From: an uncultured Clostridia bacterium
Lineage (GTDB): Bacteria > Aerophobota > Aerophobia > Aerophobales > AE-B3A
Assembly (NCBI GenBank): GCA_964543295.1
Contig: CAZIXA010000008.1
Location: 4,764 to 68,763 of the forward strand
DNA length: 64,000 nucleotides
Direction: 5' to 3'
Shown here: piece by piece, positions 1-64,000 of the stretch
How positions within the stretch are numbered: the stretch's first letter is position 1
Layout of the letters: every line of letters starts with the position of its first letter
Position numbers and translations under genes: made by a program
Notes under the pieces: model-generated
What the model was told of the DNA's origin: nothing
Database searches by the model: none
Seen by the model: only the letters and a program-made list of their open reading frames with translations

Positions 1-1786
1 TCCTGCTGCCTACTAAAACCTCTTTCCCGCTAAGCTTAGCCCTTACTCCCCTGCCGGCTACTGCCTCAAATCCTTTAGGCTCAATCAAATTTATTCCCTT
101 TTCTTCTGCTTCTTTTACGATGGCCTGGGCTAGCGGATGCTCAGACTGCATCTCTACGCTGGCTGCCAGACGGAGAACCTCCTCAGCCTTAAATCCCTTG
201 GCAGGTATGACATCGGTTACCCCCGGCCTTCCCCTAGTAATGGTTCCGGTCTTATCGAAGATGACCGTATGAACATTTTTAAGGGTCTGAATAGCTGCCC
301 CTTCGCGGATAAGGATACCGTTCTCAGCTCCCATCCCGCTTCCCACCATAAGAGCAGTAGGGGTGGCCAGTCCCAGGGCACAGGGACAGGCAATAACTAA
401 TACCGCTACCGTGGCAAAGATAGCCAGGGTAAACACTCCCAGAGTGGGATTAACCCAGGGAAGAAAAGATCCGGCCCAGAGGCTCACCACTTTTAAAGTG
501 TCGGGAAAGATAAGCCAGAAAACAAAGGTGAGAGCTGCCACTATCAATATGGTAGGGACAAACCAGCTTGTTACTCTGTCAGTAAACTCCTGAATAGGGA
601 CCTTGGATCCCTGGCACTCCTCAACCATCTTAACTACCTGAGATAAGAAGGTATCCTTTCCTATTTTGGTTGCCTTCACCTTTAAGAAGCCCTGCTGGTT
701 TACTGTAGCTCCAATAGCCTCATCCCCCTTCTTTTTTCCTACCGGCATAGATTCACCGGTGGCCATAGATTCATCAACAGCGCTCTCACCTCCTATTATC
801 TCTCCATCGGTGGGGATCTTCTCTCCGGGACGCACTATCATTACATCGTCCACCTTGACCTCATCAATAGGAATCTCTTTTTCCTTGCCGTCGAGGAGAA
901 TGCGAGCAGTCTTGGCCCCTAATTCCAGGAGCTTCTTAATAGCTTGCGATGCTCTTCCCTTAGCCATGGTTTCTATATATCTTCCCATCAAGTGGAAGGC
1001 AAAGATCATGGCCGCTACCCCGGCATAGTTGGCTATAGGAAAAGAAAGGGTAGCAAAACCGGTGGCATAGGATGCCGTGGTGCCCATGGCGATAAGAACA
1101 TCCATGTTCGCGCTTTTGTGGGAGATAGACATCGCCGCAGAACGCAGGGTTGCCCAACCTACCCAGAACATAACCGGCGTGGCTAAAATGATCATTCCCA
1201 GATCAAAAATTAACCTGGAGGGCCAGGCTTTACTCATAATCATCTCCGGGATCATCCAGGCAATGATGGGAACGGTAAAACCCCAAGTCCAGAGCATTCG
1301 TCTTCTGGCCTCAACTATCTTTCTCTCCTCCTCGTCTACCTCTTCCTCTTTTATCTCTTCCCGATCCATTACTTGATAACCGGTTTGCTCTATCACTTGT
1401 TTAATCTTTTCTGGAGTAACCCGGCTGGGATCATAAGAGAGAGCCGCTTTCTCCGAGGCAAAATTAACATGAGCTTCCCGTACTCCCTCGATTTTTCTTA
1501 AGGCTTTCTCGATAGTCTGAGCGCACGAAGCACAGCTCATTCCTCCAATCCTTAGTGTGAGCTTCTCGGTTTTCTCAACCACATCGTAACCCACCTCTCT
1601 TATTGCCGCAATCAAATCCTTGTTACTGATTATTCGGGGATCAAAGTCGACATAGGCTTTCTCCAGGGTAAAGTTGACATTGGCGGCGTGAACACCTTTC
1701 TTTTTCTTTAGGTTTTTCTCAATAGTCTGGGCACAAGAACTGCAGCTCATACCCTTGATTGGTAAATTAGCTTTCTTACTGGTCAT
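1..1786 (-). CDS. copA: Cu(I)-translocating P1B-type ATPase (CopA-like), 5' part of gene; runs off window start
   Basis: Minus-strand translation shows two N-terminal HMA domains ([20 protein letters not shown]), CPC transmembrane motif ([12 protein letters not shown]), DKTGT phosphorylation motif; SD caGGAGGtttt upstream of ATG at 1786. Confidence 0.8.
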
Positions 1787-1810
1787 TCTAAAACCTCCTG
1801 ATCAAATTCG

Positions 1811-2080
1811 TCATCTAATGAATTTGTAGATCGTCTCCATTAGTTCTCCAATGATGGGACCGTCTCCGTTGGATTTGATGGCATCAGTTACACAGCTTTC
1901 AATATGGCGCTTCATAACGCGGAGACCTACCTGATCCAGAGCCCTCTGAGCTGCGGTAACCTGATTGATTATGTCAATGCAGTACCTTTCTTTTTCCACC
2001 ATCCTCTGGATTCCTCTAATCTGTCCCTCAATTTTTCTCAATCGAGATAGAACATTCTTTTTTGTTTCCTCGTTAATCAT
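1811..2080 (-). CDS. csoR: CsoR/RcnR-family metal-sensing transcriptional repressor
   Basis: 89 aa; conserved C..H..C metal-ligand pattern (YCIDIINQ...HIESC); immediately upstream of copA on same strand; SD aagggggtg. Confidence 0.7.
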   Translation of the reverse strand: MINEETKKNVLSRLRKIEGQIRGIQRMVEKERYCIDIINQVTAAQRALDQVGLRVMKRHIESCVTDAIKSNGDGPIIGELMETIYKFIR

Positions 2081-2127
2081 AGGGTTACACCCCCTTCATC
2101 TTAATCTCCTTAATTTGGTTTATACTG

Positions 2128-2144
2128 TTACCCTGTAATGGTAT
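2128..2144. promoter_or_regulatory. candidate CsoR operator (TACC-N7-GGTA pseudo-palindrome) in csoR-copA promoter region
   Basis: ttaccctgtaatggtat inverted repeat ~60 bp upstream of csoR start; CsoR operators are GC-tract pseudo-palindromes. Confidence 0.25.
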
Positions 2145-2420
2145 ATGTATTATAATCATATTTTATGAAGTGTCAAGGGAGGTCTTACTCAGAATGCAAA
2201 TGAAAGATACTTGTTACATCATGAGGATGGGAGAATGCGATTATTTGACATAACACTAAATCATTGCTATGCTCTGCCTCTCTTGTAGAAAGAAAGACCA
2301 AAGATAAGGATAGAGATGATCCAGGACTGGTTAAGAGAGGGAAAAATCTTTTGATTAGTTGACCTTGGGGTCGATTCTTATTCCTGTAGCGACTCTTAGC
2401 TATATTGTTAGTGGCTCGGG

Positions 2421-2451
2421 GGGACAGACGATGTTGATAACAATTTTAAAT
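2421..2451. repeat. R-family repeat copy R1 (ggctcggggggacagacgatgttgataacaa)
   Basis: shares ..ggacgatgttgataacaa core with R2; upstream of MFS gene. Confidence 0.5.
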
Positions 2452-2608
2452 ATTCGCTTAAGACTTTCCAAAAATCAGGAATCAAAACACCTGCCCTTAT
2501 TTGGCCAGAGCGTCCGACTTTTTTGTTCCTTAGCTGGAGGGGTAATAATTTACAGAAGCGGCCATTTTTATATAATCTGTAAAAAACTATTTTTGGAGCA
2601 CTGCGGAA

Positions 2609-3790
2609 ATGGGGCAGTTCATAAAGATACACACCTTGGTGGTTTTATCATTCACTCATTTTGTCAATGATTTTTACTCTCTTTTGTTACCCATTTTTAT
2701 TCCTGTTCTGGTTCTCCAGCTTGGCATAGACTACTTTGAGGCTGGTATTTTGGTCGCCTCCGTGGCTATAATTGGTGCCATACTGCAGTCTCCAGTTGGA
2801 TACTGGGCGGATCGCTGCCGGAAAAGGGTTACTTTTATAGCTACGGGTTTTATCTTTTATGCTCTAGGAGCGATTATCCTTGGTTTAAGTAACGGATTCA
2901 GCCTTCTTCTCCTTTCCTCTTTTTTTATAGGACTTGCCACAACGACTTATCACCCTCAGAGCACCAATCTCATCACCAAAGAGTTTGCCAGGAGAGGTCA
3001 GGCTCTGGGTATTCATGGAGTGGGGGGTCAGCTTGGCAGATTCATCTCTCCTATTCTTATTGCCTGGCTTATCTCCAGATTGAAGTGGAGATTGGCAGCA
3101 ATAGTTCTTATCCTACCCGCATTTGCAGCTCTTATTTTGTGTTGGTCAACTCTGAGAGAACCCACGCAAAGAGGAGAAAAAGGTCTTGCTGGAACAATAA
3201 CCCTACCCATCTTTCTTTTAGTCTTAATTCTTGGCTTGAGGGGGGCGGTATTCCAGGGAATTATCTCTTTCTTACCTTCTTTTCTTATGGAGAAAGGTTC
3301 GCCTATTAGCATAGCAGGACTGCTTACAGGGATAATGCTGGGAATAGGTTTGATTGCTCAGCCTCTGGGTGGCATCATGGGGGATAGAGTTTCCAAAGGA
3401 AAGATAATCTTTTTAAGTCTTGTGGGGCTAACTATATTTTTTTTCTTTTTCCACTTTACAGTGGCATCAGTCGCAGGAGAATCCGCATTGAATTATGAAA
3501 TACTCATTGCTCTTCTTGTTGGAATAGGTTTTTGTATTTTTGTCACCTTTCCTGTGGGGCTTGCCCTCTCTGCTGAACTAACCCGCGGTGAAAGAGTGGG
3601 AACTTCAGTAGGACTTGTTTTTGGTGGGGGAATGGTATTATCAGCTCTTACCTTACCCGGGGTCGGTTACCTTATCGACAATTATGGATTTCAGACTGGA
3701 TTTACCCTTCTGGGGATTTTAGCGGCAGTAGCGACGCTGATTAGCGGGCTCTATATTAGGTTGGACTTGAAATGGCGTCAACAAGGGTAA
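2609..3790 (+). CDS. MFS-family transporter
   Basis: 393 aa, ~12 predicted TM helices, MFS-like loop motif GYWADRCRKR between TM2/3. Confidence 0.7.
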   Translation: MGQFIKIHTLVVLSFTHFVNDFYSLLLPIFIPVLVLQLGIDYFEAGILVASVAIIGAILQSPVGYWADRCRKRVTFIATGFIFYALGAIILGLSNGFSLLLLSSFFIGLATTTYHPQSTNLITKEFARRGQALGIHGVGGQLGRFISPILIAWLISRLKWRLAAIVLILPAFAALILCWSTLREPTQRGEKGLAGTITLPIFLLVLILGLRGAVFQGIISFLPSFLMEKGSPISIAGLLTGIMLGIGLIAQPLGGIMGDRVSKGKIIFLSLVGLTIFFFFFHFTVASVAGESALNYEILIALLVGIGFCIFVTFPVGLALSAELTRGERVGTSVGLVFGGGMVLSALTLPGVGYLIDNYGFQTGFTLLGILAAVATLISGLYIRLDLKWRQQG

Positions 3791-3862
3791 AAAAGATTTT
3801 GAAGCACAGGAAAATCTCAATCCAGACCTTTCGGTTGGGCTGGCTGGGCATAAAATAAAAAA

Positions 3863-3894
3863 GAGAATCTCTGTCAGGAATGACAGAGATTCTC
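3863..3894 (+). terminator. perfect 14-bp stem/GGAA-loop hairpin downstream of MFS gene
   Basis: gagaatctctgtca-ggaa-tgacagagattctc followed by agtttgaattattc; sits immediately before repeat R2. Confidence 0.45.
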
Positions 3895-3912
3895 AGTTTG
3901 AATTATTCAGAA

Positions 3913-3945
3913 TGGCTCCCCTGGCAGGACGATGTTGATAACAAG
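3913..3945. repeat. R-family repeat copy R2 (ggctcccctggcaggacgatgttgataacaa)
   Basis: near-identical to R3 and similar to R1/R4/R5; bounds the BrnTA cassette on the left. Confidence 0.6.
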
Positions 3946-4263
3946 AAATCCTTGCCAAGTGCAAAGGAGCAGAAATGCAAAAAGACACAGATTTTGACAG
4001 GTCCTCTAAATGTTCATAGAATATGAACCATAAGTTTATAAGTTGGTGGAAATAAAAGTGTTTTCCAGAACCAATTTATCGTAATTGGGAAGGCTATCCT
4101 TTTGTGGTTCTCGATAAGTTGGGAGGGGGAAGATAAGCGAATCTTGGAAGATACAGAATTATGGATAAGAAAGGGGAAAAAAGAAAGATTTTAGAAAGTG
4201 TAAGAAGAATAGGGTATGAGACGCAGATGGCATTATTATGAAGGCGAGAAATATAGATTTCAC

Positions 4264-4542
4264 TTATGCCCCTGTTTTGAGTTCCTCTTTTACCTTTTCG
4301 GCAAGATAGACTTTCATTAGAGACTGGTAGGGGATGTCTTTTTGATGAGCGATGTTCCTCAGTTGTTCAAATAGTCTTTCCGGTAGCCTAATTGAGATGT
4401 GTCTGGAAGAAGGATGCAGGTTGGGAAAATATGCTCTTTCTGCTTTTGACCAGTCAATATATTCAGTAGAATCATGGGTGCTCCAAAATTTACGTTCCTC
4501 ATCCTCGTTTTTAAATTTTGGTACCTTTTTTGATTTTTTCAT
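4264..4542 (-). CDS. brnA: BrnA-family antitoxin (CopG/RHH-like)
   Basis: 92 aa; BrnA-like motif STHDSTEYIDWSKA; overlaps upstream toxin gene. Confidence 0.6.
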   Translation of the reverse strand: MKKSKKVPKFKNEDEERKFWSTHDSTEYIDWSKAERAYFPNLHPSSRHISIRLPERLFEQLRNIAHQKDIPYQSLMKVYLAEKVKEELKTGA

Positions 4543-4825
4543 GGTATATCTTCCTTTCTTTTTTATTCATATCCCGCGCAGAAATAACCCTTATCCTTCC
4601 TCTTCGGATAATAAAAACAACAAAGAGAAAACGACCTTCGTTTGTTACACCTAAAGCAGAAATACGTTCTTCTTGAGGGAGTCCTCTCTTTTCTACTTTT
4701 GTTGTTATTGGTTCGTTAAAGAAAACTTCTTCGCATTCAAGATGGTGGACCCTGTGTTTATCCCAGTTTTTGTTTATATTACCTTCGTCCCACTCAAAAC
4801 TCTTAGATTCAGGAAAGGATTTCAT
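4511..4825 (-). CDS. brnT: BrnT-family ribonuclease toxin
   Basis: 104 aa; FEWDEGNINKNWDKHRV N-terminal signature of BrnT/UPF0125 toxins. Confidence 0.6.
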   Translation of the reverse strand: MKSFPESKSFEWDEGNINKNWDKHRVHHLECEEVFFNEPITTKVEKRGLPQEERISALGVTNEGRFLFVVFIIRRGRIRVISARDMNKKERKIYHEKIKKGTKI

Positions 4826-5133
4826 TCTCGTATATTTATATTATATACATTTTATGATTTGTCAAGACGCGTTAAGTCATACACAGACAAGGAGAAAAGA
4901 ATGCAATATTTTTGAAAACTATATTATATACTTTTGCCAAAGAGTAAAACTATCGCTTGGAGTAAAAAAATGATGGAATATCCAAACATTAGCAAAAAGG
5001 GAAATAATGATTCATTGCCCCAGAAATTAGCTGAAATATTACCAGATCTAAAAATTGAGAAGATGGAATTAGCCGATAGTAACAGCACTGTGGGAGGTTG
5101 GTATAAAGATTAAGGTTGGTCATTCTTCAATCT

Positions 5134-5162
5134 GGCTCCCCTGGCAGGACGTTGTTAGAACT
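5134..5162. repeat. R-family repeat copy R3 (ggctcccctggcaggacgttgttagaac)
   Basis: direct repeat of R2 on the other side of brnTA. Confidence 0.6.
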
Positions 5163-5764
5163 TTTTTGGAGGATCTAGAAGAAAAAATGGAGATTCCAAT
5201 CTTTGATATCCCACTCCGATGCGTGTGAAGACAACCTTAGGCCAAATCTCAGCACTTGTTAATCGGGGTCGGGGTCACATGATGGACAGAGATTCTTTCG
5301 AGTACTTTCCTAGCGGAGTCTGAGGGAATCCATGGTGGGATTGCGCTGATGTGGCCAGTGCAGTGATCCGGTGGTATGGAAATGCTCTTAAAAGAAGTAT
5401 TTCAGACACTGGCTCCCCGAGACCATCATAATACGAACCTACACGAAGTCATCATAAAAGGTCCCATAGTCAATCTATCCACGAATAAAGAAATCAAACA
5501 CTATTGTAGGAAGTTTAGTCATAAATTAGCCACAAAACTCTGCGGTTCTACTTAACTATAAGGATCTGTATTAGCAAGAAGCAACCTGTCTCCATTTCCC
5601 CCTTTTCAATTCAAGGTCATGTCCAAAATAGAGTTCATGCCCTCCTTCAATCATTACTATATCGTAAGTGAACTTTCCAATGGTTGACATTATTATTAGA
5701 AAAACTAATAATTACAATCGGGATTTTTATTTGACTTTGAGAGAATCGAAAGGAAAAGTGAACG

Positions 5765-7603
5765 ATGGTTTTAACACTTCGCAAAAAGATTCTCATTGGC
5801 TATGGAATAGCTTTGGCTTTGATGATCATCGTCGTAGTATGGGCGTTGGTCAATCTCCTCACCCTGGGGCAGGCTAGCGACGCTATTCTTGAGGAAAATT
5901 ACAGGAGTATTCTTGCCGCCGAGAATATGGTTGACGCCATTGAGCGACAGGATAGCGCAATACTTTTGGTAATGCTTAACTACGGAGATGAGGGGTTGAG
6001 ACAGTTCCGGGAAAATGAGAGCCAGTTTTTACAGTGGCTTGCCCGGGCAAAAGATAATATTACGATTGAAGGAGAAGATAAGGTCATCGGCGCCATTGAT
6101 TTAGGATACTCATCGTATTTGGTTAACTTCTCCAGACTGAGAGAGCTTTATCGAACTGATCCACAAAAGACAGCTGCATTTTATCACGAGAGCGTGCTTC
6201 CCTCATTTAAGTCAGTGCGTGATACATGTATACGCTTGCGTGAAATTAATCAGGAGACCATGTTTAAAACCAATGTCCATGCGCAGCAGGTTGCTCGAAA
6301 GGCTATTTGGTCCATGGTTATGCTGAGTGTTATCACCGTCGGGGTAGGGTTGGGATTTAGCCTGCTGCTGTCAAATCTTCTTGTAAGGCCACTTCGACAA
6401 ATAATGGAAGCAATAAAAAAGCTCGCCGAAGGTATCTATGACGTGAAAGTTCCGACTACCTCTTCCGATGAACTTGGACGTCTTGGTAGCGAGTTTAACA
6501 CCATGGCCAGAAAACTCAAGATATACCACGATTTAGATATAACACGGATCATAGCGGAAAAGCAGAAGAGTGAGGCTCTCATCCGAAAAATTGACGATGG
6601 CATTATAGTTGTGGATGGGGAGCTAAGAATTACTAACATAAATCAAACAGCAGCTAAAATTTTTGATGTTGAACCTGATAATGTGCAGGGTAGACATTTC
6701 TTAGAAGTAATTAGGAATGAAGAGCTATTCAATTATATAAAGAATGCGGCTGAATCAGGAAAATCTCCTACAATTGGGGAAGGCAAGAATATCTTGACAA
6801 TGCAACACGATGAAACAATGTATCATTTTATGTTTTCAATTACACTTGTTTATACTAAACCTGAAGGTACGTTGGGAGTAGTTCTACTTTTGCGTGACGT
6901 AACCAGGTTAAAAGAGCTTGACCGTCTAAAAAGTGAGTTTGTTATGAGGGCATCTCATGAGTTGCGAACTCCCATGACGAGTATAGGTATGAGCATTGAT
7001 CTTCTTCGGGAAAGTGCTACAAAAAAACTAAACGAGAAGGAACAGCAACTGCTTTCGGCTGCTTATGAGGAGTCAAAGCGACTCAAAGTCCTTGTTAACG
7101 ATTTATTAGAACTTTCCAAAATTGAAGCAGGCAAAATAGACATGGAATTTGGCCGTGTTTCGGTAGGTGCGCTCTTTGAAAAAGCTGTCGCTGTCTTGAA
7201 GGCTCAGGCCGATGAAAAATCAGTCGAGCTTTCTTTTAAACTTGCGGAAACATTACCGAAGGTAAAGGCAGATATCAATAAAATAACCTGGGTGTTAACC
7301 AATCTGGTCTCTAATGCTTTGCGTTATACTGACAGGGGCGGACATATTTGCTTATTCGCTGACTGTGCAGGTTCCCAGGTCCACATTTCGGTGAGCGATG
7401 ACGGAGCTGGTATTCCGTATGAATACCAGTCTAAGATTTTTGATAAGTTTGTCCAGGTCAAAGCTGATAAGGAGGCTGGGAGCAGTGGGCTTGGGCTGGC
7501 TATTTGTAAGGAAATTGTCCATGCCCACGGGGGTACTATTTGGCTGGATTCGACACCCGGTGAAGGAAGTACCTTCACTTTCACGCTCCCGATTGCAGAA
7601 TAG
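5765..7603 (+). CDS. membrane sensor histidine kinase (TM-sensor-TM-HAMP-PAS-HisKA-HATPase_c)
   Basis: 612 aa; HAMP (LVRPLRQIMEAIKKLAEG), H-box FVMRASHELRTPMT, G1/G2 boxes (DDGAGIP, GSSGLGLAI). Confidence 0.8.
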   Translation: MVLTLRKKILIGYGIALALMIIVVVWALVNLLTLGQASDAILEENYRSILAAENMVDAIERQDSAILLVMLNYGDEGLRQFRENESQFLQWLARAKDNITIEGEDKVIGAIDLGYSSYLVNFSRLRELYRTDPQKTAAFYHESVLPSFKSVRDTCIRLREINQETMFKTNVHAQQVARKAIWSMVMLSVITVGVGLGFSLLLSNLLVRPLRQIMEAIKKLAEGIYDVKVPTTSSDELGRLGSEFNTMARKLKIYHDLDITRIIAEKQKSEALIRKIDDGIIVVDGELRITNINQTAAKIFDVEPDNVQGRHFLEVIRNEELFNYIKNAAESGKSPTIGEGKNILTMQHDETMYHFMFSITLVYTKPEGTLGVVLLLRDVTRLKELDRLKSEFVMRASHELRTPMTSIGMSIDLLRESATKKLNEKEQQLLSAAYEESKRLKVLVNDLLELSKIEAGKIDMEFGRVSVGALFEKAVAVLKAQADEKSVELSFKLAETLPKVKADINKITWVLTNLVSNALRYTDRGGHICLFADCAGSQVHISVSDDGAGIPYEYQSKIFDKFVQVKADKEAGSSGLGLAICKEIVHAHGGTIWLDSTPGEGSTFTFTLPIAE

Positions 7604-7623
7604 CCTTTAAAAAGGAGGAGTCT

Positions 7624-8328
7624 ATGATAAAAGGAAAACCGGCGGTTCTTATTGTTGATGATGAGAAAAACATTCGCTTGACTTTATCACAAGCTCTGGA
7701 AACTCTTAGTTTAGAGACAGATACTGCTGTTAATGGAGAAGAGGCCCTTTCCAAACTCAAAGAGAAGGAGTTCGGTTTAATTCTTTTAGACCTCAAAATG
7801 CCAGGGATAGATGGTATGGAAGTGCTTCGTCAGGTTCGCGAGATTCGTCCAGACATCCGAGTTATAATCATTACAGCTCATGGTACAATTGAGTCGGCAG
7901 TGGAGGCTATGAAGCTCGGTGCTGTGGACTTTATCCAGAAGCCATTCGCTCCTAAGGAAATCCGAGAATTGGTATTCCAGGTAATTGACAGGGAGAAAAT
8001 TGACGAGCAGAAAGCAACAGATTACACCTCGCAAATTGAACTTGCTAAAAGGTGCATTGGAAATGGTGATTTTGATGCAGCCGCCGAGCATGTACGTAAG
8101 GCTATTTCCCTCGATCCTTCTCGTCCTGAGGCATTTAACTTTTTAGGAGCTCTTTTAGAGATTAAAGGGAATCGTTCCGAAGCGCAGAAACAGTATCGAG
8201 CAGCACTTTCACTCGATCCTACCTATGAACCTGCAAGTGAGAACCTCTCTCGATCGGCAAGCTGGGAGCTGAAAGGAGGCATAACTTTCGGGGAACTTAA
8301 AAAAAGGAAGGCAAACCAAGAAAATTAA
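7624..8328 (+). CDS. response regulator: receiver domain fused to TPR repeats (no DNA-binding output)
   Basis: REC motifs (VDDE.., LDLKMPG, phospho-Asp context); C-terminal TPR-like AISLDPSRPEAFNFLGALL.../ALSLDPTYEPA; strong SD aaaGGAGGag. Confidence 0.75.
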   Translation: MIKGKPAVLIVDDEKNIRLTLSQALETLSLETDTAVNGEEALSKLKEKEFGLILLDLKMPGIDGMEVLRQVREIRPDIRVIIITAHGTIESAVEAMKLGAVDFIQKPFAPKEIRELVFQVIDREKIDEQKATDYTSQIELAKRCIGNGDFDAAAEHVRKAISLDPSRPEAFNFLGALLEIKGNRSEAQKQYRAALSLDPTYEPASENLSRSASWELKGGITFGELKKRKANQEN

Positions 8329-8778
8329 ATGTTACCTGACAAAAGTTTTTTCGTCATCATCGTGGGTTGCGGCCGTTTAGGTTCATATCTTGCCAATAAG
8401 CTGAGCCGTAGCGGCCATAGTGTAGTAGTTATTGACATTAATGAGTCCGCTTTGGATAAGCTTTCCATTGATTACAGCGGTTTTCGAGTAGAAGGAGATG
8501 CTACAGAATTTGCTGTTCTAAAGCAGGCCAAGACCGATAAAGCAGATTTTGTTATTGCCACCACACGTGAGGACAATTCAAACTTGATGGTCGCTCAGAT
8601 TGCCAAGAAAATCTTCCATGTGCCAAGAGTTATAGCACGAGTATTCGATCCGAAGCGAGAGGAGATTTATCGAGACCTTGGCATTGAGACTGTGTGCCCG
8701 ACATCGATTGCAGGCGATGTATTCATGGAATTACTCCTCAGCTCATCAGATGCTACGGGGAAAGAGCGGCAGCAATGA
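8329..8778 (+). CDS. trkA: TrkA-N (NAD-binding) only K+ transport regulatory subunit
   Basis: 149 aa; Rossmann GxGxxG (IIVGCGRLGSYLA); start abuts RR stop. Confidence 0.65.
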   Translation: MLPDKSFFVIIVGCGRLGSYLANKLSRSGHSVVVIDINESALDKLSIDYSGFRVEGDATEFAVLKQAKTDKADFVIATTREDNSNLMVAQIAKKIFHVPRVIARVFDPKREEIYRDLGIETVCPTSIAGDVFMELLLSSSDATGKERQQ

Positions 8779-9437
8779 ATATCTTAATTGTAGGTGGGGG
8801 AAAGATGGTCTACTTTCTCTGTAGGACGTTTCTCTCCAAAGGCCATGAAGTCACTGTAATAAACCGGGATCAGAATGAGTGCACCTGGCTTGCGAGGCGT
8901 CTGAAGGCTACTATCGTATACGGCGATGGCAGTAATCCCCAAATTCTGGAGGAAGCAGGGGCTAATACTGCTGATGCAATGCTGGCGGTAACTCCTAATG
9001 ATCAGGACAATCTTGTGATTTGTCAATTGGCCGACCAGCGCTTCCATATCCGGCGAACTGTGGCATTGGTCAATGACCCTGATAATGAGGAGATTTTCAG
9101 GCAACTGGAGATCACTGCTATTTCCACGACGCATGTCTTATCAAGTCTGATAGAGCAAAAAGCTAGCTTTGAGGACATTATCAACCTAATTCCTGCTGGT
9201 GAGGGAAAGGTAACTATTACGGAGATTGTACTGAAGGAGACCTCGCCTGTGGCTGGTAGAGCGCTTAGTGATATTGTGTTTCCCGAGAACTCACTCATAG
9301 CGAGCATCCTGCGCGATGATAAGGCAATTGTACCCCGAGGTGACACTGTACTCCAGCCGCGAGATCGTCTTATTGTGATAACATTACCGAAAAACCAGGG
9401 TCAGGTACTTAAGATGCTTACCGGAGATAAAAAGTAG
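8775..9437 (+). CDS. trkA: TrkA/KtrA-like subunit (TrkA-N + TrkA-C)
   Basis: MNILIVGGGKMVYFL Rossmann start at ATG 8775 overlapping previous stop (ATGA); C-terminal TrkA_C-like segment; ORF-track start 8694 is probably too far upstream. Confidence 0.65.
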   Translation: MNILIVGGGKMVYFLCRTFLSKGHEVTVINRDQNECTWLARRLKATIVYGDGSNPQILEEAGANTADAMLAVTPNDQDNLVICQLADQRFHIRRTVALVNDPDNEEIFRQLEITAISTTHVLSSLIEQKASFEDIINLIPAGEGKVTITEIVLKETSPVAGRALSDIVFPENSLIASILRDDKAIVPRGDTVLQPRDRLIVITLPKNQGQVLKMLTGDKK

Positions 9438-10918
9438 TGAGGACTGCTTTGCGAGGCGATGTAAACCTTGGACAACGCTACCGCACAATTCTCTCTTATA
9501 CTGGCCTCATGCTTCTTCTGGGTGGAGTGCTTATGCTTACTCCACTTCTTGCTCTTTTAGCCTGGCCCGATGAGTGGATACACTGCACAGGTTTCATCCT
9601 TCCTGCTATTATATTATCCGGAATCGGTGCGGGTGTGTGGAAAATATTTAAATCACGCACTCCTGCAGTTTTGACAGTACAGGAAGGTGGAGTTGTTGTT
9701 CTTCTGAGCTGGGTTGTGGTATTTCTTTTTTCAGCCGTGCCCTTTATGAGTATCCAAAAGCTAAGTCTTACCCAATCTGTTTTTGAGGCCGTTAGTGGCT
9801 GGACAACTACTGGGTTGTCTGTGGTTGATGTTACCAGAGCAACTCACATGATTTTACTTTGGCGTAGTATCATGCAGCTGGCAGGGGGTGCAGGGTTGGC
9901 TATTATTATGCTTGCTGCTATCACCGGGCCAACTGGTTCAGGACTCTCTTTTGCTGAAGGAAAGAGTGAGCAGCTTGTTCCTCATGTGCTTAGATCAGTT
10001 AAACTTGTTATGGTCATCTACGCCGGATATGCGTTAATGGGCACTTTTGCATACTGGCTTGCTGGAATGACGCCATTCGATGCTGTAAATCATGCATTTG
10101 CTGCAGTTTCTACGGGAGGGTTTTCTACTCAACCTGAGAGTATTGGCCACTGGGATTCTTTTGCCATTCAATCTGTGACATTGCCATTGATGATTCTTGG
10201 GAATTTAAATTTCTTAACAGCATATCTTCTCCTTCATGGTAAGTTCAGGGCTGTTTATCGAAACGGTGAGGTGCGTATTATGGCCTTTTTGATTCCTATC
10301 TGTGCATTACTTTTATTTCTGCTGGTCTGCAGGAGAATCTATACAGTACTGGACAAAAGTGTTCGTGTAGCAATCTTCGAGAGCATATCGGCTTTAACGA
10401 CTACCGGATTTACAATCACCAGTTATAGCAGCTGGAACTCAATGGGATTTCTTGTATTAATAATCCTTATGCTCATTGGCGGTGGGACATGCTCAACTGC
10501 TGGTGGCATTAAGCAGTACCGAGTTTATCTGCTCTTTAAATCTCTTTTTTGGGAGATAAAGCGCCCCTTTTTGCCAAGAACAGCTGTTACTGCGAATTAT
10601 GTCTGGCAAGGAGAGAAGAAAGATTTTATTAAAGATGAGCGAATACGGCAGGTAGCTTCTTTTGCGTTTATTTATCTTTTCGTGTTTACCGTAGGTGCAG
10701 GAATCCTTACCGCACATGGCTACGGACTCAAAGAATCTCTATTTGAGTTTGCCTCGGCATTAGGTACGGTAGGACTTTCTGTTGGGGTGACAAGTGCTTC
10801 CTCACCCCCTTTAATCCTTTGGGCAGAGATATTCGGTATGTTTCTTGGTCGACTTGAGTTTTTTGTCATTTTCGTAAGTTTTGCGAAAATTGTTCGTGAT
10901 GCTTTCGCTATGGGATGA
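9437..10918 (+). CDS. trkH: TrkH/KtrB-family K+ transporter membrane subunit
   Basis: 493 aa polytopic; repeated selectivity-filter-like TTTGFS/TTGLS/STGGFS motifs. Confidence 0.8.
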   Translation: MRTALRGDVNLGQRYRTILSYTGLMLLLGGVLMLTPLLALLAWPDEWIHCTGFILPAIILSGIGAGVWKIFKSRTPAVLTVQEGGVVVLLSWVVVFLFSAVPFMSIQKLSLTQSVFEAVSGWTTTGLSVVDVTRATHMILLWRSIMQLAGGAGLAIIMLAAITGPTGSGLSFAEGKSEQLVPHVLRSVKLVMVIYAGYALMGTFAYWLAGMTPFDAVNHAFAAVSTGGFSTQPESIGHWDSFAIQSVTLPLMILGNLNFLTAYLLLHGKFRAVYRNGEVRIMAFLIPICALLLFLLVCRRIYTVLDKSVRVAIFESISALTTTGFTITSYSSWNSMGFLVLIILMLIGGGTCSTAGGIKQYRVYLLFKSLFWEIKRPFLPRTAVTANYVWQGEKKDFIKDERIRQVASFAFIYLFVFTVGAGILTAHGYGLKESLFEFASALGTVGLSVGVTSASSPPLILWAEIFGMFLGRLEFFVIFVSFAKIVRDAFAMG

Positions 10919-11198
10919 TAAAGACTGAACTCTCCTTAGAGATCTCCTAAATCAAAGAACAACAACGCCTTATTACTCTTCTCTGGCAAATCGCTTATAT
11001 CTCCCTCTTCACCTTAATCTTTCATTCTAGTGTCGGTTCACCATATTCATTGTTCTTAATGTCATGAATTCTAGAACAAAATTCCTAGTTGTCAACCTAA
11101 CGTTCAGCAGAGTGGATCCTATTTTGACACCTACCACTTTTCAGCTACCATAAGAATAAATTCTTCAGGAGTAATCAATTAAAACAGGAGGTATTGCA

Positions 11199-11474
11199 AT
11201 GAACAAAGCAGAATTAGTAGAGGAAGTAGCAGGAAAAGTTGGACTGACAAAGAAGGAAACTAACAATGTAGTGGACGCTATAACGTCAGCCATTACTGAT
11301 TCTCTGGTAAGAAACGAAAAAGTAATATTGGTTGGACTCGGCACATTTGAAGTGAGGAGGCGAAAAACTCGGACAGGAGTTAATCCTCAAACTAGACAAA
11401 GGTTAGTTATTCCTGCGATGAATGTGGCTAGATTCAAAGCGGGAAAAGGATTAAGAGAAAGGGTGGGTAGGTAA
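11199..11474 (+). CDS. hup: HU-family nucleoid-associated DNA-binding protein
   Basis: 91 aa; MNKAELV...GFGTFEV..R..R.GRNP.T signature; SD aacaGGAGGtatt. Confidence 0.85.
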   Translation: MNKAELVEEVAGKVGLTKKETNNVVDAITSAITDSLVRNEKVILVGLGTFEVRRRKTRTGVNPQTRQRLVIPAMNVARFKAGKGLRERVGR

Positions 11475-11515
11475 CGTTGATATCGGAAGTGTAGAGAAAT
11501 AAAAGACAAAGTTCT

Positions 11516-11836
11516 ATGGATATCGATAGACGTAAACTATTAAGAACACTAATTACAGAGGATTTATGGAAAAGGCTATCTCCAGAAGAAGTTAGGCTAT
11601 ATCTTCTTCTTGTAATTTCTATTGATGAGACAAAGGAAATAGGGGAACTAAGAAAACGGGATATTGAGAAATGTCTGGGATATAGTCTAACTGTTGGGCA
11701 ATTAGAAAAAATTACCCATACTTTCCGAGAACTTAACTTAGCTGAGATAGAATATTCTAAGGAGAAATCAGAGGTAAAATTTACACTCGTGGGAAAGGAA
11801 TCCTCAGACGAGAAAAACTATTCAGGTCCCAGCTAA
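11516..11836 (+). CDS. hypothetical small protein (possible wHTH); 3' end encoded out-of-frame by HU-derived DNA
   Basis: 106-aa ORF between intact hup and HU 3' copy 2. Confidence 0.35.
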   Translation: MDIDRRKLLRTLITEDLWKRLSPEEVRLYLLLVISIDETKEIGELRKRDIEKCLGYSLTVGQLEKITHTFRELNLAEIEYSKEKSEVKFTLVGKESSDEKNYSGPS

Positions 11837-11888
11837 AAAGGTTGCTAAGTTTAGACCGGGAAAGGGATTGAGGGAAGCGGTAAGGTAA
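11797..11888 (+). pseudogene. displaced HU 3'-end copy 2 (encodes ..NPQTRKTIQVPAKKVAKFRPGKGLREAVR* in HU frame)
   Basis: ~90 nt homologous to hup 3' end (11385-11474) with stop codon; followed by same tail motif as copy 3. Confidence 0.7.
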
Positions 11889-11950
11889 AAATACCAACGT
11901 TTTTTGTCCATTGAGGATTTTGAGCTTTGAAATCTGCACCTAGTCTATAA

Positions 11951-12001
11951 CAAAAGACGCAAAATTAGCCAAAATAAGAGGCTTTAATCTTTTCAATGAA
12001 G
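11951..12001 (+). repeat. tail motif copy a (caaaagacgcaaaattagccaaaataagaggctttaatcttttcaatgaag)
   Basis: ~50-bp motif repeated at 12378-12422 and 13843-13892. Confidence 0.7.
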
Positions 12002-12095
12002 GAAACCTATTGTTGATAAATCTTGATATTATACAGTTCTGTATAAGATGTTAGGCAGTAAAATAAATTAAACCGCTTGCATACAGGGGGTTATT

Positions 12096-12389
12096 ATGAA
12101 TATTCTAGGGTGGGTAGTTTGGGCTGTCGCAATGTTCATATTTATTGTTCATATTTTCCTTTTTTTCCATTCTGACCCAGGCGTTAGTCGTCTTGCAAAA
12201 CGATTTAGTTTTTTAATTGCAATAGGGCTAGCCATTACAGCATTTACAAAATTATCGAAATTCCATCTCATCTGGTGGATACCTGTTGCATATCTTTTTA
12301 ATCTTTGGGCTTTTTCGGCAAGAGTTCAGCGAGACGCTAAAAAATTTATTGAAAAGCTTAAGGGAAGAAAACAGGAGACGCCAAATTAG
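12096..12389 (+). CDS. small two-TM membrane protein
   Basis: 97 aa, two hydrophobic helices, basic C-terminus; SD acaGGGGGttatt. Confidence 0.4.
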   Translation: MNILGWVVWAVAMFIFIVHIFLFFHSDPGVSRLAKRFSFLIAIGLAITAFTKLSKFHLIWWIPVAYLFNLWAFSARVQRDAKKFIEKLKGRKQETPN

Positions 12390-12422
12390 CCAAAATAAGA
12401 GGCTTTAATCTTTTCAATGAAG
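12378..12422 (+). repeat. tail motif copy b (solo, without HU 3' fragment)
   Basis: gacgccaaattagccaaaataagaggctttaatcttttcaatgaa, 43/45 identical to copy a; overlaps stop of ORF 12096-12389. Confidence 0.7.
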
Positions 12423-12611
12423 AAAAACTTGCATTGACAGATTTCGACGTTTTCTCTTGAGCTTCTCTCGCTTCTAGGAGCACTCATTCATAACGAAGTC
12501 AGGACGGAGAGGAGACAGCAGCCCCAGGCTGAGAAGATGAATGAACATACCTGGCAGAGAAGTACCTCGGACACGAACAATCAAGTGCCATGCTAATCGT
12601 GGTTATGGAAA

Positions 12612-13610
12612 ATGAGGAACATTAAGAAAGATATTGAGCAGCTTGAAACTGCAGGAGAATTGCTGGACAAGGATTCCCCCACTGCAGCGAGACTGTCTTT
12701 GTTTCTTTTGGATAACTTGGTGGAACTTCTGATGTACAGAGTTGTTAGGCAAGAGTTCGCTTTGGATGATACACTATCTTCTGTCAAACCGCCAAAGTAT
12801 TCGGCCAGCAAGAGACGTAGGGTGCTTACGTATTTCAATGACAAAGCAAATTTTCTAGTGTCAGACCTAAAGAGATTAGACCCCCACCAGAGTTCTATCT
12901 TAAAGCTTGGACATCGCCTAAGAAACGAGGCTTACCACAGTGGCATCCTCAGAGAAAGGATTGTTATTCCACTCACTCGTATGTACTTCCGGACGGTCTG
13001 TGAGCTTCTGCCTGCTCTTTGGTTAGGGGCCGTGGGATGGAAACGTCACAGCGAGGTGACGGATTTTCTGAAGAAATATAAACTGGATTCTCAAAGCATG
13101 AACGAGGATACTTTGGGCCAAATATGCCAGATAATACTGAAAGGAAGGCAGTGCATAGTTCCCAGACTATCAAGGGTCCTTGCAGATGACTTGGTCTCAA
13201 GGATAGAGAGAACCGTTAAGAGCCTAGAGCATCTTCCTTCCCTCGGGCAAAGGCACTCACCAGAGGAGAATTTGAGATGGATACAATTCTGGGAGGAAAC
13301 CGATATGGAACTTCGTACCGGAGCGTCAGATGAGGAACTTCGCGACTTCTGGGAAAAAGTCAACATGACCCTCTCTGCGTTTCGTCCAAAGGTTGCGTTA
13401 GACACTCTCCACATTTGGAAGAATAGAGCAAGGAAAATAGAATTTGAGACTTCATATGGTGCAGCTTGTGCCAAATTTGATGAGATAGACCAATCTTTCC
13501 TCAGAATAGAAAGTCTTGTGTCGGAGGCCATTGCGGAGTATGAAAAATATATAGACCTTCAAGTAGACAGCCTAATAGAAGAGGAGCACCATGGAACCAT
13601 AGGCCAATAG
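12612..13610 (+). CDS. HEPN-like (Rx4H motif) hypothetical protein
   Basis: 332 aa, all-helical; KLGHRLRNEAYHSG matches HEPN Rx4-6H RNase motif; visibly GC-richer than neighbours. Confidence 0.4.
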   Translation: MRNIKKDIEQLETAGELLDKDSPTAARLSLFLLDNLVELLMYRVVRQEFALDDTLSSVKPPKYSASKRRRVLTYFNDKANFLVSDLKRLDPHQSSILKLGHRLRNEAYHSGILRERIVIPLTRMYFRTVCELLPALWLGAVGWKRHSEVTDFLKKYKLDSQSMNEDTLGQICQIILKGRQCIVPRLSRVLADDLVSRIERTVKSLEHLPSLGQRHSPEENLRWIQFWEETDMELRTGASDEELRDFWEKVNMTLSAFRPKVALDTLHIWKNRARKIEFETSYGAACAKFDEIDQSFLRIESLVSEAIAEYEKYIDLQVDSLIEEEHHGTIGQ

Positions 13611-13659
13611 TCCGTTTATCGGTCGGAAAACAGCGATTTCCTGGCCAGTAGCGGGAATG

Positions 13660-13775
13660 ACAAAAGAAAGATAAGAACCGGAAGGAATCCTCAGACACGA
13701 CAAACTACTCAGATCCCAGCAAAAAAAGTCCCCAAATTTAGACCGGGAAAGAGATTGAGGGAGAAGGTGAAGTAA
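13660..13775 (+). pseudogene. displaced HU 3'-end copy 3 (..KIRTGRNPQTRQTTQIPAKKVPKFRPGKRLREKVK*)
   Basis: ~115 nt homologous to hup 3' end incl. stop; followed by tail motif aaaataccaacgtttttt...gacgcaaaatt..aataagagg.tttaatcttttca.tgaa. Confidence 0.7.
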
Positions 13776-13842
13776 AAAATACCAACGTTTTTTATCCACT
13801 TTACATTTGTGGTCTTTGAAGCATGCTTATAGCAAAAGACGC

Positions 13843-13892
13843 AAAATTGGTCATAATAAGAGGTTTTAATCTTTTCAGTGAAAAAAAAAATA
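13843..13892 (+). repeat. tail motif copy c
   Basis: caaaagacgcaaaattggtcataataagaggttttaatcttttcagtgaa. Confidence 0.7.
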
Positions 13893-14189
13893 TCATTGAT
13901 AAGTTTTGACCTCTTCCTTTGGCTTCTCGTTGCTCTAAAAGTACTACTTTATAATGGGACTGAGAGCTATGAACAATCTATCTGGTCAGCTGGGTAATTT
14001 GTCTACTCCCCAAGAGCTCTTCAATACCATGCAATATTTTCACAAGTCCACTTTCTGGAGTTTAGTAGCAATTTTGGGAGGATTCTACTGTACTCTCGGA
14101 CACCATATAATGGAGAAAAAGCAAGGTATAAAACTATTACTCAACCTCAAAATCCTTGAAATAGAGTGTAGAATATTTGGAGGAATTGG

Positions 14190-14921
14190 TTGAAGGAAAA
14201 ATACAATAAAAGATATGAGGAACAAGTGAGAAGAAAGTTTTGCTCATGGCTTAAAAAACATCATTCTCGTTGGTTCATCTCAAAAAAAAATCCTATAAAA
14301 GTCGCTATACCTACAAAGGAAATTTCGTTTAGGATGGATCGACTTTCTCCTGACATAGACGTGTTGGCTTATTGTAAAGCTTCTGACAAGTTAATAAGCT
14401 ATGAGGTGAAGGGACCTACTCGTAAATACAAAGACCATTACATCATTGAAAGAAATGGGAAGATGGTAGGTTCTCAGGCTTACAAAGGTGACCTCGGAAA
14501 GCTCCAAAAAGGAAATCAAGAAAGATACAAAATAGAAAAGATTAGTCGTCCGCATTATCCGGATTTTGGAATTACTTATAAAGGAATAGGAGAGGCTCTT
14601 TTCAATCTTAGGTATGTTGATCAAAGTTTTTTAGTTCTACCTGAGGTTGTCTACCTCTCTCATTTCTCCCACCCGGTATTTCTTAATATTTTATTAGATA
14701 GACTCCTTCCTTTGGGTCTAATCAAATATGATTATTACTTGCATGTGAAAGACAACAAATTAGATATTAAGGAATTTGAGGTAATTCGTAAAGCTAAAGA
14801 CTCATCTTTGTGGAAGCGTTACAACGAGTCGCTCAAGAGAGAAAGCGATATAATTGAATTTGAGTATGAGGGTGAGGTACGGAGATATCTAAAAAACAAG
14901 CTGGAAAAAGGTGAACTTTAG
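14190..14921 (+). CDS. PD-(D/E)xK-type nuclease-like protein
   Basis: 243 aa; SPDIDVLAY...ISYEVKG (D..D...E.K) near N-terminus. Confidence 0.4.
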   Translation: MKEKYNKRYEEQVRRKFCSWLKKHHSRWFISKKNPIKVAIPTKEISFRMDRLSPDIDVLAYCKASDKLISYEVKGPTRKYKDHYIIERNGKMVGSQAYKGDLGKLQKGNQERYKIEKISRPHYPDFGITYKGIGEALFNLRYVDQSFLVLPEVVYLSHFSHPVFLNILLDRLLPLGLIKYDYYLHVKDNKLDIKEFEVIRKAKDSSLWKRYNESLKRESDIIEFEYEGEVRRYLKNKLEKGEL

Positions 14922-15054
14922 TCTGAGGTCTTTTGGCCAACATGAAGTTTCGTTCTTCTTGAATAAGGAAAGTGAACAAAACTTTCAAAGAAGGAGAATA
15001 AGCAGAACAGGGTAAATTAGGTGAAAATAAGAGATCTTAAAAGGCGGTAAAAGA

Positions 15055-15870
15055 ATGGGAGAAAACTTAGAGGAAGTGAAAATCTTGGAAATAAGTGAGG
15101 GGGAGCTGGAAAGTTTCGTAAAATTGTCTCTTGATAATATCGAAACTGGCTTAACATTAATAGACACACAGGTTAATACATACAGAGGCCCTTTAGATAT
15201 TTTAGCGGTAGATAGCGAAGGATGCTTGGTGGTTATAGAGCTAAAGGTAAAGAAGAACGACGATATGCTGTTCCAAGCTGTGGATTATTGCGATTGGGTT
15301 CAAGGGAATATAGATTCAGTAAGCAGGATGTATAGGAATATTCATCCTAAGGTGGAAGTAAACTACAAGAAGCCTCCTAGAATCATGTTAATTGCTCCCA
15401 GTTTTTCTTCTTCACTTAAGCGAAGAGCGAAGTATTTAGACATTAGTATTGATCTGTATATCTACCGGCTCATTGAGATCGGTGGTAAACGGGGCTTGCT
15501 ATTCGAACAGGTTAATATTCCTCCTCGAAGGTTTCCTTCTCCTTCTCCAAAAACGATTCCAGATCTTACGAATTATCCTCAAAATGTTGAATACAGAAAT
15601 TTAGTTGGGAAATTAGATGAAGCCATAAGACAAATTGGAGGTGATATAGAACCTTATCCCACAACTCAATATATAGGTTACAAAATTAAGGGATCCTACA
15701 TTGCTAGTATTCATCCTAGAAAGACCGCCTGCCCTTATGTAGATATTCTTGGTGAGGAAGGATGGGAATCACTCTCATTAGAGAGCCAAGATGATATTGA
15801 GAAAATTCTTAATTTGGTCAATAAGGCATATAGACTAAAAAAGGGAATGGTAGATACAAATAAGGTTTAA
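15055..15870 (+). CDS. RecB-family/NucS-like PD-(D/E)xK nuclease domain protein
   Basis: 271 aa; GPLDILAVDSEGCLVVIELKVKK (D, D, ExK) followed by QAVDY (QxxxY motif) as in RecB/Cas4/NucS/Shedu-type nuclease folds; extra C-terminal domain of unknown function. Confidence 0.55.
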   Translation: MGENLEEVKILEISEGELESFVKLSLDNIETGLTLIDTQVNTYRGPLDILAVDSEGCLVVIELKVKKNDDMLFQAVDYCDWVQGNIDSVSRMYRNIHPKVEVNYKKPPRIMLIAPSFSSSLKRRAKYLDISIDLYIYRLIEIGGKRGLLFEQVNIPPRRFPSPSPKTIPDLTNYPQNVEYRNLVGKLDEAIRQIGGDIEPYPTTQYIGYKIKGSYIASIHPRKTACPYVDILGEEGWESLSLESQDDIEKILNLVNKAYRLKKGMVDTNKV

Positions 15871-15955
15871 TTTCTAAGATAGATATGTTTAGGTTAGTAA
15901 GGTATAGAATTATCACTCAACCTCTGAACTCTTGAATAAGAAATAGGAGTAAAAA

Positions 15956-16672
15956 ATGAATATGGATTATAAAGAACTTATAAAAGGGGCTCAATTATTT
16001 GAAAATGATCCAGTGGCTCATTTTTATGACGAATATATGGAGGAGAAGAACTATCAAGAATGGGAAGATCCTCATAGTCTCTCTGATAATGAAGTGAGAA
16101 AACTTTTTGAGTTTATTATAAGTTGGGATCCTCATTTTGGGCAAGAGCGTGATAGAATTGCTGAATTTAGGCACGCATACCAAAATATTTACCCTCTTCT
16201 CAGAAAACTCGAGAGAGAAACAATCTACAATATAGCTTTTGAGGAGAGGGTGAGTAAAGGCAGCTTAATAACACATTCACAAGCCATTTTTCTTATTTTT
16301 GAGGAAATAGCACATTGCTTTAGAAGGTATGAATCAACAGATACTTCAAAAATCATTCATACACTTAATCCCCACCTATTTGTTATGTGGGATAACGCAA
16401 TTTGCTACCATATATTAGGTATTGAGTTGATAAAAAGGGCTTCGGGACATGATTACGCCTATAGATTTATGCCTTTAATGCAAAAAACTGTTAAAAAGAT
16501 TATAAGAAGTTATACGGAGAAGCATTGCTGTAATCAGGAAGAAGCAGTAAAGAGAATATCTGAATGTGGAAACAATAAGACTTTAGCTAAGTTGATAGAT
16601 GAGTATAATTGGGTTTATAAAAATAACCCGGAGAAATTGAAAAGAGCCCACTTCGGCAAAGAGAAAAACTGA
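15956..16672 (+). CDS. hypothetical protein, partner of downstream SIR2-like gene (18-bp gap)
   Basis: 238 aa, helical, no motif I recognise. Confidence 0.5.
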   Translation: MNMDYKELIKGAQLFENDPVAHFYDEYMEEKNYQEWEDPHSLSDNEVRKLFEFIISWDPHFGQERDRIAEFRHAYQNIYPLLRKLERETIYNIAFEERVSKGSLITHSQAIFLIFEEIAHCFRRYESTDTSKIIHTLNPHLFVMWDNAICYHILGIELIKRASGHDYAYRFMPLMQKTVKKIIRSYTEKHCCNQEEAVKRISECGNNKTLAKLIDEYNWVYKNNPEKLKRAHFGKEKN

Positions 16673-16689
16673 AACAAGAAACTACGAAC

Positions 16690-17718
16690 ATGTCTGAAGA
16701 AAAGACTGTATACTTCTTAGGTGCGGGGGCCTCAAATGCTTCTGATTTTACCCTCCCAATAACGGATGGGTTTTTTCGGAAAGACGATCTTAGTCTGGAA
16801 AATTTTTCTGAGCTTCGCAAATTCATTGAGAGCACCTTTCATGGGGTTCTTTCCGAAAACCTCAATTTGGAGGATGTGATTAGTCACCTGGAGCTAAGTG
16901 TAGACAGATTTGGCTCGTTCGGGAAACGTCCTGATGCCTATCTTTATGATGCCAGAGAGCAGTTCAACCAATACGTTAGGATGCGATTGGATTATGAGTC
17001 TGTGGAGGGTAGACTCTGGTGTCCAAAATTCAAAGAGATTTTCCAAAGTCTGAACCCGAACGATACTATTATCACTCTAAATTATGATCTCATCACGGAA
17101 AATACGCTAAATGCTATTTCACACGAAAAAGGGGTGAAGGAAAATCATACGTTGTACACAAAAATGGTTCAACTGCTTAGTCTGGACATCTACTGCAGTG
17201 GCATATTAGGAATCGACGTTCCCGAAAGGAAATTGGAATCTGGTTGGTATCTGAAACTGCATGGTTCAACTAATTGGTATTATTGTTCCAACCCGCACTG
17301 TCTGGGTCACCAGATTATGAACGTACTCGCCATGCCTGTGGGCGGTCCTCCCCGTAATTGCAATTCTTGCGGTTCTCCTCTTGAGATGGCGATTGTCCCT
17401 CCCACGATGAATAAGGCCTTCGGAAAGTATCCCAAATTGGGAATCATATGGAGTCTAGCTCGCCAGGAAATTGCTTCATCTACCTCCATTGTATTCATAG
17501 GTGTTTCCTTTAGGCCTTCAGATTACTATCTGAGTTGGCTAGTCAAATCATCATTCTTAGGGGCAAAGAGTAAAGACAAATCAGTCGTAGTCGTTGACAA
17601 GTGTGAATCAGTCGCCCACCGAATAGCCAAGATGATTGGTGTGAAACCAGTTTATTGCGATAATATTGACTCATATATCTCGTCAAGAAAGGAAAATAAA
17701 AAGGAGATGAACGGCTGA
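16690..17718 (+). CDS. SIR2-like (SIR2_2 family) NAD-binding domain protein with inserted zinc ribbon
   Basis: YFLGAGAS (GAGxS), ITLNYD (catalytic Asn motif), LKLHGS (catalytic His), CxxHC...CNSC zinc module, IVFIGVSF; same order/spacing as ThsA/DSR-type defensive SIR2 domains. Confidence 0.6.
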   Translation: MSEEKTVYFLGAGASNASDFTLPITDGFFRKDDLSLENFSELRKFIESTFHGVLSENLNLEDVISHLELSVDRFGSFGKRPDAYLYDAREQFNQYVRMRLDYESVEGRLWCPKFKEIFQSLNPNDTIITLNYDLITENTLNAISHEKGVKENHTLYTKMVQLLSLDIYCSGILGIDVPERKLESGWYLKLHGSTNWYYCSNPHCLGHQIMNVLAMPVGGPPRNCNSCGSPLEMAIVPPTMNKAFGKYPKLGIIWSLARQEIASSTSIVFIGVSFRPSDYYLSWLVKSSFLGAKSKDKSVVVVDKCESVAHRIAKMIGVKPVYCDNIDSYISSRKENKKEMNG

Positions 17719-17885
17719 AAGCTAACGACTAAAGGTAAGAGGAGAGAATTATCTGCTAAAGAGAGGCGTAATAGACTAATTATAAAGCTCTGGTTCGAGG
17801 CGCAATTGGAATCGGGCTAATTAAGATTTTATTCTGATTAACAAGAAAAAACACGCACATAGAGGCTCATAGAGCCACTTTCTTA

Positions 17886-17988
17886 AGGAAAGGTAACCTG
17901 TAACCTGGGTAAATTTAAGCTCCTCTATCAAGAGATTTTTTTTAAGCCAGTTGCGAGAATAGAGGGATTTTTAGGAAAGGGAGAGGAG
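17886..17988 (+). promoter_or_regulatory. conserved ~105-nt leader, copy 1 (upstream of 84-aa ORF)
   Basis: aligns with 18321-18422: aagg.aacct.ta..ggtaaa.ttaa...tatcaagaga.ttt...aagc.agttg.g.ata.gggat..taggaaagggag + SD. Confidence 0.45.
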
Positions 17989-18243
17989 ATGAGAAAAATG
18001 ACGAAGTTCAGGAAAGTATTTTACACCATCGGAATACTGGTGATCATCTTTTTGTGTCTGTGGATAATCAGGGAAATTTTCATTCTCAAACCTCCTCCAG
18101 AAACACAAACTTTGTGGGAGAAATGGACCCAAGGAGACAGACGAAAGATGATTGAGGAAAAATGGAAGGCTTTAAAAAAGACCGAGAAAGAGTTAGAGGA
18201 ATTAAAGAAAGTACGGAAACAGCTTGAAGAGCTGGGGAAGTGA
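17989..18243 (+). CDS. small single-TM protein with charged coiled-coil tail
   Basis: 84 aa; TM GILVIIFLCLWIIREIFIL. Confidence 0.35.
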   Translation: MRKMTKFRKVFYTIGILVIIFLCLWIIREIFILKPPPETQTLWEKWTQGDRRKMIEEKWKALKKTEKELEELKKVRKQLEELGK

Positions 18244-18320
18244 GACAAGAGGCATGAATATGAACAACTTCATCGACAAGAAAAACCGCCTTCACAGAAG
18301 ATTATATACGAAGTTTTCTC

Positions 18321-18422
18321 AGGGTAAGGCAACCTATATGGCCTAGGTAAAATTAAAGTGTTTATATCAAGAGAATTTTATCAAGCTAGTTGTGGTATAG
18401 GGGGATCATAGGTAAAGGAGGT
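18321..18422 (+). promoter_or_regulatory. conserved ~105-nt leader, copy 2 (upstream of 194-aa ORF)
   Basis: see copy 1. Confidence 0.45.
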
Positions 18423-18433
18423 GATACGATCGG

Positions 18434-19018
18434 ATGCTATCGGAAATGATAGTTTTGCCAAAACCGATAACGAGATGCATAGTCATCCTCACCGTTTTTT
18501 TCCTGGCCAACGGTCAAGTTGTTGCCACCCAAACCGCTCTGCGTGGCCTATATGTTGGTAAAGTTGTCAGTAAAGAACCAGAAAGCGATCAAGTAGGCCA
18601 GGCTTGGGCGGAAGCTCTTCGTACAAAGCTCGTAAGAGAGTACTCCGGACGAGACACTTTCTTGATTGTTCCCGTGGATCAAAAGGATATCGAGCATACG
18701 TTGGCCATATTGAACTCATTCTTAGATATGTATTCAGACCCCGAAATCCCAGAAGAATTTGCCTGGGTTCTTCCAAGTGGAATGATAGAATCCGGAATAA
18801 GGAGATGGATCTATCAGCGTGATTTGTATGGTATGGTTAGTTGGGAAAGTTTGATTCCCAGCCTTCTGCTTACTATGGCTCACCAACAGGGTTACCGGAT
18901 CGAACACGTCACAAGTAGTTATGTGATCCTTGCTAAACCTGTCTATGAGGAAGAGGAAAGAAAATGGGAAGACCGAATAAAGGAATATGAGGAAAAGAAT
19001 AAAAGTGAAAGTGGGTAA
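18434..19018 (+). CDS. secreted/membrane-anchored hypothetical protein
   Basis: 194 aa; N-terminal hydrophobic segment CIVILTVFFLANGQVVA. Confidence 0.4.
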   Translation: MLSEMIVLPKPITRCIVILTVFFLANGQVVATQTALRGLYVGKVVSKEPESDQVGQAWAEALRTKLVREYSGRDTFLIVPVDQKDIEHTLAILNSFLDMYSDPEIPEEFAWVLPSGMIESGIRRWIYQRDLYGMVSWESLIPSLLLTMAHQQGYRIEHVTSSYVILAKPVYEEEERKWEDRIKEYEEKNKSESG

Positions 19019-19034
19019 AGATGGGTGAGGAACT

Positions 19035-19508
19035 ATGAAATACTCTCTAATTGAGGGCTTAGCAGCTTTGGCAAGTTTTGGAGTTGTGTTGTTGGCGAAT
19101 AACGACCTTTACAGGTATGTGAGGAGGTTCCTTCTCCCAAAGAATAGTAAGATAGGAATAGATACTGCTTTTTTTCATCTTGTACCCTCGTTGGGTCTTG
19201 CATATCTTGCGGGTATTCTTGGCCGCATAGTTATTAAATCAGATATCCTGCTCGACCTTGATAAGCTTCTTATGTTGGCTGTGGTGCTGGGCTTGTCGAT
19301 GCCTTTTCTCGTAACTTTCCACCGGCTATTTTCAGACATAATCTCTGCTTTGTCCGAAAAACGAGGCAGTTTATTTAAAAGGGCCATGTTTGCGGTGTGG
19401 GGAGGATTATTTGTTGGCTTTGTTGTGTCGTCGTGGTACATATGGTATGGGTTAGCAATGTTTATTTTTATCTTCTTGCTACCTCCCATTTCGAAATACG
19501 TCCGCTAA
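19035..19508 (+). CDS. integral membrane protein (4 TM)
   Basis: 157 aa hydrophobic. Confidence 0.4.
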   Translation: MKYSLIEGLAALASFGVVLLANNDLYRYVRRFLLPKNSKIGIDTAFFHLVPSLGLAYLAGILGRIVIKSDILLDLDKLLMLAVVLGLSMPFLVTFHRLFSDIISALSEKRGSLFKRAMFAVWGGLFVGFVVSSWYIWYGLAMFIFIFLLPPISKYVR

Positions 19509-19605
19509 TCATTAGATTAGATTCTGATTAATGATACAGTCAACGTAGTTCTGGAGAGAGAAGAGCGGAAGGAAAAATCTAAGAGAATTATAGGAGAAAT
19601 AGGAG

Positions 19606-20553
19606 ATGAAATTACTGACAGGTAAAATTATTCCTATTCTGATACTCGTATTGGTTCTTTCTTGCCTCTCAGCTTATGCCAATGTTCAAATCATGAGCTA
19701 CAACGTCAAAGATTTCTGGCTGAGGTTTGATGGAGAATCTGGCAGCATGACAGATGAAGGCGCTGCATTAAACGAAAGAGATCTTGAAAGGCTCGAGGTC
19801 ATCGCTGGTGTTATTAATGAAAGGAAACCGGATGTTATCGGAATATTGGAATGTGCAAGCCTGGCTGAGCTGATATTCTTCAATGAGCGATTTTTAAAGG
19901 GGGAATACAGATGTTGGAGTTTTCGAGCTTACGACTCAAGAACTTTTGGGATTCCGCTTGGACTCATGGTAAAAAAGGATGTGCAAGTTAAATCAGTCGA
20001 TCTCGTTGAGCCCAGATCCTTTAGTTCTAGAGGAATTATAATTGCGGATATTGTAAAAGGTGATTACGAATTTACGCTATTCCTCGTTCATCTCAAATCC
20101 AAAATAGAACAAAAGTTAGGTGAATCAGCTCTTAAAAGAGATAGACAAGGAAATCGTCTTCGTGAAATAATAAAGGGAAAACTGGAAGAGAATCCTAATG
20201 CCAACATTATCATCTGTGGTGATTTCAATGATTCTCGTGGTCGGGATGATCAAGAAAAGGCTGCGGATGTGGAGGACTTAATAGGCAAAGTGGTGAAACC
20301 AATTATGCTAGGAGACAGGACACAAGTAGCAATTTACAGTTCCACCTTAGAGCATAAGGATCAAGACATAAATGGCCAATTATGGACGGAAAAAAGTAAG
20401 GGACATGCTCCAATTCAATTTGATTATTTCTTTCTCACGCAAGGTGCGAATGATGAATTCGTTAATCTAGATCATGTTTATCCAGAAGAATTTCAAAATA
20501 TACTTAGGGCGTCTGACCATATTCCCATTGTTTTGGATCTTCGGGATGAATAA
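19606..20553 (+). CDS. secreted endonuclease/exonuclease/phosphatase (EEP) family protein
   Basis: 315 aa; signal peptide; EEP motifs IMSYNVKDF, ILEC, ICGDFND, SDHIPIVLDL. Confidence 0.6.
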   Translation: MKLLTGKIIPILILVLVLSCLSAYANVQIMSYNVKDFWLRFDGESGSMTDEGAALNERDLERLEVIAGVINERKPDVIGILECASLAELIFFNERFLKGEYRCWSFRAYDSRTFGIPLGLMVKKDVQVKSVDLVEPRSFSSRGIIIADIVKGDYEFTLFLVHLKSKIEQKLGESALKRDRQGNRLREIIKGKLEENPNANIIICGDFNDSRGRDDQEKAADVEDLIGKVVKPIMLGDRTQVAIYSSTLEHKDQDINGQLWTEKSKGHAPIQFDYFFLTQGANDEFVNLDHVYPEEFQNILRASDHIPIVLDLRDE

Positions 20554-20741
20554 CCGAAGAGGAAAATGAGGCAAAGGAACTAATTCTTCCAAAAACGCAA
20601 GGAACTAGCTGCCTTGCCGAAAATGTCACGATGTTCGAACAGAGAAATATGCTAACGGAAATTATGGGAAAGTATGTTGAGTCGTAGAAGCGATGACAAA
20701 TAAAAGGCAATGAGCTTAATCAGGTCAATAATCGCAAGCTA

Positions 20742-21305
20742 TTGAAACTCCGGCTATATAGAATTTCCACAAGAGAGGTCCAGGCTGTGATAAATCCCGC
20801 CGAAGACATAGTGAATCTTTGGTTGCAAGAGTGCCACAATCACTTTACGATGACCAACATAGTAATAAGAAAGAAACCGAGAATTATCAATGGGAAGAAG
20901 ATCCATGGAGGTCGAGGGAAGGAAGTCGACATTGTTTCGACGGATGGGAGCAAATTCTTTTGGGTAGAGGTTGGAGTTTCGGCTCGGCCATATTCTCCTC
21001 TCAAGGCTGTGAGAGTGGATAAGTGCGTTTCAGACGCAAAAGAAAAGTTCACTGAAGAAAAAGAGATGGGTCTTAAGGAACGGTTCAACAAAAGGGATTT
21101 TAAAAAGTGGTATGTATACTCTCCAAAACTGTTTTCGAAGTCTACGGATGAGGAACAGCTCTATCGGTCTCGTCTCAAACAATCAGGAATCAATCCGATA
21201 AGCTTCACGGATGTCCTGTCGGAACTTCGAGAAAAATTGAACTACATGGGTTATGATGCGACACGAAACTATTTGTTTCTCTTGAAAGAGTTTCGATATT
21301 TCTAG
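20742..21305 (+). CDS. hypothetical protein
   Basis: 187-aa ORF, no clear motif. Confidence 0.35.
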   Translation: MKLRLYRISTREVQAVINPAEDIVNLWLQECHNHFTMTNIVIRKKPRIINGKKIHGGRGKEVDIVSTDGSKFFWVEVGVSARPYSPLKAVRVDKCVSDAKEKFTEEKEMGLKERFNKRDFKKWYVYSPKLFSKSTDEEQLYRSRLKQSGINPISFTDVLSELREKLNYMGYDATRNYLFLLKEFRYF

Positions 21306-21517
21306 ACTGGTCCCAGTCCTCGCTAAATAATTGATATATTATTCTGTTAGAACATAAAATTTGTTTCACTATGTTTAGATCCTTTCTTTTGCCTTACCAA
21401 CAAATGGTTCCTTCATTCTGTATATCTCCAAAATGCAAAGGTTTCATGCAATCTTTTGCCGCTGAAAGAAGTCGCTTGAAGAACAATTTAGGTAGAATGT
21501 TAGGACCACAAGTTGTT

Positions 21518-24500
21518 CTAACCGTTGCTGCTCAATGAGGCAACAGCAGGGGTAATTCCGGACCTGCGGTAGACCTCATCAATCTTTTCTTGAAGTTCAA
21601 TCGTGAGCTGAATCGCTTTTTCCACCTTCATATAATGGTCAATCTCATCCAGACAAAGCTTCCGGCCTCTTCTATCCTTCAGGTATTTCTCCATTACCTG
21701 ATAAGCTCCGATTCGGTATTCCCACACTTCTTTCGAGATACCCTCAAAACACTGACCTTTGTTGATATAGACTCTTTGGCTCCCTTCATCATATTGCACC
21801 TTTTCCATTTTATTGGAGCCACTTACTGGGTAGCCAATCTCGGTTTGGGAAAGAGAAAAGTGTTTAAATAAATGAAGTTCAACAAGCTCTTTACCAAGAT
21901 TGCTCAAAGTCCTGAAAACTTCATAATCTTTCGGTAAGGGAATCCTAGGAAAGTCTATTTTGAGGAATTCCTGGTAACGCTTTCGGTAGGTGGAGGAGTA
22001 AAGCACGGCATAGATGTAATAAAAAATCTTTTCTGGAGCCGGTTCCATTTCATGAGATTCTTTTACCGCCTGCAAGAATTTATCGGTGAAATTTGGAATT
22101 TTCGGTTCTCCAGACAATTCCTGGGAAAGAGCCAGATCTTCACGTCCATGCTGGTAAAGGTAAAGAGGGAAGCAGTAACAATTATCCCTTGAGGAGATAA
22201 GAGTTTTGTCTGTTATGTGGGAGGTAACCAGAATGTGCCGCCAAATAGGATCTCTTAGCCTCTTCGTAAGATTTATTGCTAAATTACTCCTTTCTATCAT
22301 ATGTCTCATCAGTTTAAACCTATCTCTTTCAACAAGTGCCCAATGATAACAGATGTATCGCCAATCAAAGGGCCTGTAGTCATAGAGATAGATTAAATCC
22401 TCCCATTTTTTACCTTTGACTTTTTCCCGTATCTTCGAAACCATCCAATCCTTGGTGTCCTTCAATTTCAAGTCCATCTTGATTAAATCACTCGTCAGTG
22501 ACCCTGTGAATACCTTCATTCTTTGTACTATCTCATCGCTTGTAAATCCTACTACAAGATGATCTCGTGCGGTGGTTACACCGAAAGACCACTGTCTGAA
22601 GATCTCCGTTATCTTCCAGAATTTCTCATACTCCTCTTGCAGAGCAAAATCTTTAGGAACAAAGAAGTAGTAAGGAGCGACAGGCTTAAGTTCTTGCCAC
22701 TTAGTTGTCTCGGTGTCGTTTTCCGAGAGGTATCCGTATTTTTTACTTCTCAGACCCCAAAGGTCCGCATAGTAGACTTTCTTTTCTTTCTCTGGTCTCT
22801 CAAGTTTTACATAGAGGGCAATAGTAACCCCCTGCTGGATGTCAAATACATTCTCGTCTTTGCCGCCTTCGGGGGTCAGCTCACTTATTCTTGAGGAACC
22901 ATGCAGATTTAAAAGATAAATCTCATTAAAGGTCTCTAAAAGTTTACTCCGCATCCCCCGATGAATTACCCCTGAAAGATAGGAGTTATTGGTGATAAAC
23001 CCCAAGATTCCTTTACCAGCTTGCTCTATTTTCCATTGACCAAAGCGGATAAACTTTATGTAATCATCAGAAAGAGGCTGGATATTTCGCTCCTTCCTCA
23101 CGTCTTCCTTGTAAGTATCCATCAAGTCTTCAATGAAATCCGACTTGTTTTCTGAGCTCACTGAATAAGGAGGATTGCCCAAAACAACCAAAATGGGAAT
23201 TTCTTCCTTTATTTTTTTAGCTTCACGCCCTTCTTTTGTAAGGTCAATGAGGAAACTTATCTGTCTGGGTTCTTTCATCTCCAGAGTATTGGTGAGGTAA
23301 AACTTGAATCGTTCACCTTCCTTGAACCTATAACCCATCTCTTCCAAGACCATCGATACCTTGAAATGACCTACTGTATAGGGAGCCATAAGGATTTCAA
23401 AAGCATGAAAATGGGGCAAGATATGCTCTTCTATATAAGATTTAACAAGTCCTCCTTTATTTCTTTCTTCTAGCTCCCCCTGCACTTGCTTGATTGCCTG
23501 GACGAGAAAGGTCAAAGTGCCTGCTGCCGGATCAAGAAGGGTTACATCTCTGGTGGCAAGTCCTTCGACCTTTGAAAATTTTTGCTTTAAGAGTTTGTGA
23601 ATTGACCTCGTGATATAGGAAACCACTGGCAGAGGGGTATAATAAACTCCTAATCTTTGTCTTTCTTGAGGATTATAAGTAGCAAGGAAGGTTTCGTAAA
23701 AGTGAATTACCGGGTCCTCATCCCACCGAGTCGTCTTGAACTCCTTAAGAATTGAGGAAATATCGGCCTTCTCAAGCACTTGACTTATGTCATCAACAAT
23801 CCAGGATAAGGATTCTGGGAAATGTGGTCCAACAAAGGAATAAAAAATTTCCTTGAGTAAGGGTAAACTCTGAGGGATGGATTCCCAGGCAACTTCCCTT
23901 TTGAAGCCATTTTCAACCCTCATTCTGGCGGCAAAAAGTCCATAGCTCATAGTCTGGGCGTAAAGGTCTGCGAATCGCTCTTCACTCAAGGTCTCTATAA
24001 GTTCTTCTTGAAAGGCTTTGTAAAATCTCGTCACCTCTTCATTCTTACCTGAAAGCTCTTCCTGTAAAATATGTTCAAGAAATCGGGTTCTCTTGGCCAG
24101 TTCAATGGAAAGGTCAGAGGAGGTCTTTATCTCAGGTGCAGAAAAAGAGAAGAATTTTTCAAGAAGCTGGAAGAATAGATCTAACTTCTCAGGAAGGGGA
24201 GGATGCTTCAATCTCTGCAAAGTAAATTGCCGACCCACCTCCACCTGATCAATCAGACTGCCTTTCCGGTATAACCTGAACTCCAAGAAATTGGTCAAAA
24301 TGAGGTTAGGAAGTGAGCCCAGATACCTCCTGAGCTGCTCGGAGCCTTCAACTTCTCTGAGGCTGGCATCAGGTGGTTTTGCTTCAATGTATCCAACGAT
24401 TTCGCCATTTTTACCGATGCGAAAGTCAGGGATTCCTACTTCTGTTCTTCTAGGTAAAACAATAACGTTTGCCCTTGCTTGTATTTGAAAAAATCGGGAA

Positions 24501-24634
24501 AGTTCTTCAATGAATCCCTTAAGTGCAGGATAGAAGCTTTCTTCCCTGAAATTGCCACCTGTATAAATCTCATGGATTTCCCTAATGTAGCTGCTAAGAG
24601 TTTTTTCGAATTTGTCTCTTTGCCTTTTCTTCAT
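21518..24634 (-). CDS. MmeI-family Type IIL (IIG) single-chain restriction-modification enzyme
   Basis: 1038 aa; N-terminal PD-ExK (GIPDF...GYIEAKP), gamma-class N6-adenine MTase motif I LLDPAAGTLTFL and motif IV NPPY, C-terminal TRD-sized region. Confidence 0.7.
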   Translation of the reverse strand: MKKRQRDKFEKTLSSYIREIHEIYTGGNFREESFYPALKGFIEELSRFFQIQARANVIVLPRRTEVGIPDFRIGKNGEIVGYIEAKPPDASLREVEGSEQLRRYLGSLPNLILTNFLEFRLYRKGSLIDQVEVGRQFTLQRLKHPPLPEKLDLFFQLLEKFFSFSAPEIKTSSDLSIELAKRTRFLEHILQEELSGKNEEVTRFYKAFQEELIETLSEERFADLYAQTMSYGLFAARMRVENGFKREVAWESIPQSLPLLKEIFYSFVGPHFPESLSWIVDDISQVLEKADISSILKEFKTTRWDEDPVIHFYETFLATYNPQERQRLGVYYTPLPVVSYITRSIHKLLKQKFSKVEGLATRDVTLLDPAAGTLTFLVQAIKQVQGELEERNKGGLVKSYIEEHILPHFHAFEILMAPYTVGHFKVSMVLEEMGYRFKEGERFKFYLTNTLEMKEPRQISFLIDLTKEGREAKKIKEEIPILVVLGNPPYSVSSENKSDFIEDLMDTYKEDVRKERNIQPLSDDYIKFIRFGQWKIEQAGKGILGFITNNSYLSGVIHRGMRSKLLETFNEIYLLNLHGSSRISELTPEGGKDENVFDIQQGVTIALYVKLERPEKEKKVYYADLWGLRSKKYGYLSENDTETTKWQELKPVAPYYFFVPKDFALQEEYEKFWKITEIFRQWSFGVTTARDHLVVGFTSDEIVQRMKVFTGSLTSDLIKMDLKLKDTKDWMVSKIREKVKGKKWEDLIYLYDYRPFDWRYICYHWALVERDRFKLMRHMIERSNLAINLTKRLRDPIWRHILVTSHITDKTLISSRDNCYCFPLYLYQHGREDLALSQELSGEPKIPNFTDKFLQAVKESHEMEPAPEKIFYYIYAVLYSSTYRKRYQEFLKIDFPRIPLPKDYEVFRTLSNLGKELVELHLFKHFSLSQTEIGYPVSGSNKMEKVQYDEGSQRVYINKGQCFEGISKEVWEYRIGAYQVMEKYLKDRRGRKLCLDEIDHYMKVEKAIQLTIELQEKIDEVYRRSGITPAVASLSSNG

Positions 24635-25104
24635 TTTCTCAACAAGCCTTTATTGAGAAAATCACTTCAATGGAATGTAAGTACTATCATCTATACTTCT
24701 CATAAAAGTCCTTTATGTGATATAGATGTTTCCATCACGAACGATGCTTCTCTAAACGATCCATATAACCGTTCTTTTTCCAGAGATACAGACCGAGACA
24801 GCACAATCCTATCAGTGCCAAATGATTCTGTCAAGCTGAAAATAAGCACAAAGGCTTTATTTGGAGTAATTTTAGCAAGGATGATATTTTTGAAATTGAG
24901 AGAAGAGAACAAAAAGTTAAATAGAGTGTATTATAGTAGCAGATAAGGTAGTCTGTTCTGGCGAGCATGCGAACGTAAAAAGAACAAAAGAACATAACAA
25001 CTCTTGACAAAGATGTAATGTACAGTAAGATATAAGTGGTTGTGCAAGTGCTCTGAGAGACCAGAAATATAAGATCTTTCATGTCTCTGTTAAAGTGGTT
25101 GTTC

Positions 25105-25240
25105 TTTTCCTTAAAGAGAGCTTTGCTCTCTAACCCGCTAGTAAGGAAGAGACTGCATCTATCGCCGTGCTTCGGTACGGCGAGGGGGTGGCAGTCTTGA
25201 CCGGTTTTCCTAGCGGGTTACCGGAAGAGATATGTGCCCC
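25105..25240. ncRNA. candidate structured RNA element / complex terminator between XRE regulator and RM gene
   Basis: nested helices: 11-bp outer stem (taacccgctag/ctagcgggtta), 7-bp stem (agactgc/gcagtct), 8-bp stem capped by UUCG tetraloop (cgccgtgc-ttcg-gtacggcg); preceded by 6-bp hairpin gagagc-ttt-gctctc; followed on + strand by cccccttttttatt. Confidence 0.35.
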
Positions 25241-25359
25241 CTTTTTTATTGGGATGATAGACAAGTTTTGATTAATGTTAAAGTGGGAAGTGGTTAAATC
25301 TTTTTATTGGTTTTAATATAAAGAATTGTTGCTAGGCCGGAATGAGGATTATCTTGACC

Positions 25360-25686
25360 CTATTCTTCTAGCAGAGCTTTAAGAACTTTTAAGACAAGCT
25401 TAAGAGCTTTTGCATTTTTATTGCGCAGAAGATTTGTTATCTCTTCTCTTAAGCCAACTTCGGTAGAAGGCCTTTCTGGGAAAGAAAAGAGTTCAGCAAT
25501 ACTCACATTTAGCCCCTTAGCAATTTTTTCAATACTTTGGAGTGAGAGATTTCTTTCTCCTCGTTCTACAGCGCCAATATACGTGTAATGAAGGTTAGCC
25601 TTGGCAGCCAATTTTTCTTGTGACAGACCTTGCATCTTTCTCAATTCTTTTATTCTATTTCCCAATTTAACCAGTATCTGACTCAT
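25360..25686 (-). CDS. XRE-family helix-turn-helix transcriptional regulator (possible controller protein)
   Basis: 108 aa; LRKMQGLSQEKLAAKANLHYTYIGAVERGERNLSLQSIEKIAKGL. Confidence 0.7.
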   Translation of the reverse strand: MSQILVKLGNRIKELRKMQGLSQEKLAAKANLHYTYIGAVERGERNLSLQSIEKIAKGLNVSIAELFSFPERPSTEVGLREEITNLLRNKNAKALKLVLKVLKALLEE

Positions 25687-25960
25687 AACTCACCTTTTTT
25701 GTTTATTCTAGGAGAGAAAGGAACAGATAGCTACAGACGATAAATAGTATTTTTGCTTGACAAGAAATACGATAAGTAGTAATATAATTGAGGTAATTAA
25801 CAAAGAGAAATACAAGTTCTTCGATTCTCAAGTTGTTCGTATTCCTTTTTCTTCAAAGTTTACCGTAGGAGGCAAACAAGGACGAGATATGAAACTATAG
25901 TTGTCTTAACAGTTGGAAAGGTGATTAGTATATTTGTGGGCTATTTGTTAAAAGCAATTA

Positions 25961-26386
25961 TTGCTCCTTTATCAAGACCTGGAAGCTAATAAAATGGGCA
26001 AAAAGATAAAAAGTGATCAAAAAAATATCTTGGTAGTTGATGACGATATGAGTGCACGAACTGTATTTTCAAGCGCCTCAAAAAAAGAGAGCTATCGAGT
26101 GACTGCGGTAAAAAATGGCTATGAGGCGATAAAGGCTATAGATGAAGAAAGTTTTGATCTTGCCGTGATAGATCTTAGAATGCCAGGGCTGGATGGAATT
26201 GAAGTTTTAGAGAAGATAAAGAATAAAAGGCCTCAAACCCGAGTCATTATTTATACGGGATATGGTTCGATAACGACCGCAGTAGAGGCCATGAGGAAAG
26301 GAGCCGTCGACGATCTTATTAAGCCATTTTCTCCCGACCAGCCCAAGGCAGGCATTAAAAAAGCATTAGAGAACTACGGAGACTAA
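25961..26386 (+). CDS. stand-alone receiver (REC) domain protein; true start probably MGKK at ~25994
   Basis: ILVVDDD, DLRMPGLDG, K in IKP; no output domain. Confidence 0.7.
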   Translation: MLLYQDLEANKMGKKIKSDQKNILVVDDDMSARTVFSSASKKESYRVTAVKNGYEAIKAIDEESFDLAVIDLRMPGLDGIEVLEKIKNKRPQTRVIIYTGYGSITTAVEAMRKGAVDDLIKPFSPDQPKAGIKKALENYGD

Positions 26387-26585
26387 TGAAAGTCGCACAA
26401 TATTTTCCTTCCCCCACTCTTAAAGATACAGCAGAAAAATCAAAACTGAAAGTGAGGTGAAGAATACCCAAAGTGAAAAAAGAATTTCCCGAGGTACAAG
26501 AATCACAAAAAAGAGGTGAACTTGCAGCATGGTGGGTTTTCCCCACTTTAAGTGATGCCTACTTCATAGTACGAGGTGTACTACA

Positions 26586-27347
26586 ATGAGAGCTAATTGT
26601 GTTTTGAGAGTAGTGTTAGTGTTTGTACTGTCGGTGATCTTTACCCTATTGCCATTTACCCTGGCACACGCTTATATCGAAGGCTGTCTGGCCAAAGGAG
26701 TAACATCCACTGGATCCGACGCTACCACCAGTAGAGGCTCTGGTGGTCACTCTGAGGCGGGTGGTACCATAGCCACTCACGACGCCTATGCAGAATACAG
26801 CGAGGAGAGCTATTTTGCAGGGTTTGGCATCAATACCAACAATACCGCACAAGGAATATTCGCTGGAACCGGAATCGGCAAAAGAGGCAGCTCTCTAGAA
26901 CTTGTCGTAACCATGGCTGACGTCTCTGAATTCAGTGATTTTCTCTTCAGCGCCAAGTACCAATTTCTAGGTGAGACTCTCTCTCGTCCTGCCATGGCGG
27001 TGGGGGTCGATGCCATTAACGAAATCCCTGGACAAATGCACTCAAGTCCCTACATAGTAGCTTCAAAATTTTTCCCCAAGGTAAAACTCCCGGTTATAGC
27101 TTCCTTAGGTTGGGGCTCAGGAAGGTTCAGAGATAATTTCTTTGGAATCTTGGCCTTTGTCCTGTCGAGGCACTGGAATTTCATCGTCGAATACGATGGA
27201 GCCGGAGGTAATGTAGGAATATCTTTTGGGAGCGAGGTATCCTTGTGGAGACCCTTGCCGGTGGTGGTTATTCTCGGAGTCCAGAACGCTTTTGCCTCAG
27301 AGGAAGAGAGTGTCTTCAGCATAGGAGGAGGAATAAGATTCCCTTAA
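26586..27347 (+). CDS. secreted protein, possible outer-membrane beta-barrel
   Basis: signal peptide, Gly/aromatic-rich alternating pattern. Confidence 0.35.
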   Translation: MRANCVLRVVLVFVLSVIFTLLPFTLAHAYIEGCLAKGVTSTGSDATTSRGSGGHSEAGGTIATHDAYAEYSEESYFAGFGINTNNTAQGIFAGTGIGKRGSSLELVVTMADVSEFSDFLFSAKYQFLGETLSRPAMAVGVDAINEIPGQMHSSPYIVASKFFPKVKLPVIASLGWGSGRFRDNFFGILAFVLSRHWNFIVEYDGAGGNVGISFGSEVSLWRPLPVVVILGVQNAFASEEESVFSIGGGIRFP

Positions 27348-27668
27348 GAAGGTAGTACCAAATTAATAATTGCTAGTTTTGACTTTCGGGGGTTCTTAAG
27401 TTGCGGCAGTTTCGCCCGATGATTTCTTTAGAGTTCCCCCTGATTATCTTGTAAAGCGGAGGGTAATAGGTAAGTCTTTCTAAAAAATGGTAGCCGCAGG
27501 CTTTAGCCTGCGCTTGCAGACAATAGTTTCTTTTTCTTTACGCTACCTTACCTTGATGAATAAGTTCCGTAATCTGTCGAGATTGCCACGTTTGCCTTCA
27601 ACAGAATCGCAATGACGAAAAGAAAAGAATTTTAGAAAAACTAAACTGTTACAGTGGAGGAATACTAA

Positions 27669-28346
27669 ATGAAGAAAATTAAAAAGAGTTTCATTTTTGG
27701 CCTCACCCTGATTCTTCTTTCCCCTTCAATCGCTTTGGGACAAGCTAAATCGCAGCCACAGCCAGCGGATGTCCTTCAGCAAATCATCCAACTGGCAGTG
27801 GAGAATAATCCTATCCTGGAATCCCAGAGGAGTTTTATTAACACCATTCAACAAATGCCCGAGCCAGGCGCAGGTTTCATCAATCTGAAGGAGCTACAGT
27901 CCCAGAGCCGCCGGGTAGGTGAGGGAGGAATGCAAGCTCCTCTTTTAAGTCTCAGCCAGGCGGTACAGGTAGAGACGTTCATACAGAGAAAGTTAGACCG
28001 GGAAAAAACTCTGGCTCAGGCCAAACAGACCTATGAGAATCTCAAACAGTCCCTAATATCCAATCTGATGGCCAAGATCACAGAAATGGCAAAGTTAAAG
28101 AACAAAAGGGGAAACTTAGAAGAGCTTAAATCCTTCCTTGAGACGAGACGGGATTCCTTAGAAAAACAGGTAAAGGCGGGGATAAAGGAACCAAGTGCTT
28201 TATTTGACCTCATGGAAAGAGTTATGCAAACCAGCCTTGAGATAAAAAATGCCGTCAGAGAACTGGAGATCCTGAAACTGGAAACAGCTATAAGCCTGGG
28301 TGGAGAAAAGTGGAAAGATCTTCTCGATTTATTGAATAAGGTATGA
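27669..28346 (+). CDS. half-size TolC/OEP-like outer membrane efflux protein repeat (paralog 1)
   Basis: signal peptide; OEP repeat signature VENNPILESQRS; strongly paralogous to next ORF. Confidence 0.45.
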   Translation: MKKIKKSFIFGLTLILLSPSIALGQAKSQPQPADVLQQIIQLAVENNPILESQRSFINTIQQMPEPGAGFINLKELQSQSRRVGEGGMQAPLLSLSQAVQVETFIQRKLDREKTLAQAKQTYENLKQSLISNLMAKITEMAKLKNKRGNLEELKSFLETRRDSLEKQVKAGIKEPSALFDLMERVMQTSLEIKNAVRELEILKLETAISLGGEKWKDLLDLLNKV

Positions 28347-29104
28347 AGAAGGAGAGAATGACAATGATAGAAAAAAAAGTTCTGGCCATCTTTCTTGTGC
28401 TGATGGGGGTTACTCTTTCTTTCGCAGTGCGCGGAAAGACCGAAGAACTTACCCCCAAAGGGGACATCCTGCAAGAGACTATCAATCTGGTGGTGGAAAA
28501 TAACCCCACTCTTCAATCCCAGAGGAGCCTCCTGGAGCACATCCAGGCTTTACCTGATCCCGGTAGGGGTCCTGATTTCCAGCTTAGTCTGAGGGGAGGA
28601 ATAACTACCTATGCCAATACGGATACACAAGAAATCTTTACCGGTCCCACCGGGGGTGTGGGTTTAGAAGTTCCTCTGTTTAGTTTCTCTAAACGAAAAG
28701 AGCGTATAATGTACCAGCTAACCTACGCCAAGGAGCTGGAAAAAGCTAAACAGGATTATCTGGCCCTGAGAAACTCCATCATCTCAGAACTTCTCGTCAA
28801 GCTAAATAAAATGTTCCAACTCGAGAACGAAAAAAAGAAGCTGGAGGAACTCAAGTCTTTTCTTAGTTCTAACATAGAATCTTTGAAGCAACAGGTTAAA
28901 GCCGGAGTGGTAAAAGCAAGCGATCTCTGGGAACTAACCGAAAGGATTATGGATATAGAAACCAAAGTTTATAATCAGTCCAGCGAGTTGAAAATTTTGA
29001 AGCGAGAAATAGCCATCAATTTAGGAGGTGAAAAATCTGAAGAACTCCGGCAAATGTTAGAACAGCTAAGTGTCAAATATATAGAGGAGAAACAACTTGG
29101 ATAA
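28343..29104 (+). CDS. half-size TolC/OEP-like protein (paralog 2)
   Basis: own signal peptide; VENNPTLQSQRS, LEELKSFL, KQVKAG shared with paralog 1; ATGA start/stop overlap. Confidence 0.45.
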   Translation: MKKERMTMIEKKVLAIFLVLMGVTLSFAVRGKTEELTPKGDILQETINLVVENNPTLQSQRSLLEHIQALPDPGRGPDFQLSLRGGITTYANTDTQEIFTGPTGGVGLEVPLFSFSKRKERIMYQLTYAKELEKAKQDYLALRNSIISELLVKLNKMFQLENEKKKLEELKSFLSSNIESLKQQVKAGVVKASDLWELTERIMDIETKVYNQSSELKILKREIAINLGGEKSEELRQMLEQLSVKYIEEKQLG

Positions 29105-31388
29105 GAAAGAATCCCGCCTGGGGGATTACTGGAGAATTATATGGAGGAGAAAGGGGATTGTCATTCTCGGTATAGTTGCGCTGACGGCCTTCGCAGTAAC
29201 CTTGAGTTTTCTTCAAACTCCCATTTACGAAGCCTCTACTACCCTCTATCTCAAAAAGGGCAAAGCCGGCCCGGAGCAAATCGACATCTTCGGTGGAGTC
29301 TCTCTCCTTTCCACTGAAACCGAGATCAACACCCAGATAGAGATCCTCAAGTCTCACACCGTGATGGAGGAAGTGGCCCGCAGGTTATTCTTCCCTGTCA
29401 GTACTCATAAAAAAGAAACTCCTAAAAAAGAATCAGGCAAAAAGAGCGAATTTTATGGATATTTGACAAATCTCCTCACCCCAATCCTGGGTAAGTCCTC
29501 CAAGGAAGAGAAACTCGAATCTGTTTCTGAAGTAGCTGCTAGTTTAAGAGGAAGCATATCGGTGGCTCCCATACGTAGTACCCGGCTCATTACGCTTACT
29601 GCATCTTCCGATGATCCCGAGATGGCTCGACTCATCGCCAATACGACCGTCGAGGTCTTCATTGAAAGAGACATTAGCTCCCGACGAAGGGAGAGTACTG
29701 CGGCCCTTGATTTTCTCTCCCGGGAGACCGACAAGGTGGCAGAGAACCTGCGACAATCCGAGGAGAATCTGAAGAGATATAAAGAAAAAGAAGGCTTCGC
29801 GGAGCTTTCTGAGAAGGCGAGGTTAATGGTAGAACGTCTTTCGGAGCTGGAAAGTCTGCATCAAAGCACCAGAATATCCCGGGAAGAGCTCAACAACCGA
29901 CTAAGGGAGATAAGAAACCAGCTCAAAAAAGTGAGCAAGGTATGGGTCTCTTCCACCTATATCTCCGACAATCCACTGGTCCAGATGCTTAGAAGCCGTC
30001 TCACGGATCTAGAGATTAAACATGCGCAGCTCGGCAGGGAGTTCTCCTCCAATGATCCCCAGGTTACCTCCATAAAGGCCCAGATTGAGGAGACTAAGAA
30101 AGAGTTAGAACGCAAGGTTAAGACAGTAGTGGCCGGAAAGACTGAGAGTATAAGTCCCGTTTATACTGAACTTTCTACCAAATTAGTTAGCTACGAGACC
30201 GAGGTAAATGCCCTCAAGGCCAAGGAGGATGCTCTGGGAAGTTTGGCAGCCGAATATGAGAAGGAGGTAAGCAAACTTCCCCAGCAGGAGTTGGCCCTGG
30301 CCCGCCTCCAGAGATCCCAACAGGTCAATTCCGACCTCTATGCCATTTTAGTCAAGGCGAAGAACAAGGCCGAGATTGAGTCTGCCAGCGAGATCGGCAC
30401 TATCGAGGTGGTTGATCCTGCCCTCAAGCCCACCAGCCCGGTTAAGCCAAGTAAAAAACGCAATACTCTACTCGGTTTACTATCTGGCTTAATCTTGGGT
30501 GTCGGCTTGGCCTTCTTCTTGGACTACGTGGATAAAACCATCAAAACCGAGGATGAGGCCAAGAAATTGCTAAATCTTCCGATTCTGGGAGTAATCCCCA
30601 GGCCCGGTGCTGGGGGTAGCTATCGTTATATCTACTCACACCGATCCAGCCAAAAGAAAAAACGAAAAGAGACTAGAGCTAGCATCCTTGAAGAAAGAAA
30701 GACTCCCATAGAACTAATCACCCGGGATCTACCCCAATCTCACATCTCGGAAGCCTACCGGGCTCTGAGGGTTAATTTGCAGTTTGCTAGGCTCCGCCGA
30801 AAGCTAAAGACTCTGGTAGTAACCAGTTCTATTCCTCTAGAGGGCAAGACTTCCGTAGCCATAAACCTGGCTATAACTTTAGCCTCAGCTGGCGAGAAGG
30901 TTCTTCTTGCTGATGCAGATTTGAGGGCCCATAAGATCCATAAAGTTTTCAAGTTAGACGCGGCTCCCGGCCTTGCCGACCTCTTTATAGCTGAGAAAAG
31001 CCCCAAAGATGTGATACATAGTGTAGAGGGAGTGGATAATTTGGATCTTCTCACCAGTGGTTCTCTGCCTCCCAATCCCTCGGAGCTTCTGAGCTCTTCC
31101 CAGATGAAAAAGTTGATCTTAGAGCTTAAAAAAGAATATGACCGAGTACTGTTTGACTCTCCTCCTCTTCTTGGAGTAGCCGATCCCTCTATTTTGAGCT
31201 CAAATGTAGATGGCATCCTCCTGGTACTGGCAGCAAATGAAGTAGATGGACAAGCTGTCCAAAAAGCTAAAGAGTCACTTGAAAAAGTAAAAGCTCACAT
31301 TTTAGGGCTCGTTTTAAACAAAGTAAAACCTGAACACTTGGGCTACGGAAAATACTATTATTACTACTACTCCCACGATGAAGAATAG
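29097..31388 (+). CDS. wzc: Wzc-like polysaccharide co-polymerase / BY tyrosine autokinase
   Basis: 763 aa; N-terminal TM + Wzz-like coiled-coil periplasmic domain + C-terminal TM; Walker A PLEGKTSVAINLA, A' VLLADADLR, B VLFDSPP; C-terminal Tyr cluster YGKYYYYYYSHDEE. Confidence 0.8.
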   Translation: MDKKESRLGDYWRIIWRRKGIVILGIVALTAFAVTLSFLQTPIYEASTTLYLKKGKAGPEQIDIFGGVSLLSTETEINTQIEILKSHTVMEEVARRLFFPVSTHKKETPKKESGKKSEFYGYLTNLLTPILGKSSKEEKLESVSEVAASLRGSISVAPIRSTRLITLTASSDDPEMARLIANTTVEVFIERDISSRRRESTAALDFLSRETDKVAENLRQSEENLKRYKEKEGFAELSEKARLMVERLSELESLHQSTRISREELNNRLREIRNQLKKVSKVWVSSTYISDNPLVQMLRSRLTDLEIKHAQLGREFSSNDPQVTSIKAQIEETKKELERKVKTVVAGKTESISPVYTELSTKLVSYETEVNALKAKEDALGSLAAEYEKEVSKLPQQELALARLQRSQQVNSDLYAILVKAKNKAEIESASEIGTIEVVDPALKPTSPVKPSKKRNTLLGLLSGLILGVGLAFFLDYVDKTIKTEDEAKKLLNLPILGVIPRPGAGGSYRYIYSHRSSQKKKRKETRASILEERKTPIELITRDLPQSHISEAYRALRVNLQFARLRRKLKTLVVTSSIPLEGKTSVAINLAITLASAGEKVLLADADLRAHKIHKVFKLDAAPGLADLFIAEKSPKDVIHSVEGVDNLDLLTSGSLPPNPSELLSSSQMKKLILELKKEYDRVLFDSPPLLGVADPSILSSNVDGILLVLAANEVDGQAVQKAKESLEKVKAHILGLVLNKVKPEHLGYGKYYYYYYSHDEE

Positions 31389-31398
31389 AATTAACAAA

Positions 31399-31500
31399 AT
31401 GAAGGTAATGACCATCTTTGGCACCCGTCCCGAGACTAATAAAGATGGCTCCAATGATACCATCATCGATGCTCTACTTATGATCTCCCTTTTCCCATAA
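31399..31500 (+). pseudogene. UDP-GlcNAc 2-epimerase (wecB-like) N-terminal remnant
   Basis: MKVMTIFGTRPE then frame decays. Confidence 0.45.
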
Positions 31501-31533
31501 TCCAATATTGACACAGGTTATAAATTTCCGGAG

Positions 31534-31761
31534 ATGTATGAGTTTAGAGATAGGTTAGTGAAAGAACGGGATCTGGATTTAATGGTGGCCAAAAATGAGA
31601 AGACAATAAAGAAAGGTATGGGTCCAGGAAAAGGAAAATTTGAATGCTGTACCAGATTAAAGACTCAAGCCTTAAAGACGATATTAGAAAAATATAATTT
31701 TGATGCCCTATTCCTAGCCATAGGAAGAGATGAACACGGGATAAGGGCCAAGGAGAGATAG
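31534..31761 (+). pseudogene. PAPS-reductase/CysD-family fragment
   Basis: 75-aa ORF ending ..NFDALFLAIGRDEHGIRAKER resembling CysD FDAAF.G.RRDE..SRAKER. Confidence 0.35.
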
Positions 31762-32260
31762 ACGAGATAGTAGGCGGAATTTCACAGGGAATGGACGACA
31801 ATGATTGTCTAACAATGCTTTTCGACGATGGCCTTGAATTACTAGATAAACATATAAATATCAATTATTTCCTGGAGGAGAAGGGATAAATATAAGGGCC
31901 AAAAGCCTGGGGGGAAAGACGTCTATGCCGGTAAACTACACAGGGCGATGCTTTTTACAAAATTCGGCAGAAAGCCCCACGCCTTGGCCTTGGGGATGAA
32001 TGGCGAGAGTTATTAGGGGGTGAAACCCCGTAATTCTTGCTTTTTAGGATACTCTATCCCTTGTGGGCCGGGAGGATGTCGCTCGTAAAAGGCATGTTTG
32101 ACAAGCACATAGTTCCTGCCAGTCCCTGCGTAACCGATGTAATTGAGGTAATAGATAGAATTAGAGAATCATAAGATTAAACTTGTTTTTTGATTTTGAC
32201 TTTGTTTTTACCTAGGATCTAAGACATCGGACTTCGGACAAGGTTTTTCCAGAAGTTTGA

Positions 32261-32380
32261 ATGCAAAAGATTATGCCAGTCATCAGTACTCGCCCAGAGG
32301 CCATCAAATTAGCCCCGGTGATAAAGGAAGTGGAAAGATATCCAAAAATTCGAGAGAAGTTTTTCTTTAAGAAGGGATGA
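32261..32380 (+). pseudogene. second wecB-like N-terminal remnant
   Basis: MQKIMPVISTRPEAIKLAPVIKEVERYPKIREKF then stop. Confidence 0.5.
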
Positions 32381-32428
32381 GGTAAAAATTGTCGAGCTTG
32401 CTAAAGTTGTCAGGGTAAACGAAGAAAG

Positions 32429-33367
32429 ATGAAGATGTTTGTTACTGGAGGGGCGGGATTTATAGGCTCCCATGTTGTAGATGCGTTGATACAGAGAGGT
32501 AACAAAGTTATTGTTTATGACAATCTTAGTTCTGGCAAGAAAGACTTTATGAGTCAGCATTTTGGCAGAAGAGAATTTAAATTTATCCAGGCGGATCTTT
32601 CAGACATAGAAAAACTAAAAAATGTAATGAGAGGTTGTGAATGCATTTTTCACTTTGCTTCCAATCCTGATATAGCCAGAAGCATGGTAGAAACAGATCT
32701 AGACTTACGAGAAGGTACTATCCTGACCTACAATGTCCTTGAGGCAATGAGAGTTAATAATGTGAGAAAGATACTCTATTCTTCTGGAAGTGGAGTTTAT
32801 GGAGATGTTGGGGCTGTAGCTATTCCAGAGGATTACGGCCCCTTACTTCCCATATCTATGTATGGGGCAAGTAAACTAGCATGTGAGGGAATGGTAAGTG
32901 CTTTTTGTCATATGTTCAATATGCAGGCGTGGATATTTAGATTTGCCAATGTCGTAGGAGCTCGGCAAACTCATGGCGTTTGCCTTGATTTTATAAGAAA
33001 ACTAAAGAAAAATCCCCAACAATTAGAAATCCTCGGTGACGGTACTCAGTCCAAATCCTATATCTATGTGAGAGATTGCCTGGAGGCGATGTTGTTCATT
33101 ATGCAGGAAGCTAATGAAAAAGTTAATATTTATAACGTTGCCACTGATGATTATCTAGATGTAACCTATATAGCTAATATAGTGATTGAGGAAATGGGCT
33201 TGAACAGTGTGCAATATAAATATACCGGCAGTGATAGAGGTTGGAAGGGAGATGTTCCCCTGGTAAGGTTTAATTTGAATAAGGTCCATAAATTAGGCTG
33301 GAAAGCTAGATATACATCTTCTGAGGCGGTACGTCTTTCTGTGAAAGAGATATTAAGATTGGATTAA
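32429..33367 (+). CDS. NAD-dependent sugar-nucleotide epimerase/dehydratase (SDR)
   Basis: GGAGFIGSH Rossmann, YGASK (YxxxK). Confidence 0.75.
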   Translation: MKMFVTGGAGFIGSHVVDALIQRGNKVIVYDNLSSGKKDFMSQHFGRREFKFIQADLSDIEKLKNVMRGCECIFHFASNPDIARSMVETDLDLREGTILTYNVLEAMRVNNVRKILYSSGSGVYGDVGAVAIPEDYGPLLPISMYGASKLACEGMVSAFCHMFNMQAWIFRFANVVGARQTHGVCLDFIRKLKKNPQQLEILGDGTQSKSYIYVRDCLEAMLFIMQEANEKVNIYNVATDDYLDVTYIANIVIEEMGLNSVQYKYTGSDRGWKGDVPLVRFNLNKVHKLGWKARYTSSEAVRLSVKEILRLD

Positions 33368-33370
33368 GAT

Positions 33371-34078
33371 ATGCAGGTCGTGATACTTGCAGGGGGATTA
33401 GCTACAAGATTAAGACCTTTAACGGAAAGAGTTCCCAAATCTATGATTCGCATAAATGAGAAACCTTTTCTTGAGTATCAAATCGAACTTCTTAAGAAGA
33501 ATAGAATTACTAATGTTCTTCTTTGCACTGGTCACTTAGGTAGCCAGATTAAAGATTATTTTGTTGATGGGGAAAAATTTGGGGTGAGGTTAGAGTATAG
33601 CGAGGAAAAAGAGGAGCTATTAGGCACGGGAGGAGCTTTAAAAAAAGCGAAAAATCTTCTTGAGGATGAGTTCTTTGTTATGTACGGGGACTCCTACCTC
33701 ATCCTTGATTATCAAGAAATAGCCGGCTATTTTCATAAGTTTAATAAACTAGGCTTAATGGTAGTTTACAAGAACTATAATGAATTTGATAAAAGTAACG
33801 TAGTGGTCAAAAATGGATTTGTCAAACTCTATGACAAAAGAGATTCAAGCCCTGAAATGATCTATATAGATGAAGGGATTTCTATCTTAAGAAAGGAGAT
33901 TCTGTCTGATTTTCCCTCCCATACTCCCTTTCTTCTCGATAAAATCTTTCAAAGGCTTATATCAAAAGGAGAGCTTTTGGCTTTCGAGACTAAACAGCGT
34001 TTCTTTGAAATAGGTTCTTCAGAAGGGTTGAGTGATTTCAAAAAACTAATATTGAAAAAGGAGGGCATTCCTGGATGA
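33371..34078 (+). CDS. hddC: D-glycero-alpha-D-manno-heptose 1-phosphate guanylyltransferase-like nucleotidyltransferase
   Basis: VVILAGGLATRLRPLT N-terminus; context with hddA/gmhA/gmhB. Confidence 0.6.
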   Translation: MQVVILAGGLATRLRPLTERVPKSMIRINEKPFLEYQIELLKKNRITNVLLCTGHLGSQIKDYFVDGEKFGVRLEYSEEKEELLGTGGALKKAKNLLEDEFFVMYGDSYLILDYQEIAGYFHKFNKLGLMVVYKNYNEFDKSNVVVKNGFVKLYDKRDSSPEMIYIDEGISILRKEILSDFPSHTPFLLDKIFQRLISKGELLAFETKQRFFEIGSSEGLSDFKKLILKKEGIPG

Positions 34079-35058
34079 TTATAACCAGAACGCCGGTGAG
34101 GATTTCTCTGGGTGGTGGGGGGACAGATCTAGCCTCTTATTATTCTAAACACGGAGGCTTTTTGGTTGCCGTAGCTATAGATAAGCATATTTTTGTCACG
34201 GTTAACAAGCGATTTGAGGATAGTTTTCGCATCAGCTACTCAAAGACTGAGATTGTAGATAACATTAAGGAGATACGACATCCCATTGTCAGGGAAGGAT
34301 TAAGATTACTTGACTATGAGAGAGGACTGGAGATAACTACCATTGCCGATGTTCCGGCCAATACCGGCCTGGGAACCTCTAGCAGTTTTACCGTTGGCCT
34401 ACTGAATGCTTTGCATACCTATAAGAGGGAATCTATCACTATGAAGGCTTTAGCCGAAGAGGCCTGTAAGATTGAAATAGATATTTTAAAAGAGCCCATA
34501 GGAAAACAAGACCAGTATATGGCTGCCTTTGGTGGAATCGTCTGCCTTACTTTTGATAAGAATGGTGAGGTTACAGTGACGCCCCTGAATATCTCTCCTG
34601 ATACCATAGATGAATTAGAAAGACATATTATGCTCTTTTATACCGGTATCAGAAGAAATACTGCGGATGTTCTTTCCGAACAGAATAAAGCAAGCGAAAA
34701 AGACGATAGAAAAGTAATAGACTGCCTGCACGGGATTAAGAAGATTGGAGAAGAAGTCAAGGTAGCCTTAGAATCTGGCAATGTGCGTCGGTTTGGCGAG
34801 CTCTTGGATCTTCACTGGCAGACCAAGAAAAACATATCTAATAAAGTGAGCAGACCTGAGATTGATAAATGGTATGCCTTAGCCAGGGAGAACGGCGCTC
34901 TGGGAGGAAAGATTATGGGTGCCGGGGGAGGGGGATTTTTTATGTTCTACGTAGAGGACGATAAAAATAGACTCAGGCAGGCTATGAAACGAGAGGACTT
35001 AAGGGAGATGCGGTTTAAGTTTGATTTGGAGGGATCGAAAGTATTGGTCAATTTCTAG
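34075..35058 (+). CDS. hddA: GHMP kinase, D-glycero-D-manno-heptose 7-phosphate kinase-like
   Basis: RTPVRISLGGGGTDL, GLGTSSS GHMP motif. Confidence 0.65.
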   Translation: MIITRTPVRISLGGGGTDLASYYSKHGGFLVAVAIDKHIFVTVNKRFEDSFRISYSKTEIVDNIKEIRHPIVREGLRLLDYERGLEITTIADVPANTGLGTSSSFTVGLLNALHTYKRESITMKALAEEACKIEIDILKEPIGKQDQYMAAFGGIVCLTFDKNGEVTVTPLNISPDTIDELERHIMLFYTGIRRNTADVLSEQNKASEKDDRKVIDCLHGIKKIGEEVKVALESGNVRRFGELLDLHWQTKKNISNKVSRPEIDKWYALARENGALGGKIMGAGGGGFFMFYVEDDKNRLRQAMKREDLREMRFKFDLEGSKVLVNF

Positions 35059-35072
35059 TCTGGAGGTGGAAA

Positions 35073-35690
35073 ATGGGAAAAAAGGTCAAGGATTATATTG
35101 ATGAGTATTTTTCCAAGATGAATAATTTAATACGGGAAATGCCTGAGGATAAAATTGAGGAAGCGATTGAAACTTTATACAATGCCTGGGAGAAAAATGC
35201 TCAGATATTCATTATGGGAAATGGAGGTTCTGCTTCCACAGCCTCGCACTTTACCTGTGATCTGGCTAAGGGGACAATTGTGGAAGATAAAAAGCGATTC
35301 AAGGTGATTAGTTTAGTAGATAATATTCCTCTTGTTAGCTCCTGGACAAATGATAGCGGATTTGGTTCCATTTTTGCGGAACTGCTTAGACCCTGGCTCA
35401 AAGAAGGCGATGTTCTTATAGGTGTGTCCGTGCATGGAGGCTCTGGCAAAGGTGAGGCTGGACCCTGGTCACAGAATCTGGTAAAAGCTATGAATTTAGC
35501 TAAAAAAAGAAAGGCAAAGATTATTGGTTTCAGTGGCTTTGGTGGTGGAGCAATGAAAGAGATGGCTGATATTTGTATCACCATACCCATTAATTCTGAG
35601 CCCTTAGGGACACCTCTGGTGGAGTCCTTTCATGTAGTGCTCCATCATTTAGTTTGCTCTGCCCTAAAGCAGAAAATTGAGAATAGCTAA
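35073..35690 (+). CDS. gmhA: SIS-domain phosphoheptose isomerase
   Basis: GNGGSASTASHFTCDL. Confidence 0.7.
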   Translation: MGKKVKDYIDEYFSKMNNLIREMPEDKIEEAIETLYNAWEKNAQIFIMGNGGSASTASHFTCDLAKGTIVEDKKRFKVISLVDNIPLVSSWTNDSGFGSIFAELLRPWLKEGDVLIGVSVHGGSGKGEAGPWSQNLVKAMNLAKKRKAKIIGFSGFGGGAMKEMADICITIPINSEPLGTPLVESFHVVLHHLVCSALKQKIENS

Positions 35691-36283
35691 TGAATAAAGC
35701 AGTATTCCTCGATCGTGATGGTGTAATCAATGCTATGGTTTATGATGCCGATTATGGATTTGTTGATTCACCAACCAATCCAGATCAGTTTAAACTTTTA
35801 CCCAGAGTAGGTGAGGCAATTAAGCGCATCAATGAAATGGGATTTCTGGCTCTAGTCATCTCCAATCAGCCCGGCATTGCCAAGGGTAAATTCACCCTTA
35901 AAATATTAGAAGCAATGGATAAAAAGATGAAAGAGGAACTGGCCCGATATGGTGCTCACCTGGATAAAATATATTATTGCCTCGATTATCCAGAGGCTAT
36001 TATAAAAGAATATAAAAAGAATTCTCCTTATCGCAAGCCAGAGCCAGGATTGCTGTTGAAAGCAGCCGAGGAGTTCAAGATAGATCTAAGATCTTCTTAT
36101 ATGATTGGTGACGGGCTCATTGATGTTCAGGCAGGAAAGAGGGCTGGGTGTGAGACTATTCTTTTAGGAAGACTAAAGTGTGATTTATGTAAATTGATGG
36201 AAGACCTAAAGGCAAAGCCAAGCTTTATTGTGCCCAATTTGGCCAAAGCAGTGAAATTAATAGAAAAACTGGAAGGAGAATGA
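35690..36283 (+). CDS. gmhB: HAD-family D,D-heptose 1,7-bisphosphate phosphatase
   Basis: FLDRDGVIN motif I, isnqpg..kg, GDGLIDVQAG. Confidence 0.65.
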   Translation: MNKAVFLDRDGVINAMVYDADYGFVDSPTNPDQFKLLPRVGEAIKRINEMGFLALVISNQPGIAKGKFTLKILEAMDKKMKEELARYGAHLDKIYYCLDYPEAIIKEYKKNSPYRKPEPGLLLKAAEEFKIDLRSSYMIGDGLIDVQAGKRAGCETILLGRLKCDLCKLMEDLKAKPSFIVPNLAKAVKLIEKLEGE

Positions 36284-36284
36284 G

Positions 36285-37019
36285 GTGAAGATATTTATTG
36301 ACAGCGCAGATCTAAAAGAGATAGAAAAGTATCTTTCCTGGGGTATTTGTGATGGGGTAACAACCAACCCTACTATTTGCTTAAAATGTGGAGTCACTGG
36401 AGGAACGAAGGGAATAAAAAAAAGAACAATAGAAATTGCTAAGATGATTCATCCTCGTCCGGTAAGTGCTGAGGTAACCAATGATAAAGTTGAAGAAATC
36501 ATTTCTCAAGCTACAGAATATAGCAGGTGGGCGGAGAACATCGCGGTAAAAGTTACCATCACTGATAGACAAGGTAACTCTCTTTTGCGTGCCATTTATG
36601 AGTTAGTTAGCCAGGGAGTGCGGGTTAATGTGACCACAATGACAACTTTTAATCAGGCAATTTTGGCCGCCAAAGTAATTAAAGCAGGCCAGGAAAAGAA
36701 TCCAGGGGTAAAAAATCCAAATTTTATTAGTATTTTTGCCGGACGGATTTCGGAAGAACATGGTGTGGAACAAGCTATGCGAGTGCTAAAAAATACTCGG
36801 GAATGGCTAGATTTTCATAAGTTCGAGGGAATAGAAATTATTGTTGGTTCTGTAAGGAGCCGGGAGAATGTAGAATTATGGTCTCGAAGTGGAGCGCATA
36901 TTCTCACCATACCTCCTCAGGTAATTTCTCAATGTCTTCTAGCCGCCCGAACCAAAGAGACTGTAGATCAGTTTTTAACCGATGCCCAAAGAGCACTGGA
37001 AGGACTAAGGGACAGATAA
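36285..37019 (+). CDS. transaldolase/fructose-6-phosphate aldolase family protein (sedoheptulose-7-P supply)
   Basis: MKIFIDSADLKEIEK..DGVTTNPT signature. Confidence 0.6.
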   Translation: MKIFIDSADLKEIEKYLSWGICDGVTTNPTICLKCGVTGGTKGIKKRTIEIAKMIHPRPVSAEVTNDKVEEIISQATEYSRWAENIAVKVTITDRQGNSLLRAIYELVSQGVRVNVTTMTTFNQAILAAKVIKAGQEKNPGVKNPNFISIFAGRISEEHGVEQAMRVLKNTREWLDFHKFEGIEIIVGSVRSRENVELWSRSGAHILTIPPQVISQCLLAARTKETVDQFLTDAQRALEGLRDR

Positions 37020-37024
37020 GTTTT

Positions 37025-38314
37025 ATGAAGATAGGAATATTAGGAGGAGGACTGACAGGGCTAACCATAGCCCTCCACCTTCAAACTGATTTCGACGTTT
37101 TAGAGAAAAATGAGGAGTGTGGTGGTCTATGTAGGAGTATGCAGGAAGAAGGTTTTACCTTCGATTATGGAGGAGCTCATATTATCTTTTCTAGAAATAG
37201 AGAGCCCATCGATTTTATGGTAAAGACACTCGATGGGAATTGTGTCCGAGGGAGAAGAAATAATAAGATTTTTTTCAAAGGTAGATATATCAACTATCCT
37301 TTTGAAAATGGCTTATCAGATCTACCCAAAGAGGACAACTTTGAATGTCTTTATTACTATCTAAAGAATGACTCACCCCAACCTACTAACTTCAAGGAAT
37401 GGCTTTACTATACATTTGGGAAAGGAATCGCCGAAAAATATCTCATCCCCTATAATGAGAAGATCTGGAATTATCCTGTAGAAAAGATGAGTCTTCATTG
37501 GGTCGAAGGAAGAGTCCCTAAGCCTCCCTTAGAAGATGTAATCAAATCAGCTATTGGAATTAAGACAGAAGGCTACAAGCATCAACTCTATTTTTACTAT
37601 CCTGAATATGGGGGGATACAGGCCTTAATTAAAGCTATGGGAAATAAAATTTCCCATAATATTCTTAAGAATTTTGAGATTAAGAAAATAAGAAAAATAG
37701 GTAAAAAATGGATAGTTTGTACCGGCAAAGAGGAAAGAGAGTATGATAAATTAGTCTCCACAGTTCCCATTTTTGATTTGATTAGATCTTTAAATAATGT
37801 GCCCGAAGAGGTAGAAAACGCACTAAGCAAGCTAAGGTATAACTCATTAATAACAGTTATGATCGGTTTGGATGTGAATAACCTGTCAGATTTTACTGCT
37901 ATGTATTTTCGAGATGCAAAAGTTAAATTTCACCGTGTTGGATTCCCTAAGTGCTTTAGCCAACGTAATGTCCCTCCAAAAAAATCTTCATTATTAGCGG
38001 AAATTACCTCAAATCCAGGAGATAGAATCTGGGAATTGAGTAACAAAGAAATTATTGATGATGTTATTGAAGAGCTTCATAACCTAAATATAATTAACAG
38101 AAATACACTGTGCTACTCCAAAGCGATGAGATCAAAATATGCCTATGTGGTGTATGATCTGGATTATTCCAGGAACATTAAGATAATCAAGGACTACGTA
38201 GCTAAACAAGGCATTATCTTATGTGGTCGATTTGCTGAGTTCGAGTATCTAAATATGGATGCTTGTGTGGAGAGAGGACTGGAAATTGCTAAGTTGATGC
38301 ACAAGTCTATGTAG
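37025..38314 (+). CDS. glf: UDP-galactopyranose mutase
   Basis: MKIGILGGGLTGLTIA FAD fold; start at ATG 37025, not the upstream in-frame 36878 of the ORF track. Confidence 0.65.
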   Translation: MKIGILGGGLTGLTIALHLQTDFDVLEKNEECGGLCRSMQEEGFTFDYGGAHIIFSRNREPIDFMVKTLDGNCVRGRRNNKIFFKGRYINYPFENGLSDLPKEDNFECLYYYLKNDSPQPTNFKEWLYYTFGKGIAEKYLIPYNEKIWNYPVEKMSLHWVEGRVPKPPLEDVIKSAIGIKTEGYKHQLYFYYPEYGGIQALIKAMGNKISHNILKNFEIKKIRKIGKKWIVCTGKEEREYDKLVSTVPIFDLIRSLNNVPEEVENALSKLRYNSLITVMIGLDVNNLSDFTAMYFRDAKVKFHRVGFPKCFSQRNVPPKKSSLLAEITSNPGDRIWELSNKEIIDDVIEELHNLNIINRNTLCYSKAMRSKYAYVVYDLDYSRNIKIIKDYVAKQGIILCGRFAEFEYLNMDACVERGLEIAKLMHKSM

Positions 38315-38320
38315 GGACAC

Positions 38321-39583
38321 GTGAATATACAAAGCAGAGCATTTAAAAATTTCGTTTCTCTTCTTGTTGGTCAAGTAATAAGTCGTATATTTACTTTTTT
38401 TGTTGTTATTTATTTGGCTCGTGTTTTAGGAGCAGCAAATTTTGGAAAGATTGGTTTTGCACAGACAATTCTCGCATATTTTGGGGTAATTGCCAACTTA
38501 GGTACAATGACTATAGGCACGCGAGAAATAGCACAAAATAGAGAAAGGATAAATGAGTATGTTAATACCATAACCTCACTACGTTTAATGCTAGCAACAT
38601 TATCTTTCTTGTCTCTCCTTATATTTGTTGCTTTAATTCCAAAGCCCACCGAGATCAGACACTTAATTATTCTTTATGGACTCTCTTTATTTCCATTTTC
38701 CTTACTTCTTGAATGGTTATTTCAAGGTATTGAGACTATGGAATTTATCTCGCTTTCTCGGATTTTAAGTCAGTTTTTCTATTTTGCTTTGGTTTTTCTA
38801 TTAGTAAAAAATGCTGGTCAATTACAAGTGGTTCCAGTTTCATGGCTAATAGGAAATTTGATAGCCTGCGGATTTCTTCTTTATATCTTTAACAAGCGAT
38901 CCAATAAGATAAAATTAGAAATTGATTTCCTCTTCTGGAAGAAATTTTTAAAACATGCCATTCCAATAGGTATATCACTAATTCTGGTGCAAATTTATCA
39001 TGGTTTTGACATAATTATGTTAGGATTCTTGAAAGGAGATAAGGCTGTAGGAGTATATAATGCTCCTTGGAAGTTATTTTCCTTAGCTATGCAAGGTGGA
39101 GGTCTAGTTACAGTGGTGGCTTTTCCTATGCTTTCAAGTTATTATCGAGGTAATCAAGACGATTTTAGAAATGTTTGGAACAGATATAGAAATATTTCTT
39201 TTTTTTTTGGGGCAATGGGATTAATAGTAGGAACATTTTTTGCTGAACCAATCATTTTGTTTTTATATGGAAGAGAATATATTGGAAGTATTTGGCCTTT
39301 TAGAATATTATCATGGGCTTTTGCTGTATTGTGTATAAATGGCCCGTACGGTCAACCTTTACTGGTAGCAAAATATGAAAAGACAATTTTGCTTATAACA
39401 TTAATTACTGCTATAACAAATGTTTTGGCGAATATAGTTATGGTACCCCATTGGGGGGCAGTTGGAGCAGCTATAGCATATTTTATAACGCAAGTTATGG
39501 CAACTAGTTGGGTTATATTTTATTTTTATAGAAAGGCTATACTGCCCAAAGAACTTAGTTATACAAAAAATAGGGGATTTTAG
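38321..39583 (+). CDS. wzx: Wzx-like polysaccharide flippase (MOP superfamily)
   Basis: 420 aa, ~12 TM. Confidence 0.6.
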   Translation: MNIQSRAFKNFVSLLVGQVISRIFTFFVVIYLARVLGAANFGKIGFAQTILAYFGVIANLGTMTIGTREIAQNRERINEYVNTITSLRLMLATLSFLSLLIFVALIPKPTEIRHLIILYGLSLFPFSLLLEWLFQGIETMEFISLSRILSQFFYFALVFLLVKNAGQLQVVPVSWLIGNLIACGFLLYIFNKRSNKIKLEIDFLFWKKFLKHAIPIGISLILVQIYHGFDIIMLGFLKGDKAVGVYNAPWKLFSLAMQGGGLVTVVAFPMLSSYYRGNQDDFRNVWNRYRNISFFFGAMGLIVGTFFAEPIILFLYGREYIGSIWPFRILSWAFAVLCINGPYGQPLLVAKYEKTILLITLITAITNVLANIVMVPHWGAVGAAIAYFITQVMATSWVIFYFYRKAILPKELSYTKNRGF

Positions 39584-40611
39584 TGTTTAGTTGCTATAAA
39601 TCATTAATATCAACTGATGCTATTTGTTCCATTTGTAATAAGATAAGCCGCAGGCATCTAGTGGATCAAAGAGGTGAATATAAAATATATAAGTGTAGCC
39701 AATGTAAAGGAGTATATAGTGTTCCCATGAAGGCACTAAGTCCTGAGGAATATGAAAAGTGCTATACTAAAGGGGATGAGGTTCTCAATAACTACAGGAG
39801 ACTTATTTCGCTTTCTCCCGAGCTAGCAATTAATAGAGCTAGAAATTATAAAACTTGTCAGTTATTGATGAATTTTCTAAAAGAAATTTCCCAAGATAAT
39901 ATACCTAAAACATTATTAGATATTGGATGTGGAACGGGGATATTTCTTTATTTAGCTAAGGAAATGGAGTTTGAAGTATATGGGATAGACCAAGCAAAAG
40001 AAGCAGTTCATTATGCTAAAGAACGATTGGGCTTAACAAACGTTATACTAGGAGGTGTTGGTAGTATTTTGTCTCAATGGAGAAGCAAATTTGATGTTAT
40101 AACATGTATACAAATTCTAGAACATGTGGAAAATCCTCGAAAGTTCATTTCTGATATTTCCGAACTTCTTGCACCTGGTGGTGCTTTAATAATAGCTGTA
40201 CCTAATTATAATAGATTAAAGTTGACGAAACAAATGTGGGATTGTCCGCCACACCACTTGACTAGATGGAGTGCAAACAATCTGGAACTTTTTCTCCGCA
40301 ATCAGGGTTTTGATAAAGTGGTTATAAAAACTACTGCCGTTGATCCTGAATTTCTCTGGTCTGTTTTAATACCCTTTTCATTCCCGAAACGTTGCCGAGA
40401 ATTTATCAAAGAAAAAGAATACGGGATACATAAGCAAATTGCAGATTTATCGGACTCCACTTCGGAAAGAATCCCTGCACTATTAATCAAGTTTCTTGTC
40501 AATCTACCTCGCAATGCTTGTAAGAGAATTATATATATAATTTCCATTTTATTTAAGCCATTCTTTAAAAAACGAGGATTTGATATTGTAGCCTGTGCCC
40601 AGAAAGACTAA
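39583..40611 (+). CDS. zinc-ribbon + class I SAM-dependent methyltransferase
   Basis: CSICNK..CSQCKG; LLDIGCGTGIF motif I. Confidence 0.6.
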   Translation: MFSCYKSLISTDAICSICNKISRRHLVDQRGEYKIYKCSQCKGVYSVPMKALSPEEYEKCYTKGDEVLNNYRRLISLSPELAINRARNYKTCQLLMNFLKEISQDNIPKTLLDIGCGTGIFLYLAKEMEFEVYGIDQAKEAVHYAKERLGLTNVILGGVGSILSQWRSKFDVITCIQILEHVENPRKFISDISELLAPGGALIIAVPNYNRLKLTKQMWDCPPHHLTRWSANNLELFLRNQGFDKVVIKTTAVDPEFLWSVLIPFSFPKRCREFIKEKEYGIHKQIADLSDSTSERIPALLIKFLVNLPRNACKRIIYIISILFKPFFKKRGFDIVACAQKD

Positions 40612-40620
40612 CTAAAATAC

Positions 40621-42024
40621 GTGAATTATCAAATGAAAATACTTCATATGGGTTATGGTTCTCCCTCTTTTTATGGAGGGGGAGTAATGAATTATACAAT
40701 GTCTTTAATGGAAGAACAAATGAAGTTTGGGCATAGAGTATTCTATTTTTGTGTTGGAAGATACAATTTTCTTTGTCCAATTTCATATATTAAGCGCTGG
40801 CATCTCGGACATATAGAGATATTTGAATTAGTAAATCCCTCTCGATTAGTAAATAAATATGGACTACCTTTAGAAGAATGTGCGAATCTTCCTGTTGAGA
40901 AAGCCTTTCTGAAAGTGCTAAGAAAGGCTGAACCAGACATTATTCATATTCAAGAGTTATCACCGTTTTGTGGTTCTATTATTGATATAGCAAGAAATGA
41001 GGAAGTACCATTAACTTATAGCTTACATAATTATTGGCCTATTTGTCCTCAAGTGGAGTTATTAGACGAGAATGGGGATATTTGTACTAATTTCAAAGAA
41101 GGACGTAAGTGCGTTGAATGTAGAGTGCGTATTCCTACGAGTCCAACAAGGATAATGGCACGTGCGTATATTAAGGGTACAAGATTTTATCTACCAGCCA
41201 AAAGAGTATTTCAAATTTTTGCCCGTATGAAAAAATTAGCCAAAAGCGAAAAACCTTTATTGCCATCATTAAAATATAATTTTTCATTGGCTCCTTATTT
41301 CTACTATAGAAGATATTTTTTTGTAGATAGACTCAACAAGTTAGATTCAATTATTGCAAATTCACAAAGAGTGAAGGAGATTTATGTATCTATGGGGGTA
41401 GAAAAGGAAAAGATTCATGTTTTATATCCAATAAACAGAGTGGTAGATTCCATTAAGCCTAAAACATTTCGAGGGAACCAATATCCAATAGTATTTGGGT
41501 TCGTAGGAGGAGCTAGTTTTCATAAAGGTATCAATATTTTGATAAATGCGTTTAGACAAATAGGCCAAAACAGGTCCAAACTTATTATTTATGGTGTATC
41601 GAAGGAATCACCGCGATTACCTTATTTGCTAGAAATTTCTCGAGGTTTAAACATAGAATTTCGTAATAGCTTTAAAGAAAATGAGAGACAACAGGTGTTG
41701 GAGGAAATAGATGTTGGGGTCATACCTTCTGTGTGGGAAGAAACACTTGGTATAGTAGGCATTGAATTCTTAAAAGCAAGAATTCCAGTAATTGGGAGTA
41801 GAATTGGGGGCATTCCGGAATACATTGATGAGGGGAAAACAGGTTACTTATTTGAGCCTAGAAATAGTAGAAAATTAGCGGAGAAGATGAAATTGTTTAT
41901 AGATGATCCTAATCTTATATTGGTAATGCAACATCATATTAAACCGCTGGGAACATTTTCTCAACATATAAAAGAAGTCTTGGATGTCTACTCCGAAATT
42001 GTCAATTCTTCCTGCAAGAGATAA
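40621..42024 (+). CDS. glycosyltransferase family 4
   Basis: 467 aa; C-terminal EETLGIVGIEFLKARIPVIGSRIGGIPE (E-x7-E). Confidence 0.6.
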   Translation: MNYQMKILHMGYGSPSFYGGGVMNYTMSLMEEQMKFGHRVFYFCVGRYNFLCPISYIKRWHLGHIEIFELVNPSRLVNKYGLPLEECANLPVEKAFLKVLRKAEPDIIHIQELSPFCGSIIDIARNEEVPLTYSLHNYWPICPQVELLDENGDICTNFKEGRKCVECRVRIPTSPTRIMARAYIKGTRFYLPAKRVFQIFARMKKLAKSEKPLLPSLKYNFSLAPYFYYRRYFFVDRLNKLDSIIANSQRVKEIYVSMGVEKEKIHVLYPINRVVDSIKPKTFRGNQYPIVFGFVGGASFHKGINILINAFRQIGQNRSKLIIYGVSKESPRLPYLLEISRGLNIEFRNSFKENERQQVLEEIDVGVIPSVWEETLGIVGIEFLKARIPVIGSRIGGIPEYIDEGKTGYLFEPRNSRKLAEKMKLFIDDPNLILVMQHHIKPLGTFSQHIKEVLDVYSEIVNSSCKR

Positions 42025-42027
42025 AAA

Positions 42028-43113
42028 ATGCGAAAAAACTTATTACAAATACTTGTTTGTCCAGAATGTAGAAATAATCAATGGAAGTCAAAGATAACTA
42101 AATATGACAAACATGAGGTTATCAATGGTGAGCTTCAGTGTACTCACTGCAAACTAGTATATTCCATTTTAGAGGGTATACCACTGATGGTCACTGAGCA
42201 TCAATTTGTACAATCAGATGTTTACTTTAATAAAACCGAAGACCTAAAGAAACATTTTGAGGTTAGAGATGCCAACCTTAAATACCATAATGAGGCAGCA
42301 GATCTATATGAAAAAGATATTTCTGCTGGTCAGTTTAGCCAATTTAACCAGTCAAGAATCGAAAATATTATTAAGGATATCAGCCGAGGGACATCAACTG
42401 ATTTCTTTCTCGATTTAGCCTGCGGAACAGGCAACGTCCTGAAATTTGGGAAAAAGTATTTCCATACCGCAGTCGGCGTTGATATTTCAGTAAATATGCT
42501 AAGAATTGCTAAATCTCGTAAACTGGAAGTAATTCAGGCTGATGCAGTGAGGTTACCCTTTGCGTCAAACACTTTTGGAGCCATCTCCTGCTTTTCTGTA
42601 CTTCATCATGTTTATGATCAATTTCCAATTTTTAAGGAAATCCATAGAGTCTTGAAAAAAGGAGGAATTCTATACACAGATTGGGATCCTTTGAAGAGAG
42701 AATCGTTGGAGAAAATAGGATTAAGGTATCAGTTATATTTTCTTTTGAGATATTTTTATAGAAAGATGAAATTATTATATCGGCAAATCTATCCTAGAAA
42801 ATTATTTTCTGAAGCTCCAATGGACACTTGTAATTTCCGCGAAATTTGTCCTCAGACAAAGGAAATATATAAATTAGCTGAATATCATCATCCTAGCAAT
42901 GGTCTCGGCAAAGATGGTATAGATTTTGAGGTTATGAGGAATTATTTATTGGGATTTGGATTTACAGATATAAGAGATTTCTATCATTGGAATGGCAAAA
43001 AATTCTTTGATCTGCCTATATATTGGAGGGTTAGGGTTCGCGTCTTACAACTTTTTGGTTATTACCCAATACCATTTGCTGAAAATATAATGATTTTAGC
43101 TAAAAAGGAATAA
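42028..43113 (+). CDS. Trm112-like zinc ribbon + SAM-dependent methyltransferase
   Basis: LVCPECRN..CTHCKLVYSILEGIPLM; FLDLACGTGNVL. Confidence 0.6.
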   Translation: MRKNLLQILVCPECRNNQWKSKITKYDKHEVINGELQCTHCKLVYSILEGIPLMVTEHQFVQSDVYFNKTEDLKKHFEVRDANLKYHNEAADLYEKDISAGQFSQFNQSRIENIIKDISRGTSTDFFLDLACGTGNVLKFGKKYFHTAVGVDISVNMLRIAKSRKLEVIQADAVRLPFASNTFGAISCFSVLHHVYDQFPIFKEIHRVLKKGGILYTDWDPLKRESLEKIGLRYQLYFLLRYFYRKMKLLYRQIYPRKLFSEAPMDTCNFREICPQTKEIYKLAEYHHPSNGLGKDGIDFEVMRNYLLGFGFTDIRDFYHWNGKKFFDLPIYWRVRVRVLQLFGYYPIPFAENIMILAKKE

Positions 43114-43119
43114 GCCGGG

Positions 43120-44139
43120 ATGAATAGTGCAGACGTAGCGAAAGAAGACCACCTTGTTACTATCATTATCCCCAACTGGAATGGAAAGCATTTCCTCCGG
43201 ACCTGTTTAAATTCAATATTCGAGCAGATTTACAAAAACTTTGAAGTGAGTGTAGTGGATTGTGCCAGTAGCGACGGAAGCACTGATTTTGTTAAAGAGA
43301 AATACCCTCAGGTAAGACTCATAGAATTAAAAGAGGATAAAGGCCCTCCTCGTGCTATAAATTTAGCTGCTCAGGAGGCAAAAGGAGATTATGTTTTGAT
43401 ATTGAATAATGATGTAATCCTGCCATCCGTTCTTCTAGGAAAGATGGTTTGTGAGTTAGAAAAGGACGAGAATTGTGTAATTAACCCAGTGCAATTAGAT
43501 TGGGATGGAAATTATGTAAGTTCAGGTCTAGAGTCAGCAACATTGGGATTATCAAAAATTTTCAAGGTAAGAGGAGAAAGTCCGTTTTTTTCAAATACAG
43601 CGTGTTGTATGACTTCTAGAAGAGTTTTGCTTGAGAATCCACTTAATGTAAATTTCTTTTTATATGAAGATACTGAATGGGGTTGGCGTCTGCATTTAAG
43701 AGGGATTAAATTGAAAGTTTTATTTGGTTCGTTTTTCCTCCATAAATATGCGGGGAGCATAGGCAATGCTTCACCAAAACAAGCTTTTTTCGTAGGTCAA
43801 AGCTTTATTGCAACTAACTTTATTTGCTTCAGATCGATATCCCTCATTATTTTGTTGCCACTATTATTAATAAGTTTTATTAGAAGCGGTTTAAGTTGGC
43901 ATAAAAGAGGTTCTAAGCTCTTGAAATTGTATTTTCTCGGCAGTCTTAATTTCTTTAAGAAATTAGATTTATTTGTTAAGGACAGAAGAAAAGTTCAGAG
44001 AAATAGGCTGATTAGTGACTTGGAAATTCTAAAAATTATAATCGGAAGTAAGAGTTTTGAAAGAGAAGCTAAGGAGCAATGGCTCTCAAATCATAGGAAA
44101 TTAACAACATCTGAAGATGCTTTTTTTCTTCAACAGTAA
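43120..44139 (+). CDS. glycosyltransferase family 2
   Basis: VTIIIPNWNG, DCASSDGS, LNND motifs. Confidence 0.65.
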   Translation: MNSADVAKEDHLVTIIIPNWNGKHFLRTCLNSIFEQIYKNFEVSVVDCASSDGSTDFVKEKYPQVRLIELKEDKGPPRAINLAAQEAKGDYVLILNNDVILPSVLLGKMVCELEKDENCVINPVQLDWDGNYVSSGLESATLGLSKIFKVRGESPFFSNTACCMTSRRVLLENPLNVNFFLYEDTEWGWRLHLRGIKLKVLFGSFFLHKYAGSIGNASPKQAFFVGQSFIATNFICFRSISLIILLPLLLISFIRSGLSWHKRGSKLLKLYFLGSLNFFKKLDLFVKDRRKVQRNRLISDLEILKIIIGSKSFEREAKEQWLSNHRKLTTSEDAFFLQQ

Positions 44140-44242
44140 AATTTACCTAACCAGTTTCATACCCTACAGGGAAAATGATGGTAAATATAAGCATTCGCAG
44201 AAGAGAATTATATAGCTTTTTGAATATTCTACGTAGCCAATA

Positions 44243-44602
44243 TTGAGTATTTTAGGTTTAAGAACGCTGTTAAGGTATGCGATACTTTTCTGTCTTGTAG
44301 TAACTCTGAACGGAGCTGATATTGGAATACTTCTAAGAGAGAAAAATATAATCAACGTTGCAGTATGTCTAACAAAATTTGTTGAATATGTCACTTGTGG
44401 TCTTTACGTTATATTGACAGAGAAAATAGGAGATGTATCTGGAATAGCCGGGAAAGAAAAAATCGATGAAGTTGTAAAAAGTTCATTAGAGGAAAGCGAG
44501 ATGAAGTCAGTAGTGAATAAAATCTTGGCAAAGAGGGTGGAAATTCAGAAAAAAGGAAATAAAGAAAGAATCGCACAGTTTGTACAAGCTAAATATAGTT
44601 GA
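44243..44602 (+). CDS. hypothetical small protein
   Basis: 119-aa ORF. Confidence 0.25.
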   Translation: MSILGLRTLLRYAILFCLVVTLNGADIGILLREKNIINVAVCLTKFVEYVTCGLYVILTEKIGDVSGIAGKEKIDEVVKSSLEESEMKSVVNKILAKRVEIQKKGNKERIAQFVQAKYS

Positions 44603-44668
44603 AAAAACTTAATGGCTACATTTCGGAAAAACTTATGAATATTTATTTAAGAAAACCGGTTTAGAATA

Positions 44669-45742
44669 ATGAAAATACTTATGCTTGTGAATTGGAGAAT
44701 TCACTATTTATCTAAAGATAGGGAAGACATTCAACCACCAGACAAATTTGTAGAAGGCCATAAATACTGGTTTTTTAGACATTGGCAAAGTAGCAATGTT
44801 CAGGTAGATGTTATAGATTGTATAAAGTTACCATTCTTTTATTACATCGAGAAGGAAAAGCTAAAGTTCTATATATTCCAGTCTATTAAAGGATTAATAA
44901 GATCTAAGAAGTACGATCTTATAATTTCTCATGGAGCTCAGAGTGCGGTTTTCTTGGCTTTTATGCGGAGTTTCATTAACAAAAAAGACCCTCCTCATAT
45001 TGTAATAGATGTTGGTTGTTTTAACGGGGGAAGAGATGGCAAGATCGAAATTTCTCTCATTAAATTTGTGGCAAGATCCTTAGCTGGAGTAGTATATCAT
45101 GCTTCCATTCAAAGGGAATATTACAGAACACATTTACCCTTTTTGTTAAAAAGGAGTCGATTTATTCCTTGTGGGGTTGATACCGAATTTTTTCAGCCCC
45201 TGGATATTGAAAAAGATGATTGTGTAGTTTCTATAGGATATGCGAAAAGAGACTACCATACTCTTTTAAAGGCGTGGAGGAAACTCTCTTCCGTAGGCAC
45301 AAAATTGAAAATTATCGGCATCAATAACTCTCAAGAGTTAGATGTGACAGATTTTTCTTCTGATGTAGAACTATTCGGTATGGTTCCTATAAATAAACTG
45401 AAGGATATAATCGCAAAATCAAGATTTGTTGTTCTCCCACTACCATATTATAAACATGCCTATGGACAGATGACTTTGCTTCAGTGTATGAGTATGGGAA
45501 AAGTGGTAATTGTTACAAAAACACCCAGTACAGTAGATTACATTGCAGATGGTAAAAATGCATTATTTGTGCAGCCATACGATGTGGATGATATGAGGAG
45601 AAAGATAGAATTTTTGTTAGCTAATTCTTTGCTCGCCATAACGTTAGGAAAAGAAGCAAGGAAAGCTGTGGTGCGAAGGTTTAATGAGAAAATTATGGCT
45701 CAAAATATTTATAACTTCATCTGTGAAGTAATCAGATGCTAA
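44669..45742 (+). CDS. glycosyltransferase (GT4-like)
   Basis: 357 aa; position/size in locus; GT-B-like C-terminus. Confidence 0.5.
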   Translation: MKILMLVNWRIHYLSKDREDIQPPDKFVEGHKYWFFRHWQSSNVQVDVIDCIKLPFFYYIEKEKLKFYIFQSIKGLIRSKKYDLIISHGAQSAVFLAFMRSFINKKDPPHIVIDVGCFNGGRDGKIEISLIKFVARSLAGVVYHASIQREYYRTHLPFLLKRSRFIPCGVDTEFFQPLDIEKDDCVVSIGYAKRDYHTLLKAWRKLSSVGTKLKIIGINNSQELDVTDFSSDVELFGMVPINKLKDIIAKSRFVVLPLPYYKHAYGQMTLLQCMSMGKVVIVTKTPSTVDYIADGKNALFVQPYDVDDMRRKIEFLLANSLLAITLGKEARKAVVRRFNEKIMAQNIYNFICEVIRC

Positions 45743-46728
45743 AGCAAGAATATACGAATTGTAATCTCTGCAGTAAGGATGACAATATTTTGTGTTTTCA
45801 AGTAGAAGAGAAGATTACTGGGGCAAGAGAGAAATTTAGAGTTGTAAAGTGTAGAAATTGCGGATCGGCATATGTTAATCCGAGGCCATCGAAAACTATT
45901 ATGTCAAGGTATTATCCTAAAGAGGATTATTATGCTTATCGTCCCTATGAGACCGAAAAAAAATCGTTTAAACAAAGGATTAAGGAAATAATAATGGAAC
46001 ATATTGGTAATTATCCGAATAAAAACGAGGAAAAGTTTTGGGTAAGATGGATAGGAAAGTTTATAGCCCAAACGTGGAAAAATAGTGTAAGTGTAGTTGT
46101 TCCTTATAAAAAGGGAGGAAGGGTCTTGGATTTAGGATGTGGAGCAGGAAACCTGTTGGATTGGTTAAAGAGACACGGCTGGCAAGCATACGGAGTAGAA
46201 ATCTCTAAGCAAGCAGTAGAATACGGAAAAAAACACGGATCAAATATATTTAATGGGGAACTAGTTGAGGCTAAATTTCCTCAAGAATTTTTCGATGCTG
46301 TTGTGATTAACCAAGTACTCGAGCATCTTTATGATCCCAAAGGGATCTTATGGGAAGTCTATCGTGTATTAAGGCCGGGTGGGCTACTGATTGTAGGAGT
46401 TCCTAATATTGAATCTTATGAAAGTAAAGTTTTTGGAGAGTATTGGAGTCCATTAGATATTCCTAGGCATCTCTACCACTTTTCTTACGAGACTTTAAAA
46501 ACTATGCTTCAAAACGCGGGCTTTATCGTCGGAAAAATGGTAGGGAAAACTTTTTTCATTCCTTATTCTAATAGAGCAAGCTTAAACTCTTTAAAACAAG
46601 GAAGGGACAAATGGAAGTTGCTTGTGTGTTTCCTTAAAGTCTATTTCTGGAAGTATATTCAATATATTTTTTCTAACCGAAAAGACCTCTTTGGGGAATT
46701 TATCACGTTTTATGCGAGGAAAAGATAA
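45736..46728 (+). CDS. zinc-ribbon + class I SAM-dependent methyltransferase
   Basis: CNLCSK..CRNCGS; VLDLGCGAGNLL. Confidence 0.6.
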   Translation: MLKQEYTNCNLCSKDDNILCFQVEEKITGAREKFRVVKCRNCGSAYVNPRPSKTIMSRYYPKEDYYAYRPYETEKKSFKQRIKEIIMEHIGNYPNKNEEKFWVRWIGKFIAQTWKNSVSVVVPYKKGGRVLDLGCGAGNLLDWLKRHGWQAYGVEISKQAVEYGKKHGSNIFNGELVEAKFPQEFFDAVVINQVLEHLYDPKGILWEVYRVLRPGGLLIVGVPNIESYESKVFGEYWSPLDIPRHLYHFSYETLKTMLQNAGFIVGKMVGKTFFIPYSNRASLNSLKQGRDKWKLLVCFLKVYFWKYIQYIFSNRKDLFGEFITFYARKR

Positions 46729-46759
46729 AACAAGAGATATTGCATAAGAGTAATAGAGA

Positions 46760-48157
46760 ATGGTTGACAACATTATTCTAATTTTGTTTCTTTCCACGCT
46801 CGGTATTTCCTTTGCGGCTATTATTCTTACGCACTGGGATTGGATGCCAGTAATGCTGCTGCCAATTCTGTGGTATATGCCGCGACAAACAGCTTCAGGC
46901 GGTCTATTAGAAAATTATCTAATTCTAAGGTGGACAACCGTTTTTATTATACCTTTAATTATCTTTATCCAATTTATTAAAGTGACTGAAAAGTCGCAAT
47001 CTCTGAAACTAAGTAATATTGCATTACCTTTAGGAATATTTATAGTTTTTTCTGTTTGTTCAGCAATTTTCAATAATGTTACACCTTTTGAGCTCTTAGG
47101 AAGTTTAATTCTATATATCAGATATCCATTGCTCTTTATTGCTTTTATTAACATGGACATTCCAAAGAACGTTGTGAAAGTTTTTTCTCGGCTCTTTTTA
47201 TTTCTTGTCGCAATACAAATTCCTGAATGTATTTATCGCTATGCAGTATTAGGCGTTAAATGGGATCATATTTCATGGACAATGGGACCATGGGGTACTT
47301 TAGACCTCGGGGTTTACATGATTTATGCAGTTGCCTTGGTTATCGCATTTAGTCTTACAAAAGGACTCAAATGGAGCCATTTTGCACTTTTCGCTCTTTT
47401 CTTTATGATAGCTTTGCTCGGTGAGATCAAAGCGTTCATTTTTTCGGCTCCAGTTGTTTCTGTATTTACTGTTTATGCTGTGTTACAACAAAAACAAGTA
47501 CCAAATCAAAAACAAGGATCAAAGCGTCTACTTGCAGTATTATTACCAGTGTTTTTTTTAATTTTGTTCTATTGTTGTACCTCTGGTATCTGGGAAAAAA
47601 TCCACTATGGTAGCAGCAATACTCTTACATCCTCCCTGCAAAATCTTCTAGCGATTCTTAAGCATCCGTTATCGTTTGTACAGAGCGATGAAATGGCCTA
47701 TTCTATGCCTAGAATTAGTGGCGGTGTATTTATTTGGAACTACTTGAGAAAAGACTGGCATATGTTAATGTTTGGTTTAGGTTCAGGTAGTGCACTTGCT
47801 GGTACTTTTTTGGGAAGGCCCGGAAAACTATTTGAAATGTTAGACAGTTCTCCCCTGTATTTAAATCAAATAGGGGCAATTTTAGCAGAAGTGGGCATAA
47901 TAGGATTATCTCTTTATTTCTGGATGTTAATAAGGCTATTACGCACGATACTGAGAGCGAACATCTCAATTGAAGATACTAATCTACGCATCCTTTGTGC
48001 AAGTTTAGTTGGTATGTGGGTTTTCTATGCCGTTCTCGGTCCTTTCTATGATTTAGTTTGGCGACACGATGCTCCCAACTACATTTTCTACTTTTTTGCC
48101 GCAGTTATATATAATTATTTGCAAAATAAACATACATTTTTAAGTCATCCAAAATAA
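46760..48157 (+). CDS. Wzy-like O-antigen/oligosaccharide polymerase (polytopic membrane protein)
   Basis: 465 aa, >10 TM, large loop; locus context. Confidence 0.45.
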   Translation: MVDNIILILFLSTLGISFAAIILTHWDWMPVMLLPILWYMPRQTASGGLLENYLILRWTTVFIIPLIIFIQFIKVTEKSQSLKLSNIALPLGIFIVFSVCSAIFNNVTPFELLGSLILYIRYPLLFIAFINMDIPKNVVKVFSRLFLFLVAIQIPECIYRYAVLGVKWDHISWTMGPWGTLDLGVYMIYAVALVIAFSLTKGLKWSHFALFALFFMIALLGEIKAFIFSAPVVSVFTVYAVLQQKQVPNQKQGSKRLLAVLLPVFFLILFYCCTSGIWEKIHYGSSNTLTSSLQNLLAILKHPLSFVQSDEMAYSMPRISGGVFIWNYLRKDWHMLMFGLGSGSALAGTFLGRPGKLFEMLDSSPLYLNQIGAILAEVGIIGLSLYFWMLIRLLRTILRANISIEDTNLRILCASLVGMWVFYAVLGPFYDLVWRHDAPNYIFYFFAAVIYNYLQNKHTFLSHPK

Positions 48158-48206
48158 GTCTGGATAGTGAGTTGGAATTTGTGCCAGATTTCATAGAATC
48201 TATACA

Positions 48207-49448
48207 ATGATAGTGAATATTCTCCTGGTTAACAAATTTTTTTATCTTAGAGGTGGTAGTGAGAGAGTATTTCTTGAGGAAGCAGATTTACTGAAAAGGA
48301 ATAGGCATCAGGTAGCTTTCTTTTCTATGTTTGATAAAAGAAATTTATCTTGTCCTCAAAGTAAGTACTTTATTGACCATATAGACTATGAAACACCTGT
48401 AAAAAATATTAAACCTAAAATCTTACAGAGTCTGAAAATGCTTTATTCTTTTGAAGCAAAGGAGAAAATAGAGGAACTACTAAATGATTATCAAATAGAT
48501 ATTGCTCATCTGCATAATATCCATCACCAAATATCTCCATCAATTTTAGATGTGTTTGTAAAATATAAGGTGCCAACTGTAATGACGTTACACGATTATA
48601 AATTAGTTTGTCCTTCATACTCTATGCTTACGGACGGAAAACCTTGCGAGAAGTGCAAGAATGGAAAGTATTTTTGGTGCTTTCTTAAAAAGTGCACCAA
48701 GGATTCTTATGCGAAAAGTTTACTTAACGTAGTAGAAATGTACCTGCATCATAAAATTCTTCACATTTACGACAAAATAGATGTTTTTATCTCTCCAAGC
48801 ATATTTTTGAAGAAAAAACTAAAAGAAGTGGGATTTAAAAAAGAGATAGTTCATTTGCCTAATTTTATTAATGCAAAAGATTATTTGCCAAAGTACAGCT
48901 TCAATGAGAAGATAATTTGCTATTTTGGAAGACTTTCGGAAGAAAAAGGGCTTTTTACACTGCTTGAAGCGGTGAAAGGAATAGATATAAAATTAAAAAT
49001 TGTTGGTGATGGGCCAATAAAAGAAAATTTAAAGTTTAAAGTGAAAAGTGAAAAATTAGATAATGTTGACTTTTTAGGATATAAATCAGGGAGAGAATTG
49101 GAAAATGAAATCAAACGCTCTATGACGGTAGTTCTTCCTTCTGAATGTTATGAAAATAATCCCAGGATAGTTTTAGAAGCGTTTGTATTAGGTAAACCAG
49201 TGATTGGTTCAAAAATTGGCGGTATTCCAGAATTGGTGCAGGATGGGAAGACGGGCTTAACTTTTGAGCCAAGAAACATAAGTGATTTAAGAAATAAGAT
49301 TGAGTATTTGGTGAACAGTCCCGATAAAATAAGTAAAATGGGAAAAAATGCAAGAAAATTTGTTGAAAAAAATTTTAACCCAGAAAAACATTATCAAGAA
49401 TTAATGAGAATTTATCAAATGGCGATGGAGAAATACAGATGGAGTTAA
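48207..49448 (+). CDS. glycosyltransferase family 4
   Basis: ECYENNPRIVLEAFVLGKPVIGSKIGGIPE. Confidence 0.7.
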   Translation: MIVNILLVNKFFYLRGGSERVFLEEADLLKRNRHQVAFFSMFDKRNLSCPQSKYFIDHIDYETPVKNIKPKILQSLKMLYSFEAKEKIEELLNDYQIDIAHLHNIHHQISPSILDVFVKYKVPTVMTLHDYKLVCPSYSMLTDGKPCEKCKNGKYFWCFLKKCTKDSYAKSLLNVVEMYLHHKILHIYDKIDVFISPSIFLKKKLKEVGFKKEIVHLPNFINAKDYLPKYSFNEKIICYFGRLSEEKGLFTLLEAVKGIDIKLKIVGDGPIKENLKFKVKSEKLDNVDFLGYKSGRELENEIKRSMTVVLPSECYENNPRIVLEAFVLGKPVIGSKIGGIPELVQDGKTGLTFEPRNISDLRNKIEYLVNSPDKISKMGKNARKFVEKNFNPEKHYQELMRIYQMAMEKYRWS

Positions 49449-49963
49449 TGGATAAGCAAGAAAGAGAGCGATTATTCAAACAAGAATTAGCCCGCATTAT
49501 TGATAGCGTTATTAACCAACGCAAGCCTAAAAATAATACCTTTGGTTTACTGGCTAAGGGGAAAATAAATGAGTGGAGCGATATAACCTTCTTATGATTA
49601 AAGATAGCTCGAAAAGGCAAGTCGATAGATGTGTGGAAGTAGCGGAACTAACAGGCCCAAAAGTTGGAGTAGGTCTTTTCATATATAGCCGACGGAATAC
49701 GAAATTCCTTTAAACGAGAGATTTTCTTTTCTGCTAAGTATTTTAAAAGACGGAAGAGCTTTATATGAGAAAGGACGTTGGAGTATGGCTTAAACATTGC
49801 TAAATAATACTTGTACAAGTCCAAGGTTTATTTGTACGATGTGTCCTATTAAAAATTATGGCACTGGCCCGATGGATTAAATTGTAAGCGGCAATAATTA
49901 CGACCTATAGATGTACGAATAATTGCGGAATTCATATTTATATATGAGGGGCCAAGACAAGAG

Positions 49964-50974
49964 ATGAAAAATATAGTCCAAGGAAGTCTTATTGTAACTT
50001 ATAGGTGTAATGCTAAATGTCAGATGTGCGAAATATGGAGACATCCAACAAAGCCATCTGAAGAGTTACACCCCAAATACTATGAAAAATTACCTTCAGG
50101 TTTGCGAATTAATATCACAGGTGGCGAACCTATGTTAAGAGATGATATTGAGGAGATTTTTGGAATTCTTTACCCCCACGCATATCTTTTGGAATTAAGT
50201 ACAAATGGTTATTTTACAGATAGAATAATACATCTTGCTGAGAAATATCCGAATATTCTAATCCGTGTGAGTGTTGAAGGATTACCAGGGCTTAATGATA
50301 AATTACGAGGTATTCCAAATGGTTTTGACCATGCCCTCAGGACAATTTTAGAATTGAAAAAGACCAAGTGCAAAAATATTGGTTTTTCTATTGTAATTTC
50401 GCCACAAAATGTATATGACCTTCTCCCTCTATATGAATTGTGTTGCTATTTAGGAATAGAACTGGGAAATTCAGCAATGCATAACTCATGGTATTTTCAC
50501 AAAGCGGATAATGTAATAGCAGGTGATAAAAAAGCATGGGAAATAGAAGCTGAATTTATAAAGGTACTTCTACGGTCGCCTCGTAGAGGGACAAAAAATA
50601 AGTTGAAAGACTATGCTCGAGCATACTTTAATCTAAGTATCTTGAAAAGGTTACGCGGTGACCCACGGGGTTATCGTCCACCATGTGGAGCAGGAACGGA
50701 CTTCTTTTTTGTTGACCCCTTTGGAAACATTACTCCTTGTAATGGTTCGGATGAGGAATGGATAATGGGTAACCTAAGGGATAATTCTTTTGAAAATATT
50801 ATGAATTCGGAAAGAGCTAAAGAAGCAATGAAGAAAGTCAAATCGTGTGAAAAGGAATGCTGTTTTGTTGTTACTGAGCGGCATGATATGGTTCGTAACC
50901 TCTGGAAGCCAATTTACTGGATTACGAAAAACAAAATCAAATTAGGATTAAAAATCCTGAGGGATTTTAGCTAA
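49964..50974 (+). CDS. radical SAM enzyme with C-terminal Cys-rich SPASM/twitch-like domain
   Basis: CNAKCQMC (Cx3Cx2C); C-terminal CGAG..C..C...C. Confidence 0.65.
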   Translation: MKNIVQGSLIVTYRCNAKCQMCEIWRHPTKPSEELHPKYYEKLPSGLRINITGGEPMLRDDIEEIFGILYPHAYLLELSTNGYFTDRIIHLAEKYPNILIRVSVEGLPGLNDKLRGIPNGFDHALRTILELKKTKCKNIGFSIVISPQNVYDLLPLYELCCYLGIELGNSAMHNSWYFHKADNVIAGDKKAWEIEAEFIKVLLRSPRRGTKNKLKDYARAYFNLSILKRLRGDPRGYRPPCGAGTDFFFVDPFGNITPCNGSDEEWIMGNLRDNSFENIMNSERAKEAMKKVKSCEKECCFVVTERHDMVRNLWKPIYWITKNKIKLGLKILRDFS

Positions 50975-50975
50975 T

Positions 50976-52091
50976 ATGGAAATTAATGTCGTTGGTATAA
51001 GAGGTTTTCCCAATATTCAAGGCGGTGCAGAAAAGCATTGTGAGGAGCTTTACCCTCGTTTAGTTAAGTTAGGATGTAATATTACGGTTTTTAGCCGAAC
51101 TCCTTATTTTACGAAGGAAAAGAGTTTAAGAAAATGGAAGGGTGTGAAATTTGTTTATCTCTGGTGTCCTAGAACTAAAAGTCTCGAAGCCGTCATGCAC
51201 ACACTTTTAGCTTCTCTGATTTGTATATTTAAGCGTCCTGATATTGTTCATATACATAATATTGGTCCTGGAATATTAATACCATTGTTAAAAATGGCCA
51301 AACTTAAGGTAGTGTTGACATATCATAGCGTCAACTACGAACATCAGAAATGGAGTGAATTTGCCAAAATTGTTTTGAAGATGAGTGAATTTGTAAGTAT
51401 GAAATTTGCCGATAAAATCATAGTGATTTCCAAAGCGATAAAGAACTTGCTGACAAATAAATATAACAGAGAAGATTTAGAATTAATTTTTAATGGCGTA
51501 AATTTTCCAGAAAAGATTTCAACCACAGAGATTCTGGAAAAATACTACCTTTCATCTCGCCAATATGTATTTACCGCTGCTCGTTTTGTGCCTGAAAAGG
51601 GACTGCATGACCTAATTGGTGCCTATCAGGAGATCAAAAATCCAGAATTTAAGTTAGTCATAGCTGGCGACGCTGACCATGAAACTATATATAGCAGAAA
51701 AATCAAGGCATTAGCAAAGAAGAGTGAAAAGATTATTCTTACCGGGTTTATTTCTGGCAATCCCCTCACTGAGCTTTTTTCAAATGCTGGTTTGTTCGTT
51801 TTACCCTCATATTATGAAGGATTACCAATAGCATTATTGGAAGCTTTAAGTTATGGCCTTCCAGTGCTTATAAGTGATATTCCTGCCAACAAGGAAATGC
51901 CTTTACCTGAATTTAGGTTTTTCCCGGTTGGGAATATAGATAAACTATCTAAAAAAATGACTGAGTTATTCAAATCTGGGATTCCTGAAGAAGAAAGACA
52001 AAGGCAGCAAGAAGTGCTTGTACGAGACTATAATTGGAATAAGATAGCAAAACAAACATTTAAGGTTTATGAAAAAGTGCAAAAGAGTTAG
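50976..52091 (+). CDS. glycosyltransferase family 4
   Basis: YYEGLPIALLEALSYGLPVLISDI. Confidence 0.7.
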   Translation: MEINVVGIRGFPNIQGGAEKHCEELYPRLVKLGCNITVFSRTPYFTKEKSLRKWKGVKFVYLWCPRTKSLEAVMHTLLASLICIFKRPDIVHIHNIGPGILIPLLKMAKLKVVLTYHSVNYEHQKWSEFAKIVLKMSEFVSMKFADKIIVISKAIKNLLTNKYNREDLELIFNGVNFPEKISTTEILEKYYLSSRQYVFTAARFVPEKGLHDLIGAYQEIKNPEFKLVIAGDADHETIYSRKIKALAKKSEKIILTGFISGNPLTELFSNAGLFVLPSYYEGLPIALLEALSYGLPVLISDIPANKEMPLPEFRFFPVGNIDKLSKKMTELFKSGIPEEERQRQQEVLVRDYNWNKIAKQTFKVYEKVQKS

Positions 52092-52158
52092 GAACTGCCG
52101 AAAAAGAGTAAGACTATTTTTTTTCTCTGGTTGGTCAGGAAAGAATTGATAAAGAAAT

Positions 52159-52217
52159 GGTTCAATTAGTTCGATTGGTTCAACTGGTTCTATTAGTTTG
52201 AGTGGTTTAATTGGGTG
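52159..52217. repeat. 9-bp tandem repeat (GGTTCAATT-like, ~6.5 units)
   Basis: ggttcaatt agttcgatt ggttcaact ggttctatt agtttgagt ggtttaatt gggtgg. Confidence 0.6.
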
Positions 52218-52519
52218 GAAGAGGCTACACAATGTTTAGAAAGGCGGTATGTTTAGTTTCTTTAATTGCTTTTTACGTTGCTGCTTTATTCTCATCCCTC
52301 TTTTTGGCCTACATAATCAGAGAAGAGATTCTTTTTTATATTCATCCTGCTTTCAGAATGACAACCTTTCCCTTTGAGACCTACCTGGTAAACTATCCTT
52401 ACTTTCTCGGTCTCTGGGTGGTGATTCTTGCTTATGAGAGCCTTTGTACCAAAAGATTTATCCTGGGAGAGGGAAAAGAGGATCAAAGAATTAAGAAGCA
52501 AAACAAAAAGCAGGATTAG
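52211..52519 (+). CDS. small membrane protein
   Basis: 102 aa, 2-3 TM. Confidence 0.3.
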   Translation: MGGRGYTMFRKAVCLVSLIAFYVAALFSSLFLAYIIREEILFYIHPAFRMTTFPFETYLVNYPYFLGLWVVILAYESLCTKRFILGEGKEDQRIKKQNKKQD

Positions 52520-52527
52520 AGGATTAA
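52507..52527. repeat. RAGGATTA octamer pair immediately upstream of wbaP start
   Basis: gcaggattagaggattaaag. Confidence 0.5.
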
Positions 52528-52531
52528 AGAG

Positions 52532-53977
52532 ATGAAGATACCCAAAAGTAAAAGAAGAATTAGGTTGCTTTATTTAGCTGTTGATTTTTTCTTTATCTTC
52601 CTTTGCTTTTGGTCTTTTTACTTTTACCGTTATTTTAAGGGGAATTTTTGGGATGGGGTTAAGTATTTCTTTTCCCCTCAGTTTAATTCCCTTCCCTTAT
52701 TTAATGAGTACCTCAGCTTATTTTTCTTCCTTTGTATTACCATTTTTTTCTCCCTTCAAAATTACGGGCTTTATGGAACAACGCGGGGACGTTCACTGAC
52801 CAATGAGGTATTTTGCGTCTTTAAAGCAGTTGCCTTTTCGAGTATGTTGAGTATCGCCCTTGTCTTTATAGCCAAATTTCACGGCGTTTCTCGCTTAGTA
52901 TTTTTTCAATTCGTCCTCTCCATAGCATTTTTTCTCTCCATCTGGCGAGTTCTTAAACGCTGGTATGTAGAAGATTTGGTAGCCTCGGGTTATAACAATC
53001 AAAATGTTTTAATCGTTGGAGCAGGGCAAGCAGGCAAGTCCTTAGCTCAGGAGTTGTCTAAGCAACAGCATCTAGGATTAAAAGTCATAGGTTTTTTAGA
53101 CGATCATAGAAAAACTGAAGAGCATACATCCAAAGGAAAAATATTAGGAAAGACGAGCGAGTTAGAAAGAATTGTTAATGAAAAATTTATTGATCAGGTC
53201 TCTATTACTTTTCCCCTACAGAGGGGATTAGCAAATAAAATAATATCCCAGGCAAGAAAGTTAGGAGTGGGAGTGAAGATAATACCCGAGTATTTTGAAA
53301 ACTCTACCAGTAGACTTGATATTAGTTATATAGGTAGGATTCCCCTTCTTGAATATTATGGTAAGCCTGAATTAGAAGCGGAATTGATGATCAAACGACT
53401 TATAGATATAGTTTTTTCTTTTGTGGGATTGTTGATTCTTTCACCACTTTTTATAGCAATAGCTATCTTAATTAAATTGGACAGTCCAGGGCCGATATTT
53501 TATGTTTCCCCTCGAATAGGAAGAAAAGGAAAAATATTTAAGTTTTACAAGTTTCGTTCAATGTATGCCGGTGCGGAAAAGGATTTAGATAAATTATCAG
53601 AGAGGAATGAAAAAGACGGACCTATTTTTAAGATGGAAAATGACCCTCGTGAAACTAAAATAGGAAGATTTATAAGAAAATATAGCATAGATGAGTTGTC
53701 ACAGCTATGGAATGTGTTAAAAGGGGATATGAGTCTGGTGGGACCAAGGCCTCCTACTCCTTCGGAAATAGACCGCTATAAAGATTGGGAATTAAAAAGG
53801 GTAAATGTAATTCCTGGTATGACCTCTCCATATGTAATTCAAGGGAGAAGCAATTTATCCTTCGGGGAATGGGTGAGGTCGGATCTTGATTATATTGAAA
53901 ACTGGTCCTTAGGGTTGGATTTAAAGATTTTATTAAAAACGGTGCCGGCGATAATAAAAGGGGAAGGAGCATACTAA
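52532..53977 (+). CDS. wbaP: WbaP/CpsE-type undecaprenyl-phosphate hexose-1-phosphate transferase (initiating PGT)
   Basis: 481 aa; N-terminal TMs, CoA-binding-like middle domain, bacterial sugar transferase C-domain (DLSQLWNVLKGDMSLVGPRP). Confidence 0.75.
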   Translation: MKIPKSKRRIRLLYLAVDFFFIFLCFWSFYFYRYFKGNFWDGVKYFFSPQFNSLPLFNEYLSLFFFLCITIFFSLQNYGLYGTTRGRSLTNEVFCVFKAVAFSSMLSIALVFIAKFHGVSRLVFFQFVLSIAFFLSIWRVLKRWYVEDLVASGYNNQNVLIVGAGQAGKSLAQELSKQQHLGLKVIGFLDDHRKTEEHTSKGKILGKTSELERIVNEKFIDQVSITFPLQRGLANKIISQARKLGVGVKIIPEYFENSTSRLDISYIGRIPLLEYYGKPELEAELMIKRLIDIVFSFVGLLILSPLFIAIAILIKLDSPGPIFYVSPRIGRKGKIFKFYKFRSMYAGAEKDLDKLSERNEKDGPIFKMENDPRETKIGRFIRKYSIDELSQLWNVLKGDMSLVGPRPPTPSEIDRYKDWELKRVNVIPGMTSPYVIQGRSNLSFGEWVRSDLDYIENWSLGLDLKILLKTVPAIIKGEGAY

Positions 53978-54039
53978 AAAAGCAGGATTAAAGGATTGGA
54001 GGGAAAAAGCAAAAAACTGAAAAGAAGGATTATAGGGGA

Positions 54040-54200
54040 ATGAAGCATGTAAAGGCGGTAATTTTAGCAGCCGGAGAGGGAACCAGAAGAGCTTGCGGGT
54101 AGAGGCATTGAGAGTAAATGACCCTACTATTGCCTTAGGAGTCAACACAAGGAAAGACCTTAGGCGAGTGATTCAGATAATGAAGGAGAAAAGGCAGCAA
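54040..54200 (+). pseudogene. internally deleted sugar-phosphate nucleotidyltransferase remnant
   Basis: MKHVKAVILAAGEGTR then frame break, resuming ..NDPTIALGVNTRKDLRRVIQIM (GlmU/RmlA-like C-terminal segment). Confidence 0.4.
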
Positions 54201-54275
54201 CTGAAAAGGCAGGATTAGAGGGATAGAGGATTAGAGGATTAAAAAGCAAGAAAAAGGCAGGATTAGAAAGATAGG
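54199..54275. repeat. array of RAGGATTA-like octamers
   Basis: ggcaggattagagggatagaggattagaggattaaaaagcaagaaaaaggcaggattagaaagataggatt. Confidence 0.5.
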
Positions 54276-54281
54276 ATTTTC

Positions 54282-54809
54282 TTGACAAGGGTCTTTGGTC
54301 TGATAGCAGGAGAGGGCGAAGAAATAAATACAAGAATGAATCACCGTTTAAGAGCACATGCTATTGGGATATTATACTGGATTCCTGCCATCCTCTGGAT
54401 CGTCTTAATTGTTCTTTCCGGCTCCCCCTACGGAGCTTTTCTGGGTAAAAAAGTCCGGCAGCTAACCCATACTTCCTGGATTGTGAAGGGTATATTTCAT
54501 ATAGGAGAATTTGCTATTCTCACTATCCTTGTTTTTGTCGCCCTTAACATTAAAAAGAAGAAGCTAAACTTAGAAAAAGCTCTCCTGTACGCAGTAATTA
54601 CCAGTTTCGGGGTGGCTTTCTTTTCCGAATTTGAGCAATTCGTTTTTTCCTCTTTTTGTCTATTTGAGTGGAATGATCTGTTTATGAATGTGGTAGGAAT
54701 AGGACTGATAACTTTACTATTCTACCTTACAGGAGTTAGAGGTTTTTCTTATGAAAGCCTTTCTTCTGGCGGTAGGAGAAGGGACAAGACTAAGGCCTCT
54801 CACCAATAA
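54282..54809 (+). CDS. polytopic membrane protein
   Basis: 175 aa, 4-5 TM. Confidence 0.35.
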   Translation: MTRVFGLIAGEGEEINTRMNHRLRAHAIGILYWIPAILWIVLIVLSGSPYGAFLGKKVRQLTHTSWIVKGIFHIGEFAILTILVFVALNIKKKKLNLEKALLYAVITSFGVAFFSEFEQFVFSSFCLFEWNDLFMNVVGIGLITLLFYLTGVRGFSYESLSSGGRRRDKTKASHQ

Positions 54810-55023
54810 AATTCCTAGGTGCCTGGTCCCCATTAAGCGAAAGTCACTCCTGCACTACTGGCTAAGGTTGTACGAGGGATACGGCATCAGGGAGATGCTG
54901 ATCAACCTAGGCCATTTGCCTCATCTGGCAAAGGAATTCCTGGATAATGGTTTCTACAGGCTTGAGATTAAGACATTCTATGAGGAAAAACTGTTAGGAA
55001 GTGCAGGAAACCATTGGGGCTAA
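54751..55023 (+). pseudogene. truncated hddC-like nucleotidyltransferase (N-terminal 90 aa only)
   Basis: MKAFLLAVGEGTRLRPLTNKIPRCLVPI.. parallels HddC 33371 N-terminus, stops at aa 90. Confidence 0.5.
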
Positions 55024-55232
55024 TCGGGATTTTGTGGCCGGGGAGGAGCTTTCCTTCTGTGCACTGGAGGACCAGCGTCATTCAGAGCACGCCTTGCTGG
55101 TTTTCTTGAGTGATGAAGTTTCCTTGCGATTTTCCTTATATTCCAGCGTTTCTTGAAATACAGTTTTCTAATCCCTTCTTTTCTTCCACCTCGATCATCT
55201 CCTTCCTCCGGTAGCTGATGATTTGTTTTCAT
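55020..55232 (-). mobile_element. IS21-family IstA transposase N-terminal (HTH) fragment
   Basis: WNIRKIARKLHHSRKPARRAL resembles IstA sIRaIAReLgvSRnTVRkyL; flanked by two direct ~24-bp repeats GGTYCCCTTTTAYTTTATCACACRCACT at 55261-55327, as in multi-repeat IS21 termini. Confidence 0.35.
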
Positions 55233-55291
55233 CAGTGTACCAGATTTTTTGATCAGGTGGTTCCCTTTTACTTTATCACACGCACTACACC

Positions 55292-58200
55292 CTAAAGATG
55301 GTCCCCTTTTATTTTATCACACACACTTTTCATATAATAACCAACTACAACTACTATTATAATTACTAAAATTGTTATCCATAATCCTAATCTACTTGGA
55401 GCTATAGGTATTTCTTCTTCCGGAGTTACCACTTCTTCCTCTTCTTCAGGTACTTCTTCTTCAGCTACTCTTTCAATTCTTTTAAATGTCAAATCTCCCT
55501 TACCATAACTAATCCCATCTAACGTAATTTCTAAATCATTCACCCCATCATTATCTAAATCAACTTCTTTACTTTCGTCTACCTTCACTGTAACCTCCAT
55601 TGGATCTGAACTTATTTCTAATACTACATAATCTTTACCAACCTCTTTTACCTTAACTGAATGAGCTACAGTATCAATTGTAAATGTTAAAGTACTATCT
55701 TTAGCCATTAACTTACTTGCTCCGTAATCTGTTAGCTCTCCTAAATCAATTGTTTTTCCAGTTCTAACAATTTCCTTAGCAATAGTTGTAGTCGTAAAAT
55801 AACTTGGTCTTTTATGTACCATAAATGTTTTTGAAACTGAAGCTGAATTTCCAGCATCGTCTGTTGCTGAGTAACTTACTGTGTATGTTCCTATTTCATC
55901 TGTGTCTGTAAAACTTTCTCCACACAAAGCTGATACAGATGAACCTTGTGGTTTTGTAACAGTTAAACTAGTAGAAAGTGAGCCATCATAATTATCACTA
56001 GAAGAACAAGAAATTACAGTTGAACGTCCTGTATATATTGATGTATCTGATAATAATAAAGAAACTGTTGGAGCTGTATTATCTACTTGAGCTTCAAATG
56101 TTATAGTAGGAAAACCTTCATCATAAGTAAAATTTATATAACCAGAAGCATTAGCTTGAAAAGCCTTCCAAAGAATTCCATTTTTATTTACTACAACTTT
56201 ATCTCCTGATGAAAAATTACCTATTGTATGATTTACTGTTGTCGACGAATTTGAGGCAGATTCGTTCCATTTTTTGTAGATGGTCGTGAAGTTTGAGACT
56301 GTTACGTTGATTGAGCTTGAGGATGGATAAATAGACATAATTTTTATTAAATTTATTGTATATGCTCCATGTTCTAAGTTAAGTGACAGCTTATTGGTAA
56401 CATTACCTGAACTATCAACAATATGCGACATCGAAGAGTTTTGAGACGTATTTTGATAATAATATACCCCGTAATCGAATGAATTAAGTTGGAATTTATT
56501 TGTTTTGTATCTTACAATACCATCATCAAAATATGATTGTGGTATTGTTACGTTGGCATTTATTGTAACTGTCTCTGCGTTAGGATTGTAATATGACGAA
56601 TCTATTTTGGTTTCGGCTCGTATTAATCTCGGATTGCTATTAGGTGTAGTTATGAATGTCGTATTTTTATTTTCCTCTGCAACAAACCATGTATAATTAT
56701 TATTATTGTCGTCGGTTGTATGGATATAGTAGATACTTTCATTACTTTCAGGATACACTAATCCCTTAACTCGGATCATTGCAGTTTCATTGACTTGAAT
56801 AGTCACCATACTTGCGTTATTATTAAATATTATTGTATTCACATCGTATTGTTGGGGGTACCTTTGATTGTAAATTTCGGTTTCATACGCAAAACGGTAA
56901 CCCTTTTCATAGAGGTCTTTTACAATATTGTTGCGAAAATTTCTATTTTGATTATCATTCCCGTGTGTTGATCCTAACAAGGGATAACCTGCATAAAGAT
57001 AAACTTCATACATCGCATCATATGCGTAAAGAGTGTAGCTGTCGCTAGCATCAAAATCAAAGGCTCTTGGTATGATTGCTGTGTTATTATACATGTTATA
57101 AAAGAGGTAATCCTTCGGGAAAGGGTCTCTAAAATTCTCATAGATTAGAAATCCTTTATCAGACCATATATGCATTGTGGTCTCACTTGATGACCAACCA
57201 GGTGTTGAATATCCAGGAAATAAACCATGTGTTATTACATGATTCCATGCTTCTGTTATATTACCGGCTAATGTCCCTTGATCATACATATCAATTTCGC
57301 TAAGATGGTCATACCCATGTGATTCTATTTCGATATTTCCTCCATATATGTATCCTAGACTATTCCATCTCGAACTGATATCTATTGGTGAAAGTATCCC
57401 TTGGCCAGTAGGATCGCCAGAAGGAACATCGTAAGTGAATTTATTTTCTGTGTATTGTGATACATTATTCATAAAATCACCTGTTAAATCTGTGAGATAA
57501 TCAAACCCACTTTGGCTATGCATGTGACAGGGCATTTGTGCTATGGGCGGCATCGGGACGATCATTACATTAATATAATTACTCAAAAATTTCCACATGC
57601 CATAACCAGATGCCCTGAAATACCAATTATAAGCACCAAATGCCGTGAAATCACTAAGAATCATTAACATTAGAACATCTGGATCTCCATTCATGTGTCC
57701 TATTGTCATCGATGGATATTTGTCTGAAGAATTTGTTTTGTTTATCACCCATACAAAAATACCATCATCGAAATCATCTGGAAAAGATTCATTATAATCC
57801 AACTTTAAATAAGTTAAAGCGGTTGCTGGCCTGTAACCAGTATCGTTTATATTCCGCTCAGAGACCGTTATATTTGTTTGATAGTCAGTACCTAAATTTT
57901 TATAGCTTGCTGCATAAGGGCCTCCAAACGCTGTATTTCTCCTCCAATTAATGTATTCAAATGAAGCGGTAGGACCAGTAATTACAGCTATTTTATTTGC
58001 TTTAGCGACATCATATATAGCTGAAAAGTCCATACCTCCATCTAGCCAAGCCTGCCATGCTACACCACCAGAAAATTGACTATCTACTATGATTACCTTA
58101 TAGTCAGCAAGTTTTGTATAATTGAAATTTGGGTCGCTAACATTATAACAGTCGACAGGAAGTGTTTGTAATACGCCCCTTTGCCAATCAGCATCTGTTC

Positions 58201-58411
58201 TATATAAATATTCAGCATTGTTGTAGTATAGTACCGCTATTTCATGACCCTTTGTGTTCTCAGAAATGTAAGGTGTAATTGGAGCACCAGCATTTCCGAC
58301 TCCACCAAATACAGCAAGGGATAAGAGAACTAAGGTGATGAAACCAACTCTTTCAATATTTTTCCAGAATTTGGACGGTATTCTAGTTTCCCCCAGGGAC
58401 TGTTCTGCCAT
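55292..58411 (-). CDS. large secreted cell-surface protein with acidic linker and C-terminal TM anchor; candidate S-layer/glycoprotein
   Basis: 1039 aa; N-terminal signal peptide; dozens of N-x-S/T sequons and Thr/Ser-rich stretches; ..EEEVPEEEEEVVTPEEE.. linker then LWITILVIIIVVVVGYY anchor; last ~12 codons lie in IS-associated repeat. Confidence 0.55.
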   Translation of the reverse strand: MAEQSLGETRIPSKFWKNIERVGFITLVLLSLAVFGGVGNAGAPITPYISENTKGHEIAVLYYNNAEYLYRTDADWQRGVLQTLPVDCYNVSDPNFNYTKLADYKVIIVDSQFSGGVAWQAWLDGGMDFSAIYDVAKANKIAVITGPTASFEYINWRRNTAFGGPYAASYKNLGTDYQTNITVSERNINDTGYRPATALTYLKLDYNESFPDDFDDGIFVWVINKTNSSDKYPSMTIGHMNGDPDVLMLMILSDFTAFGAYNWYFRASGYGMWKFLSNYINVMIVPMPPIAQMPCHMHSQSGFDYLTDLTGDFMNNVSQYTENKFTYDVPSGDPTGQGILSPIDISSRWNSLGYIYGGNIEIESHGYDHLSEIDMYDQGTLAGNITEAWNHVITHGLFPGYSTPGWSSSETTMHIWSDKGFLIYENFRDPFPKDYLFYNMYNNTAIIPRAFDFDASDSYTLYAYDAMYEVYLYAGYPLLGSTHGNDNQNRNFRNNIVKDLYEKGYRFAYETEIYNQRYPQQYDVNTIIFNNNASMVTIQVNETAMIRVKGLVYPESNESIYYIHTTDDNNNNYTWFVAEENKNTTFITTPNSNPRLIRAETKIDSSYYNPNAETVTINANVTIPQSYFDDGIVRYKTNKFQLNSFDYGVYYYQNTSQNSSMSHIVDSSGNVTNKLSLNLEHGAYTINLIKIMSIYPSSSSINVTVSNFTTIYKKWNESASNSSTTVNHTIGNFSSGDKVVVNKNGILWKAFQANASGYINFTYDEGFPTITFEAQVDNTAPTVSLLLSDTSIYTGRSTVISCSSSDNYDGSLSTSLTVTKPQGSSVSALCGESFTDTDEIGTYTVSYSATDDAGNSASVSKTFMVHKRPSYFTTTTIAKEIVRTGKTIDLGELTDYGASKLMAKDSTLTFTIDTVAHSVKVKEVGKDYVVLEISSDPMEVTVKVDESKEVDLDNDGVNDLEITLDGISYGKGDLTFKRIERVAEEEVPEEEEEVVTPEEEIPIAPSRLGLWITILVIIIVVVVGYYMKSVCDKIKGDHL

Positions 58412-58518
58412 TTTCTACACCTAAAATATCATAGATTAAATTTGTTATTTATAAATTTAACTGTTTTCGATATTGATTCAGTGTAAATTATTTCTACTCC
58501 TCTTTTCGTATTTCTATT

Positions 58519-59112
58519 GTGATGAAAAGAGGTGATTTATTGGAATGGTTGAAAAGATCTCCACGAAGAACAGCAGTTATAAAAGTAATGACAAAGCCTA
58601 AAATGCCTTCGGAGATTCACGAACAAGCTTCGAAAGGGGTTGTCTCTCTCAGTAACACATGCGAGATTCTAAAGGCATTGTTGGAAGAGGGTTTAGTAAC
58701 TTGTATCAATCCAAGGGAGAAAATTGGAAAGTTATATGGGCTCACAAAGACAGGGAGAGCGTTAAGAAAAAGGACATATCCTAATAAACCGAGTTATCAA
58801 GATATTCCCAACGACATTATGGAAGAGTATACCTACGTCGTACGGGGCAAGCATAGAAGGGCAGTAATTAAAGTAATTTATGATAGAAAAACACCTAGCG
58901 AAATACACAGGGATGTTGTAAAGGCCACTGAAAATGTATCTCCCGGCAGCATAAATTATGTAAAACTATCTCTCAATAGCACAAGCGATACCTTAAGGGG
59001 ATTTAGAAAGAAGGGTATTGCAATCTGCATCAATAAAGAAAAAAGAGTTGGAAGATTATATGAACTTACGAAGAAAGGTAAAGTGATAAGAGAGCAGATG
59101 CTGAGAGAGTAG
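58519..59112 (+). CDS. tandem-duplicated winged-helix DNA-binding protein (two ~95-aa repeats)
   Basis: repeats RRTAVIKVM.KP..PSEIH....G...KL.L and RRAVIKVIYDRKTPSEIHRDV.. ; divergent from the surface-protein gene. Confidence 0.45.
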   Translation: MMKRGDLLEWLKRSPRRTAVIKVMTKPKMPSEIHEQASKGVVSLSNTCEILKALLEEGLVTCINPREKIGKLYGLTKTGRALRKRTYPNKPSYQDIPNDIMEEYTYVVRGKHRRAVIKVIYDRKTPSEIHRDVVKATENVSPGSINYVKLSLNSTSDTLRGFRKKGIAICINKEKRVGRLYELTKKGKVIREQMLRE

Positions 59113-59445
59113 CTTGGCTCGACAAATTTCTACGAATTTTTTCTGATACAGAACAGATTTCTTTTTGATGAGTTTTTTTAAGAATACATTCCGTGTAAGT
59201 TTTTTAAATCATTAATATTACCACTTTAGAAAGAAAACACATCAGAGAAATGGTGAATCAAAATGTATGATGGCAATAAGCTGTACAGCCAATACAAAAA
59301 AGAAAAGGACGAACTTAAAGATCACCTTCCAGAATGGATTGGTATTCTGCAGGATTATTTTAGAAGAAACTATTATTCTTCATCTTCGAAACCCGGGGCT
59401 AAGAAAAGAAAAAGATAATGAATTCGAAATTATTTTGGCTCCAGC

Positions 59446-60783
59446 CTAAATCTCCATTAATTTCTTCGTCAAGCCAAGTTCTGAGAGAATCTCTGCCAAT
59501 TTCTTTACAGTCTTTGGATTTTTGGCTAAAGCAGTTATGATCTCATCAGAATTTTTCCTTTTCTCATCAAGCTCTATTGCGGTTTTTACATCTAGAACTT
59601 TGCTACATTTTTGGCAAAAAAGAGCGTCCTTAGAATTAATACCTCCACATGACTGACACTGTTTTGGTTTTAGAAGGCTTTCTTTTTCTTTTGTTTTCTT
59701 GATTCCGTGAATTTCCAGAATGGTGTTATTCACATCGCTTGAGAGAAGATGGGAATATTCAGAAAGCATCTTGCTTGAAGGAACCCAGCCAAAATAAACC
59801 TTGGCCTGGGCTTCGCTTATCTGTCTGTTAATCAAAAGATGAGTTACTCTCGTGTGCCGGAAGAGATGATGATAAAGCCTCTTTTTAATCTTAGCCTTTC
59901 TTTTGAGTCTTAGAATTAGTGCTCTAAAACTTCCGTATTTCATCTTTTCATTTTTATTTCTGTTTCCAGTCATAACCCATAAAGGAGATCGAGGATTATC
60001 TTTCCCGGGGTGCAGATTAAGCCAATTGGTAATGTAAGGATCAGATATAACTATTCTTGGAGTTCTATGACCAGTTTTTCCATTTAAATCAACTATGTAG
60101 CTATATCTATCTCTAGTAACGTCCTTGATTTGTAGAGAACCTATTTCTCCAATTCTAGCACCAAGTTCGTATAGCATAGAGACAAATGCTTTATCCCTCG
60201 GATATTCTGCAGCATCTATCAATCTTTTGATATCTTTTTCGGTGAGAATATCTGATGCCTGTACCTTTGGTTGATCCTTTTTCTTGACGTTGGTGTTAAT
60301 CCAACTTACAATTTTAGGATAATCATTTCTTTCTTTATAGTTATCTTTATACTTTAACCATTTGTAGAACTTCTTTAGTATTGCTCTATAGCCTTGCTTT
60401 GTCCAAACCGAATAATCTTCTCTTGATTCTATTTTGATAACAACTTCCTTTATATCTCTTTCAGTAGCTTTATCAAAATCCTTTTTCAGATATTGGCTTG
60501 CTAACATTAGGAGACTACTAATCAATTTAATTCTTCTGGGTTTGCTTAGTCCTTCTAAGAAACATGTCCTGTCAAAGTCTAAAATCAAATCTTTATTCTT
60601 TTCAGAGATGGTTGATTTCTTAACTCTTTCCAGAGCTGATTTATACTTAGTACTATAGTCATGGATATCTTTTGTAGGGATCATACTAATAGTGTAGATC
60701 CAACTAGTATATAAATCTTTCGGCTCTGAACTAGTTGTGCAACGCCCTGACCGGACGATGAACAACTTGTATGGATCCCACAA
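59446..60783 (-). CDS. tyrosine site-specific recombinase/integrase with C-terminal zinc ribbon
   Basis: 445 aa; R..HxxR..Y catalytic pattern (HHLFRHTRVT, ..KVYFGW); CQSCGG...CQKC. Confidence 0.7.
   Translation of the reverse strand: MWDPYKLFIVRSGRCTTSSEPKDLYTSWIYTISMIPTKDIHDYSTKYKSALERVKKSTISEKNKDLILDFDRTCFLEGLSKPRRIKLISSLLMLASQYLKKDFDKATERDIKEVVIKIESREDYSVWTKQGYRAILKKFYKWLKYKDNYKERNDYPKIVSWINTNVKKKDQPKVQASDILTEKDIKRLIDAAEYPRDKAFVSMLYELGARIGEIGSLQIKDVTRDRYSYIVDLNGKTGHRTPRIVISDPYITNWLNLHPGKDNPRSPLWVMTGNRNKNEKMKYGSFRALILRLKRKAKIKKRLYHHLFRHTRVTHLLINRQISEAQAKVYFGWVPSSKMLSEYSHLLSSDVNNTILEIHGIKKTKEKESLLKPKQCQSCGGINSKDALFCQKCSKVLDVKTAIELDEKRKNSDEIITALAKNPKTVKKLAEILSELGLTKKLMEI
60741..60775. repeat. 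R-family repeat R4, inside first 15 codons of integrase gene
   Basis: cgccctgaccggacgatgaacaacttgtatggatccc. Confidence 0.55.
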
Positions 60784-61189
60784 GACCGTTCGGTGAAATG
60801 CCCTACGAGGATACCCTAAACGTAATGAGTGTGCGAATGTTTCGGAGATTTCTCAAAAATGCAATTAGTTAGTTGGCTTGTTTCTGACATCGACGGTTAG
60901 GCAACTCTTTATCCATGAAACCTCGTCGAAAAACTCACGAAATGGCTATTTCACCTCTGTGTGACCGGGTGCTGTGGACGAACCTTACTATTATTTGTTC
61001 GGTGCTGTGACAAAATCCCTCTATCATAAGGAAGAAGGGTCTTACCTTGCATAAAGGTTTTTGCTTGGTTCAAACTGGGACCGCAGGAAGGCGTAAAAGA
61101 AGCTAAGGAAGTGTCAAAAGAATTTACGAGAAAATATTTTACACTGGGCCTATACTGAGAAACCTTGGAAAGAAGCAGGATATTTTGGC

Positions 61190-61225
61190 GCCCCTGACCG
61201 GACGATGAAGAAGTTCATAGATCCT
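61190..61225. repeat. R-family repeat R5, ~415 bp upstream of integrase start
   Basis: cgcccctgaccggacgatgaagaagttcatagatcc; encodes ..NFFIVRSG.. paralleling integrase KLFIVRSG. Confidence 0.55.
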
Positions 61226-61304
61226 AAAAGAATCTTCGGAAAATGCCTTGTTAAAAGGACTTCACCAAAAGATTTAAGTAATTTACTATCTGTCATAAAG
61301 CAAA

Positions 61305-61682
61305 ATGAAAAATTTCCACAAAAAGGCATTCGGGTTCGCAAAGGACATTTTTAACTATGGCAGATTGTACGCTATCGGAACCGACCAAGAAATAGCAATG
61401 CAAGAAAATAAGATGCCAGAACATATACAATCGACAGTTTGTTTTTGTACGATGTTGGAAACTTTTTCGTGTTTACCAGCATACCCTCTATCTATAATTT
61501 TGGCTTCTCCCTATGCTAACGAACCAGCGTTATATGCGTCTTGTATTTTAGGAACATTGGGATTAAGTTTTCTTAGCCTAGCAGATGGAATTAGCCGATT
61601 AGAAAGTGAGAGTACTAAAGTTGGTGTAGGCTCCGGTCTGGTTGGGAAGATAAGGCAAGCGTGGAAAAAGTATAGAACATAA
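61305..61682 (+). CDS. hypothetical protein
   Basis: 125-aa ORF. Confidence 0.25.
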   Translation: MKNFHKKAFGFAKDIFNYGRLYAIGTDQEIAMQENKMPEHIQSTVCFCTMLETFSCLPAYPLSIILASPYANEPALYASCILGTLGLSFLSLADGISRLESESTKVGVGSGLVGKIRQAWKKYRT

Positions 61683-61713
61683 AGGTAAGGTGCCCCTTAG
61701 ACTGGGAAGACTA

Positions 61714-62031
61714 TTATTTTGGCAAAGGAATTAGGTATGTAAGGAGAATCGAGATTCCTATTCCAGTAGAGTATATTATTCCGAAATATTTGAGAATTCT
61801 TTGTGTACGCCATGGGGCTTCCATTCTTATCTTAATATACTGATCAGAGTAGAAGCCCAGAATAGTGGCTAAACTTTCCCGATAATCACGTATTGCATGT
61901 GTTAGTTTCTTATGCCTTTTATAGAGAATGTAGCTAAGCCAGTAGAGGACAATTCCCAACAAAAATCCCATCATGCAGAAGCCCAATGTTACGGAGGAGG
62001 CGTTCGGATCTTTTGGGATCGAGTATCCCAC
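61714..62031 (-). CDS. small membrane protein
   Basis: 105 aa, 3 TM. Confidence 0.3.
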   Translation of the reverse strand: MGYSIPKDPNASSVTLGFCMMGFLLGIVLYWLSYILYKRHKKLTHAIRDYRESLATILGFYSDQYIKIRMEAPWRTQRILKYFGIIYSTGIGISILLTYLIPLPK

Positions 62032-62349
62032 TATTGCAAAACTTACGATTATGAGAAAACTAGTGATGCTTCATCTTGTATTACTGTAATGTCGCTGGAA
62101 ATTAGCGAGCTCGAAGTATTCCTTTTCGAGGCTACTTCTTGATTGCTCGTCAAGTTTCTTCTTCCTTGCAATAGCTTCCTTCTGGTGATCGAGAATCTTT
62201 CTGCTCAGCTTATCATTTAATTGCATTGGTCACTCTCCTGTAAATACTATTTCAACCGGAAGTGTATAATAAGAGCTTGTTTTGTCAATTCATTGCCGGC
62301 ATTACGGCAGATCCCTTCTTCTGGAGCAACCCCAGGACATTAACAAAAA

Positions 62350-62871
62350 TCACTGGGTCGTTGGCCGCTGTATTTTTTCCGTATTTGGAACACAGTTGGA
62401 AACAGCTCTAATGTAATATTGAAGCTTTCCTACCATTTGATGAGGCGCGGTATTACTTTTAGGAATATATGTGGCTACAAAACCTCTCCCTTTCTTGTTA
62501 ATAATGATAGGATGGTTTTTGACTTCGATACGAGGGGGAACTGTACATCCAGATACAGCGCCTTCGAGCCAACTAACAAATCTTTTGACATTTGTGATAG
62601 GGCATTTTGCTTTTGCCACATCCGCACTATCAAAATCTTTCGAGCAATCTATTCCCCAGACAACTACACCGCCCTCAGAATTGCCAAATCCTGAAATAGC
62701 TTTTGCAAGATTATTTCTATCATTCTGATTGAGGACTGTGCCGTCTCCATCGTCTTTGGAACGCTTAAAATCTAAAAACAACTCCTCAGACTGTCGAGTT
62801 GCGATAAATTCATTAATAGCTTTCTCGCCCTTTTCCACAATTCTTAAGAAAATATCTTCTGCTCTTTCCAT
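62350..62871 (-). CDS. AlbA_2 (Schlafen-like divergent AAA / putative DNA-binding) domain protein
   Basis: EELFLDFKRSKDD...LAKAISGFGNSEGGVVVWGID matches PF04326-type core. Confidence 0.5.
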   Translation of the reverse strand: MERAEDIFLRIVEKGEKAINEFIATRQSEELFLDFKRSKDDGDGTVLNQNDRNNLAKAISGFGNSEGGVVVWGIDCSKDFDSADVAKAKCPITNVKRFVSWLEGAVSGCTVPPRIEVKNHPIIINKKGRGFVATYIPKSNTAPHQMVGKLQYYIRAVSNCVPNTEKIQRPTTQ

Positions 62872-62910
62872 GTCTTCTATCCTCAGAAGAGATCCTCAAA
62901 GATTTCGCCC

Positions 62911-62951
62911 AGTCAATTATATACGAAATCAGCTTTTTGTTAAGTTTGAGG
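62911..62951 (-). promoter_or_regulatory. duplicated upstream element of AlbA_2 paralogs (copy 1)
   Basis: tcaattatatacgaaatcagctttttgttaagtttgagg vs 63681-63720 tcaattgtatacgaaattcgctttttgttaagtttgga. Confidence 0.4.
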
Positions 62952-63065
62952 GGATATATATGATCTTCGTATTGCCTTTCATTTTGTTTTATGGATAAAA
63001 GAAGTTGACGAAGGCAATTTAGATGTCAGCCGTTTATGCCCCGTTAAGCGAGGTACAGGGATCCG

Positions 63066-63665
63066 TTAAAGACTAAGAGCCAGCGAAAGGAAAAGTGAGA
63101 TTGCAGCACCAATGAGCCCACCCAGCATCATGTTAAGAATCTTCGTTTTCCAACTGCGTGCCACGATGAGCTCATGGTTCAAAGTTTCGATAATCCTAGA
63201 AAGGCGTTCTACTTCTGTTCCTAGATCGTCTAAAGACTTTGTACGCTCTGCGATGCCCGAATAAAGAACCTGTGAGGTAATGGGCGCCATTCGGTCACCG
63301 AGTCGTTGAAGTACCTGGCCAGCAGCGAGATAGGGAGACTGAATTCCCTTCGGAATTGTGACGACCAAAACCGATTTGCCGTCAATGCTAATAGTCTCAG
63401 TTTTAACCTGTACGGACGGTGAAACCGCTTTGAGTGCCTGTTCAATTCGCAAGCGTGCACGGTCTACGCGGTGTAATCCTACAACGCTTCGGTCATCTCG
63501 CACGCCAACGACCAATCTGCCACCGTTTGTGTTGGCAAAGGCAGAAATGAGAACAGCTAGATGCCCTCTATCAGGCAAACGAGACTTAAATTCCAGCTCC
63601 GTACTTTCTCGTTGCTCAAGAAGCTTCTTTAGATCTTCTAGTTTCATATTACAGACATTCCTCAA
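63066..63665 (-). CDS. AlbA_2 domain protein with C-terminal TM helix (paralog)
   Basis: ESTELEFKSRLPD...LAVLISAFANTNGGRLVVGV; C-terminal LGGLIGAAISLFLSLALSL. Confidence 0.5.
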   Translation of the reverse strand: MRNVCNMKLEDLKKLLEQRESTELEFKSRLPDRGHLAVLISAFANTNGGRLVVGVRDDRSVVGLHRVDRARLRIEQALKAVSPSVQVKTETISIDGKSVLVVTIPKGIQSPYLAAGQVLQRLGDRMAPITSQVLYSGIAERTKSLDDLGTEVERLSRIIETLNHELIVARSWKTKILNMMLGGLIGAAISLFLSLALSL

Positions 63666-63680
63666 GCTGTATGTCGCCTA

Positions 63681-63720
63681 ACTCAATTGTATACGAAATT
63701 CGCTTTTTGTTAAGTTTGGA
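63681..63720 (-). promoter_or_regulatory. duplicated upstream element of AlbA_2 paralogs (copy 2)
   Basis: see copy 1. Confidence 0.4.
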
Positions 63721-64000
63721 GTATGTATACGGAATTCGTTTTATCTCTCACTGGGTCAGTATGTGCGAGTTTTTTACTCATTCCTCCTACTGCTTCCTTA
63801 CATAATATCGAGCAGACTTTTATCTTCCTCAGGTCCAAGCTGTGTGCACTGTACCTAATGAGAAAATGTCATGTGACGTCTCATTTTTAGGTCTTCCAAT
63901 CATCTTCAAATTTATTTAGATACATAGGCATTACTATTTCATCAGAACCTCTTTTCTGTGCGCGTTGTAATTCCTCGCTATGAACAGCCAATGATAAATA

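Follow-up and report, generated by a model that had tools for sequence, protein, structure and literature searches.

Repeats around an MFS transporter gene and a BrnT/BrnA pair are probably att sites of integrative elements that target tRNA genes

The 64-kb stretch of DNA analysed here (the window) contains a family of short repeats, of which the copies R1 (2412-2433, TGGCTCGGGGGGACAGACGATG), R2 (3913-3934, TGGCTCCCCTGGCAGGACGATG) and R3 (5133-5154, TGGCTCCCCTGGCAGGACGTTG), all 22-mers, bound two small gene units. The first, between R1 and R2, consists of an MFS transporter gene (2609-3790, + strand; Pfam MFS_1, 2.6e-48) and a terminator-like hairpin downstream of it (3853-3904, + strand; arms at 3853-3876 and 3881-3904); the hairpin that the sequence-only reading had seen before R2 is thus real. 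The second, between R2 and R3, holds brnA (4264-4542) and brnT (4511-4825), which together occupy 4264-4825 on the minus strand (Pfam CopG_antitoxin, 3.9e-32, and BrnT_toxin, 1.7e-22), a unit of two genes. Beyond R3 we distinguish, by sequence comparison, region A, the P-arm side of an element (5133-5228 with the R3 core, minus strand), and region B, its P′-arm side (5229-5409, minus strand), which is 75% identical to a locus in another genome (L006) and has at its far end a 30-nt motif, TTAACAAGTGCTGAGATTTGGCCTAAGGTTGTC (5228-5265). Region B ends at R0, a sixth and partial copy absent from the earlier reading (5410-5418, GGGGAGCCA; feature at 5410-5440, minus strand), where only a decayed A-type arm, gtAGGTTCGtattatgatggtctc, followed on the minus strand by the final GGGGAGCCA, is left. 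The MFS and BrnT/BrnA units measure 1.2-1.5 kb and the arms-only unit about 290 bp; none of the three units between R0 and R1 contains an integrase.

Two further copies, R4 (core at 60741-60760, AACGCCCTGACCGGACGATG) and the 22-mer R5 (61186-61207, TGGCGCCCCTGACCGGACGATG), lie some distance away. All five previously noticed copies were found where they had been reported, on the + strand, and they far exceed chance: the pattern CCCTGNCNGGACGNTG has 4 exact matches in the 64-kb window and 6 with up to two mismatches, compared to 0.33 expected from shuffles. R2 is identical to R3 at 21/22 positions and to R5 at 19/22, where a match of at least 19/22 is expected by chance 7.5e-4 times per window; the aligned 22-mers of R1 and R2 agree at 15/22. 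Indeed, an unaided repeat search of the window recovered both the R1/R2 pair (41 nt, 73%) and the R2/R3 pair (35 nt, 86%). The copies are alike on different sides, R1 and R2 having 17 identical bases in common on their right sides and R2 and R3 sharing the left.

R4 belongs to a conserved module (58464-61177, minus strand; 77-85% nucleotide identity with loci L007-L014) that comprises a gene for a 197-aa winged-helix protein (58519-59112, + strand), an integrase gene (59446-60684, minus strand; Pfam Phage_integrase, 9.4e-18) and about 490 nt of non-coding DNA upstream of the latter. The open reading frame called mechanically at 59446-60783 begins with TTG and spans R4, which had been placed within the first 15 integrase codons. 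The conserved start is the ATG at 60684, however, the first methionine being near-invariant in 22 homologues, and distant homologues have stop codons in the in-frame stretch upstream of it; R4 therefore lies 57-76 nt upstream of the gene. For these reasons, and because the integrase gene is intact beside a tRNA gene in loci L016 and L020, we rejected an SSV-type split integrase.

The full R4 site (60685-60810, minus strand) reads ACAAGTTGTTCATCGTC, CGGTCAG, GGCGTTGCACAACTAGT, and its layout, a variable 7-nt centre flanked by imperfectly inverted arms of about 17 bp each, recurs within the roughly 110 nt that precede the integrase ATG in close relatives and in 41 loci whose integrase is at least 57% identical, as ACAAgTtGT..AcGTC, 7 variable nucleotides and GGCGTTaaACAAgTaGT. 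Pairing the arms gives 11.5 complementary positions out of 17, compared to 5.7 in shuffles. R4 is the integrase's own att site, integrase-proximal and conserved across the family. On long contigs whose genes look chromosomal, sites of this type stay intact next to the integrase, and no second att copy was found in the close relatives L007-L013.

The integrase, a member of a Xer-like clade with a C-terminal zinc ribbon, is extended by about 130 residues at its N terminus. It resembles PDB 4a8e (4e-12) and falls under the cut-off of every NCBIfam model, scoring 92.5 bits with XerA_Arch (cut-off 220), 57.7 with XerD (330) and 55.4 with XerC (335). It has roughly 675 homologues, and at about 60% protein identity the family occurs in public bins with either bacterial or DPANN archaeal labels.

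The homologous loci link this family to tRNA genes. A tRNA gene stands in place of the outer arm in at least eight of them; in L016, L020, L053, L055, L056, L069 and L071, ARAGORN finds it on the integrase strand, ending 55-85 nt upstream of that gene, while L035 has a T-arm before the integrase, cut off by the contig end. The tRNA identities vary (Ser, Glu, Asp, Met or Tyr). In L020, both ends of a single 5.1-kb element in tRNA-Glu are visible as an attL/attR pair: the integrase comes after the tRNA gene and, at a distance of 5.1 kb, acaacatctcagacgt is joined to CCGTTCCCGGCATTTAA, that is, an element arm to a 17-nt repeat of the tRNA 3′ end. This is in full the displaced 3′ tDNA fragment by which tRNA-gene islands are recognised. 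The element carries a GNAT enzyme and a Fic/Doc toxin as cargo.

The same kind of junction can be read in the window. On the minus strand, R5, R3, R2 and R1 consist of an arm ending in CATCGT (CAACGT in R3), 5 nt, 7 nt, G and CCA, so that the end of an element arm is fused to a tRNA-like 3′ end made up of T-stem strand, acceptor strand, G and CCA. R2 (3913-3944, minus strand) reads cttgttatcaaCATCGT, CCTGC CAGGGGA G CCA, then ttCTGAATAATTC, in the order arm end, tRNA-Asn-like 3′ end and P′-like start. In R5 (61186-61255, minus strand), a 65-nt arm about 70% identical to that of R4 precedes CATCGT and CCGGT CAGGGGC G CCA, and homology to the P side of related elements picks up again 9 nt further along. 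R1 (2412-2443, minus strand), the terminal copy, reads attgttatcaaCATCGT, CTGTC CCCCCGA G CCA, then ctaacaat, and adjoins the host genes csoR/copA. A P′-like start, (C/T)TGAA, directly follows the CCA in R0, R2 and R3; R1 has no such CTGAA after its CCA, which is what the final junction in a tandem array should show. The tRNA-like end of R2 and R3 looks like that of tRNA-Asn: the best matches to a 3′ end rebuilt from the R2 core were annotated tRNA-Asn genes, and the tRNA-Asn end of Caulobacter phage CcrSC, CCTGCCTCGGGAGCCA, is identical to R2 at 14/16 positions. The R5 end could be that of either a tRNA-Arg or a tRNA-Asp.

Regions A and B point the same way. In L006, L088 and L002 they form a single A-core-B unit of about 290 bp, whereas the order in the window is core-B-16 nt-A-core; A and B are thus circularly permuted, as an attP should be relative to its integrated form. 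An HTH gene that, on our reading of its sequence, may be excisionase-like comes after the A arm in L090.

We consider it probable that R0-R5 are att sites of integrative elements whose Xer-like tyrosine integrases target the 3′ ends of tRNA genes, and that the MFS and BrnT/BrnA units are remnants of small elements inserted serially. According to this scheme, the centre of R4 and the bases after it would be a copy of three parts of the target tRNA: its T-stem strand, its acceptor strand and its discriminator. When attP recombines with the tRNA gene, the tRNA would come to lie beside the integrase, and the 3′ end that it had before would be carried to the opposite extremity of the element, fused to the outer (P) arm. 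R5, R3, R2, R1 and, in decayed form, R0 have just this hybrid anatomy. R0-R3-R2-R1 would then be a head-to-tail series of decayed small elements that have lost their integrase, running from a mini element with only the att arms A and B, through the BrnT/BrnA unit, to the MFS unit, and stopping at R1 against host DNA (csoR/copA). The target tRNA-Asn would end in CCTGCCAGGGGAGCCA, or in CTGTCCCCCCGAGCCA as in R1, and a second target tRNA in CCGGTCAGGG(G)CGCCA. We infer that R1-R3 arose by integrase action, with ends taken from tRNA-Asn, and that the array subsequently lost its anchoring tRNA gene.

Several observations fit this account poorly. Neither ARAGORN nor an Rfam scan finds a tRNA gene in the 64-kb window, and no tRNA remnant is detectable beside R0, which leaves the R0-R1 array without the attL anchor that it should have. 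The tRNA-like end of R1 differs from that of R2 at 7 positions of the aligned 22-mers, yet their arms are identical, for which a single target offers no simple explanation. The R5 core carries one G more than R4, and the neighbour of R5 is not host DNA but the middle of the P side belonging to the integrase element itself. R4, for its part, is an intact attP-type site on seemingly chromosomal DNA. The integrase at 59446-60684 is unlikely to recombine R1-R3 with its own site, because the crossover sequence is CCTGCCA in R2/R3 and CCGGTCA in R4. The earlier view of the repeats as site-specific recombination sites thus holds for the kind of site used by this integrase's family, but not, in all likelihood, for this particular integrase.

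The sequence-only reading had likened the arrangement to an integron-like cassette array. The units between R1, R2 and R3 do look like serial site-specific insertions, but the integron analogy fails: the integrase scores 25.3 bits with the integron-integrase model (NCBIfam integrase_gron), whose cut-off is 265, and is not an IntI. There are no attC-like imperfect palindromes at the repeats, which are themselves asymmetric; apart from the hairpin that follows the MFS gene, R1-R3 have no strong inverted repeat nearby. A looser version appears unlikely to us: the integrase family would retain an intact docking site next to its gene, small circles with one or two genes, each bounded by the tDNA-like site, would be inserted and shuffled, and R0-R1 would be an orphan array of them. 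It would accommodate the one or two genes per unit between repeats, the likeness of the A-B unit between two cores to an empty cassette, and the persistence of R4-type sites beside the integrase. It would also fit L010, where the integrase module is followed by genes for an adenosine deaminase, a Ser/Thr kinase and a DUF4062 protein, each trailed by the 30-nt motif of region B, and L088, where two copies of that motif flank an RDD gene. However, the array (2.4-5.2 kb) lies 56 kb from the integrase (59.4-60.7 kb), with no integrase adjoining it and with a different crossover sequence; unit orientations are mixed; and no circular or empty-site form was observed. The 30-nt motif, moreover, occurs only once in the window and did not turn up in the other close relatives; a search of their cargo for repeated cassette-like motifs yielded these in L010 alone. 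More doubtful still is the broader proposal that a Xer-like family of candidate-phylum bacteria and DPANN archaea runs such a platform, its docking site mimicking tDNA, with tiny circles (defence-like genes, toxin-antitoxin pairs, transporters) bounded by such sites or by the 30-nt TTGACAAGTGCTGAGATTTGG motif and stacked, R0-R1 being an orphan stack and A-B an empty cassette.

Could the repeats instead be small MITE- or REP-like intergenic elements that merely contain a tRNA-like segment, the genes between them being ordinary host genes? The A-core-B unit of about 290 bp does occur in unrelated metagenome-assembled genomes (labelled Clostridia and Pirellulales), intergenic and with no integrase within reach, and R2 directly follows a terminator-like hairpin. 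We nevertheless regard this explanation as improbable, since the copies are confined to two places, with no others in the 64-kb window. Furthermore, a scan of 185,579 species genomes with TGGCNCCCCTGNCNGGACGATG gave only 5 matches, of which L002 and L006 are real relatives and L003-L005 are at chance level (L003, the one of the three that was inspected, is a ribosome-binding site and gene start). A dispersed repeat would also have to account for the CATCGT-core signature, which the sites have in common with the integrase's own site at 19/22, and for the junction-like arrangements, namely circular permutation and swapped flanks. Scans of viral contigs for the core, the 30-nt motif and the integrase gave no matches, nor did a BLAST search of the A-core-B unit against plasmids and phages. 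Homologues of the histidine kinase beside the array were used to look for an empty site; the nearest ones (73% identical) had only the downstream Trk operon in common, with no tRNA upstream, and were non-syntenic.

On the + strand, region A terminates a small open reading frame, WLPWQDVVRTFLEDLEEKMEIPIFDIPLRCV and a stop codon, and its differences by codon position (6/3/13) are coding-like, so the repeats could partly reflect a small repeated gene; a peptide reading on the minus strand (NIVLPGEP) was rejected, the codon-position pattern favouring the + strand frame. That the repeats are fragments of such a duplicated gene (...WLPWQDDVRTFLEDxEExxEIPxYEIPx, then a stop), with their likeness to the integrase site secondary, is very improbable: third positions account for most changes in region A, and L006, L088 and L090 have conserved the peptide, but it has no match in Pfam or NCBIfam, the frame is only about 41 aa long, with stops interrupting its upstream part both in the window and in L006, R1 and R2 have just the first codons in common, and the differing left flanks join exactly at the core, which implies recombination rather than gene duplication.

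If the repeats are att sites of tRNA-targeting elements, the MFS transporter and the BrnT/BrnA pair would be recent acquisitions rather than core genes, and the repeats would pinpoint the sites at which an integrase family without a curated model recombines. The modular design of the sites, with fixed arms and a variable centre copying the tRNA end, would ease target prediction for each family member, and the tiny integrase-less units would illustrate the decay of elements into cassette-like pieces, in one case down to two att arms.

Among known systems, SSV-type integrases likewise have an att site very near the integrase 5′ end, and the mechanical reading frame here crosses the site; unlike in those systems, the conserved start lies downstream of the site and integration leaves the gene unsplit (L016, L020). 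Archaeal XerA and related tyrosine recombinases (PDB 4a8e, 5hxy; PMC8371274) are the closest sequence relatives of the integrase, although its XerA score is well under the cut-off, it has the N-terminal extension and zinc ribbon, and its site is tRNA-derived and beside the gene, not a chromosomal dif. With integrons and CALINs, the locus has in common a tyrosine recombinase and short direct-repeat sites that bound small gene units, including a toxin-antitoxin pair, but neither an IntI nor attC hairpins are present here, the array lies away from the integrase and from any attI/Pc, and the units have their own signals and mixed orientation. Parallels also exist with tRNA-gene islands (Islander, PMC4383910), in which arrays in tandem and displaced pieces of tDNA are well documented. 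There, as here, the element (58464-61177) has a tyrosine integrase, which in the homologous loci sits beside a tRNA gene, attP holds a copy of the 3′ part of the tRNA, crossover occurs where the T stem meets the acceptor stem, the island ends show the tRNA end as direct repeats, and serial insertion produces arrays. The differences are the R0-R1 units without an integrase, the absence from the window of an intact tRNA gene at an element end, the very small size of the array units (one of them nothing but att arms) and the affiliation of the integrase with a Xer-like clade with a zinc ribbon. Most likely, then, the locus records a known process, serial insertion at a tRNA site, here in a little-studied integrase family.

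All five repeats proposed by the sequence-only reading are present, in one common orientation (R1, 2412-2433; R2, 3913-3934; R3, 5133-5154; R4, 60741-60760; R5, 61186-61207), and a partial copy (R0, 5410-5418) adds a sixth. The degenerate core CCCTGNCNGGACGNTG has four exact matches in the window and six with at most two mismatches, compared to 0.33 expected. R2 shares 21/22 bases with R3 and 19/22 with R5, a match of at least 19/22 being expected about 7.5e-4 times per window, and an independent repeat search of the window also returned the R1/R2 and R2/R3 pairs. The similarity is a mosaic across copies: R1 and R2 have their right flank in common (17 identical bases), R2 and R3 their left flank, and R4 and R5 about 65 further right-hand bases. 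The hairpin reported to precede R2 is real.

The window looks like bacterial chromosome. A copper ATPase-like gene (assigned by reading the sequence) and a CsoR-like repressor gene (Trns_repr_metal Pfam match in Logan gene calls) at its left end are followed by R1, an MFS transporter gene, R2, brnA/brnT on the opposite strand, R3, R0 and a histidine kinase gene. The nearest homologues of this kinase are 73% identical and have only the downstream Trk operon as common context; the other recovered contigs with these proteins all come from run SRR14802573 and cover the window's own stretches. Further along, 97-nt and 78-nt repeats at 11378-13908 (three copies each, 61-83% identical) sit at the starts and ends of small ORFs (11199-11474, 11516-11836, 12096-12389 and others) and resemble a small family of tandemly arranged genes, and four AAAAGGCAGGATTAGAGG-like repeats of 23-33 nt (52505-54274) surround the sugar-transferase gene closing a polysaccharide cluster.

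R4 had been placed inside the integrase gene. However, integrase homologues begin at a conserved Met corresponding to position 60684 (gene 59446-60684, minus strand), and the in-frame stretch upstream of it, R4 included, contains stop codons in distant homologues; R4 is therefore non-coding. The DNA upstream of 60684 is conserved as strongly as the gene, with a consensus over 41 loci of ACAAgTtGT..AcGTC, seven variable bases, GGCGTTaaACAAgTaGT, CGAAAGcTTTAtATAG and ATG. The arms, 17 nt each, form an inverted repeat (11.5/17 positions complementary vs. 5.7 in shuffles) around a 7-base centre, which is how a tyrosine-recombinase core site is built. R4 itself, on the minus strand, consists of arm ACAAGTTGTTCATCGTC, 7-nt centre CGGTCAG and arm GGCGTTGCACAACTAGT, and is an intact attP-type site.

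The integrase is a tyrosine recombinase with a zinc ribbon at its C-terminus. Among curated models archaeal XerA comes closest, with a score far under the cut-off, and among solved structures XerC-like and XerA proteins do; the integron-integrase model gives 25 bits vs. a cut-off of 265. Homologues number in the hundreds, at about 58-66% protein identity, and we retrieved 80 homologous loci (L numbers below) for comparison. Their labels in public sources include Nanoarchaeota, Woesearchaeota, Anstonellales (DPANN), Poribacteria, Omnitrophica and Latescibacterota, among others, a spread that reflects either movement of the element between domains or contamination of the bins. No member was found in IMG/VR viral contigs. 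Many copies of the family sit on contigs of 1.4-2.7 kb.

The module containing R4 (58464-61177) is common to L007-L014, with variable flanks on the winged-helix side. An endonuclease/exonuclease/phosphatase-family gene (19606-20553) lies 38 kb from the module in the window; its homologues in L012 and L013 (71-79% nucleotide identity) keep that relative orientation and are 2-3 kb past the module. The DNA between the two in the window (20.6-58.4 kb), which may be variable or acquired, includes a Type ISP restriction enzyme and a polysaccharide gene cluster of low GC. Two copies of a 36-nt repeat (62913-62948 and 63683-63718, 92% identical) are found upstream of a pair of Schlafen/AlbA_2 paralogues on the minus strand (62350-62871 and 63066-63665). 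L007, L010, L012 and L013 carry this sequence too, 2-4.5 kb upstream of the integrase, the L013 copy holding TTGACA-N17-TATAAT-like boxes.

In several loci, a tRNA gene on the integrase strand ends 55-85 nt before the integrase (Ser in L016, Glu in L020 and L056, Asp in L053 and L055, Met in L069, Tyr in L071). In the alignment, the tRNA T arm and acceptor strand take the place of the outer arm, while the inner arm and integrase are unaltered; the outer arm is likewise replaced in L035, at a contig end. Both element ends are visible in L020, where the tRNA-Glu gene and integrase are followed, 5.1 kb downstream, by a far end (acaacatctcagacgt+CCGTTCCCGGCATTTAA) in which the outer arm is fused to 17 nt repeated from the tRNA 3′ end; a GNAT enzyme and a Fic/Doc toxin are among the cargo. 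The variable centre and GGCG therefore copy three parts of each element's target tRNA, namely its discriminator and the 3′ strands of its T-stem and acceptor.

On the minus strand, R1, R2, R3 and R5 have the attR-type far-end form, in which the end of the outer arm precedes a tRNA-like 3′ end. Arm, T-stem and acceptor read ...tatcaaCATCGT, CCTGC and CAGGGGA in R2; ...tctaaCAACGT, CCTGC and CAGGGGA in R3; ...ttcttCATCGT, CCGGT and CAGGGGC in R5; and ...tatcaaCATCGT, CTGTC and CCCCCGA in R1, each followed by G CCA (discriminator and CCA). The tRNA-like end of R1 is thus unlike that of R2 despite identical arms. A CATCGT arm end is confined to the integrase of the window and close relatives of it, vs. 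GACGT in most of the family. A query constructed by joining a generic T arm to the R2 core, in which the last 16 bases alone are informative, gave best full-length matches mostly to annotated tRNA-Asn genes and some to tRNA-Arg; the 3′ end of a Caulobacter phage CcrSC tRNA-Asn (GCAGGTTCGAATCCTGCCTCGGGAGCCA) is identical to the R2 end at 14/16 positions. The equivalent R5-based query was ambiguous between tRNA-Arg and tRNA-Asp. R5 is an extra copy seen in the window only, compared to close relatives of the module. It has one G more than R4 and joins the middle of the integrase element's own P side, and homology to L013 resumes 9 nt past its CCA; the integrase element may be inserted, tandem or rearranged here.

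A species-genome scan for the core gave five matches, two of them real relatives, L006 (labelled Clostridia) and L002 (labelled Pirellulales), each with 33 bases identical to R2/R3. Two further stretches are shared with L006: region A (5133-5220, about 88 nt), on the right of R3, and region B (5237-5418, about 187 nt), on the left of R0. Read along the integrase strand (minus in the window), L006 and L088 have the order A-core-B, a single unit of about 290 bp (the usual attP size is about 250 bp; PMC4383910), vs. core(R0)-B-16 nt-A-core(R3) in the window. Such a permutation relates attP to integrated forms, so that a mini element of which only the two att arms are left seems to be present in the window. 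Quite different left flanks meet region A at one common point in L088, L089 and L090, and region A is followed in L090 by a gene read from sequence as excisionase-like HTH. Within L090 1-1200, upstream of the core-A site, we also read an attC-resembling sequence ending GTTAGAT and the C-terminal part (...THALNRGGRGV...) of an integron-integrase-like gene.

The start of B, (C/T)TGAA, follows CCA in R0, R2, R3, L002, L006 and L088; R1 lacks it after CCA and abuts host DNA. The order from R0 to R1 is compatible with a tandem array, which on the minus strand would run decayed arm-R0-(B...A)-R3-(BrnTA unit)-R2-(MFS unit)-R1-host. No tRNA gene was found in the window and no tRNA remnant is detectable beside R0, so the anchor of the array is missing.

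Region A differs from L006 at 6/3/13 sites by codon position, a coding-like substitution pattern, and a small plus-strand ORF (5133-5228), in which third codon positions account for most changes, crosses the att core. Its terminal peptide, QDDVRTFLEDAEEEIEIPxYEIPx*, is acidic and conserved in the window, L006, L088 and L090, with no family match. Duplication of a small gene as the origin of the repeats leaves the swapped flanks unaccounted for. A dispersed repeat is unlikely, since the copies are clustered and the motif is rare, with six in the window and five genome-scan matches; the REP-like abundance and random spread named beforehand as counting against cassettes were not seen within the window.

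A 30-nt motif, ATTGACAAGTGCTGAGATTTGGyyTAGGTTGTC, lies behind each of three single genes (adenosine deaminase, Ser/Thr kinase, DUF4062) right after the integrase module in L010 (7229-11163). An RDD gene lies between two copies in L088 (222-242 and 822-842), and region B of the window ends in the motif (5228-5265), which could be a promoter, operator or recombination site. An integron-like cassette array fails as an explanation: the integrase is of the wrong type, the site structure of the repeats does not agree and the array is not adjacent to the integrase. Parts of it are retained in these trailing motifs of L010 and in the intact docking-type sites beside the integrase on long contigs. The sequence-only reading holds in that the repeats are most likely recombination sites of the integrase family bounding acquired units; the units are not integron cassettes. 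Little has been described of the integrase clade, and the element remnants are unusually small; the sites and their units are most likely tRNA-targeting integrative elements with tandem scars, a known kind, and tandem arrays at tDNAs are likewise known (PMC4383910).

Follow-up and report, generated by a model that had tools for sequence, protein, structure and literature searches.

Islands that target tRNA and tmRNA genes, tandem ICE/IME arrays and 'additive' flexible islands form a class in which elements accrete at the 3' ends of conserved genes. A second process, homology-facilitated illegitimate recombination, has been described for natural transformation and combines a one-sided homologous anchor with a joint at microhomology. 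Among protein-coding genes, dusA provides an example of the first class (PMC4482086), and the concept of homology-facilitated illegitimate recombination is mentioned in PMC6382021. Our literature searches retrieved no report of hup, the gene for the nucleoid protein HU, as an integration target or of arrays of hup relics. Here we describe a hup gene that is followed by partial hup copies and small accessory genes, within a stretch of 64 kb of DNA (the window). An earlier note had regarded the 3' region of this hup gene as a hotspot of integration or recombination. The hotspot is supported in part, in that the junction is recurrent and variable accessory genes start there, but the integration mechanism finds no support, and the best reading of the locus is a homology-driven hotspot of gene gain and erosion, not an integrase attachment site.

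The intact hup gene and its type-A 3' third

The intact hup gene (11199–11474, + strand) encodes a 91-residue protein (Pfam Bac_DNA_binding, E = 4e-30) that matches P0001 at 100%; exact-protein look-ups with the window HU, P0001, ORF97 and ORF106 gave no match. A consensus promoter scan placed TTGACA-16-TACCAT at 11124–11151, within the promoter and 5' UTR of hup (11122–11198, +), and apart from the hup promoter the scan for promoters and terminators yielded nothing beyond chance level. In more than 20 other hup loci, homology to the window begins abruptly at 11122/11123. The region 11122–11198 is 92–96% identical to the promoters of units that carry a second type of hup, referred to as type B (loci L085, L167 and L080), and the other loci of type A, the type of the window gene, are less similar. 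A promoter that kept its place as inserts piled up behind it would be expected to look this way.

The C-terminal part of the intact hup is of type A, with a 3' third ending ..QRLVIPAMNVARFKAGKGLRERVGR, and the sequence directly 3' of the gene, cgttgatatcggaagtgtagagaaata, is the same as in other type-A loci. The hup 3' third, the stop codon plus 27 nt and ORF106 (11516–11836, +) form one block (11341–11790, +) common to L061, L062 and L070. Identity is 87% over 588 nt for L061 and 84% over 610 nt for L070, with both alignments stopping at 11785/11786; in L070 the 5' part of hup is only ~60% identical to the window, as opposed to ~90% for the type-A block. Upstream of hup lie trkA/trkH and a two-component system. 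The closest TrkH matches come from one MAG at 72% and from Planctomycetota/Sedimentisphaerales MAGs at 60–67%. In none of 57 fetched genome loci was hup found downstream of trkH, so trkH synteny is uninformative.

Two 3' fragments of a second HU type

A nhmmer profile of 82 related hup genes, run on the 64-kb window, detected two partial copies besides the intact gene and no further match below E = 1. Fragment 2 (11796/11799–11888, +) spans profile nt 181–268 plus TAA and encodes NPQTRKTIQVPAKKVAKFRPGKGLREAVR (nhmmer E = 4.6e-18; 83% to type-B HU by tblastn), and fragment 3 (13662/13664–13775, +) spans profile nt 162–268 plus TAA and encodes KRKIRTGRNPQTRQTTQIPAKKVPKFRPGKRLREKVK (E = 3.3e-18; tblastn 81%). 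As the earlier note had it, both keep the HU frame and end in a stop codon. Its further claim that the HU 3' end occurs three times is borne out as far as two extra C-terminal fragments go (E ~1e-18), but these do not repeat the last 90 nt of hup: both are 61% identical to the 3' end of the intact gene at the DNA level, as against 82% to each other. Fragment 2 is 90% identical to the 3' end of the L063 hup, and fragment 3 is 86% identical both to a fragment in L109 and to the L101 hup. The fragments are 3' relics of type B, not copies of the resident hup 3' end, and on the reading we favor they have no function themselves. Given that they are of type B and that the sequence following them is absent behind intact hup, the locus does not show a single 3' end in triplicate but an intact gene accompanied by two 3' relics of foreign type.

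The joint between ORF106 and fragment 2 (11791–11798, +) was located by alignment with L061/L070 for the end of ORF106 and with L086/L063 for hupB. The native last codons and stop of ORF106 are missing here, and AAGG is a possible microhomology at this joint. The left end of fragment 3 lies inside a purine-rich tract.

Tails and cargo genes

The common tail that had been described after each HU 3' end is found behind both fragments but not behind intact hup. A 30-mer from its distal part occurs three times in the window versus 0 expected by chance, each time within a 78-nt copy (11949–12026, 12370–12447 and 13831–13908), and the previously noted solo tail is indeed part of the second of these. 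Tail copy 1 (11889–12031, +) covers profile positions 2–133 of ~172 and is truncated on its right side; 11799–11996 is 84.5% identical to the 3' end and downstream region of the intact L086 hup, with similar results for L084 and L104. Next comes the cargo gene ORF97 (12096–12389, +), whose product is small and hydrophobic and matches no family. The solo tail with its leader makes up tail copy 2 (12344–12611, +; clear homology from 12370; nhmmer E = 1.4e-30) and precedes ORF332 (12612–13610, +), the native downstream gene of the hupB-tail unit in L167–L170, which has 10 homologues, none with a Pfam domain. The segment 12370–13558 is colinear with L167 3659–4842, where it follows a full-length hup, and the hupB-tail-ORF318 unit of L167–L170 is colinear with the stretch from the solo tail through the leader to ORF332. 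Tail copy 3 (13776–13952, +; profile positions 2–172; nhmmer E = 1.6e-38) is full length, its end marked by the start codon of ORF79 (13954–14193, +). A 'type-3' element, AGCAAGGTAtAaAAc..., occupies 14117–14201 (+) and belongs to repeat family D6, with a second copy at 15890–15943; nhmmer places it in relatives directly after the hup stop codon (two copies in L069, and L063, L080, L108 and others), and in the window it is not accompanied by an HU remnant.

Fragment and tail together are colinear with the 3' end and downstream region of intact hupB genes at 74–85% identity (twice in L086, and in L084, L104 and L167). The ~170-nt tail is the native intergenic region downstream of intact type-B hup genes in relatives, and the solo tail is what remains of a third hupB unit that has lost its hup part. 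The window thus contains one intact hup followed by relics of three type-B hup-led units. Independent Logan assemblies match 12393–19610 at 100%, fragment 3 and its tail included, and the independent assembly L165 confirms tail copy 3. A 40-nt exact tail repeat ends the Logan contigs at 12393, so that short-read assemblies cannot verify how many copies of the 421-bp ORF97 segment there are. That the first two modules are spaced at 417/421 bp we regard as a coincidence; ORF106 and ORF97 lie at non-matching positions within them.

Pfam, PHROGs and PADLOC searches, which covered the ORFs from 11.5 to 26.4 kb, returned no recombinase and no function for ORF106, ORF97, ORF332 or ORF79. Rfam gave no match in 10.9–26.5 kb, and no tRNA or tmRNA gene was found in the window. 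To call everything downstream of hup defense cargo would be an overstatement: defense-like matches are confined to a Type IIG R-M enzyme, a PDC-S18/S11-like protein and, weakly, SIR2, and the other downstream genes gave no family matches. The genes 3' of the hup array include a polysaccharide cluster.

Intact, truncated and decayed hup copies in relatives

The related loci are sediment metagenome contigs, giving 86 non-redundant hup loci with the window included, and 14 of these (the window and 13 others) contain at least two hup segments. In every one of the 13 close-family loci, which include the window, these segments share one orientation, as they thus do in 12 of the 13 other loci. In L066/L095, L097, L069 and L101 an intact hup is followed by one or a few ORFs and then by an HU 3' fragment, each time with different cargo, and truncated hup relics are also present in L068, L072 and L109. 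Many fragments in relatives have decayed through frameshifts or lost stops, for example those of L066, L095 and L097. The 3' end of hup is always linked to the gene downstream, and never is an upstream ORF linked to a fragment.

Several of these loci bear on the possibility that erosion alone produced the array. Under this scheme, which we consider possible though rather unlikely, an ancestor with a tandem of four complete hup-led units, every one under a promoter of its own, would have undergone three microhomology-mediated deletions that took the promoters and 5' parts of the type-B copies and, once, a whole hup. It is favored by intact tandem hup copies in L069 (three), L086, L104 and L118, by the graded decay of single units, one of them intact ahead of ORF168 in L089 and truncated at two different points elsewhere (nt 59 in L068, nt 159 in L109), by the in-frame stop in the L167 hup and by the native tail that each relic keeps. 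Intact copies, intermediates and retained native flanks, the marks of a decayed tandem paralogue, are all present. The scheme demands, however, that each of the three deletions stopped 0–60 nt from the end of the preceding ORF, with the same holding in relatives, and it leaves the type-B-like surviving promoter unexplained. The end structure is otherwise identical whether reached by erosion or by recombination between hup copies, which makes the two hard to separate; among the contigs fetched none shared both flanks of the window hup, so there is no empty-site/occupied-site pair to show the direction of events.

Mosaic structure of hup

The first 140–150 nt of the window hup resemble L066/L067/L068, and its 3' third is of type A. 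Sliding identity and maximum chi-square analysis placed the breakpoint at about nt 144 (p = 0.0002). Breakpoints of mosaic hup genes fall at nt 141–155, with maximum chi-square p values of 0.0002 in three of four triplets and 0.0012 in the fourth, and represent at least two independent events. The promoter and the 5' 144 nt of hup are 76–96% identical to the closest other units, and the 3' thirds fall to 50–60%; the 3' third is much more variable than the 5' part and uncoupled from it. A 3' third and its downstream gene move as a block onto different 5' parts, as seen for ORF106 in the window and L070 and for a cold-shock (CSD) gene in L071 and L094. A conserved anchor here lies beside heterologous DNA, with breakpoints inside the anchor. 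Erosion alone does not explain such re-assorted 3' thirds on different 5' parts.

The earlier note had proposed that a replacement 3' end arrives with each incoming element. The mosaics fit this, the 3' third traveling with the downstream gene. An origin of the fragments from the window hup is not supported. On whether the intact gene carries a 3' end from an incoming element, with the resident 3' end displaced downstream, the evidence points both ways: hup is a mosaic and the fragments are of another type, yet the type-A 3' third is common to a whole clade that is fragment-free. The other type-A loci (L058, L061, L067 and L070) have no type-B fragment, which indicates that the type-A 3' third is old in the clade and not a recent arrival. 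The type-A 3' third with ORF106 had been considered as a recent cassette, and was rejected on the grounds that at least two different downstream genes occur and that type-A loci have no fragments.

A variable and uncoupled 3' third, together with two promoterless fragments that retain frame and stop, is also what would be seen if the fragments were silent donor cassettes (cf. pilS for pilE) from which gene conversion switches the DNA-binding C-terminal third of the expressed HU. We think this very improbable, because no locus has more than one or two fragments, set between unrelated cargo genes with native tails attached, because many in relatives are decayed (as in L066, L095 and L097), and because relics devoid of any HU sequence exist (the solo tail and the type-3 elements).

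Tests for a site-specific system

The repeated 3' ends had been interpreted as scars of site-specific integration at an attB, and the units as cassettes mobilized in trans. One form of this proposal, which we judge unlikely, is insertion of small cassettes or integrative elements, each with a replacement 3' end, at an attB in the beta-arm region of hup (around the NPQT codons) by a recombinase that is encoded elsewhere and acts in trans in an integron- or Xer-exploiting-like manner. The order hup, one ORF, then fragment recurs in five of eight independent cases, and the arrays are co-oriented. Fragment left ends, at profile nt 59, 159, 160, 162, 164, 175, 181, 185, 191 and 222, fall at nt 159–191 in 8 of 10 independent 3' fragments, and a common core can be written as AATCCTCA(A/G)AC. 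A 9–10-bp inverted match, TTGAGGATT, is found in four tails (fragment 2, L086a, L086b and L075).

Other observations do not sit well with this proposal. Alignment of the units, suggested as a means to define a crossover core, showed that intact hup and the fragments share only AATCCTCA and that truncation points differ, and we found no fixed core. The sequences left of the fragments have no common motif, and the inverted repeat TTGAGGATT is absent from fragment 3, L104 and L113. The suggested integrase search found no recombinase gene between 11.5 and 59.4 kb; the sole integrase of the window (59446–60783, –) lies 48 kb away, past the genes that follow the hup array. There is none within 35 kb, and almost none near hup in the 86 loci, among which tblastn with IntI1 and the window integrase matched only L077, L124 and L125. 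At the head of the array, where trkA/trkH and the two-component system lie, there is no IntI-like match. An attC-like fold was discarded, single-stranded DNA folds of fragment plus proximal tail on both strands giving z scores of –1.1 to +0.75 versus shuffles, and so was a phage or satellite origin, the best viral HU being 54% identical and the tail without viral match. Mobilization in trans finds no support either: no circular form or viral counterpart was found. Nor are the cassette ends clean, the last codons of ORF106 being clipped at its joint with fragment 2. Homologues of ORF106 in L061 and L070 and of ORF332 in L167–L170 (the latter with hup and tail before them) have no fragment after them, and these contexts did not reveal the ORF with its own recombination site that makes up an integron cassette.

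A more far-reaching form of the idea is a dedicated trans-acting system that uses the beta-arm segment of hup (nt ~140–190) as attachment site and stacks gene modules directly behind a promoter that ranks among the strongest in the cell. We hold this to be improbable; were it true, the system would be an integron analogue with a nucleoid-protein gene as expression platform, in which each insertion swaps the DNA-binding C terminus of HU.

A model of recombination anchored in hup

On balance we lean toward recombination anchored in hup homology and sealed by microhomology, a process by which cargo units behind hup are both gained and worn away. In its favor are the type-B identity of the fragments, their colinearity and that of the solo tail with intact hupB units, the tandem copies and staged decay of hup units in relatives, the clustered left ends, the mosaic breakpoints, the type-B-like promoter and the linkage of hup 3' ends to downstream genes. 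The unit in this model would consist of hup, the ~170-nt downstream leader and a cargo gene, and this uncultured sediment lineage would have several hup copies in one orientation, almost identical in their promoters and 5' two-thirds. The conserved promoter and 5' part would provide the homologous anchor, and the divergent 3' third would travel with whichever gene sits downstream. The far side would be sealed illegitimately, preferably in or beside the purine-rich tract of hup (codons 53–60, GAAAGAAAGGCAAGAAGAGGAG) or similar tracts. The cluster of left ends at nt 159–191 lies in or beside this tract, and most joints fall within or next to purine-rich sequence. The predicted product begins with an intact hup whose 3' third is the incoming one; the incoming cargo follows, and behind it lies the orphaned 3' third of the resident hup, still joined to its native tail. 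Several rounds of this, and deletions afterwards, would account for the order in the window, hupA-ORF106 / delta-hupB + tail-ORF97 / tail-ORF332 / delta-hupB + tail-ORF79. The sequences themselves show what the fragments and tails are, their recurrence in relatives, the mosaic breakpoints, the variable truncation points and the absence of a recombinase; that the events were insertions and not erosion, and that microhomology was used, we infer.

Some features fit anchored recombination less well. The left ends lie within ~30 nt and two independent breakpoints within ~15 nt, tighter than simple homologous recombination predicts, and this clustering leaves room for a sequence-specific enzyme at the hup junctions. 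The microhomologies are short and were picked post hoc, with purine-rich sequence common before genes, and the type-A 3' third is old in the clade, where type-A loci are fragment-free. Of this genome the analysis covers the window, with hup copies and recombinases elsewhere outside its view.

If anchored recombination is the correct reading, a multi-copy housekeeping gene for a nucleoid protein would serve as homology handle for the gain, shuffling and loss of small accessory genes, and the DNA-binding third of HU would be re-assorted along the way. This would constitute a recombinase-free route to a hypervariable island centered on a protein gene, not a tRNA gene. Partial 3' gene copies on their own are not evidence of integrase att sites, and the only feature behind which a specific mechanism might still lie is how tightly the junctions cluster at hup nt 140–190.

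Comparison with known systems

As in tandem paralogue decay, intact tandem, nonsense-mutated and 5'-truncated hup copies are found across relatives, but the clustered truncation points, the re-assorted 3' thirds and the unrelated cargo between copies set this locus apart. With integron arrays it shares a long run of small and for the most part unknown genes in one orientation, a strongly expressed locus in front and a recurring sequence of ~100 nt between genes. Unlike in integrons, there is no IntI, attI or attC hairpin, and the recurring element is a protein-coding relic tied to the following gene, not the preceding one.

The likeness to 3'-end element accretion lies in the co-oriented partial 3' copies that border successive accessory modules and in the different origins of the 3' and 5' parts of the intact gene. 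Here, in contrast, neither an integrase nor a fixed identical core is present, the joints are imprecise, the target is a multi-copy protein gene, and the partial copies stem from hup units, paralogous or allelic, that have a downstream leader of their own. In comparison with homology-facilitated illegitimate recombination, the joints cluster more tightly than is typical, the process is deduced here from comparative sequence only, and since the anchor here is a repeated gene, events within one genome are equally possible. What the locus has in common with that process is an anchor beside heterologous DNA, breakpoints within the anchor, far joints that seem to lie in short purine-rich matches and, on the model favored here, inserts that cost the recipient little or no DNA.

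Two Truncated HU Genes of a Second Type Follow the Intact hup

The window contains a single intact HU gene, hup (11199-11474, plus strand; 91 aa; Pfam Bac_DNA_binding, E = 4e-30), with a consensus-like promoter (TTGACA-16-TACCAT) at 11124-11151. Two in-frame C-terminal HU fragments, each ending in a stop codon, lie downstream on the same strand at 11796/11799-11888 (fragment 2) and 13662/13664-13775 (fragment 3). A DNA profile built from 82 related hup genes matched them at E = 4.6e-18 and 3.3e-18 and gave no further match with E < 1 in the rest of the 64 kb. A 30-mer from the distal part of the sequence following the fragments (the tail) occurs three times, against zero expected, and 12393-19610 was recovered at 100% identity in independent Logan assemblies. 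These contigs stop at a 40-nt exact repeat in the tail (11972-12011 and 12393-12432), so that neither the copy number nor the presence of the 421-bp ORF97 segment can be fixed by short-read assemblies.

The repeats described in the earlier note are therefore real, but they are not copies of the 3' end of the resident hup, to which the fragments are only 61% identical at the DNA level; identity reaches 82% between the two fragments, and 90% when they are compared with the hup 3' end of the related locus L063. Among 853 HU homologues, two C-terminal types are found on near-identical N-terminal parts, and the intact gene belongs to type A (..NPQTRERLDIPAKNVVRFKAGKGLRERVGK), both fragments to type B (..NPQTRKTIQIPAKKVPKFRPGKGLREKVK). 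Nor is the tail shared by every copy, as had been proposed: it is present behind the fragments only, and the sequence after the intact hup is a different one, common to its closest relatives.

The Tail Belongs to Type-B hup Units

A profile of the tail (~172 nt) places it directly 3' of intact type-B hup in several related loci (L086, twice; L084; L104; L167-L170), and in L086 the end of hup and the region behind it match 11799-11996 at 84.5% identity. The solo tail with its leader and ORF332 (12370-13558) is colinear with L167 3659-4842, which comes after a full-length hup with an in-frame TAG at codon 51. The tail is thus the native intergenic region separating type-B hup from its downstream gene. 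Three type-B units have left relics in the window: delta-hupB, tail and ORF97 (12096-12389); tail and ORF332 (12612-13610); and delta-hupB, tail and ORF79 (13954-14193).

The TAG-interrupted gene (L167:3326-3598; GFGTF*VVNKK) recurs in L168, L169 and L170, contigs of four separate sample records in all, and would be either an example of a recoded stop or a pseudogene that has become fixed within a single population. ORF332 also has a more distant homologue, at 59% identity, which lies between two short Phage_integrase-domain ORFs (L171:2462-2704 and 7001-7570) on a contig with neither hup nor tail, so ORF332-family genes also occur in integrase-bearing contexts. A 9-10-bp inverted match, present in four of eight tails, those of L086 and L075 included, brackets the fragment; in the window it links AATCCTCAA in the HU NPQ codons (11799-11807) to TTGAGGATT ~25 nt past the stop (11911-11919). 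Fragment plus tail folds no better than shuffled sequence.

Another element, with AGCAAGGTAtAaAAc..CTCAACCTC at its start, has two copies in the window (14117-14201 and 15890-15943), neither of them accompanied by an HU remnant. In at least 10 related loci it comes directly after the stop codon of hup, a link that may partly reflect sampling, every fetched locus being hup-centred. The two copies may be further hup-unit relics.

Junctions Cluster within hup, and the Resident Gene Is Mosaic

More than one hup segment was found in 14 of 86 non-redundant hup loci, the window counted; in each of the 13 that belong to the close family, the window again among them, all segments share one orientation, the exception being the distant L125. 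Intact tandem hup genes occur in L069 (three within 5.6 kb), L086, L104 and L118. In L066/L095, L097, L069 and the window, hup is followed by one ORF and then a 3' fragment, the cargo differing from case to case (in L066/L095 it is a cold-shock (CSD) gene). L089 has an intact hup-ORF168 unit, which L068 and L109 carry in truncated form, cut at nt 59 and nt 159, respectively; one and the same upstream ORF meets hup at nt 59 in L068 and, in L069/L072, at nt 164. Pure erosion of a formerly complete tandem hup array, for which intermediates are documented, would lead to the same end state as the homology-anchored recombination that we favor, and the two are not cleanly separable.

On their left side, the 3' fragments start at profile nt 59, 159, 160, 162, 164, 175, 181, 185, 191 and ~222, positions that cluster without being fixed, most lying inside or adjoining a purine-rich tract, GAAAGAAAGGCAAGAAGAGGAG, at hup codons 53-60. 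Several of the left flanks are purine-rich, with no motif in common. At the joint of ORF106 (11516-11836) and fragment 2 (11791-11798), the native last codons of ORF106 are lost and AAGG could have served as a microhomology.

Identity in the 5' part of hup is only loosely coupled to that in the 3' part, the last 72 nt being 54-96% identical in pairs with 85-90% identity over the first 180 nt. By sliding identity, the window hup is composed of three parts: a promoter nearest to those of type-B units (L085, 96%; L167, 88-92%), a 5' coding part similar to L066, L067 and L068, and a 3' third that, together with ORF106, resembles L070 and L061. Identity to L070 is ~60% in the 5' part and ~90% over the 3' third and ORF106; L071/L094 show the same pattern for a block of hup 3' third and cold-shock gene. 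Maximum chi-square analysis placed breakpoints at ~nt 144 (p = 0.0002) in three of four triplets and at nt 160 (p = 0.0012) in the fourth, and inspection narrowed them to nt 141-155, immediately behind the GFGTF codons and immediately ahead of the purine tract.

Recombination Machinery

The ORFs scanned from 11.5 to 59.4 kb included no recombinase, and the window's only integrase (59446-60783) lies beyond the post-array genes, polysaccharide cluster included. Related loci have almost none near hup, and viral sequences yielded no close HU and no tail copy. The proposed attB scar of integrase-driven cassettes is not supported. Given the tight junction cluster at nt 140-190, a site-specific system acting in trans at hup is possible, though unlikely: the truncation points vary, ORF106 is clipped, there is no conserved arm, and the direction of fragment-gene linkage also speaks against it.

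The integrase itself (minus strand, 445 aa) is a tyrosine enzyme with a C-terminal zinc-ribbon-like CxxC...CxxC motif. With its neighbors (58519-59112 and 62350-63665), a winged-helix protein and two Schlafen/AlbA_2 genes, it probably forms a separate mobile or defence island in the window's distal end region.

Cargo and Surrounding Genes

The downstream genes had all been taken as defence or accessory cargo; just three are defence-like, namely a Type IIG/ISP restriction-modification fusion enzyme (21518-24634, minus strand; PADLOC E = 1e-246), a PDC-S18/S11-like NucS_C protein (15055-15870) and a weak SIR2 match (16690-17718), and the remaining small ORFs of the region have no family match. 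The restriction enzyme and an HTH_3 regulator (25360-25686) are the sole minus-strand genes from 11 to 26 kb. The suggested GC comparison revealed a dip behind hup, though only a mild one (0.36-0.43); GC falls lower, to 0.32-0.37, in the polysaccharide cluster. The nearest hup loci have nothing in common with the window outside hup and ORF106, and island limits therefore cannot be set by comparison.

A conserved ~170-nt element at 17805-17980 and 18272-18420, with many copies in L058, L061, L069 and L101, lies immediately 5' of small ORFs, cold-shock genes among them in relatives. One 9-bp stem (CCTCTATC...GATAGAGG) is invariant, Rfam holds no match and covariation is nearly absent. A structured RNA is therefore less likely here than a portable promoter or leader. 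The large polysaccharide biosynthesis cluster (26.5-54 kb) encodes a Wzz/GNVR tyrosine kinase, epimerases, a radical SAM/SPASM protein and a sugar transferase. Upstream of hup, a BrnT-family toxin gene (4511-4825, minus strand) overlaps a small upstream ORF (4264-4542), and the pair (4264-4825) is probably a BrnTA toxin-antitoxin system.

A Model for the hup Locus

We favor a model in which hup genes, present in several copies, recombine with their conserved promoter and 5' two-thirds as the anchor. The divergent 3' third would travel with its downstream cargo, the distal joint would be made illegitimately just beyond the end of homology, and the resident 3' third with its own tail would be left behind as a relic. 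Such a process would account for the foreign fragment type, native tails, single-ORF spacing, co-orientation, mosaic breakpoints, junction cluster and integrase absence. The earlier suggestion of a recombination hotspot at hup is supported in part. Island accretion and paralogue decay are both known processes, of which the locus shows a variant; what is unusual is its anchor, a multi-copy protein gene.

Follow-up and report, generated by a model that had tools for sequence, protein, structure and literature searches.

The hallmark of PD-(D/E)xK nucleases is an Asp and, further on, an (Asp/Glu)-x-Lys, carried by two successive beta-strands, together with a Glu that is conserved in the helix before them. 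PDC-S18, a NucS-like nuclease joined to a DUF5655 domain, is a candidate system in PADLOC that was predicted via "guilt-by-embedding" (bioRxiv 10.1101/2024.01.29.577857), and no experimental validation of it was found in the literature. Madara (PDC-S11) of Escherichia coli ECOR34 is a modification-dependent restriction enzyme that loses defense when mutated to D63A, the only such dependence on the active site shown for PDC-S18/Madara-type nucleases, and whose C-terminal domain is described as EVE-like (bioRxiv 10.64898/2026.09.05.749240).

We analyzed a stretch of DNA of 64,000 nucleotides (the window) in which two adjacent genes, ORF A and ORF B, precede a two-gene cassette, ORF C and ORF D (Table 1). 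The reading that we favor, and regard as moderately likely, is that ORF A and ORF B are two separate single-gene cassettes in a variable island, each encoding a stand-alone predicted Mg2+-dependent DNA endonuclease. Both genes are real at the coordinates given in Table 1. The 243-aa and 271-aa frames described in an earlier reading made from the sequence only (the sequence-only reading) are present, as are the strings that it quoted, PDIDVLAY...SYEVKG in ORF A and GPLDILAVDSEGCLVVIELKVKK...QAVDY in ORF B, and purifying selection acts on the two genes (dN/dS of 0.16 for ORF A and of 0.23 for ORF B, the latter against a 72%-identical relative).

Table 1. Coordinates of the features of the locus, as positions in the window
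Feature	Position	Strand	Description
ORF A	14190..14921	+	243 aa, TTG start, GGAGG 6 nt upstream
ORF A putative catalytic residues	E10; D55/D57 nt 14352-14360; E72-x-K74 nt 14403-14411	+	From homolog alignments
ORF B	15055..15870	+	271 aa, ATG start
ORF B N-terminal domain, aa 1-154	15055..15516	+	Predicted NucS-type PD-(D/E)xK nuclease
ORF B predicted catalytic residues	D48 nt 15196-15198; E62-L-K64 nt 15238-15246; Q74, Y78	+	Invariant in alignment
ORF B C-terminal domain, aa 168-271	15556..15870	+	Predicted DUF5655/YjbR/DUF1801-like alpha+beta domain
ORF C + ORF D, two-gene neighbor cassette	15956..17718	+	C, 238 aa, no family; D, 342 aa, SIR2-like
Cassette A extent	14108..15007	.	blastn vs L006 (A, no B or SIR2 pair), 88.6%
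Cassette B extent	15001..15951	.	Left breakpoint from L024/L025, right breakpoint from L020-L023 (blastn, junction sequences)
46-nt leader repeat	14120..14165	+	Upstream of ORF A; repeat finding
Second copy of 46-nt leader repeat	15896-15941		Upstream of ORF C
Intergenic element X	17806-17980, 18272-18419		Repeated
Intergenic element Y	11949-12026, 12370-12447, 13831-13908		Repeated

The four genes lie on the + strand with gaps of 133 nt (A-B), 85 nt (B-C), and 17 nt (C-D), and the placement of the two genes directly upstream of a SIR2 operon is positionally correct. The SIR2 matches of ORF D are weak (Pfam SIR2_2 at an E value of 0.0099, below the gathering score, and PADLOC Aga_SIR2 at 3.7e-6), and its GAGAS, NYD, and KLHGS motifs are consistent with a SIR2-like protein. 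A PDB sequence search with ORF C and ORF D gave nothing useful. The C+D pair is kept together with its 17-nt spacing in related metagenome contigs L024-L026. The island, which is variable and horizontally shuffled, extends from the 3' end of an HU gene to a type IIG restriction-modification gene. No Rfam families or tRNAs were found in the window. The promoter and terminator check that had been proposed for the A-B and B-C spacers was uninformative, as neither spacer contained a + strand site and the total counts equaled those of shuffled sequences. A 79-aa ORF (13954-14193) was considered as a partner of ORF A and rejected; L006 lacks it, the noncoding leader repeat makes up its last third, its dN/dS is ∼0.95 on 9 substitutions, and it is probably not a gene.

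The N-terminal domain of ORF B is a predicted NucS/RecB-type PD-(D/E)xK nuclease domain with a QxxxY motif. Pfam NucS_C matches it with 30.4 bits (cutoff, 24), and the D, ExK, and QxxxY residues of the catalytic domain are all present. E19, D48, E62-L63-K64, Q74, and Y78 are invariant in an alignment of 34 sequences. An hmmsearch of the PDB returned 2vld (NucS, 5.5e-10), with the motifs in register, and 5gke (2.8e-6), and Foldseek returned the same two NucS/EndoMS structures (2e-5) and the Shedu protein SduA (8ps5, 4e-3). DUF4263, the Shedu domain, which had also been suggested as a search, gave no HMM match to ORF B at E values of up to 1. ORF B is not NucS proper. Its nuclease domain begins near residue 10, the N-terminal DNA-binding/dimerization domain of NucS is absent, and the scores against the NCBIfam NucS equivalogs fall far below their cutoffs (33.7 bits versus 216 for NF003270 and 24.8 versus 252 for NF002876).

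The rest of ORF B had been described as an extension of ∼150 aa of unknown function. It is in fact ∼105 aa long and resembles DUF5655, YjbR, and DUF1801. Pfam DUF5655 scores 20.6 bits here, under its cutoff of 24, and Foldseek matches the domain to 3dnx (4.6e-3, probability 0.99), to YjbR (2fki, probability 0.99), and to 2oc6/9t2w (probability ∼0.95). The domain is presumed to be a DNA-binding or sensing module. PADLOC PDC-S18 matches ORF B across both domains (53.8 bits, E value of 3.6e-15), with residues 42 to 221 aligned to positions 71 to 260 of a 365-position model. One bona fide PDC-S18 protein, encoded on a Streptomyces plasmid and scoring 424 bits, has a Pfam DUF5655 match of 28.9 bits, and hhalign aligned the ORF B family with this protein over 172 columns and both domains (probability of 98%, E value of 2.9e-13). 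Thus, the predicted architecture of ORF B, a NucS-like N-terminal nuclease followed by a C-terminal DUF5655-like domain, is that of PDC-S18, which ORF B matches distantly. ORF B was not found in IMG/VR, and its relatives on plasmids are distant and occur on large plasmids; it was rejected as a phage or plasmid gene on these grounds.

ORF A is a member of an orphan family that is very rare. When 1.84 billion representatives were searched exhaustively with its profile, only the family itself was returned, in 34 clusters, and a repeat search with a widened profile again gave no link to a known family. The gene is present in 1 of 185,579 species-representative genomes. No match to ORF A was found in Pfam, NCBIfam, PADLOC, or PHROGs, including searches with 20 family members, and PDB profile searches gave nothing relevant. 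ORF A was likewise absent from IMG/VR, the INPHARED phages, and the PLSDB plasmids and was rejected as a phage or plasmid gene. The best-conserved block of the family is E10...SPDIDVL...E72-x-K74. S53-P54-D55-I56-D57-V58-L59, E72, K74, and P76 are invariant among 21 aligned sequences, and E10 is conserved in at least 90% of them. In a wider set that reaches down to 22 to 30% identity, P54 and D57 remain invariant and E10, D55, and K74 are conserved in at least 90%; 3 of 20 sequences have Q in place of E72, and one has lost K74.

This pattern contains the Asp...(Asp/Glu)-x-Lys motif on consecutive strands together with the helix Glu. Significant sequence or profile similarity of ORF A to a recognized PD-(D/E)xK family was not detected. 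Sub-threshold matches in scattered family members (Card1_endonuc at 0.059, NERD at 0.014, and PADLOC PD_DExK at 0.0088) all indicate this one superfamily. The AF2 model of ORF A is of moderate confidence (pLDDT of 74.5) and places a helix at residues 7 to 24 and strands at 58 to 62 and 67 to 73; the predicted secondary structure fits an alpha-beta-beta-beta...alpha-beta core. The best PDB match of the model in Foldseek had an E value of 0.14, and the top match is not a nuclease. Fold matches in BFVD were to uncharacterized phage proteins (E values of 1e-4 and 3.6e-4), a phage "DNA repair protein" (5.5e-4), and an MmcB-like protein (2e-2), all with high rmsd and TM-scores of 0.27 to 0.39. Because no sequence or PDB fold match is significant and the remaining fold matches are weak, ORF A is called a probable, not a proven, PD-(D/E)xK nuclease. 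In the model, E10, D57, and E72-x-K74 would sit on a helix-strand-strand core, most likely that of another such enzyme, with a predicted beta-hairpin insertion of ∼50 residues after the ExK strand and a C-terminal extension. The assignment of both genes to this superfamily stood for ORF B, by NucS_C, 2vld, and Foldseek, and the fold of ORF A was not confirmed. The further claim that the two genes are unrelated holds at the sequence level; hhalign of A against B aligned only a 23-residue motif stretch, with a probability of 0.3 to 1.3%.

Closely related metagenome contigs carry these genes in different combinations. Contigs L020-L023 match the window over 13828..15951, which covers A and B, and diverge 5 nt before ORF C, while L024/L025 match 15001..17896, which covers B, C, and D without A. 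L006 matches 14108..15007, with A only, and L008 matches B only, with an intact ORF B homolog of 72% identity. The breakpoints are located in intergenic spacers. In L024/L025, ORF B is interrupted by a TAT-to-stop change at the conserved Y78, and C and D are intact. The 1-nt deletion at window position 14667 that frameshifts ORF A in L006/L007 falls within a run rich in C and could be an artifact of assembly. Synonymous divergence from L020 is 0.32 for ORF A versus 0.07 for ORF B. Among distant homologs, A (∼9 contexts) and B (4 contexts) never occur with each other or with SIR2. Across the contigs, the conserved co-occurrence of a single SIR2 system that includes A and B was not observed. From the four gene combinations and the spacer breakpoints, we conclude that A, B, and C+D are separate cassettes and that close relatives exchange them independently of one another, within the variable island that lies downstream of the HU gene. 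Therefore, they do not constitute a single obligate system.

These haplotypes weigh on two readings that would tie the genes together. If A through D formed one SIR2-based defense operon, the nucleases would be effectors or sensors for an NAD-consuming SIR2 protein, and the shared strand, the short gaps, the lack of a convincing terminator between the genes, and the contiguity of B, C, and D in L024/L025 as well as in the window would all be accounted for. A and B are nevertheless found without C and D in L020-L023, where the match stops at 15951, C and D are found without A, a nonsense pseudogene of B adjoins intact C and D, and SIR2 never neighbors the distant homologs of A and B. The haplotypes largely refute the four-gene operon, which we consider very improbable, and the functional link to the SIR2 pair that the sequence-only reading put forward is contradicted by them and by the B pseudogene. 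The other option that it offered, independent single-gene systems, fits the data. A mutually dependent system of A and B only, as two nuclease subunits or as a toxin and its controlling partner, is improbable to a lesser degree. Intact A homologs (38 to 57% identity) never have a B-like neighbor in their ∼9 contexts, nor do intact B homologs (72% in L008, 30 to 45% elsewhere) have an A-like one, a recombination breakpoint separates the two genes at 15001-15007, and their synonymous divergence from L020 differs fivefold. Such a pair would explain why the genes are adjacent, co-oriented, and intact both in the window and in one further haplotype that has diverged (L020-L023 and L028) and why, where close relatives have them apart, the remaining gene is damaged (A in L006/L007 and B in L024/L025), although the lesion of A in L006 is the one that may be an assembly error.

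Two further alternatives question what the proteins do. It is extremely improbable that ORF B or ORF A is a housekeeping DNA repair enzyme, such as a NucS-like mismatch endonuclease or a Holliday junction resolvase. The homology of the ORF B nuclease domain to NucS/EndoMS and the names "endonuclease NucS" and "Holliday junction resolvase-like" given to some relatives in databases suggest such a role, but ORF B lacks the NucS N-terminal domain and has an equivalog score of 33.7 bits against a cutoff of 216, varies in presence and carries a pseudogene allele among near-identical genomes, and resides in variable neighborhoods rich in toxin-antitoxin genes and integrases; the rarity of ORF A among species-representative genomes argues against the same role. 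The sequence-only reading had named poorly conserved motif residues or housekeeping synteny as grounds for giving up its nuclease assignment. The motifs are the best-conserved parts of both the A and the B homolog alignments and neither gene shows housekeeping synteny, so these grounds are absent. A doubt of more substance is that ORF A is not a nuclease at all, in which case its D...ExK-like pattern would belong to an unrelated fold, with a structural or ligand-binding role, or the protein would bind DNA without catalytic activity, in connection with the maintenance of mobile elements or with the HU gene. No nuclease family or solved structure is matched significantly, Q replaces E72 in three members, and an HU gene lies within a few kilobases of A homologs in L004, L006, L020, L031, and L038, directly upstream in L004 and L038; in addition, one distant member has a sub-threshold N-terminal Resolvase match (E value of 0.067) and another is flanked by recombinase genes. 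We still judge this reading unlikely, as the invariant residues are the catalytic set, in the correct order, on a predicted helix and two consecutive strands, the nonsignificant hhalign alignment pairs D57 and E72-K74 of A with catalytic residues of B (D48 and E62-K64), and all the weak matches go to PD-(D/E)xK families.

A pattern search for the 46-nt leader found 2 exact sites against 0.11 expected, and junction sequences place the cassette junctions at or near these leaders. An integron-like attC array was rejected, as folding of elements X and Y relative to shuffles showed no consistent excess (z of +0.5, -1.4, +0.8, and -0.7, with a single value of -3.6). R''/R' core sites were not seen by eye in these elements, and no integrase was present among the ORFs scanned in the window. 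A more speculative proposal, in our estimate rather unlikely as a whole, is that ORF A is the founding member of a new and extremely rare family of stand-alone nucleases, restriction-like or defensive, in which a PD-(D/E)xK core is combined with a novel beta-hairpin insertion and with a C-terminal module, and that the island downstream of the HU gene is an array of promoter-carrying cassettes swapped at short conserved leaders, namely, the 46-nt repeat and the ...CTTGAAATAGGAG... junctions. If this is true, leader-swapped cassettes would represent an integrase-free, integron-like shuffling of defense genes in uncultivated sediment bacteria.

A possible function of A and B against phages or mobile elements is inferred from their neighborhoods only. 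Homologs of ORF A lie next to genes for Mrr_cat, for Schlafen AlbA_2 with a type IIG-like gene fragment, for GIY-YIG with a methyltransferase, and for TIR with HEPN, and next to toxin-antitoxin pairs; in one neighborhood, an element that encodes a serine recombinase also carries a type III-like restriction-modification system. Homologs of ORF B have AbiEii, toxin-antitoxin genes, and an integrase as neighbors. In ORF B, the C-terminal domain may bind or sense a DNA feature and the nuclease domain would then cut. Because no methyltransferase is paired with ORF B, self and nonself would most likely be distinguished via a feature of the foreign DNA in a type IV-like manner, as with the NucS-domain Madara. 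The suggestion that these nucleases are abortive-infection effectors found no support, and the nearest experimentally tested relative, Madara/PDC-S11, acts as a modification-dependent restriction enzyme (bioRxiv 10.64898/2026.09.05.749240).

If active, ORF B would be a divergent new branch of the NucS-domain defense nucleases, a group in which restriction of phages with modified DNA was demonstrated very recently for one member, Madara; its putative sensor domain is a different one (DUF5655/YjbR-like), so a different DNA feature could be recognized. ORF A, if it is a nuclease, would represent a new and very rare family that has no database profile, and it might provide a new specificity or a new defense gene. 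The three recombinant haplotypes are a natural experiment showing that adjacent genes of a defense island need not cooperate, and they caution against inferring multigene systems from adjacency. Current understanding is not overturned by these findings.

Among known systems, the closest fold neighbor of ORF A is the PD-(D/E)xK family of MmcB-like and phage "DNA repair proteins," which is known here from predicted viral structures only. The resemblance covers most of the chain (Foldseek probability of 0.87 to 1.00, E values of 1e-4 to 2e-2) and the proteins are likewise small and stand-alone, but the TM-scores are low (0.27 to 0.39), a sequence signal is missing (PHROGs "DNA repair protein" at an E value of 0.11 and no Pfam match), and ORF A differs by its ∼50-residue insertion. 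ORF B resembles Shedu (SduA, DUF4263) as a predicted stand-alone nuclease with a related PD-(D/E)xK core (8ps5, E value of 4e-3), but the core alone aligns and the accessory domains differ. ORF B shares a homologous catalytic domain with NucS/EndoMS (PDB 2vld and 5gke), in which D, ExK, and QxxxY line up, whereas its domain order is reversed, the NucS N-terminal domain is absent, and vertical conservation is not seen. Madara shares with ORF B an N-terminal NucS-like PD-(D/E)xK nuclease, a linker, and a small C-terminal putative sensor domain and is also a single gene beside other defense genes. ORF B matches the PDC-S11 models at 5e-14, with alignments that fall within residues 14 to 101 (ends at 82 to 101) and thus cover the nuclease domain only, and in place of the EVE-like domain of Madara it has a predicted DUF5655/YjbR/DUF1801-like domain whose fold matches (3dnx, YjbR, DUF1801, and YdhG) include no EVE/PUA domain; on both counts, ORF B was rejected as a Madara protein. 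Compared with PDC-S18, ORF B is shorter (271 aa versus models of 302 to 365 positions) and very divergent (54 bits versus ∼424 for true members), but the two are alike in their predicted two-domain architecture, in being single-gene, and in their variable or mobile contexts.

Both putative nuclease genes that a sequence-only reading had placed upstream of the SIR2 pair (ORF C, which encodes a 238-aa protein, and ORF D, which encodes a SIR2-like protein of 342 aa) were found there, and the motifs quoted for them are the best-conserved parts of their families in alignments of homologs (n = 21 for ORF A, n = 34 for ORF B). The ORF A family shows no variation at S53-P-D-I-D-V-L59, E72, K74, and P76, with E10 conserved to at least 90%. 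When the set is widened down to 22 to 30% identity, P54 and D57 are still invariant and E10, D55, and K74 are at least 90% conserved, with E72 replaced by Q in three sequences and K74 lost in one. In the ORF B family, E19, D48, E62-L-K64, Q74, and Y78 are invariant. Both genes are under purifying selection (dN/dS = 0.16 for ORF A versus an 88%-identical relative and 0.23 for ORF B versus a 72%-identical relative). The TTG start of ORF A appears credible because homologs align from residue 1. The two proteins are unrelated at sequence level, as had been claimed: no homology was detectable between them, and hhalign pairs only a 23-residue motif stretch (probability, 0.3 to 1.3%).

Features of the island and regions matched by related metagenome contigs (L numbers), in window coordinates
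Feature	Position	Strand	Description
HU gene, intact	11199..11474		
HU gene remnants	11796..11888, 13683..13775		last ~30 codons (RNPQTR...FRPGK...*)
Element Y (~80 nt)	11949-12026, 12370-12447, 13831-13908		
79-aa ORF	13954-14193		stop overlaps ORF A start
46-nt repeat	14120-14165, 15896-15941		precedes ORF A and ORF C
ORF A	14190..14921	+	243 aa, TTG start, GGAGG 6 nt upstream
TCTTGAATAAG motif	14957-14981, 15930-15954		precedes ORF B and ORF C
ORF B	15055..15870	+	271 aa
ORF C and ORF D	15956..17718	+	SIR2 pair
ORF D	16690-17718	+	SIR2-like
Element X (~150 nt)	17806-17980, 18272-18419		
Endonuclease/exonuclease/phosphatase gene	19606-20553		4.7 kb downstream of ORF A
187-aa ORF	20742-21305		
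Type IIG restriction-modification gene	21518..24634	-	1038 aa
L020-L023	13828..15951		93% nt identity; upstream leader, A, and B; diverges 5 nt before ORF C
L024/L025	15001..17896		94% nt identity; B, C, and D
L006/L007	14108..15007		89% nt identity; A only
L008	15056..15844		80% nt identity; B only

In ORF B, a NucS-type catalytic domain that retains every catalytic residue is joined to a DUF5655-like domain. Residues 15 to 69 match Pfam NucS_C (30.4 bits versus a gathering score of 24), and the family profile matches P. abyssi NucS (2vld, 5.5e-10) and EndoMS (5gke, 2.8e-6) with the D, ExK, and Q...Y residues aligned. AlphaFold models ORF B confidently (pLDDT 89.8). In a Foldseek comparison, the N-terminal domain of this model finds NucS/EndoMS (2e-5, probability 1.00), with weaker matches to Shedu SduA, SfsA, and Card1. 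Residues 168 to 271 match 3dnx, YjbR (2fki), DUF1801/YdhG (2oc6, 9t2w), and 2i8d with Foldseek probabilities of 0.89 to 0.99, and score 20.6 bits against Pfam DUF5655, just below the threshold of 24. The fold of YjbR is described as a “double-wing” motif that binds DNA. ORF B lacks the N-terminal domain of NucS and reaches only 33.7 bits versus an equivalog cutoff of 216, so it is not NucS proper.

The PD-(D/E)xK reading proposed for both genes is firm for ORF B and holds for ORF A by motif only. For ORF A, model quality is moderate (pLDDT 74.5, pTM 0.73). Helix 7-24 bears E10 and is followed by short strands, strand 58-62 begins at D57, and strand 67-73 bears E72, with K74 after it. Residues 80 to 124 form a poorly conserved beta-hairpin insertion, followed by helix 127-139 (YKGIGxALFNL), strand 145-151 (SFLVLP), and a C-terminal part made up of a helix, a hairpin, and two C-terminal helices. 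Judged by topology, this order would correspond to a canonical PD-(D/E)xK core with an insertion. A Foldseek search of the model against the PDB returned nothing (best E, 0.14). Among predicted viral structures, it matched uncharacterised phage proteins (E 1e-4 and 3.6e-4), a “DNA repair protein” (5.5e-4), and an “MmcB-like DNA repair protein” (2e-2), all with TM-scores of 0.27 to 0.39; a restriction endonuclease and NERD-type proteins stood lower in the list. Scattered family members gave sub-threshold HMM matches to NERD (0.014), Card1_endonuc (0.059), PADLOC PD_DExK (0.0088), and a phrog “DNA repair protein” (0.11), all of which indicate one superfamily, PD-(D/E)xK. We regard ORF A as a probable, unproven nuclease of this superfamily.

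ORF A had no family match in Pfam, NCBIfam, or PADLOC. It had 22 matches among 5.8 billion clustered proteins, 34 among 1.84 billion cluster representatives, one locus in 185,579 species-representative genomes, and 11 loci on JGI metagenome contigs, and was absent from IMG/VR, INPHARED phages, and PLSDB plasmids. A second search with a widened profile gained no new family. ORF A represents a rare, uncharacterised family, probably inside a known superfamily.

The sequence-only reading had left open whether the nucleases function with the SIR2 pair or independently; a functional link to SIR2 is contradicted by the related contigs. L020 to L023 carry A and B and then, beyond the divergence point, a small ORF, a PLD-like gene, a UDG gene, and HU genes. 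L024 and L025 carry B, C, and D with a RAMA/DUF4357 gene upstream in place of ORF A. Haplotype breakpoints sit in both spacers, beside the short common sequences ...AGGAGAA... (15001-15007) and ...CTTGAAATAGGAGTA (15951). In L024 (6721-7536) and L025 (1064-1879), from two metagenomes, ORF B stops exactly at the conserved Y78 of QxxxY (QAVD*CDW) beside intact ORF C and SIR2 genes; a nearly identical allele from another sample (P0024) is intact. Within the A-B block, dS from L020 is 0.32 for A versus 0.07 for B, a fivefold difference, and the more distant A and B homologs never occur together or with SIR2. On the basis of these recombinant haplotypes, breakpoints, the stop in B, the dS difference, and the solitary distant homologs, we conclude that A, B, and C plus D are three separately exchangeable cassettes. 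A and B are single, independently mobile genes.

That A and B need each other is kept as a minor and quite improbable rival, because in both close haplotypes in which they are apart the remaining gene is damaged: B by the nonsense codon, and A, on contigs without B (L006 3465-4192 and L007 1264-1991), by a 1-nt deletion equivalent to 14667. That deletion, in a stretch rich in C, could have arisen during assembly. In another lineage, ORF A is cut down to a 99-aa remnant (L037 1632-1931).

The breakpoints of the related contigs lie at or beside the 46-nt repeat and the TCTTGAATAAG leaders. The 79-aa ORF ahead of ORF A is probably not a gene: the non-coding 46-nt leader repeat makes up its 3' third, A in L006 has no such ORF upstream, and its dN/dS is ∼0.95 (on 9 substitutions only). 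Elements X and Y (four and two more copies in L020, respectively) are intergenic and lie directly upstream of differing small genes in the island and the related contig. Neither element matches Rfam or shows a consistent secondary structure; they might serve as portable promoters or leaders, or as sites of recombination.

The cassette stretch is low in GC (36 to 42% versus 44 to 47% to its left). Trk transport genes and the intact HU gene border the island on the left, and the type IIG gene (PADLOC REase_MTase_IIG, E 1e-246), which supports a defence-island context, closes it on the right, followed by regulatory and polysaccharide genes. Two degenerate HU remnants downstream of the intact gene (tblastn E 1.6e-7 and 2e-9) resemble what repeated site-specific insertion would leave at the 3' end of the HU gene; A homologs on L004, L006, L020, L031, and L038 likewise have HU genes beside them. 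The 187-aa ORF, whose exact sequence is absent from the protein collection, has a sub-threshold Hjc resolvase match (E 0.098) as its sole family signal and, from its GKEVDIV...WVEVG pattern, could be a third, degenerate PD-(D/E)xK-like protein. The endonuclease/exonuclease/phosphatase-family gene directly adjoins A homologs in L027 (2886-3190, fragments only) and L033 (1-450), so B, C, and D may have been inserted between it and A.

Elsewhere, A homologs have among their neighbours Mrr_cat; Schlafen AlbA_2 with a type IIG-like gene fragment; GIY-YIG with a DNA methyltransferase; DUF2971; TIR with HEPN; MazE-PIN and DUF433-DUF5615 pairs; and a type III-like restriction-modification system with an SMC-like ATPase, in an element that also encodes a serine recombinase and TraG. 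Among the neighbours of B homologs are AbiEii, toxin-antitoxin genes, and an integrase. By association only, this context suggests that A and B play a part in defence or the mobilome.

A distant member of the A family (28% identity) on L039 (9709-18173) has a 101-aa ORF on one side and a resolvase fragment on the other, its start and stop codons overlapping with theirs. Downstream come a methyltransferase, an SMC-like ATPase, and a type III Res-like gene, in the element that encodes the serine recombinase and TraG. In P0085, another protein of this family, the A-like region follows an N-terminal stretch that matches Resolvase below threshold (E 0.067). ORF C matches no family. Beside an A homolog on L034, a 238-aa protein (1222-1938) is weakly ORF C-like (29% over 97 aa, E 1e-5) and is followed in SIR2's place by a Schlafen AlbA_2 protein (2048-3262) and then a type IIG-like fragment; ORF C-like proteins may pair with differing effectors. 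The SIR2 signal of ORF D itself is weak (Pfam SIR2_2 E 0.0099, below threshold; PADLOC Aga_SIR2 3.7e-6), with no PDB sequence match; the protein has GAGAS, NYD, and KLHGS motifs.

ORF A carries an invariant E...D...ExK set, and both proteins would act as metal-dependent DNA endonucleases. ORF A would be a stand-alone enzyme whose insertion and C-terminal module give substrate recognition, and the C-terminal domain of ORF B would recognise a DNA feature. Because there is no partner methyltransferase, we tentatively suggest that B might single out foreign DNA through a feature of the DNA itself, in the type IV-like manner of Madara; an infection-triggered suicide nuclease is an unlikely alternative for B.

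Among PADLOC phage-defence candidates, which were proposed for being embedded within known defence systems (bioRxiv 10.1101/2024.01.29.577857), PDC-S18 is nearest to ORF B (3.6e-15), and the match covers both domains. No experimental test of PDC-S18 was found in the literature. A Streptomyces plasmid protein annotated as “DUF5655 domain-containing protein” belongs to PDC-S18 proper (424 bits), also passes the Pfam DUF5655 threshold, and aligns with the ORF B family over 172 columns (hhalign probability 98%, E 2.9e-13). ORF B is therefore a short, divergent relative with PDC-S18 architecture, probably a new member of a known candidate family. PDC-S11 matches the nuclease domain only (5e-14). 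Now named Madara, it is described as a NucS-like nuclease with an EVE-like domain, restricts T4-like phages only if their cytosines are modified, and loses defence in the D63A nuclease mutant (bioRxiv 10.64898/2026.09.05.749240). Its layout is common to ORF B, but the C-terminal domain differs.

Follow-up and report, generated by a model that had tools for sequence, protein, structure and literature searches.

Among the described SIR2 systems, SIR2-HerA (PDB 8sub, 8uae, 8wld, 8j4u, and 8w9l) contains a SIR2-only polypeptide of ~340–400 aa. DSR1/DSR2, Thoeris ThsA, SPARSA SIR2-APAZ, and Avs5 carry the SIR2 catalytic core together with a sensor, which is a large C-terminal domain, SLOG plus the TIR protein ThsB, pAgo, or a STAND NTPase. 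Classical sirtuins/CobB (Sir2Tm, Sir2Af, and Hst2) combine a Rossmann fold with a Cys4 zinc module that follows the catalytic His; in Sir2Tm, the two residues are H116 and C124, and a start 8 residues after the catalytic His is presumably the canonical sirtuin position. In addition, Getz et al. described Dag1–Dag17 as defence-associated DNA glycosylases, which are stand-alone HhH-superfamily proteins on mobile cassettes, unlinkable to known glycosylases by sequence; the active-site residues of Dag1 are K118, D132, D184, and W188 (bioRxiv 10.1101/2025.10.29.685425).

In this study, we analysed a 64,000-nt stretch of DNA (the window) from an uncultured Clostridia bacterium, in which the gene of a 238-aa protein (the partner) directly precedes the gene of a 342-aa SIR2-like protein. 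An earlier note, made from the sequence alone, had proposed that the pair is a two-gene NAD-depleting defence module. The features of the region are as follows.

11199..11474, + strand: complete HU gene, left edge of the variable island, with housekeeping genes upstream
11795..11891, + strand: HU 3'-end fragment copy 2, which translates as RNPQTRKTIQVPAKKVAKFRPGKGLREAVR and a stop, followed by D2 repeat 11949-12026
13682..13778, + strand: HU 3'-end fragment copy 3, which translates as RNPQTRQTTQIPAKKVPKFRPGKRLREKVK and a stop, followed by D2 repeat 13831-13908
15055..15870, + strand: NucS_C/DUF5655-like nuclease-fold gene, 271 aa (Pfam, PADLOC)
15896..15955, + strand: partner leader with short repeat modules (D3, D4, D10; sequence)
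15956..16672, + strand: 238-aa partner gene (ORF call)
16647..16689, + strand: fusion junction (blastn boundaries, nucleotide alignment, sequence)
16690..17718, + strand: 342-aa minimal stand-alone SIR2 domain protein (ORF call, alignment, PDB profile matches, AF2, Foldseek)
17810..17971, + strand: conserved intergenic element closing the unit (blastn, repeat D5, sequence)
21518..24634, - strand: Type ISP/IIL restriction-modification enzyme, 1038 aa (N6_Mtase, MmeI_Mtase, Eco57I, and Type_ISP_C domains)

Both ORFs named in the earlier note (238 and 342 aa) lie on the + strand at these coordinates, while the gap between them measures 17 nt (16673-16689) rather than the 18 bp it had given. The genes share a strand with no terminator between them, and they are probably co-transcribed across this gap. 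The ribosome-binding site of the partner, AGGAG, lies 8 nt before the ATG within the leader, whose repeat modules recur upstream of the 14190 and 15055 ORFs. The island described in the note, with its HU 3' fragments and 1038-aa Type ISP/IIL enzyme, was also found. The enzyme gene lies near the right edge, and other defence-like genes occur beside restriction-modification; the product of 15055..15870 matches the PADLOC candidate systems PDC-S18 and PDC-S11. No integrase was found in a scan that covered part of the island ORFs, an Rfam search of 11-26 kb of the window returned no known RNA, and the window contains no tRNA genes. A 1039-aa ORF (55292-58411), considered as a paralogue of the restriction-modification enzyme, proved unrelated on comparison.

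The 342-aa protein contains YFLGAGAS (residues 8-15), ITLNYD (128-133), LKLHGS (188-193), CNSC (224-227), and IVFIGVSF (266-273). All the SIR2_2 motifs quoted in the note are thereby accounted for, whereas the Pfam SIR2_2 model itself scores only 16.4 bits (E=0.0099), under its 24.5-bit cutoff. Likewise, the four cysteines of the proposed zinc ribbon are in place, CNSC included, but the first pair is C199-x4-C204 (CSNPHC) and not CxxHC. In a 47-sequence alignment of the family, N131, Y132, D133, H191, G192, S193, C199, C204, C224, and C227 are the same in every sequence, and G11-S15 reach at least 90% conservation; because of this family-wide conservation, the motifs are more than chance. The family, with members of 303–426 aa, has the catalytic residues N131/D133/H191 and the GAGAS NAD loop that define the SIR2 superfamily. 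Additionally, the Cys4 zinc ribbon (C199, C204, C224, and C227) begins 8 residues past the catalytic His, the family alignment places an FFR-like stretch after the GAGAS loop, and an insertion of ~45 residues separates NYD from the catalytic His. The best library match is PADLOC Aga_SIR2 (E=3.7e-6), a partial match over residues 110-198; the PADLOC check that the note had named thus gives a partial result for SIR2 and no match for the partner. Pfam SIR2 (PF02146) and the NCBIfam models, those of sirtuins/CobB included, give no match at E <= 0.1, so that the housekeeping sirtuin/CobB, which the note had held would count against it, was not what the searches returned.

The fold check likewise led to SIR2 structures. 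A sequence-profile search of the PDB gave the SIR2 of SIR2-HerA as the best match (E=5e-4 to 2e-3), in which the NYD and LHGS motifs align, and the AlphaFold2 model (pLDDT 89.4) was best matched by Foldseek to 8sub/8wld, the same protein (E=7e-9, TM 0.55-0.62), with DSR2, SPARSA, and AVAST5 structures also significant. The spread of the family is patchy (Planctomycetota, Omnitrophota, Aerophobetes, Methylococcaceae, and Hodarchaeales), and the presence of the gene differs between close relatives at one hotspot. Collectively, the alignment and the predicted structure support the assignment of the 342-aa protein as a true, though divergent, SIR2 of the type associated with defence (SIR2_2/SIR2-HerA-like).

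Compared with the described systems, the 342-aa protein resembles the SIR2 of SIR2-HerA in size and in being a SIR2-only polypeptide, and the catalytic cores are homologous, with an identity of only 14-16%. In contrast, the Cys4 zinc ribbon belongs to the family of the 342-aa protein, which has no HerA-type ATPase/helicase next door. No HerA/ATPase domain was found among the island neighbours, and none recurs beside SIR2 family members in related loci; membership of the SIR2-HerA system was rejected, the core matching and the adjoining HerA gene being absent. The sensor-bearing effectors share the catalytic core, whereas the 342-aa protein is a SIR2 domain only and has no sensor neighbour. Thoeris was rejected, as the SIR2 fold fills all 342 aa and Pfam and PADLOC find no SLOG, TIR, or Ths in the protein or its neighbours. 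DSR1/DSR2, which would need ~1000 aa with a large C-terminal sensor, was rejected on size, as was a SPARSA/pAgo-associated SIR2, which would be a SIR2-APAZ protein encoded beside a short pAgo; Pfam and PADLOC detect neither APAZ nor pAgo in the neighbourhood.

For the partner, the earlier note could place no motif, and Pfam, NCBIfam, and PADLOC agree in giving no match to the 238-aa protein. The partner family comprises 1,740 cluster representatives (50% identity clusters), all annotated "hypothetical", and nearly all are single-domain, stand-alone proteins of 210–240 aa; the long members bear a TRAM nucleic-acid-binding domain. Pfam DUF6308 (PF19827) matches 11 of 58 family members at E <= 0.01 (best E=1.2e-6), and two of the relatives, P0171 and P0169, match it weakly, P0171 also matching HHH_5 weakly. 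The window partner itself gives no match and does not reach the Pfam gathering threshold of 27.3 bits. Because relatives match and the window protein does not, the family is taken as a divergent DUF6308 relative, not a curated member. No papers on DUF6308 or the OGG fold came up in the literature searched, and profile searches with the family against PDB chains, NCBIfam, PADLOC, and plasmids returned nothing. The conserved residues are W57, S131, K132, H135, P139, W145, D146, Y167, F171, D215, E216, N218, and an aromatic at 219. In particular, D146 and D215 are invariant, conservation is at least 90% at K132, W145, and N218, and only W, Y, or F occurs at position 219 in the family alignment.

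The AF2 model of the partner is all-alpha and confident (pLDDT 93.9), with a helix at 127-137, a loop, and a helix at 147-154. By two methods, the top structural matches are Ogg2-type/HhH-GPD glycosylases, and these matches are weak; Foldseek gives no significant match in the PDB. The fold check on the partner thus produced a confident model, but the nearest structures are not significant. In the Ogg2-type glycosylases Tm1821 (3n0u) and MjaOgg (3knt), a Lys precedes an Asp that opens the next helix, as in the partner. Together, these features point weakly to a predicted HhH-GPD/Ogg2-like helical fold for the family. Furthermore, compared by description only, the partner is similar to the Dag proteins, which have ~180-270 aa, a fold near Ogg/AGOG, and single-gene cassettes in mobile/variable loci. 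By residue spacing alone, K118/D132 (K+14) and D184/W188 (D+4) of Dag1 mirror K132/D146 and D215/aromatic-219 of the partner, while the spacing between the two pairs is 52 residues in Dag1 and 69 in the partner. The Dag-type trait of a stand-alone gene in variable, defence-rich loci is also found in the family, whose contexts include AbiV/BREX, restriction-modification/NERD/PIN, and the present island, with some among housekeeping genes. In contrast to Dag, the hosts of the partner belong to uncultivated lineages from sediment, and its locus is not an integron but an HU-adjacent hotspot.

To compare neighbourhoods, we used a SIR2-family set of 159 loci, 128 of which have at least 750 nt upstream. 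The partner HMM matches only four of the 159 loci (L080, L103, L117, and L089). L080 and L103 are copies of the window with 94-98% nucleotide identity, and in L089 the partner copy is truncated and lies 2 kb from SIR2. A partner-family gene stands upstream of SIR2 in only 2 of the 128 loci, L080, which is of the same lineage, and L117; the two-gene module proposed in the note does not hold up on these counts. L117 is an independent adjacency with a 161-nt gap, a 37%-identical SIR2, and a partner from another subfamily (29% identity over 99 aa). No SIR2 accompanies the members of the window partner's own subfamily that are 36-54% identical. Because the subfamily in L117 differs and the relatives in the window subfamily lack SIR2, the adjacencies in L117 and the window are regarded as independent events. 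In another locus (L172), a different SIR2_2 gene lies 1.3 kb from a partner relative.

The close relatives of each gene occur apart. The partner is missing from SIR2 loci at 74% (L173), 67% (L081), 62% (L082), and 60% identity (L083), and in L082 the SIR2 gene comes directly after an HU gene. Conversely, SIR2 is missing downstream of the partner at 93% (L174), 88% (L169), and 63% identity (L170), and a window-type SIR2 adjoins the partner in none of the eight independent contexts of the family whose downstream sequence could be read. Other partner-family genes without it are flanked by AbiV and BREX or by a HinfI restriction-modification system and NERD/PIN genes, stand by themselves among housekeeping genes, or lie within a nuo operon. 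Clustering of the ORFs within 3.5 kb over the 159 loci gave only small lineage-restricted groups and no conserved SIR2-family neighbour. A hidden antitoxin or regulator was considered and rejected: the 70-100-aa ORFs directly upstream of many SIR2 genes form no family. A recurring 92-aa ORF downstream of SIR2 genes is a GIY-YIG selfish nuclease. Viral contigs contain almost no members of either family. Lack of co-conservation with SIR2 was the outcome that the earlier note had set against its own proposal, and it is what the neighbourhoods show; it also speaks against the partner as a sensor or regulator of SIR2.

The DNA at the junction was compared with the single-gene loci. L169, whose partner has 93% DNA identity, aligns by blastn to window 15941-16647 and resumes only at 17810-17962, skipping the whole SIR2 gene, while L173 and L081 align only to window 16675-17736. 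Homology to the partner-only loci stops at ~16647, where the stop codon of these loci (…GCTTACTAA) gives way to a read-through of 8 extra codons. At 16675 starts the conserved SIR2 leader CAAGAAACTACGAAC, and the window lacks the hairpin-containing spacer that precedes SIR2 in SIR2-only loci. Moreover, the element at 17810..17971 follows the SIR2 gene in the window and in L082 and directly follows the partner gene in L169; it carries a terminator-like hairpin (17864-17876), and positions 18350-18392 repeat part of the element (D5). These alignments show that, against partner-only loci, the SIR2 gene stands as a discrete insertion or deletion, and that its tight junction with the partner is a lineage-specific fusion.

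We favour, at a probability of roughly 60%, the reading that the partner and SIR2 are two autonomous single-gene modules, a bare SIR2 NAD+ consumer and a Dag-like glycosylase. They lie in a hypervariable island that starts right after the HU gene and forms an array of mostly single-gene + strand units with short repeat modules between them. In the lineage of the window, a local rearrangement fused the partner 3' end to the SIR2 leader, which left the genes 17 nt apart and probably co-transcribed. The SIR2 protein most likely uses up NAD+ as an NADase or ADP-ribosyltransferase, as a self-contained effector with no dedicated partner protein. By analogy with the stand-alone Dag proteins, the most likely role of the partner is to flip a non-canonical base out of invading nucleic acid and excise it. 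Each gene would be expected to function without the other.

The identity of each protein could be read differently. The 342-aa protein might be a non-defence, sirtuin-type deacylase/ADP-ribosyltransferase with a housekeeping or regulatory role, its island location being incidental. Consistent with this, its Cys4 module stands at what is presumably the sirtuin position and is accompanied by the FFR-like stretch, classical sirtuins nearly equal the defence SIR2s in Foldseek (1m2j, E=3e-7), and several neighbours of family genes elsewhere are housekeeping; the family gene is sometimes solitary among housekeeping genes (L176), as in a Phycisphaerales MAG where it sits between truD and a sulfatase gene, so that its defence role is putative. 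However, classical sirtuins differ in the NYD–His insertion, the patchy spread, and the variable-island location, the sirtuin/CobB models do not match, and the best sequence and fold matches are the SIR2-HerA and pAgo-associated SIR2s. Other neighbours include HEPN_Apea, a Type II methyltransferase, a trypsin-Sel1 protein, and an HmaC-like AAA+ ATPase, and the gene comes and goes between close relatives at one hotspot; we consider a sirtuin role improbable. It is unlikely, on the other hand, that the partner is not a DNA glycosylase and instead works on free nucleotides or nucleosides by cleaving their N-glycosidic bond, for which QNG1/DUF2419 (queuosine salvage), with an HhH-GPD-like fold, provides a model, or acts as a non-catalytic nucleic-acid-binding/regulatory protein.

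As for the pair, a true two-component system might exist in the lineage of the window, in which a DUF6308-like sensor (e.g., of modified or damaged DNA) activates or regulates the SIR2 NADase. The shared strand, the 17-nt gap without a terminator, and the independent adjacency in L117 of a distant partner-superfamily gene and SIR2 are in line with such a system, as is L080, where the NucS-like gene, the partner, and SIR2 travel as a three-gene block between different flanks at 90-96% protein identity. Looser proximity is seen in L089 and L172, and the L117 adjacency together with the proximity in L172 exceeds the uniform-chance prediction, yet independent adjacencies are what genes sharing defence islands would give. 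The nearest independent relatives of either gene lack the other, SIR2 is a clean insertion/deletion relative to L169, the secondary fusion changed the partner C-terminus and dropped the usual SIR2 upstream spacer, and the partner family of ~1,740 representatives is nearly all stand-alone. Such a system is thus quite unlikely. It is very improbable that the repeated, independent juxtaposition of a DUF6308/Ogg-fold protein and a minimal zinc-ribbon SIR2 reflects functional coupling, in which modified or damaged DNA of an invader is recognised by a base-excision-type sensor, with NAD+ depletion as its downstream response or its backup; if true, it would be a new, modular sensor-effector logic for SIR2 defence, with parts also able to work alone.

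With two autonomous modules as the preferred reading, a "new two-gene SIR2 system" is unsupported and gives way to two leads, each testable separately. One is a minimal zinc-ribbon SIR2 family of uncultivated bacteria and some archaeal genome bins, with no sensor domain and no conserved partner, and such a bare SIR2 raises the question of how it is kept off and how it is switched on. The HU-adjacent hotspot, which exchanges single-gene units, could be mined for more defence genes. The other lead is the partner: if it is a glycosylase, Pfam DUF6308 would gain its first functional hypothesis, and the newly recognised class of stand-alone antiviral glycosylases would reach well beyond Vibrio integrons.

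The partner gene and the SIR2 gene, which the earlier note had read as a novel NAD-depleting two-gene module, are both present and co-oriented in the window. The close, operon-like spacing reported for them also holds, but the gap measures 17 nt (16673–16689), not 18. The features of the window considered here are as follows.

11199–11474: complete HU gene, left edge of the variable island
11795–11891 and 13682–13778: HU 3'-end fragments that translate to HU C-termini, each followed by a 78-nt D2 repeat
11949, 12370 and 13831: the 78-nt D2 repeat
15055–15870, plus strand: NucS_C/DUF5655 protein, 271 aa, with a NucS_C nuclease-like N-terminus followed by a DUF5655 region
15956–16672, plus strand: partner gene, 238 aa, ORF read from sequence
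16690–17718, plus strand: SIR2 gene, 342 aa, ORF read from sequence
17911–17953 and 18350–18392: 43-nt repeat (AAATTTAAGCTCCTCTATCAAGAGATTTTTTTTAAGCCAGTTG), about 40–80 nt upstream of two successive start codons
19606–20553, plus strand: EEP-family (endonuclease/exonuclease/phosphatase) protein, 315 aa, whose N-terminus appears to hold a signal or membrane segment

We retrieved 159 loci with SIR2-family relatives from genomes and metagenomes (L-numbers) and scanned the ORFs of all six frames against HMMs of the two families; in 128 of these loci, the sequence reaches 750 nt or more upstream of SIR2. Among the 159 loci, a partner-family gene adjoins SIR2 only in L080, L103, and L117, and L080 and L103 are copies of the window (94–98% nucleotide identity). 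L089 carries a truncated partner copy 2 kb downstream of SIR2. The nearest independent relatives of SIR2 lack a partner (L173 at 74% identity, L081 at 67%, L082 at 62%, L083 at 60%), and in L082 the SIR2 gene lies directly 3' of a complete HU gene. Similarly, no SIR2 ORF occurs in the sequence downstream of the close partner relatives in L174 (93% identity; 299 nt), L169 (88%; 460 nt), and L170 (63%; 170 nt). Distant partner members are flanked by HEPN_AbiV and a BREX operon (L160) or by a HinfI restriction-modification system and NERD/PIN genes (L162), or are solitary amid K+-transport and redox genes (L165). In L168, a partner-family gene (6001–6681) sits within the nuo (NADH dehydrogenase) operon, between nuoI-like and nuoJ-like genes; this site, odd for an accessory gene, suggests the insertion of a small mobile unit. 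Collectively, the co-conservation check named by the earlier note, run from both gene sides, contradicts a conserved two-gene system and leaves the proposed module unsupported: the partner is not co-conserved with SIR2, their adjacency is lineage-specific, and SIR2 has no conserved partner.

Based on DNA alignments, L169 matches the window at 15941–16647, omits 16648–17809, and picks up again at 17810–17962, while the alignment of L173 and L081 is confined to 16675–17736. These boundaries indicate that, compared with the partner-only loci, the SIR2 gene was inserted or deleted as a discrete unit. In those loci, the partner gene ends with …AAAGCTTACTAA; from the window counterpart, …GCCCACT, the partner frame continues for eight more codons and is followed by the conserved SIR2 leader CAAGAAACTACGAACATG. 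A hairpin-containing spacer lies 5' of this leader in SIR2-only loci and is absent from the window. The genes lie so close together because two units fused secondarily in this lineage, and the pairing is an accident of island dynamics.

A true functional coupling of the two genes appears improbable. The NucS-like/partner/SIR2 block is kept between unrelated flanks in L080, as coupling would lead one to expect, and L172 carries a different SIR2_2 gene at a distance of 1.3 kb from a relative of the partner. An independent partner–SIR2 adjacency also exists in L117 (161-nt gap), but its partner-like protein comes from another subfamily (29% identical across 99 residues), while window-subfamily members at 36–54% identity occur without SIR2. 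For these two reasons, the adjacencies arose separately, as expected of genes drawn from a common pool of defence-island cargo.

No conserved partner of the SIR2 family emerged when all neighbours were clustered, when the genes directly beside SIR2 were inspected in 54 core loci, or when small flanking ORFs were clustered. The sole recurrent small ORF flanking SIR2 genes is a GIY-YIG selfish nuclease, which is probably a selfish element targeting the 3' flank of the SIR2 gene.

L100 9009–9287, L104 1831–2109 and L107 1965–2243: conserved 92-aa GIY-YIG nuclease ORF, in each case 12–15 nt downstream of SIR2

Annotated SIR2 neighbours are defence-like (HEPN_Apea, Type II methyltransferase, trypsin-Sel1 protein, HmaC-like AAA+ ATPase, DUF3800, DUF5677) or housekeeping (aminotransferase, beta-lactamase-fold protein, TruD with sulfatase). 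On a Phycisphaerales MAG contig (L006/L176; 913,645 bp), two SIR2-family paralogues, P0060 and P0062, are present; the one examined is solitary between truD and a sulfatase gene and so not in an obvious defence island. Separately, in L172 (1838–6852), the partner relative (54% identical) adjoins a large serine recombinase and has an HU C-terminal fragment as N-terminal extension; the SIR2_2 gene there (385 aa) is on the opposite strand and scores only 50 bits to the window SIR2 family.

The variable-island context described previously holds, including the Type ISP/IIL restriction-modification enzyme and the HU 3' fragments. Housekeeping genes (MFS transporter, histidine kinase, response regulator, TrkA, TrkH) extend up to the HU gene; from there, a series made up largely of single-gene units, with few exceptions on the plus strand, runs to about 25 kb, and housekeeping-type genes start again at 25961. 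Other short repeat modules sit upstream of individual island genes, and contigs L082, L083, L089, L160, and L172 have intergenic modules in common with the window, with different genes between them. The HU 3' end thus looks like a recombination hotspot accreting single-gene units. The 43-nt repeat is conserved in L082, L089, and L169 and may serve as a common promoter or operator, or else as a site for recombination within the cassette array. The 271-aa NucS_C/DUF5655 gene is itself a candidate for a role in defence; in L080 it accompanies the partner/SIR2 block, and its product matches two single-gene candidate systems of PADLOC, PDC-S18 (E=3.6e-15) and PDC-S11 (E=5e-14). No integrase was found among the island ORFs scanned, no tRNA genes in the window, and no Rfam families in its 11–26 kb region. 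A search of 2.9 million viral contigs gave one match each for the SIR2 and partner families. Further right, at 32429–54000 (plus strand), lies a long run of closely packed ORFs with a G+C of 0.32–0.37, markedly below the left part of the window.

The SIR2 motifs quoted for the 342-aa ORF are all present. Its top library match is the PADLOC model of pAgo-associated SIR2 (E=3.7e-6); Pfam SIR2_2 scores under the model threshold (E=0.0099), and NCBIfam gives no match. Homology search returned 145 or more related protein clusters, every one of them either unnamed or "hypothetical". When 47 sequences were aligned, N131, Y132, D133, H191, G192, S193, C199, C204, C224, and C227 proved invariant, and conservation of the GAGAS loop was at least 90%; moreover, the NYD and LHGS of the family profile align with the same motifs of the SIR2-HerA SIR2 subunit. 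The protein is a SIR2 with a conserved catalytic core and zinc ribbon. The proposed AlphaFold/Foldseek check gave a model (pLDDT 89.4) best matched by SIR2-HerA SIR2 subunit structures (E=7e-9; TM 0.55–0.62), with classical sirtuins, DSR2, SPARSA, and AVAST5 next. The SIR2 assignment is correct, and the protein is not a CobB-type sirtuin. No sensor domain was found in the 342 residues, and the defining architectures of SIR2-HerA, Thoeris, DSR, SPARSA, and CobB are all lacking. The protein is best described as a sensor-less zinc-ribbon SIR2 outside every named system.

The partner has no match in Pfam, NCBIfam, PADLOC, or PDB sequences, in agreement with the earlier view that it carries no placeable motif. 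Exhaustive profile search places it in a family of 1,740 cluster representatives at E ≤ 1e-3 (893 at ≤ 1e-10), almost all stand-alone proteins of 210–240 aa, and every member with a source name is "hypothetical". Across 58 diverse members, D146, I149, Y167, F171, and D215 are invariant; S131, K132, H135, P139, M144, W145, K212, E216, and N218 reach at least 90% conservation; and position 219 invariably holds W, Y, or F. The partner is one of a large family of stand-alone proteins in which acidic, basic, and aromatic residues are conserved. Eleven of the 58 match Pfam DUF6308 (best E=1.2e-6), which has no assigned function and is absent from the literature searched. The relative P0171 joins an N-terminal DUF6884 to a DUF6308-like region also weakly matching HHH_5, and in three long members (P0347, P0353, P0220) a TRAM nucleic-acid-binding domain (OB-fold, RNA/ssDNA-binding) follows the core. 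These three belong to a double-length subgroup, with P0346, P0364, and P0380 among its other 500–550-aa members, that has further unassigned sequence in addition to core and TRAM. In the partner model, K132 lies within helix 127–137 and D146 caps the following helix, which we take to be the HhH-GPD arrangement of EndoIII and Ogg2. The partner, likewise no member of a named system, is best described as a putative DUF6308-related Ogg-fold protein.

A 2025 preprint on the Dag defence glycosylases (10.1101/2025.10.29.685425) describes stand-alone HhH-superfamily proteins that sequence search does not link to known glycosylases, encoded as single-gene cassettes, with structures clustering near Ogg/AGOG; they destroy phage DNA with 7-deazaguanines, and the Dag1 active site comprises K118, D132, D184, and W188. 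Compared by these published residue positions, the Dag1 pairwise spacings (K+14, D+4) equal those of partner K132/D146 and D215/aromatic-219. This spacing offers a possible lead, and the partner is not placeable in a Dag family as yet.

In summary, the original reading holds for a defence-type SIR2 and for the island context but not for a two-gene system. As a self-contained effector, SIR2 probably consumes NAD+ as an NADase or ADP-ribosyltransferase, and the partner would most likely act as a Dag-like, base-flipping N-glycosidase on modified invader nucleic acid. In the window lineage, the two would be co-transcribed, one transcript providing two protective layers with no mechanistic dependence between them. 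Both families are uncharacterised and testable, and the proposal for the partner gives a large "dark" protein family its first hypothesis of function.
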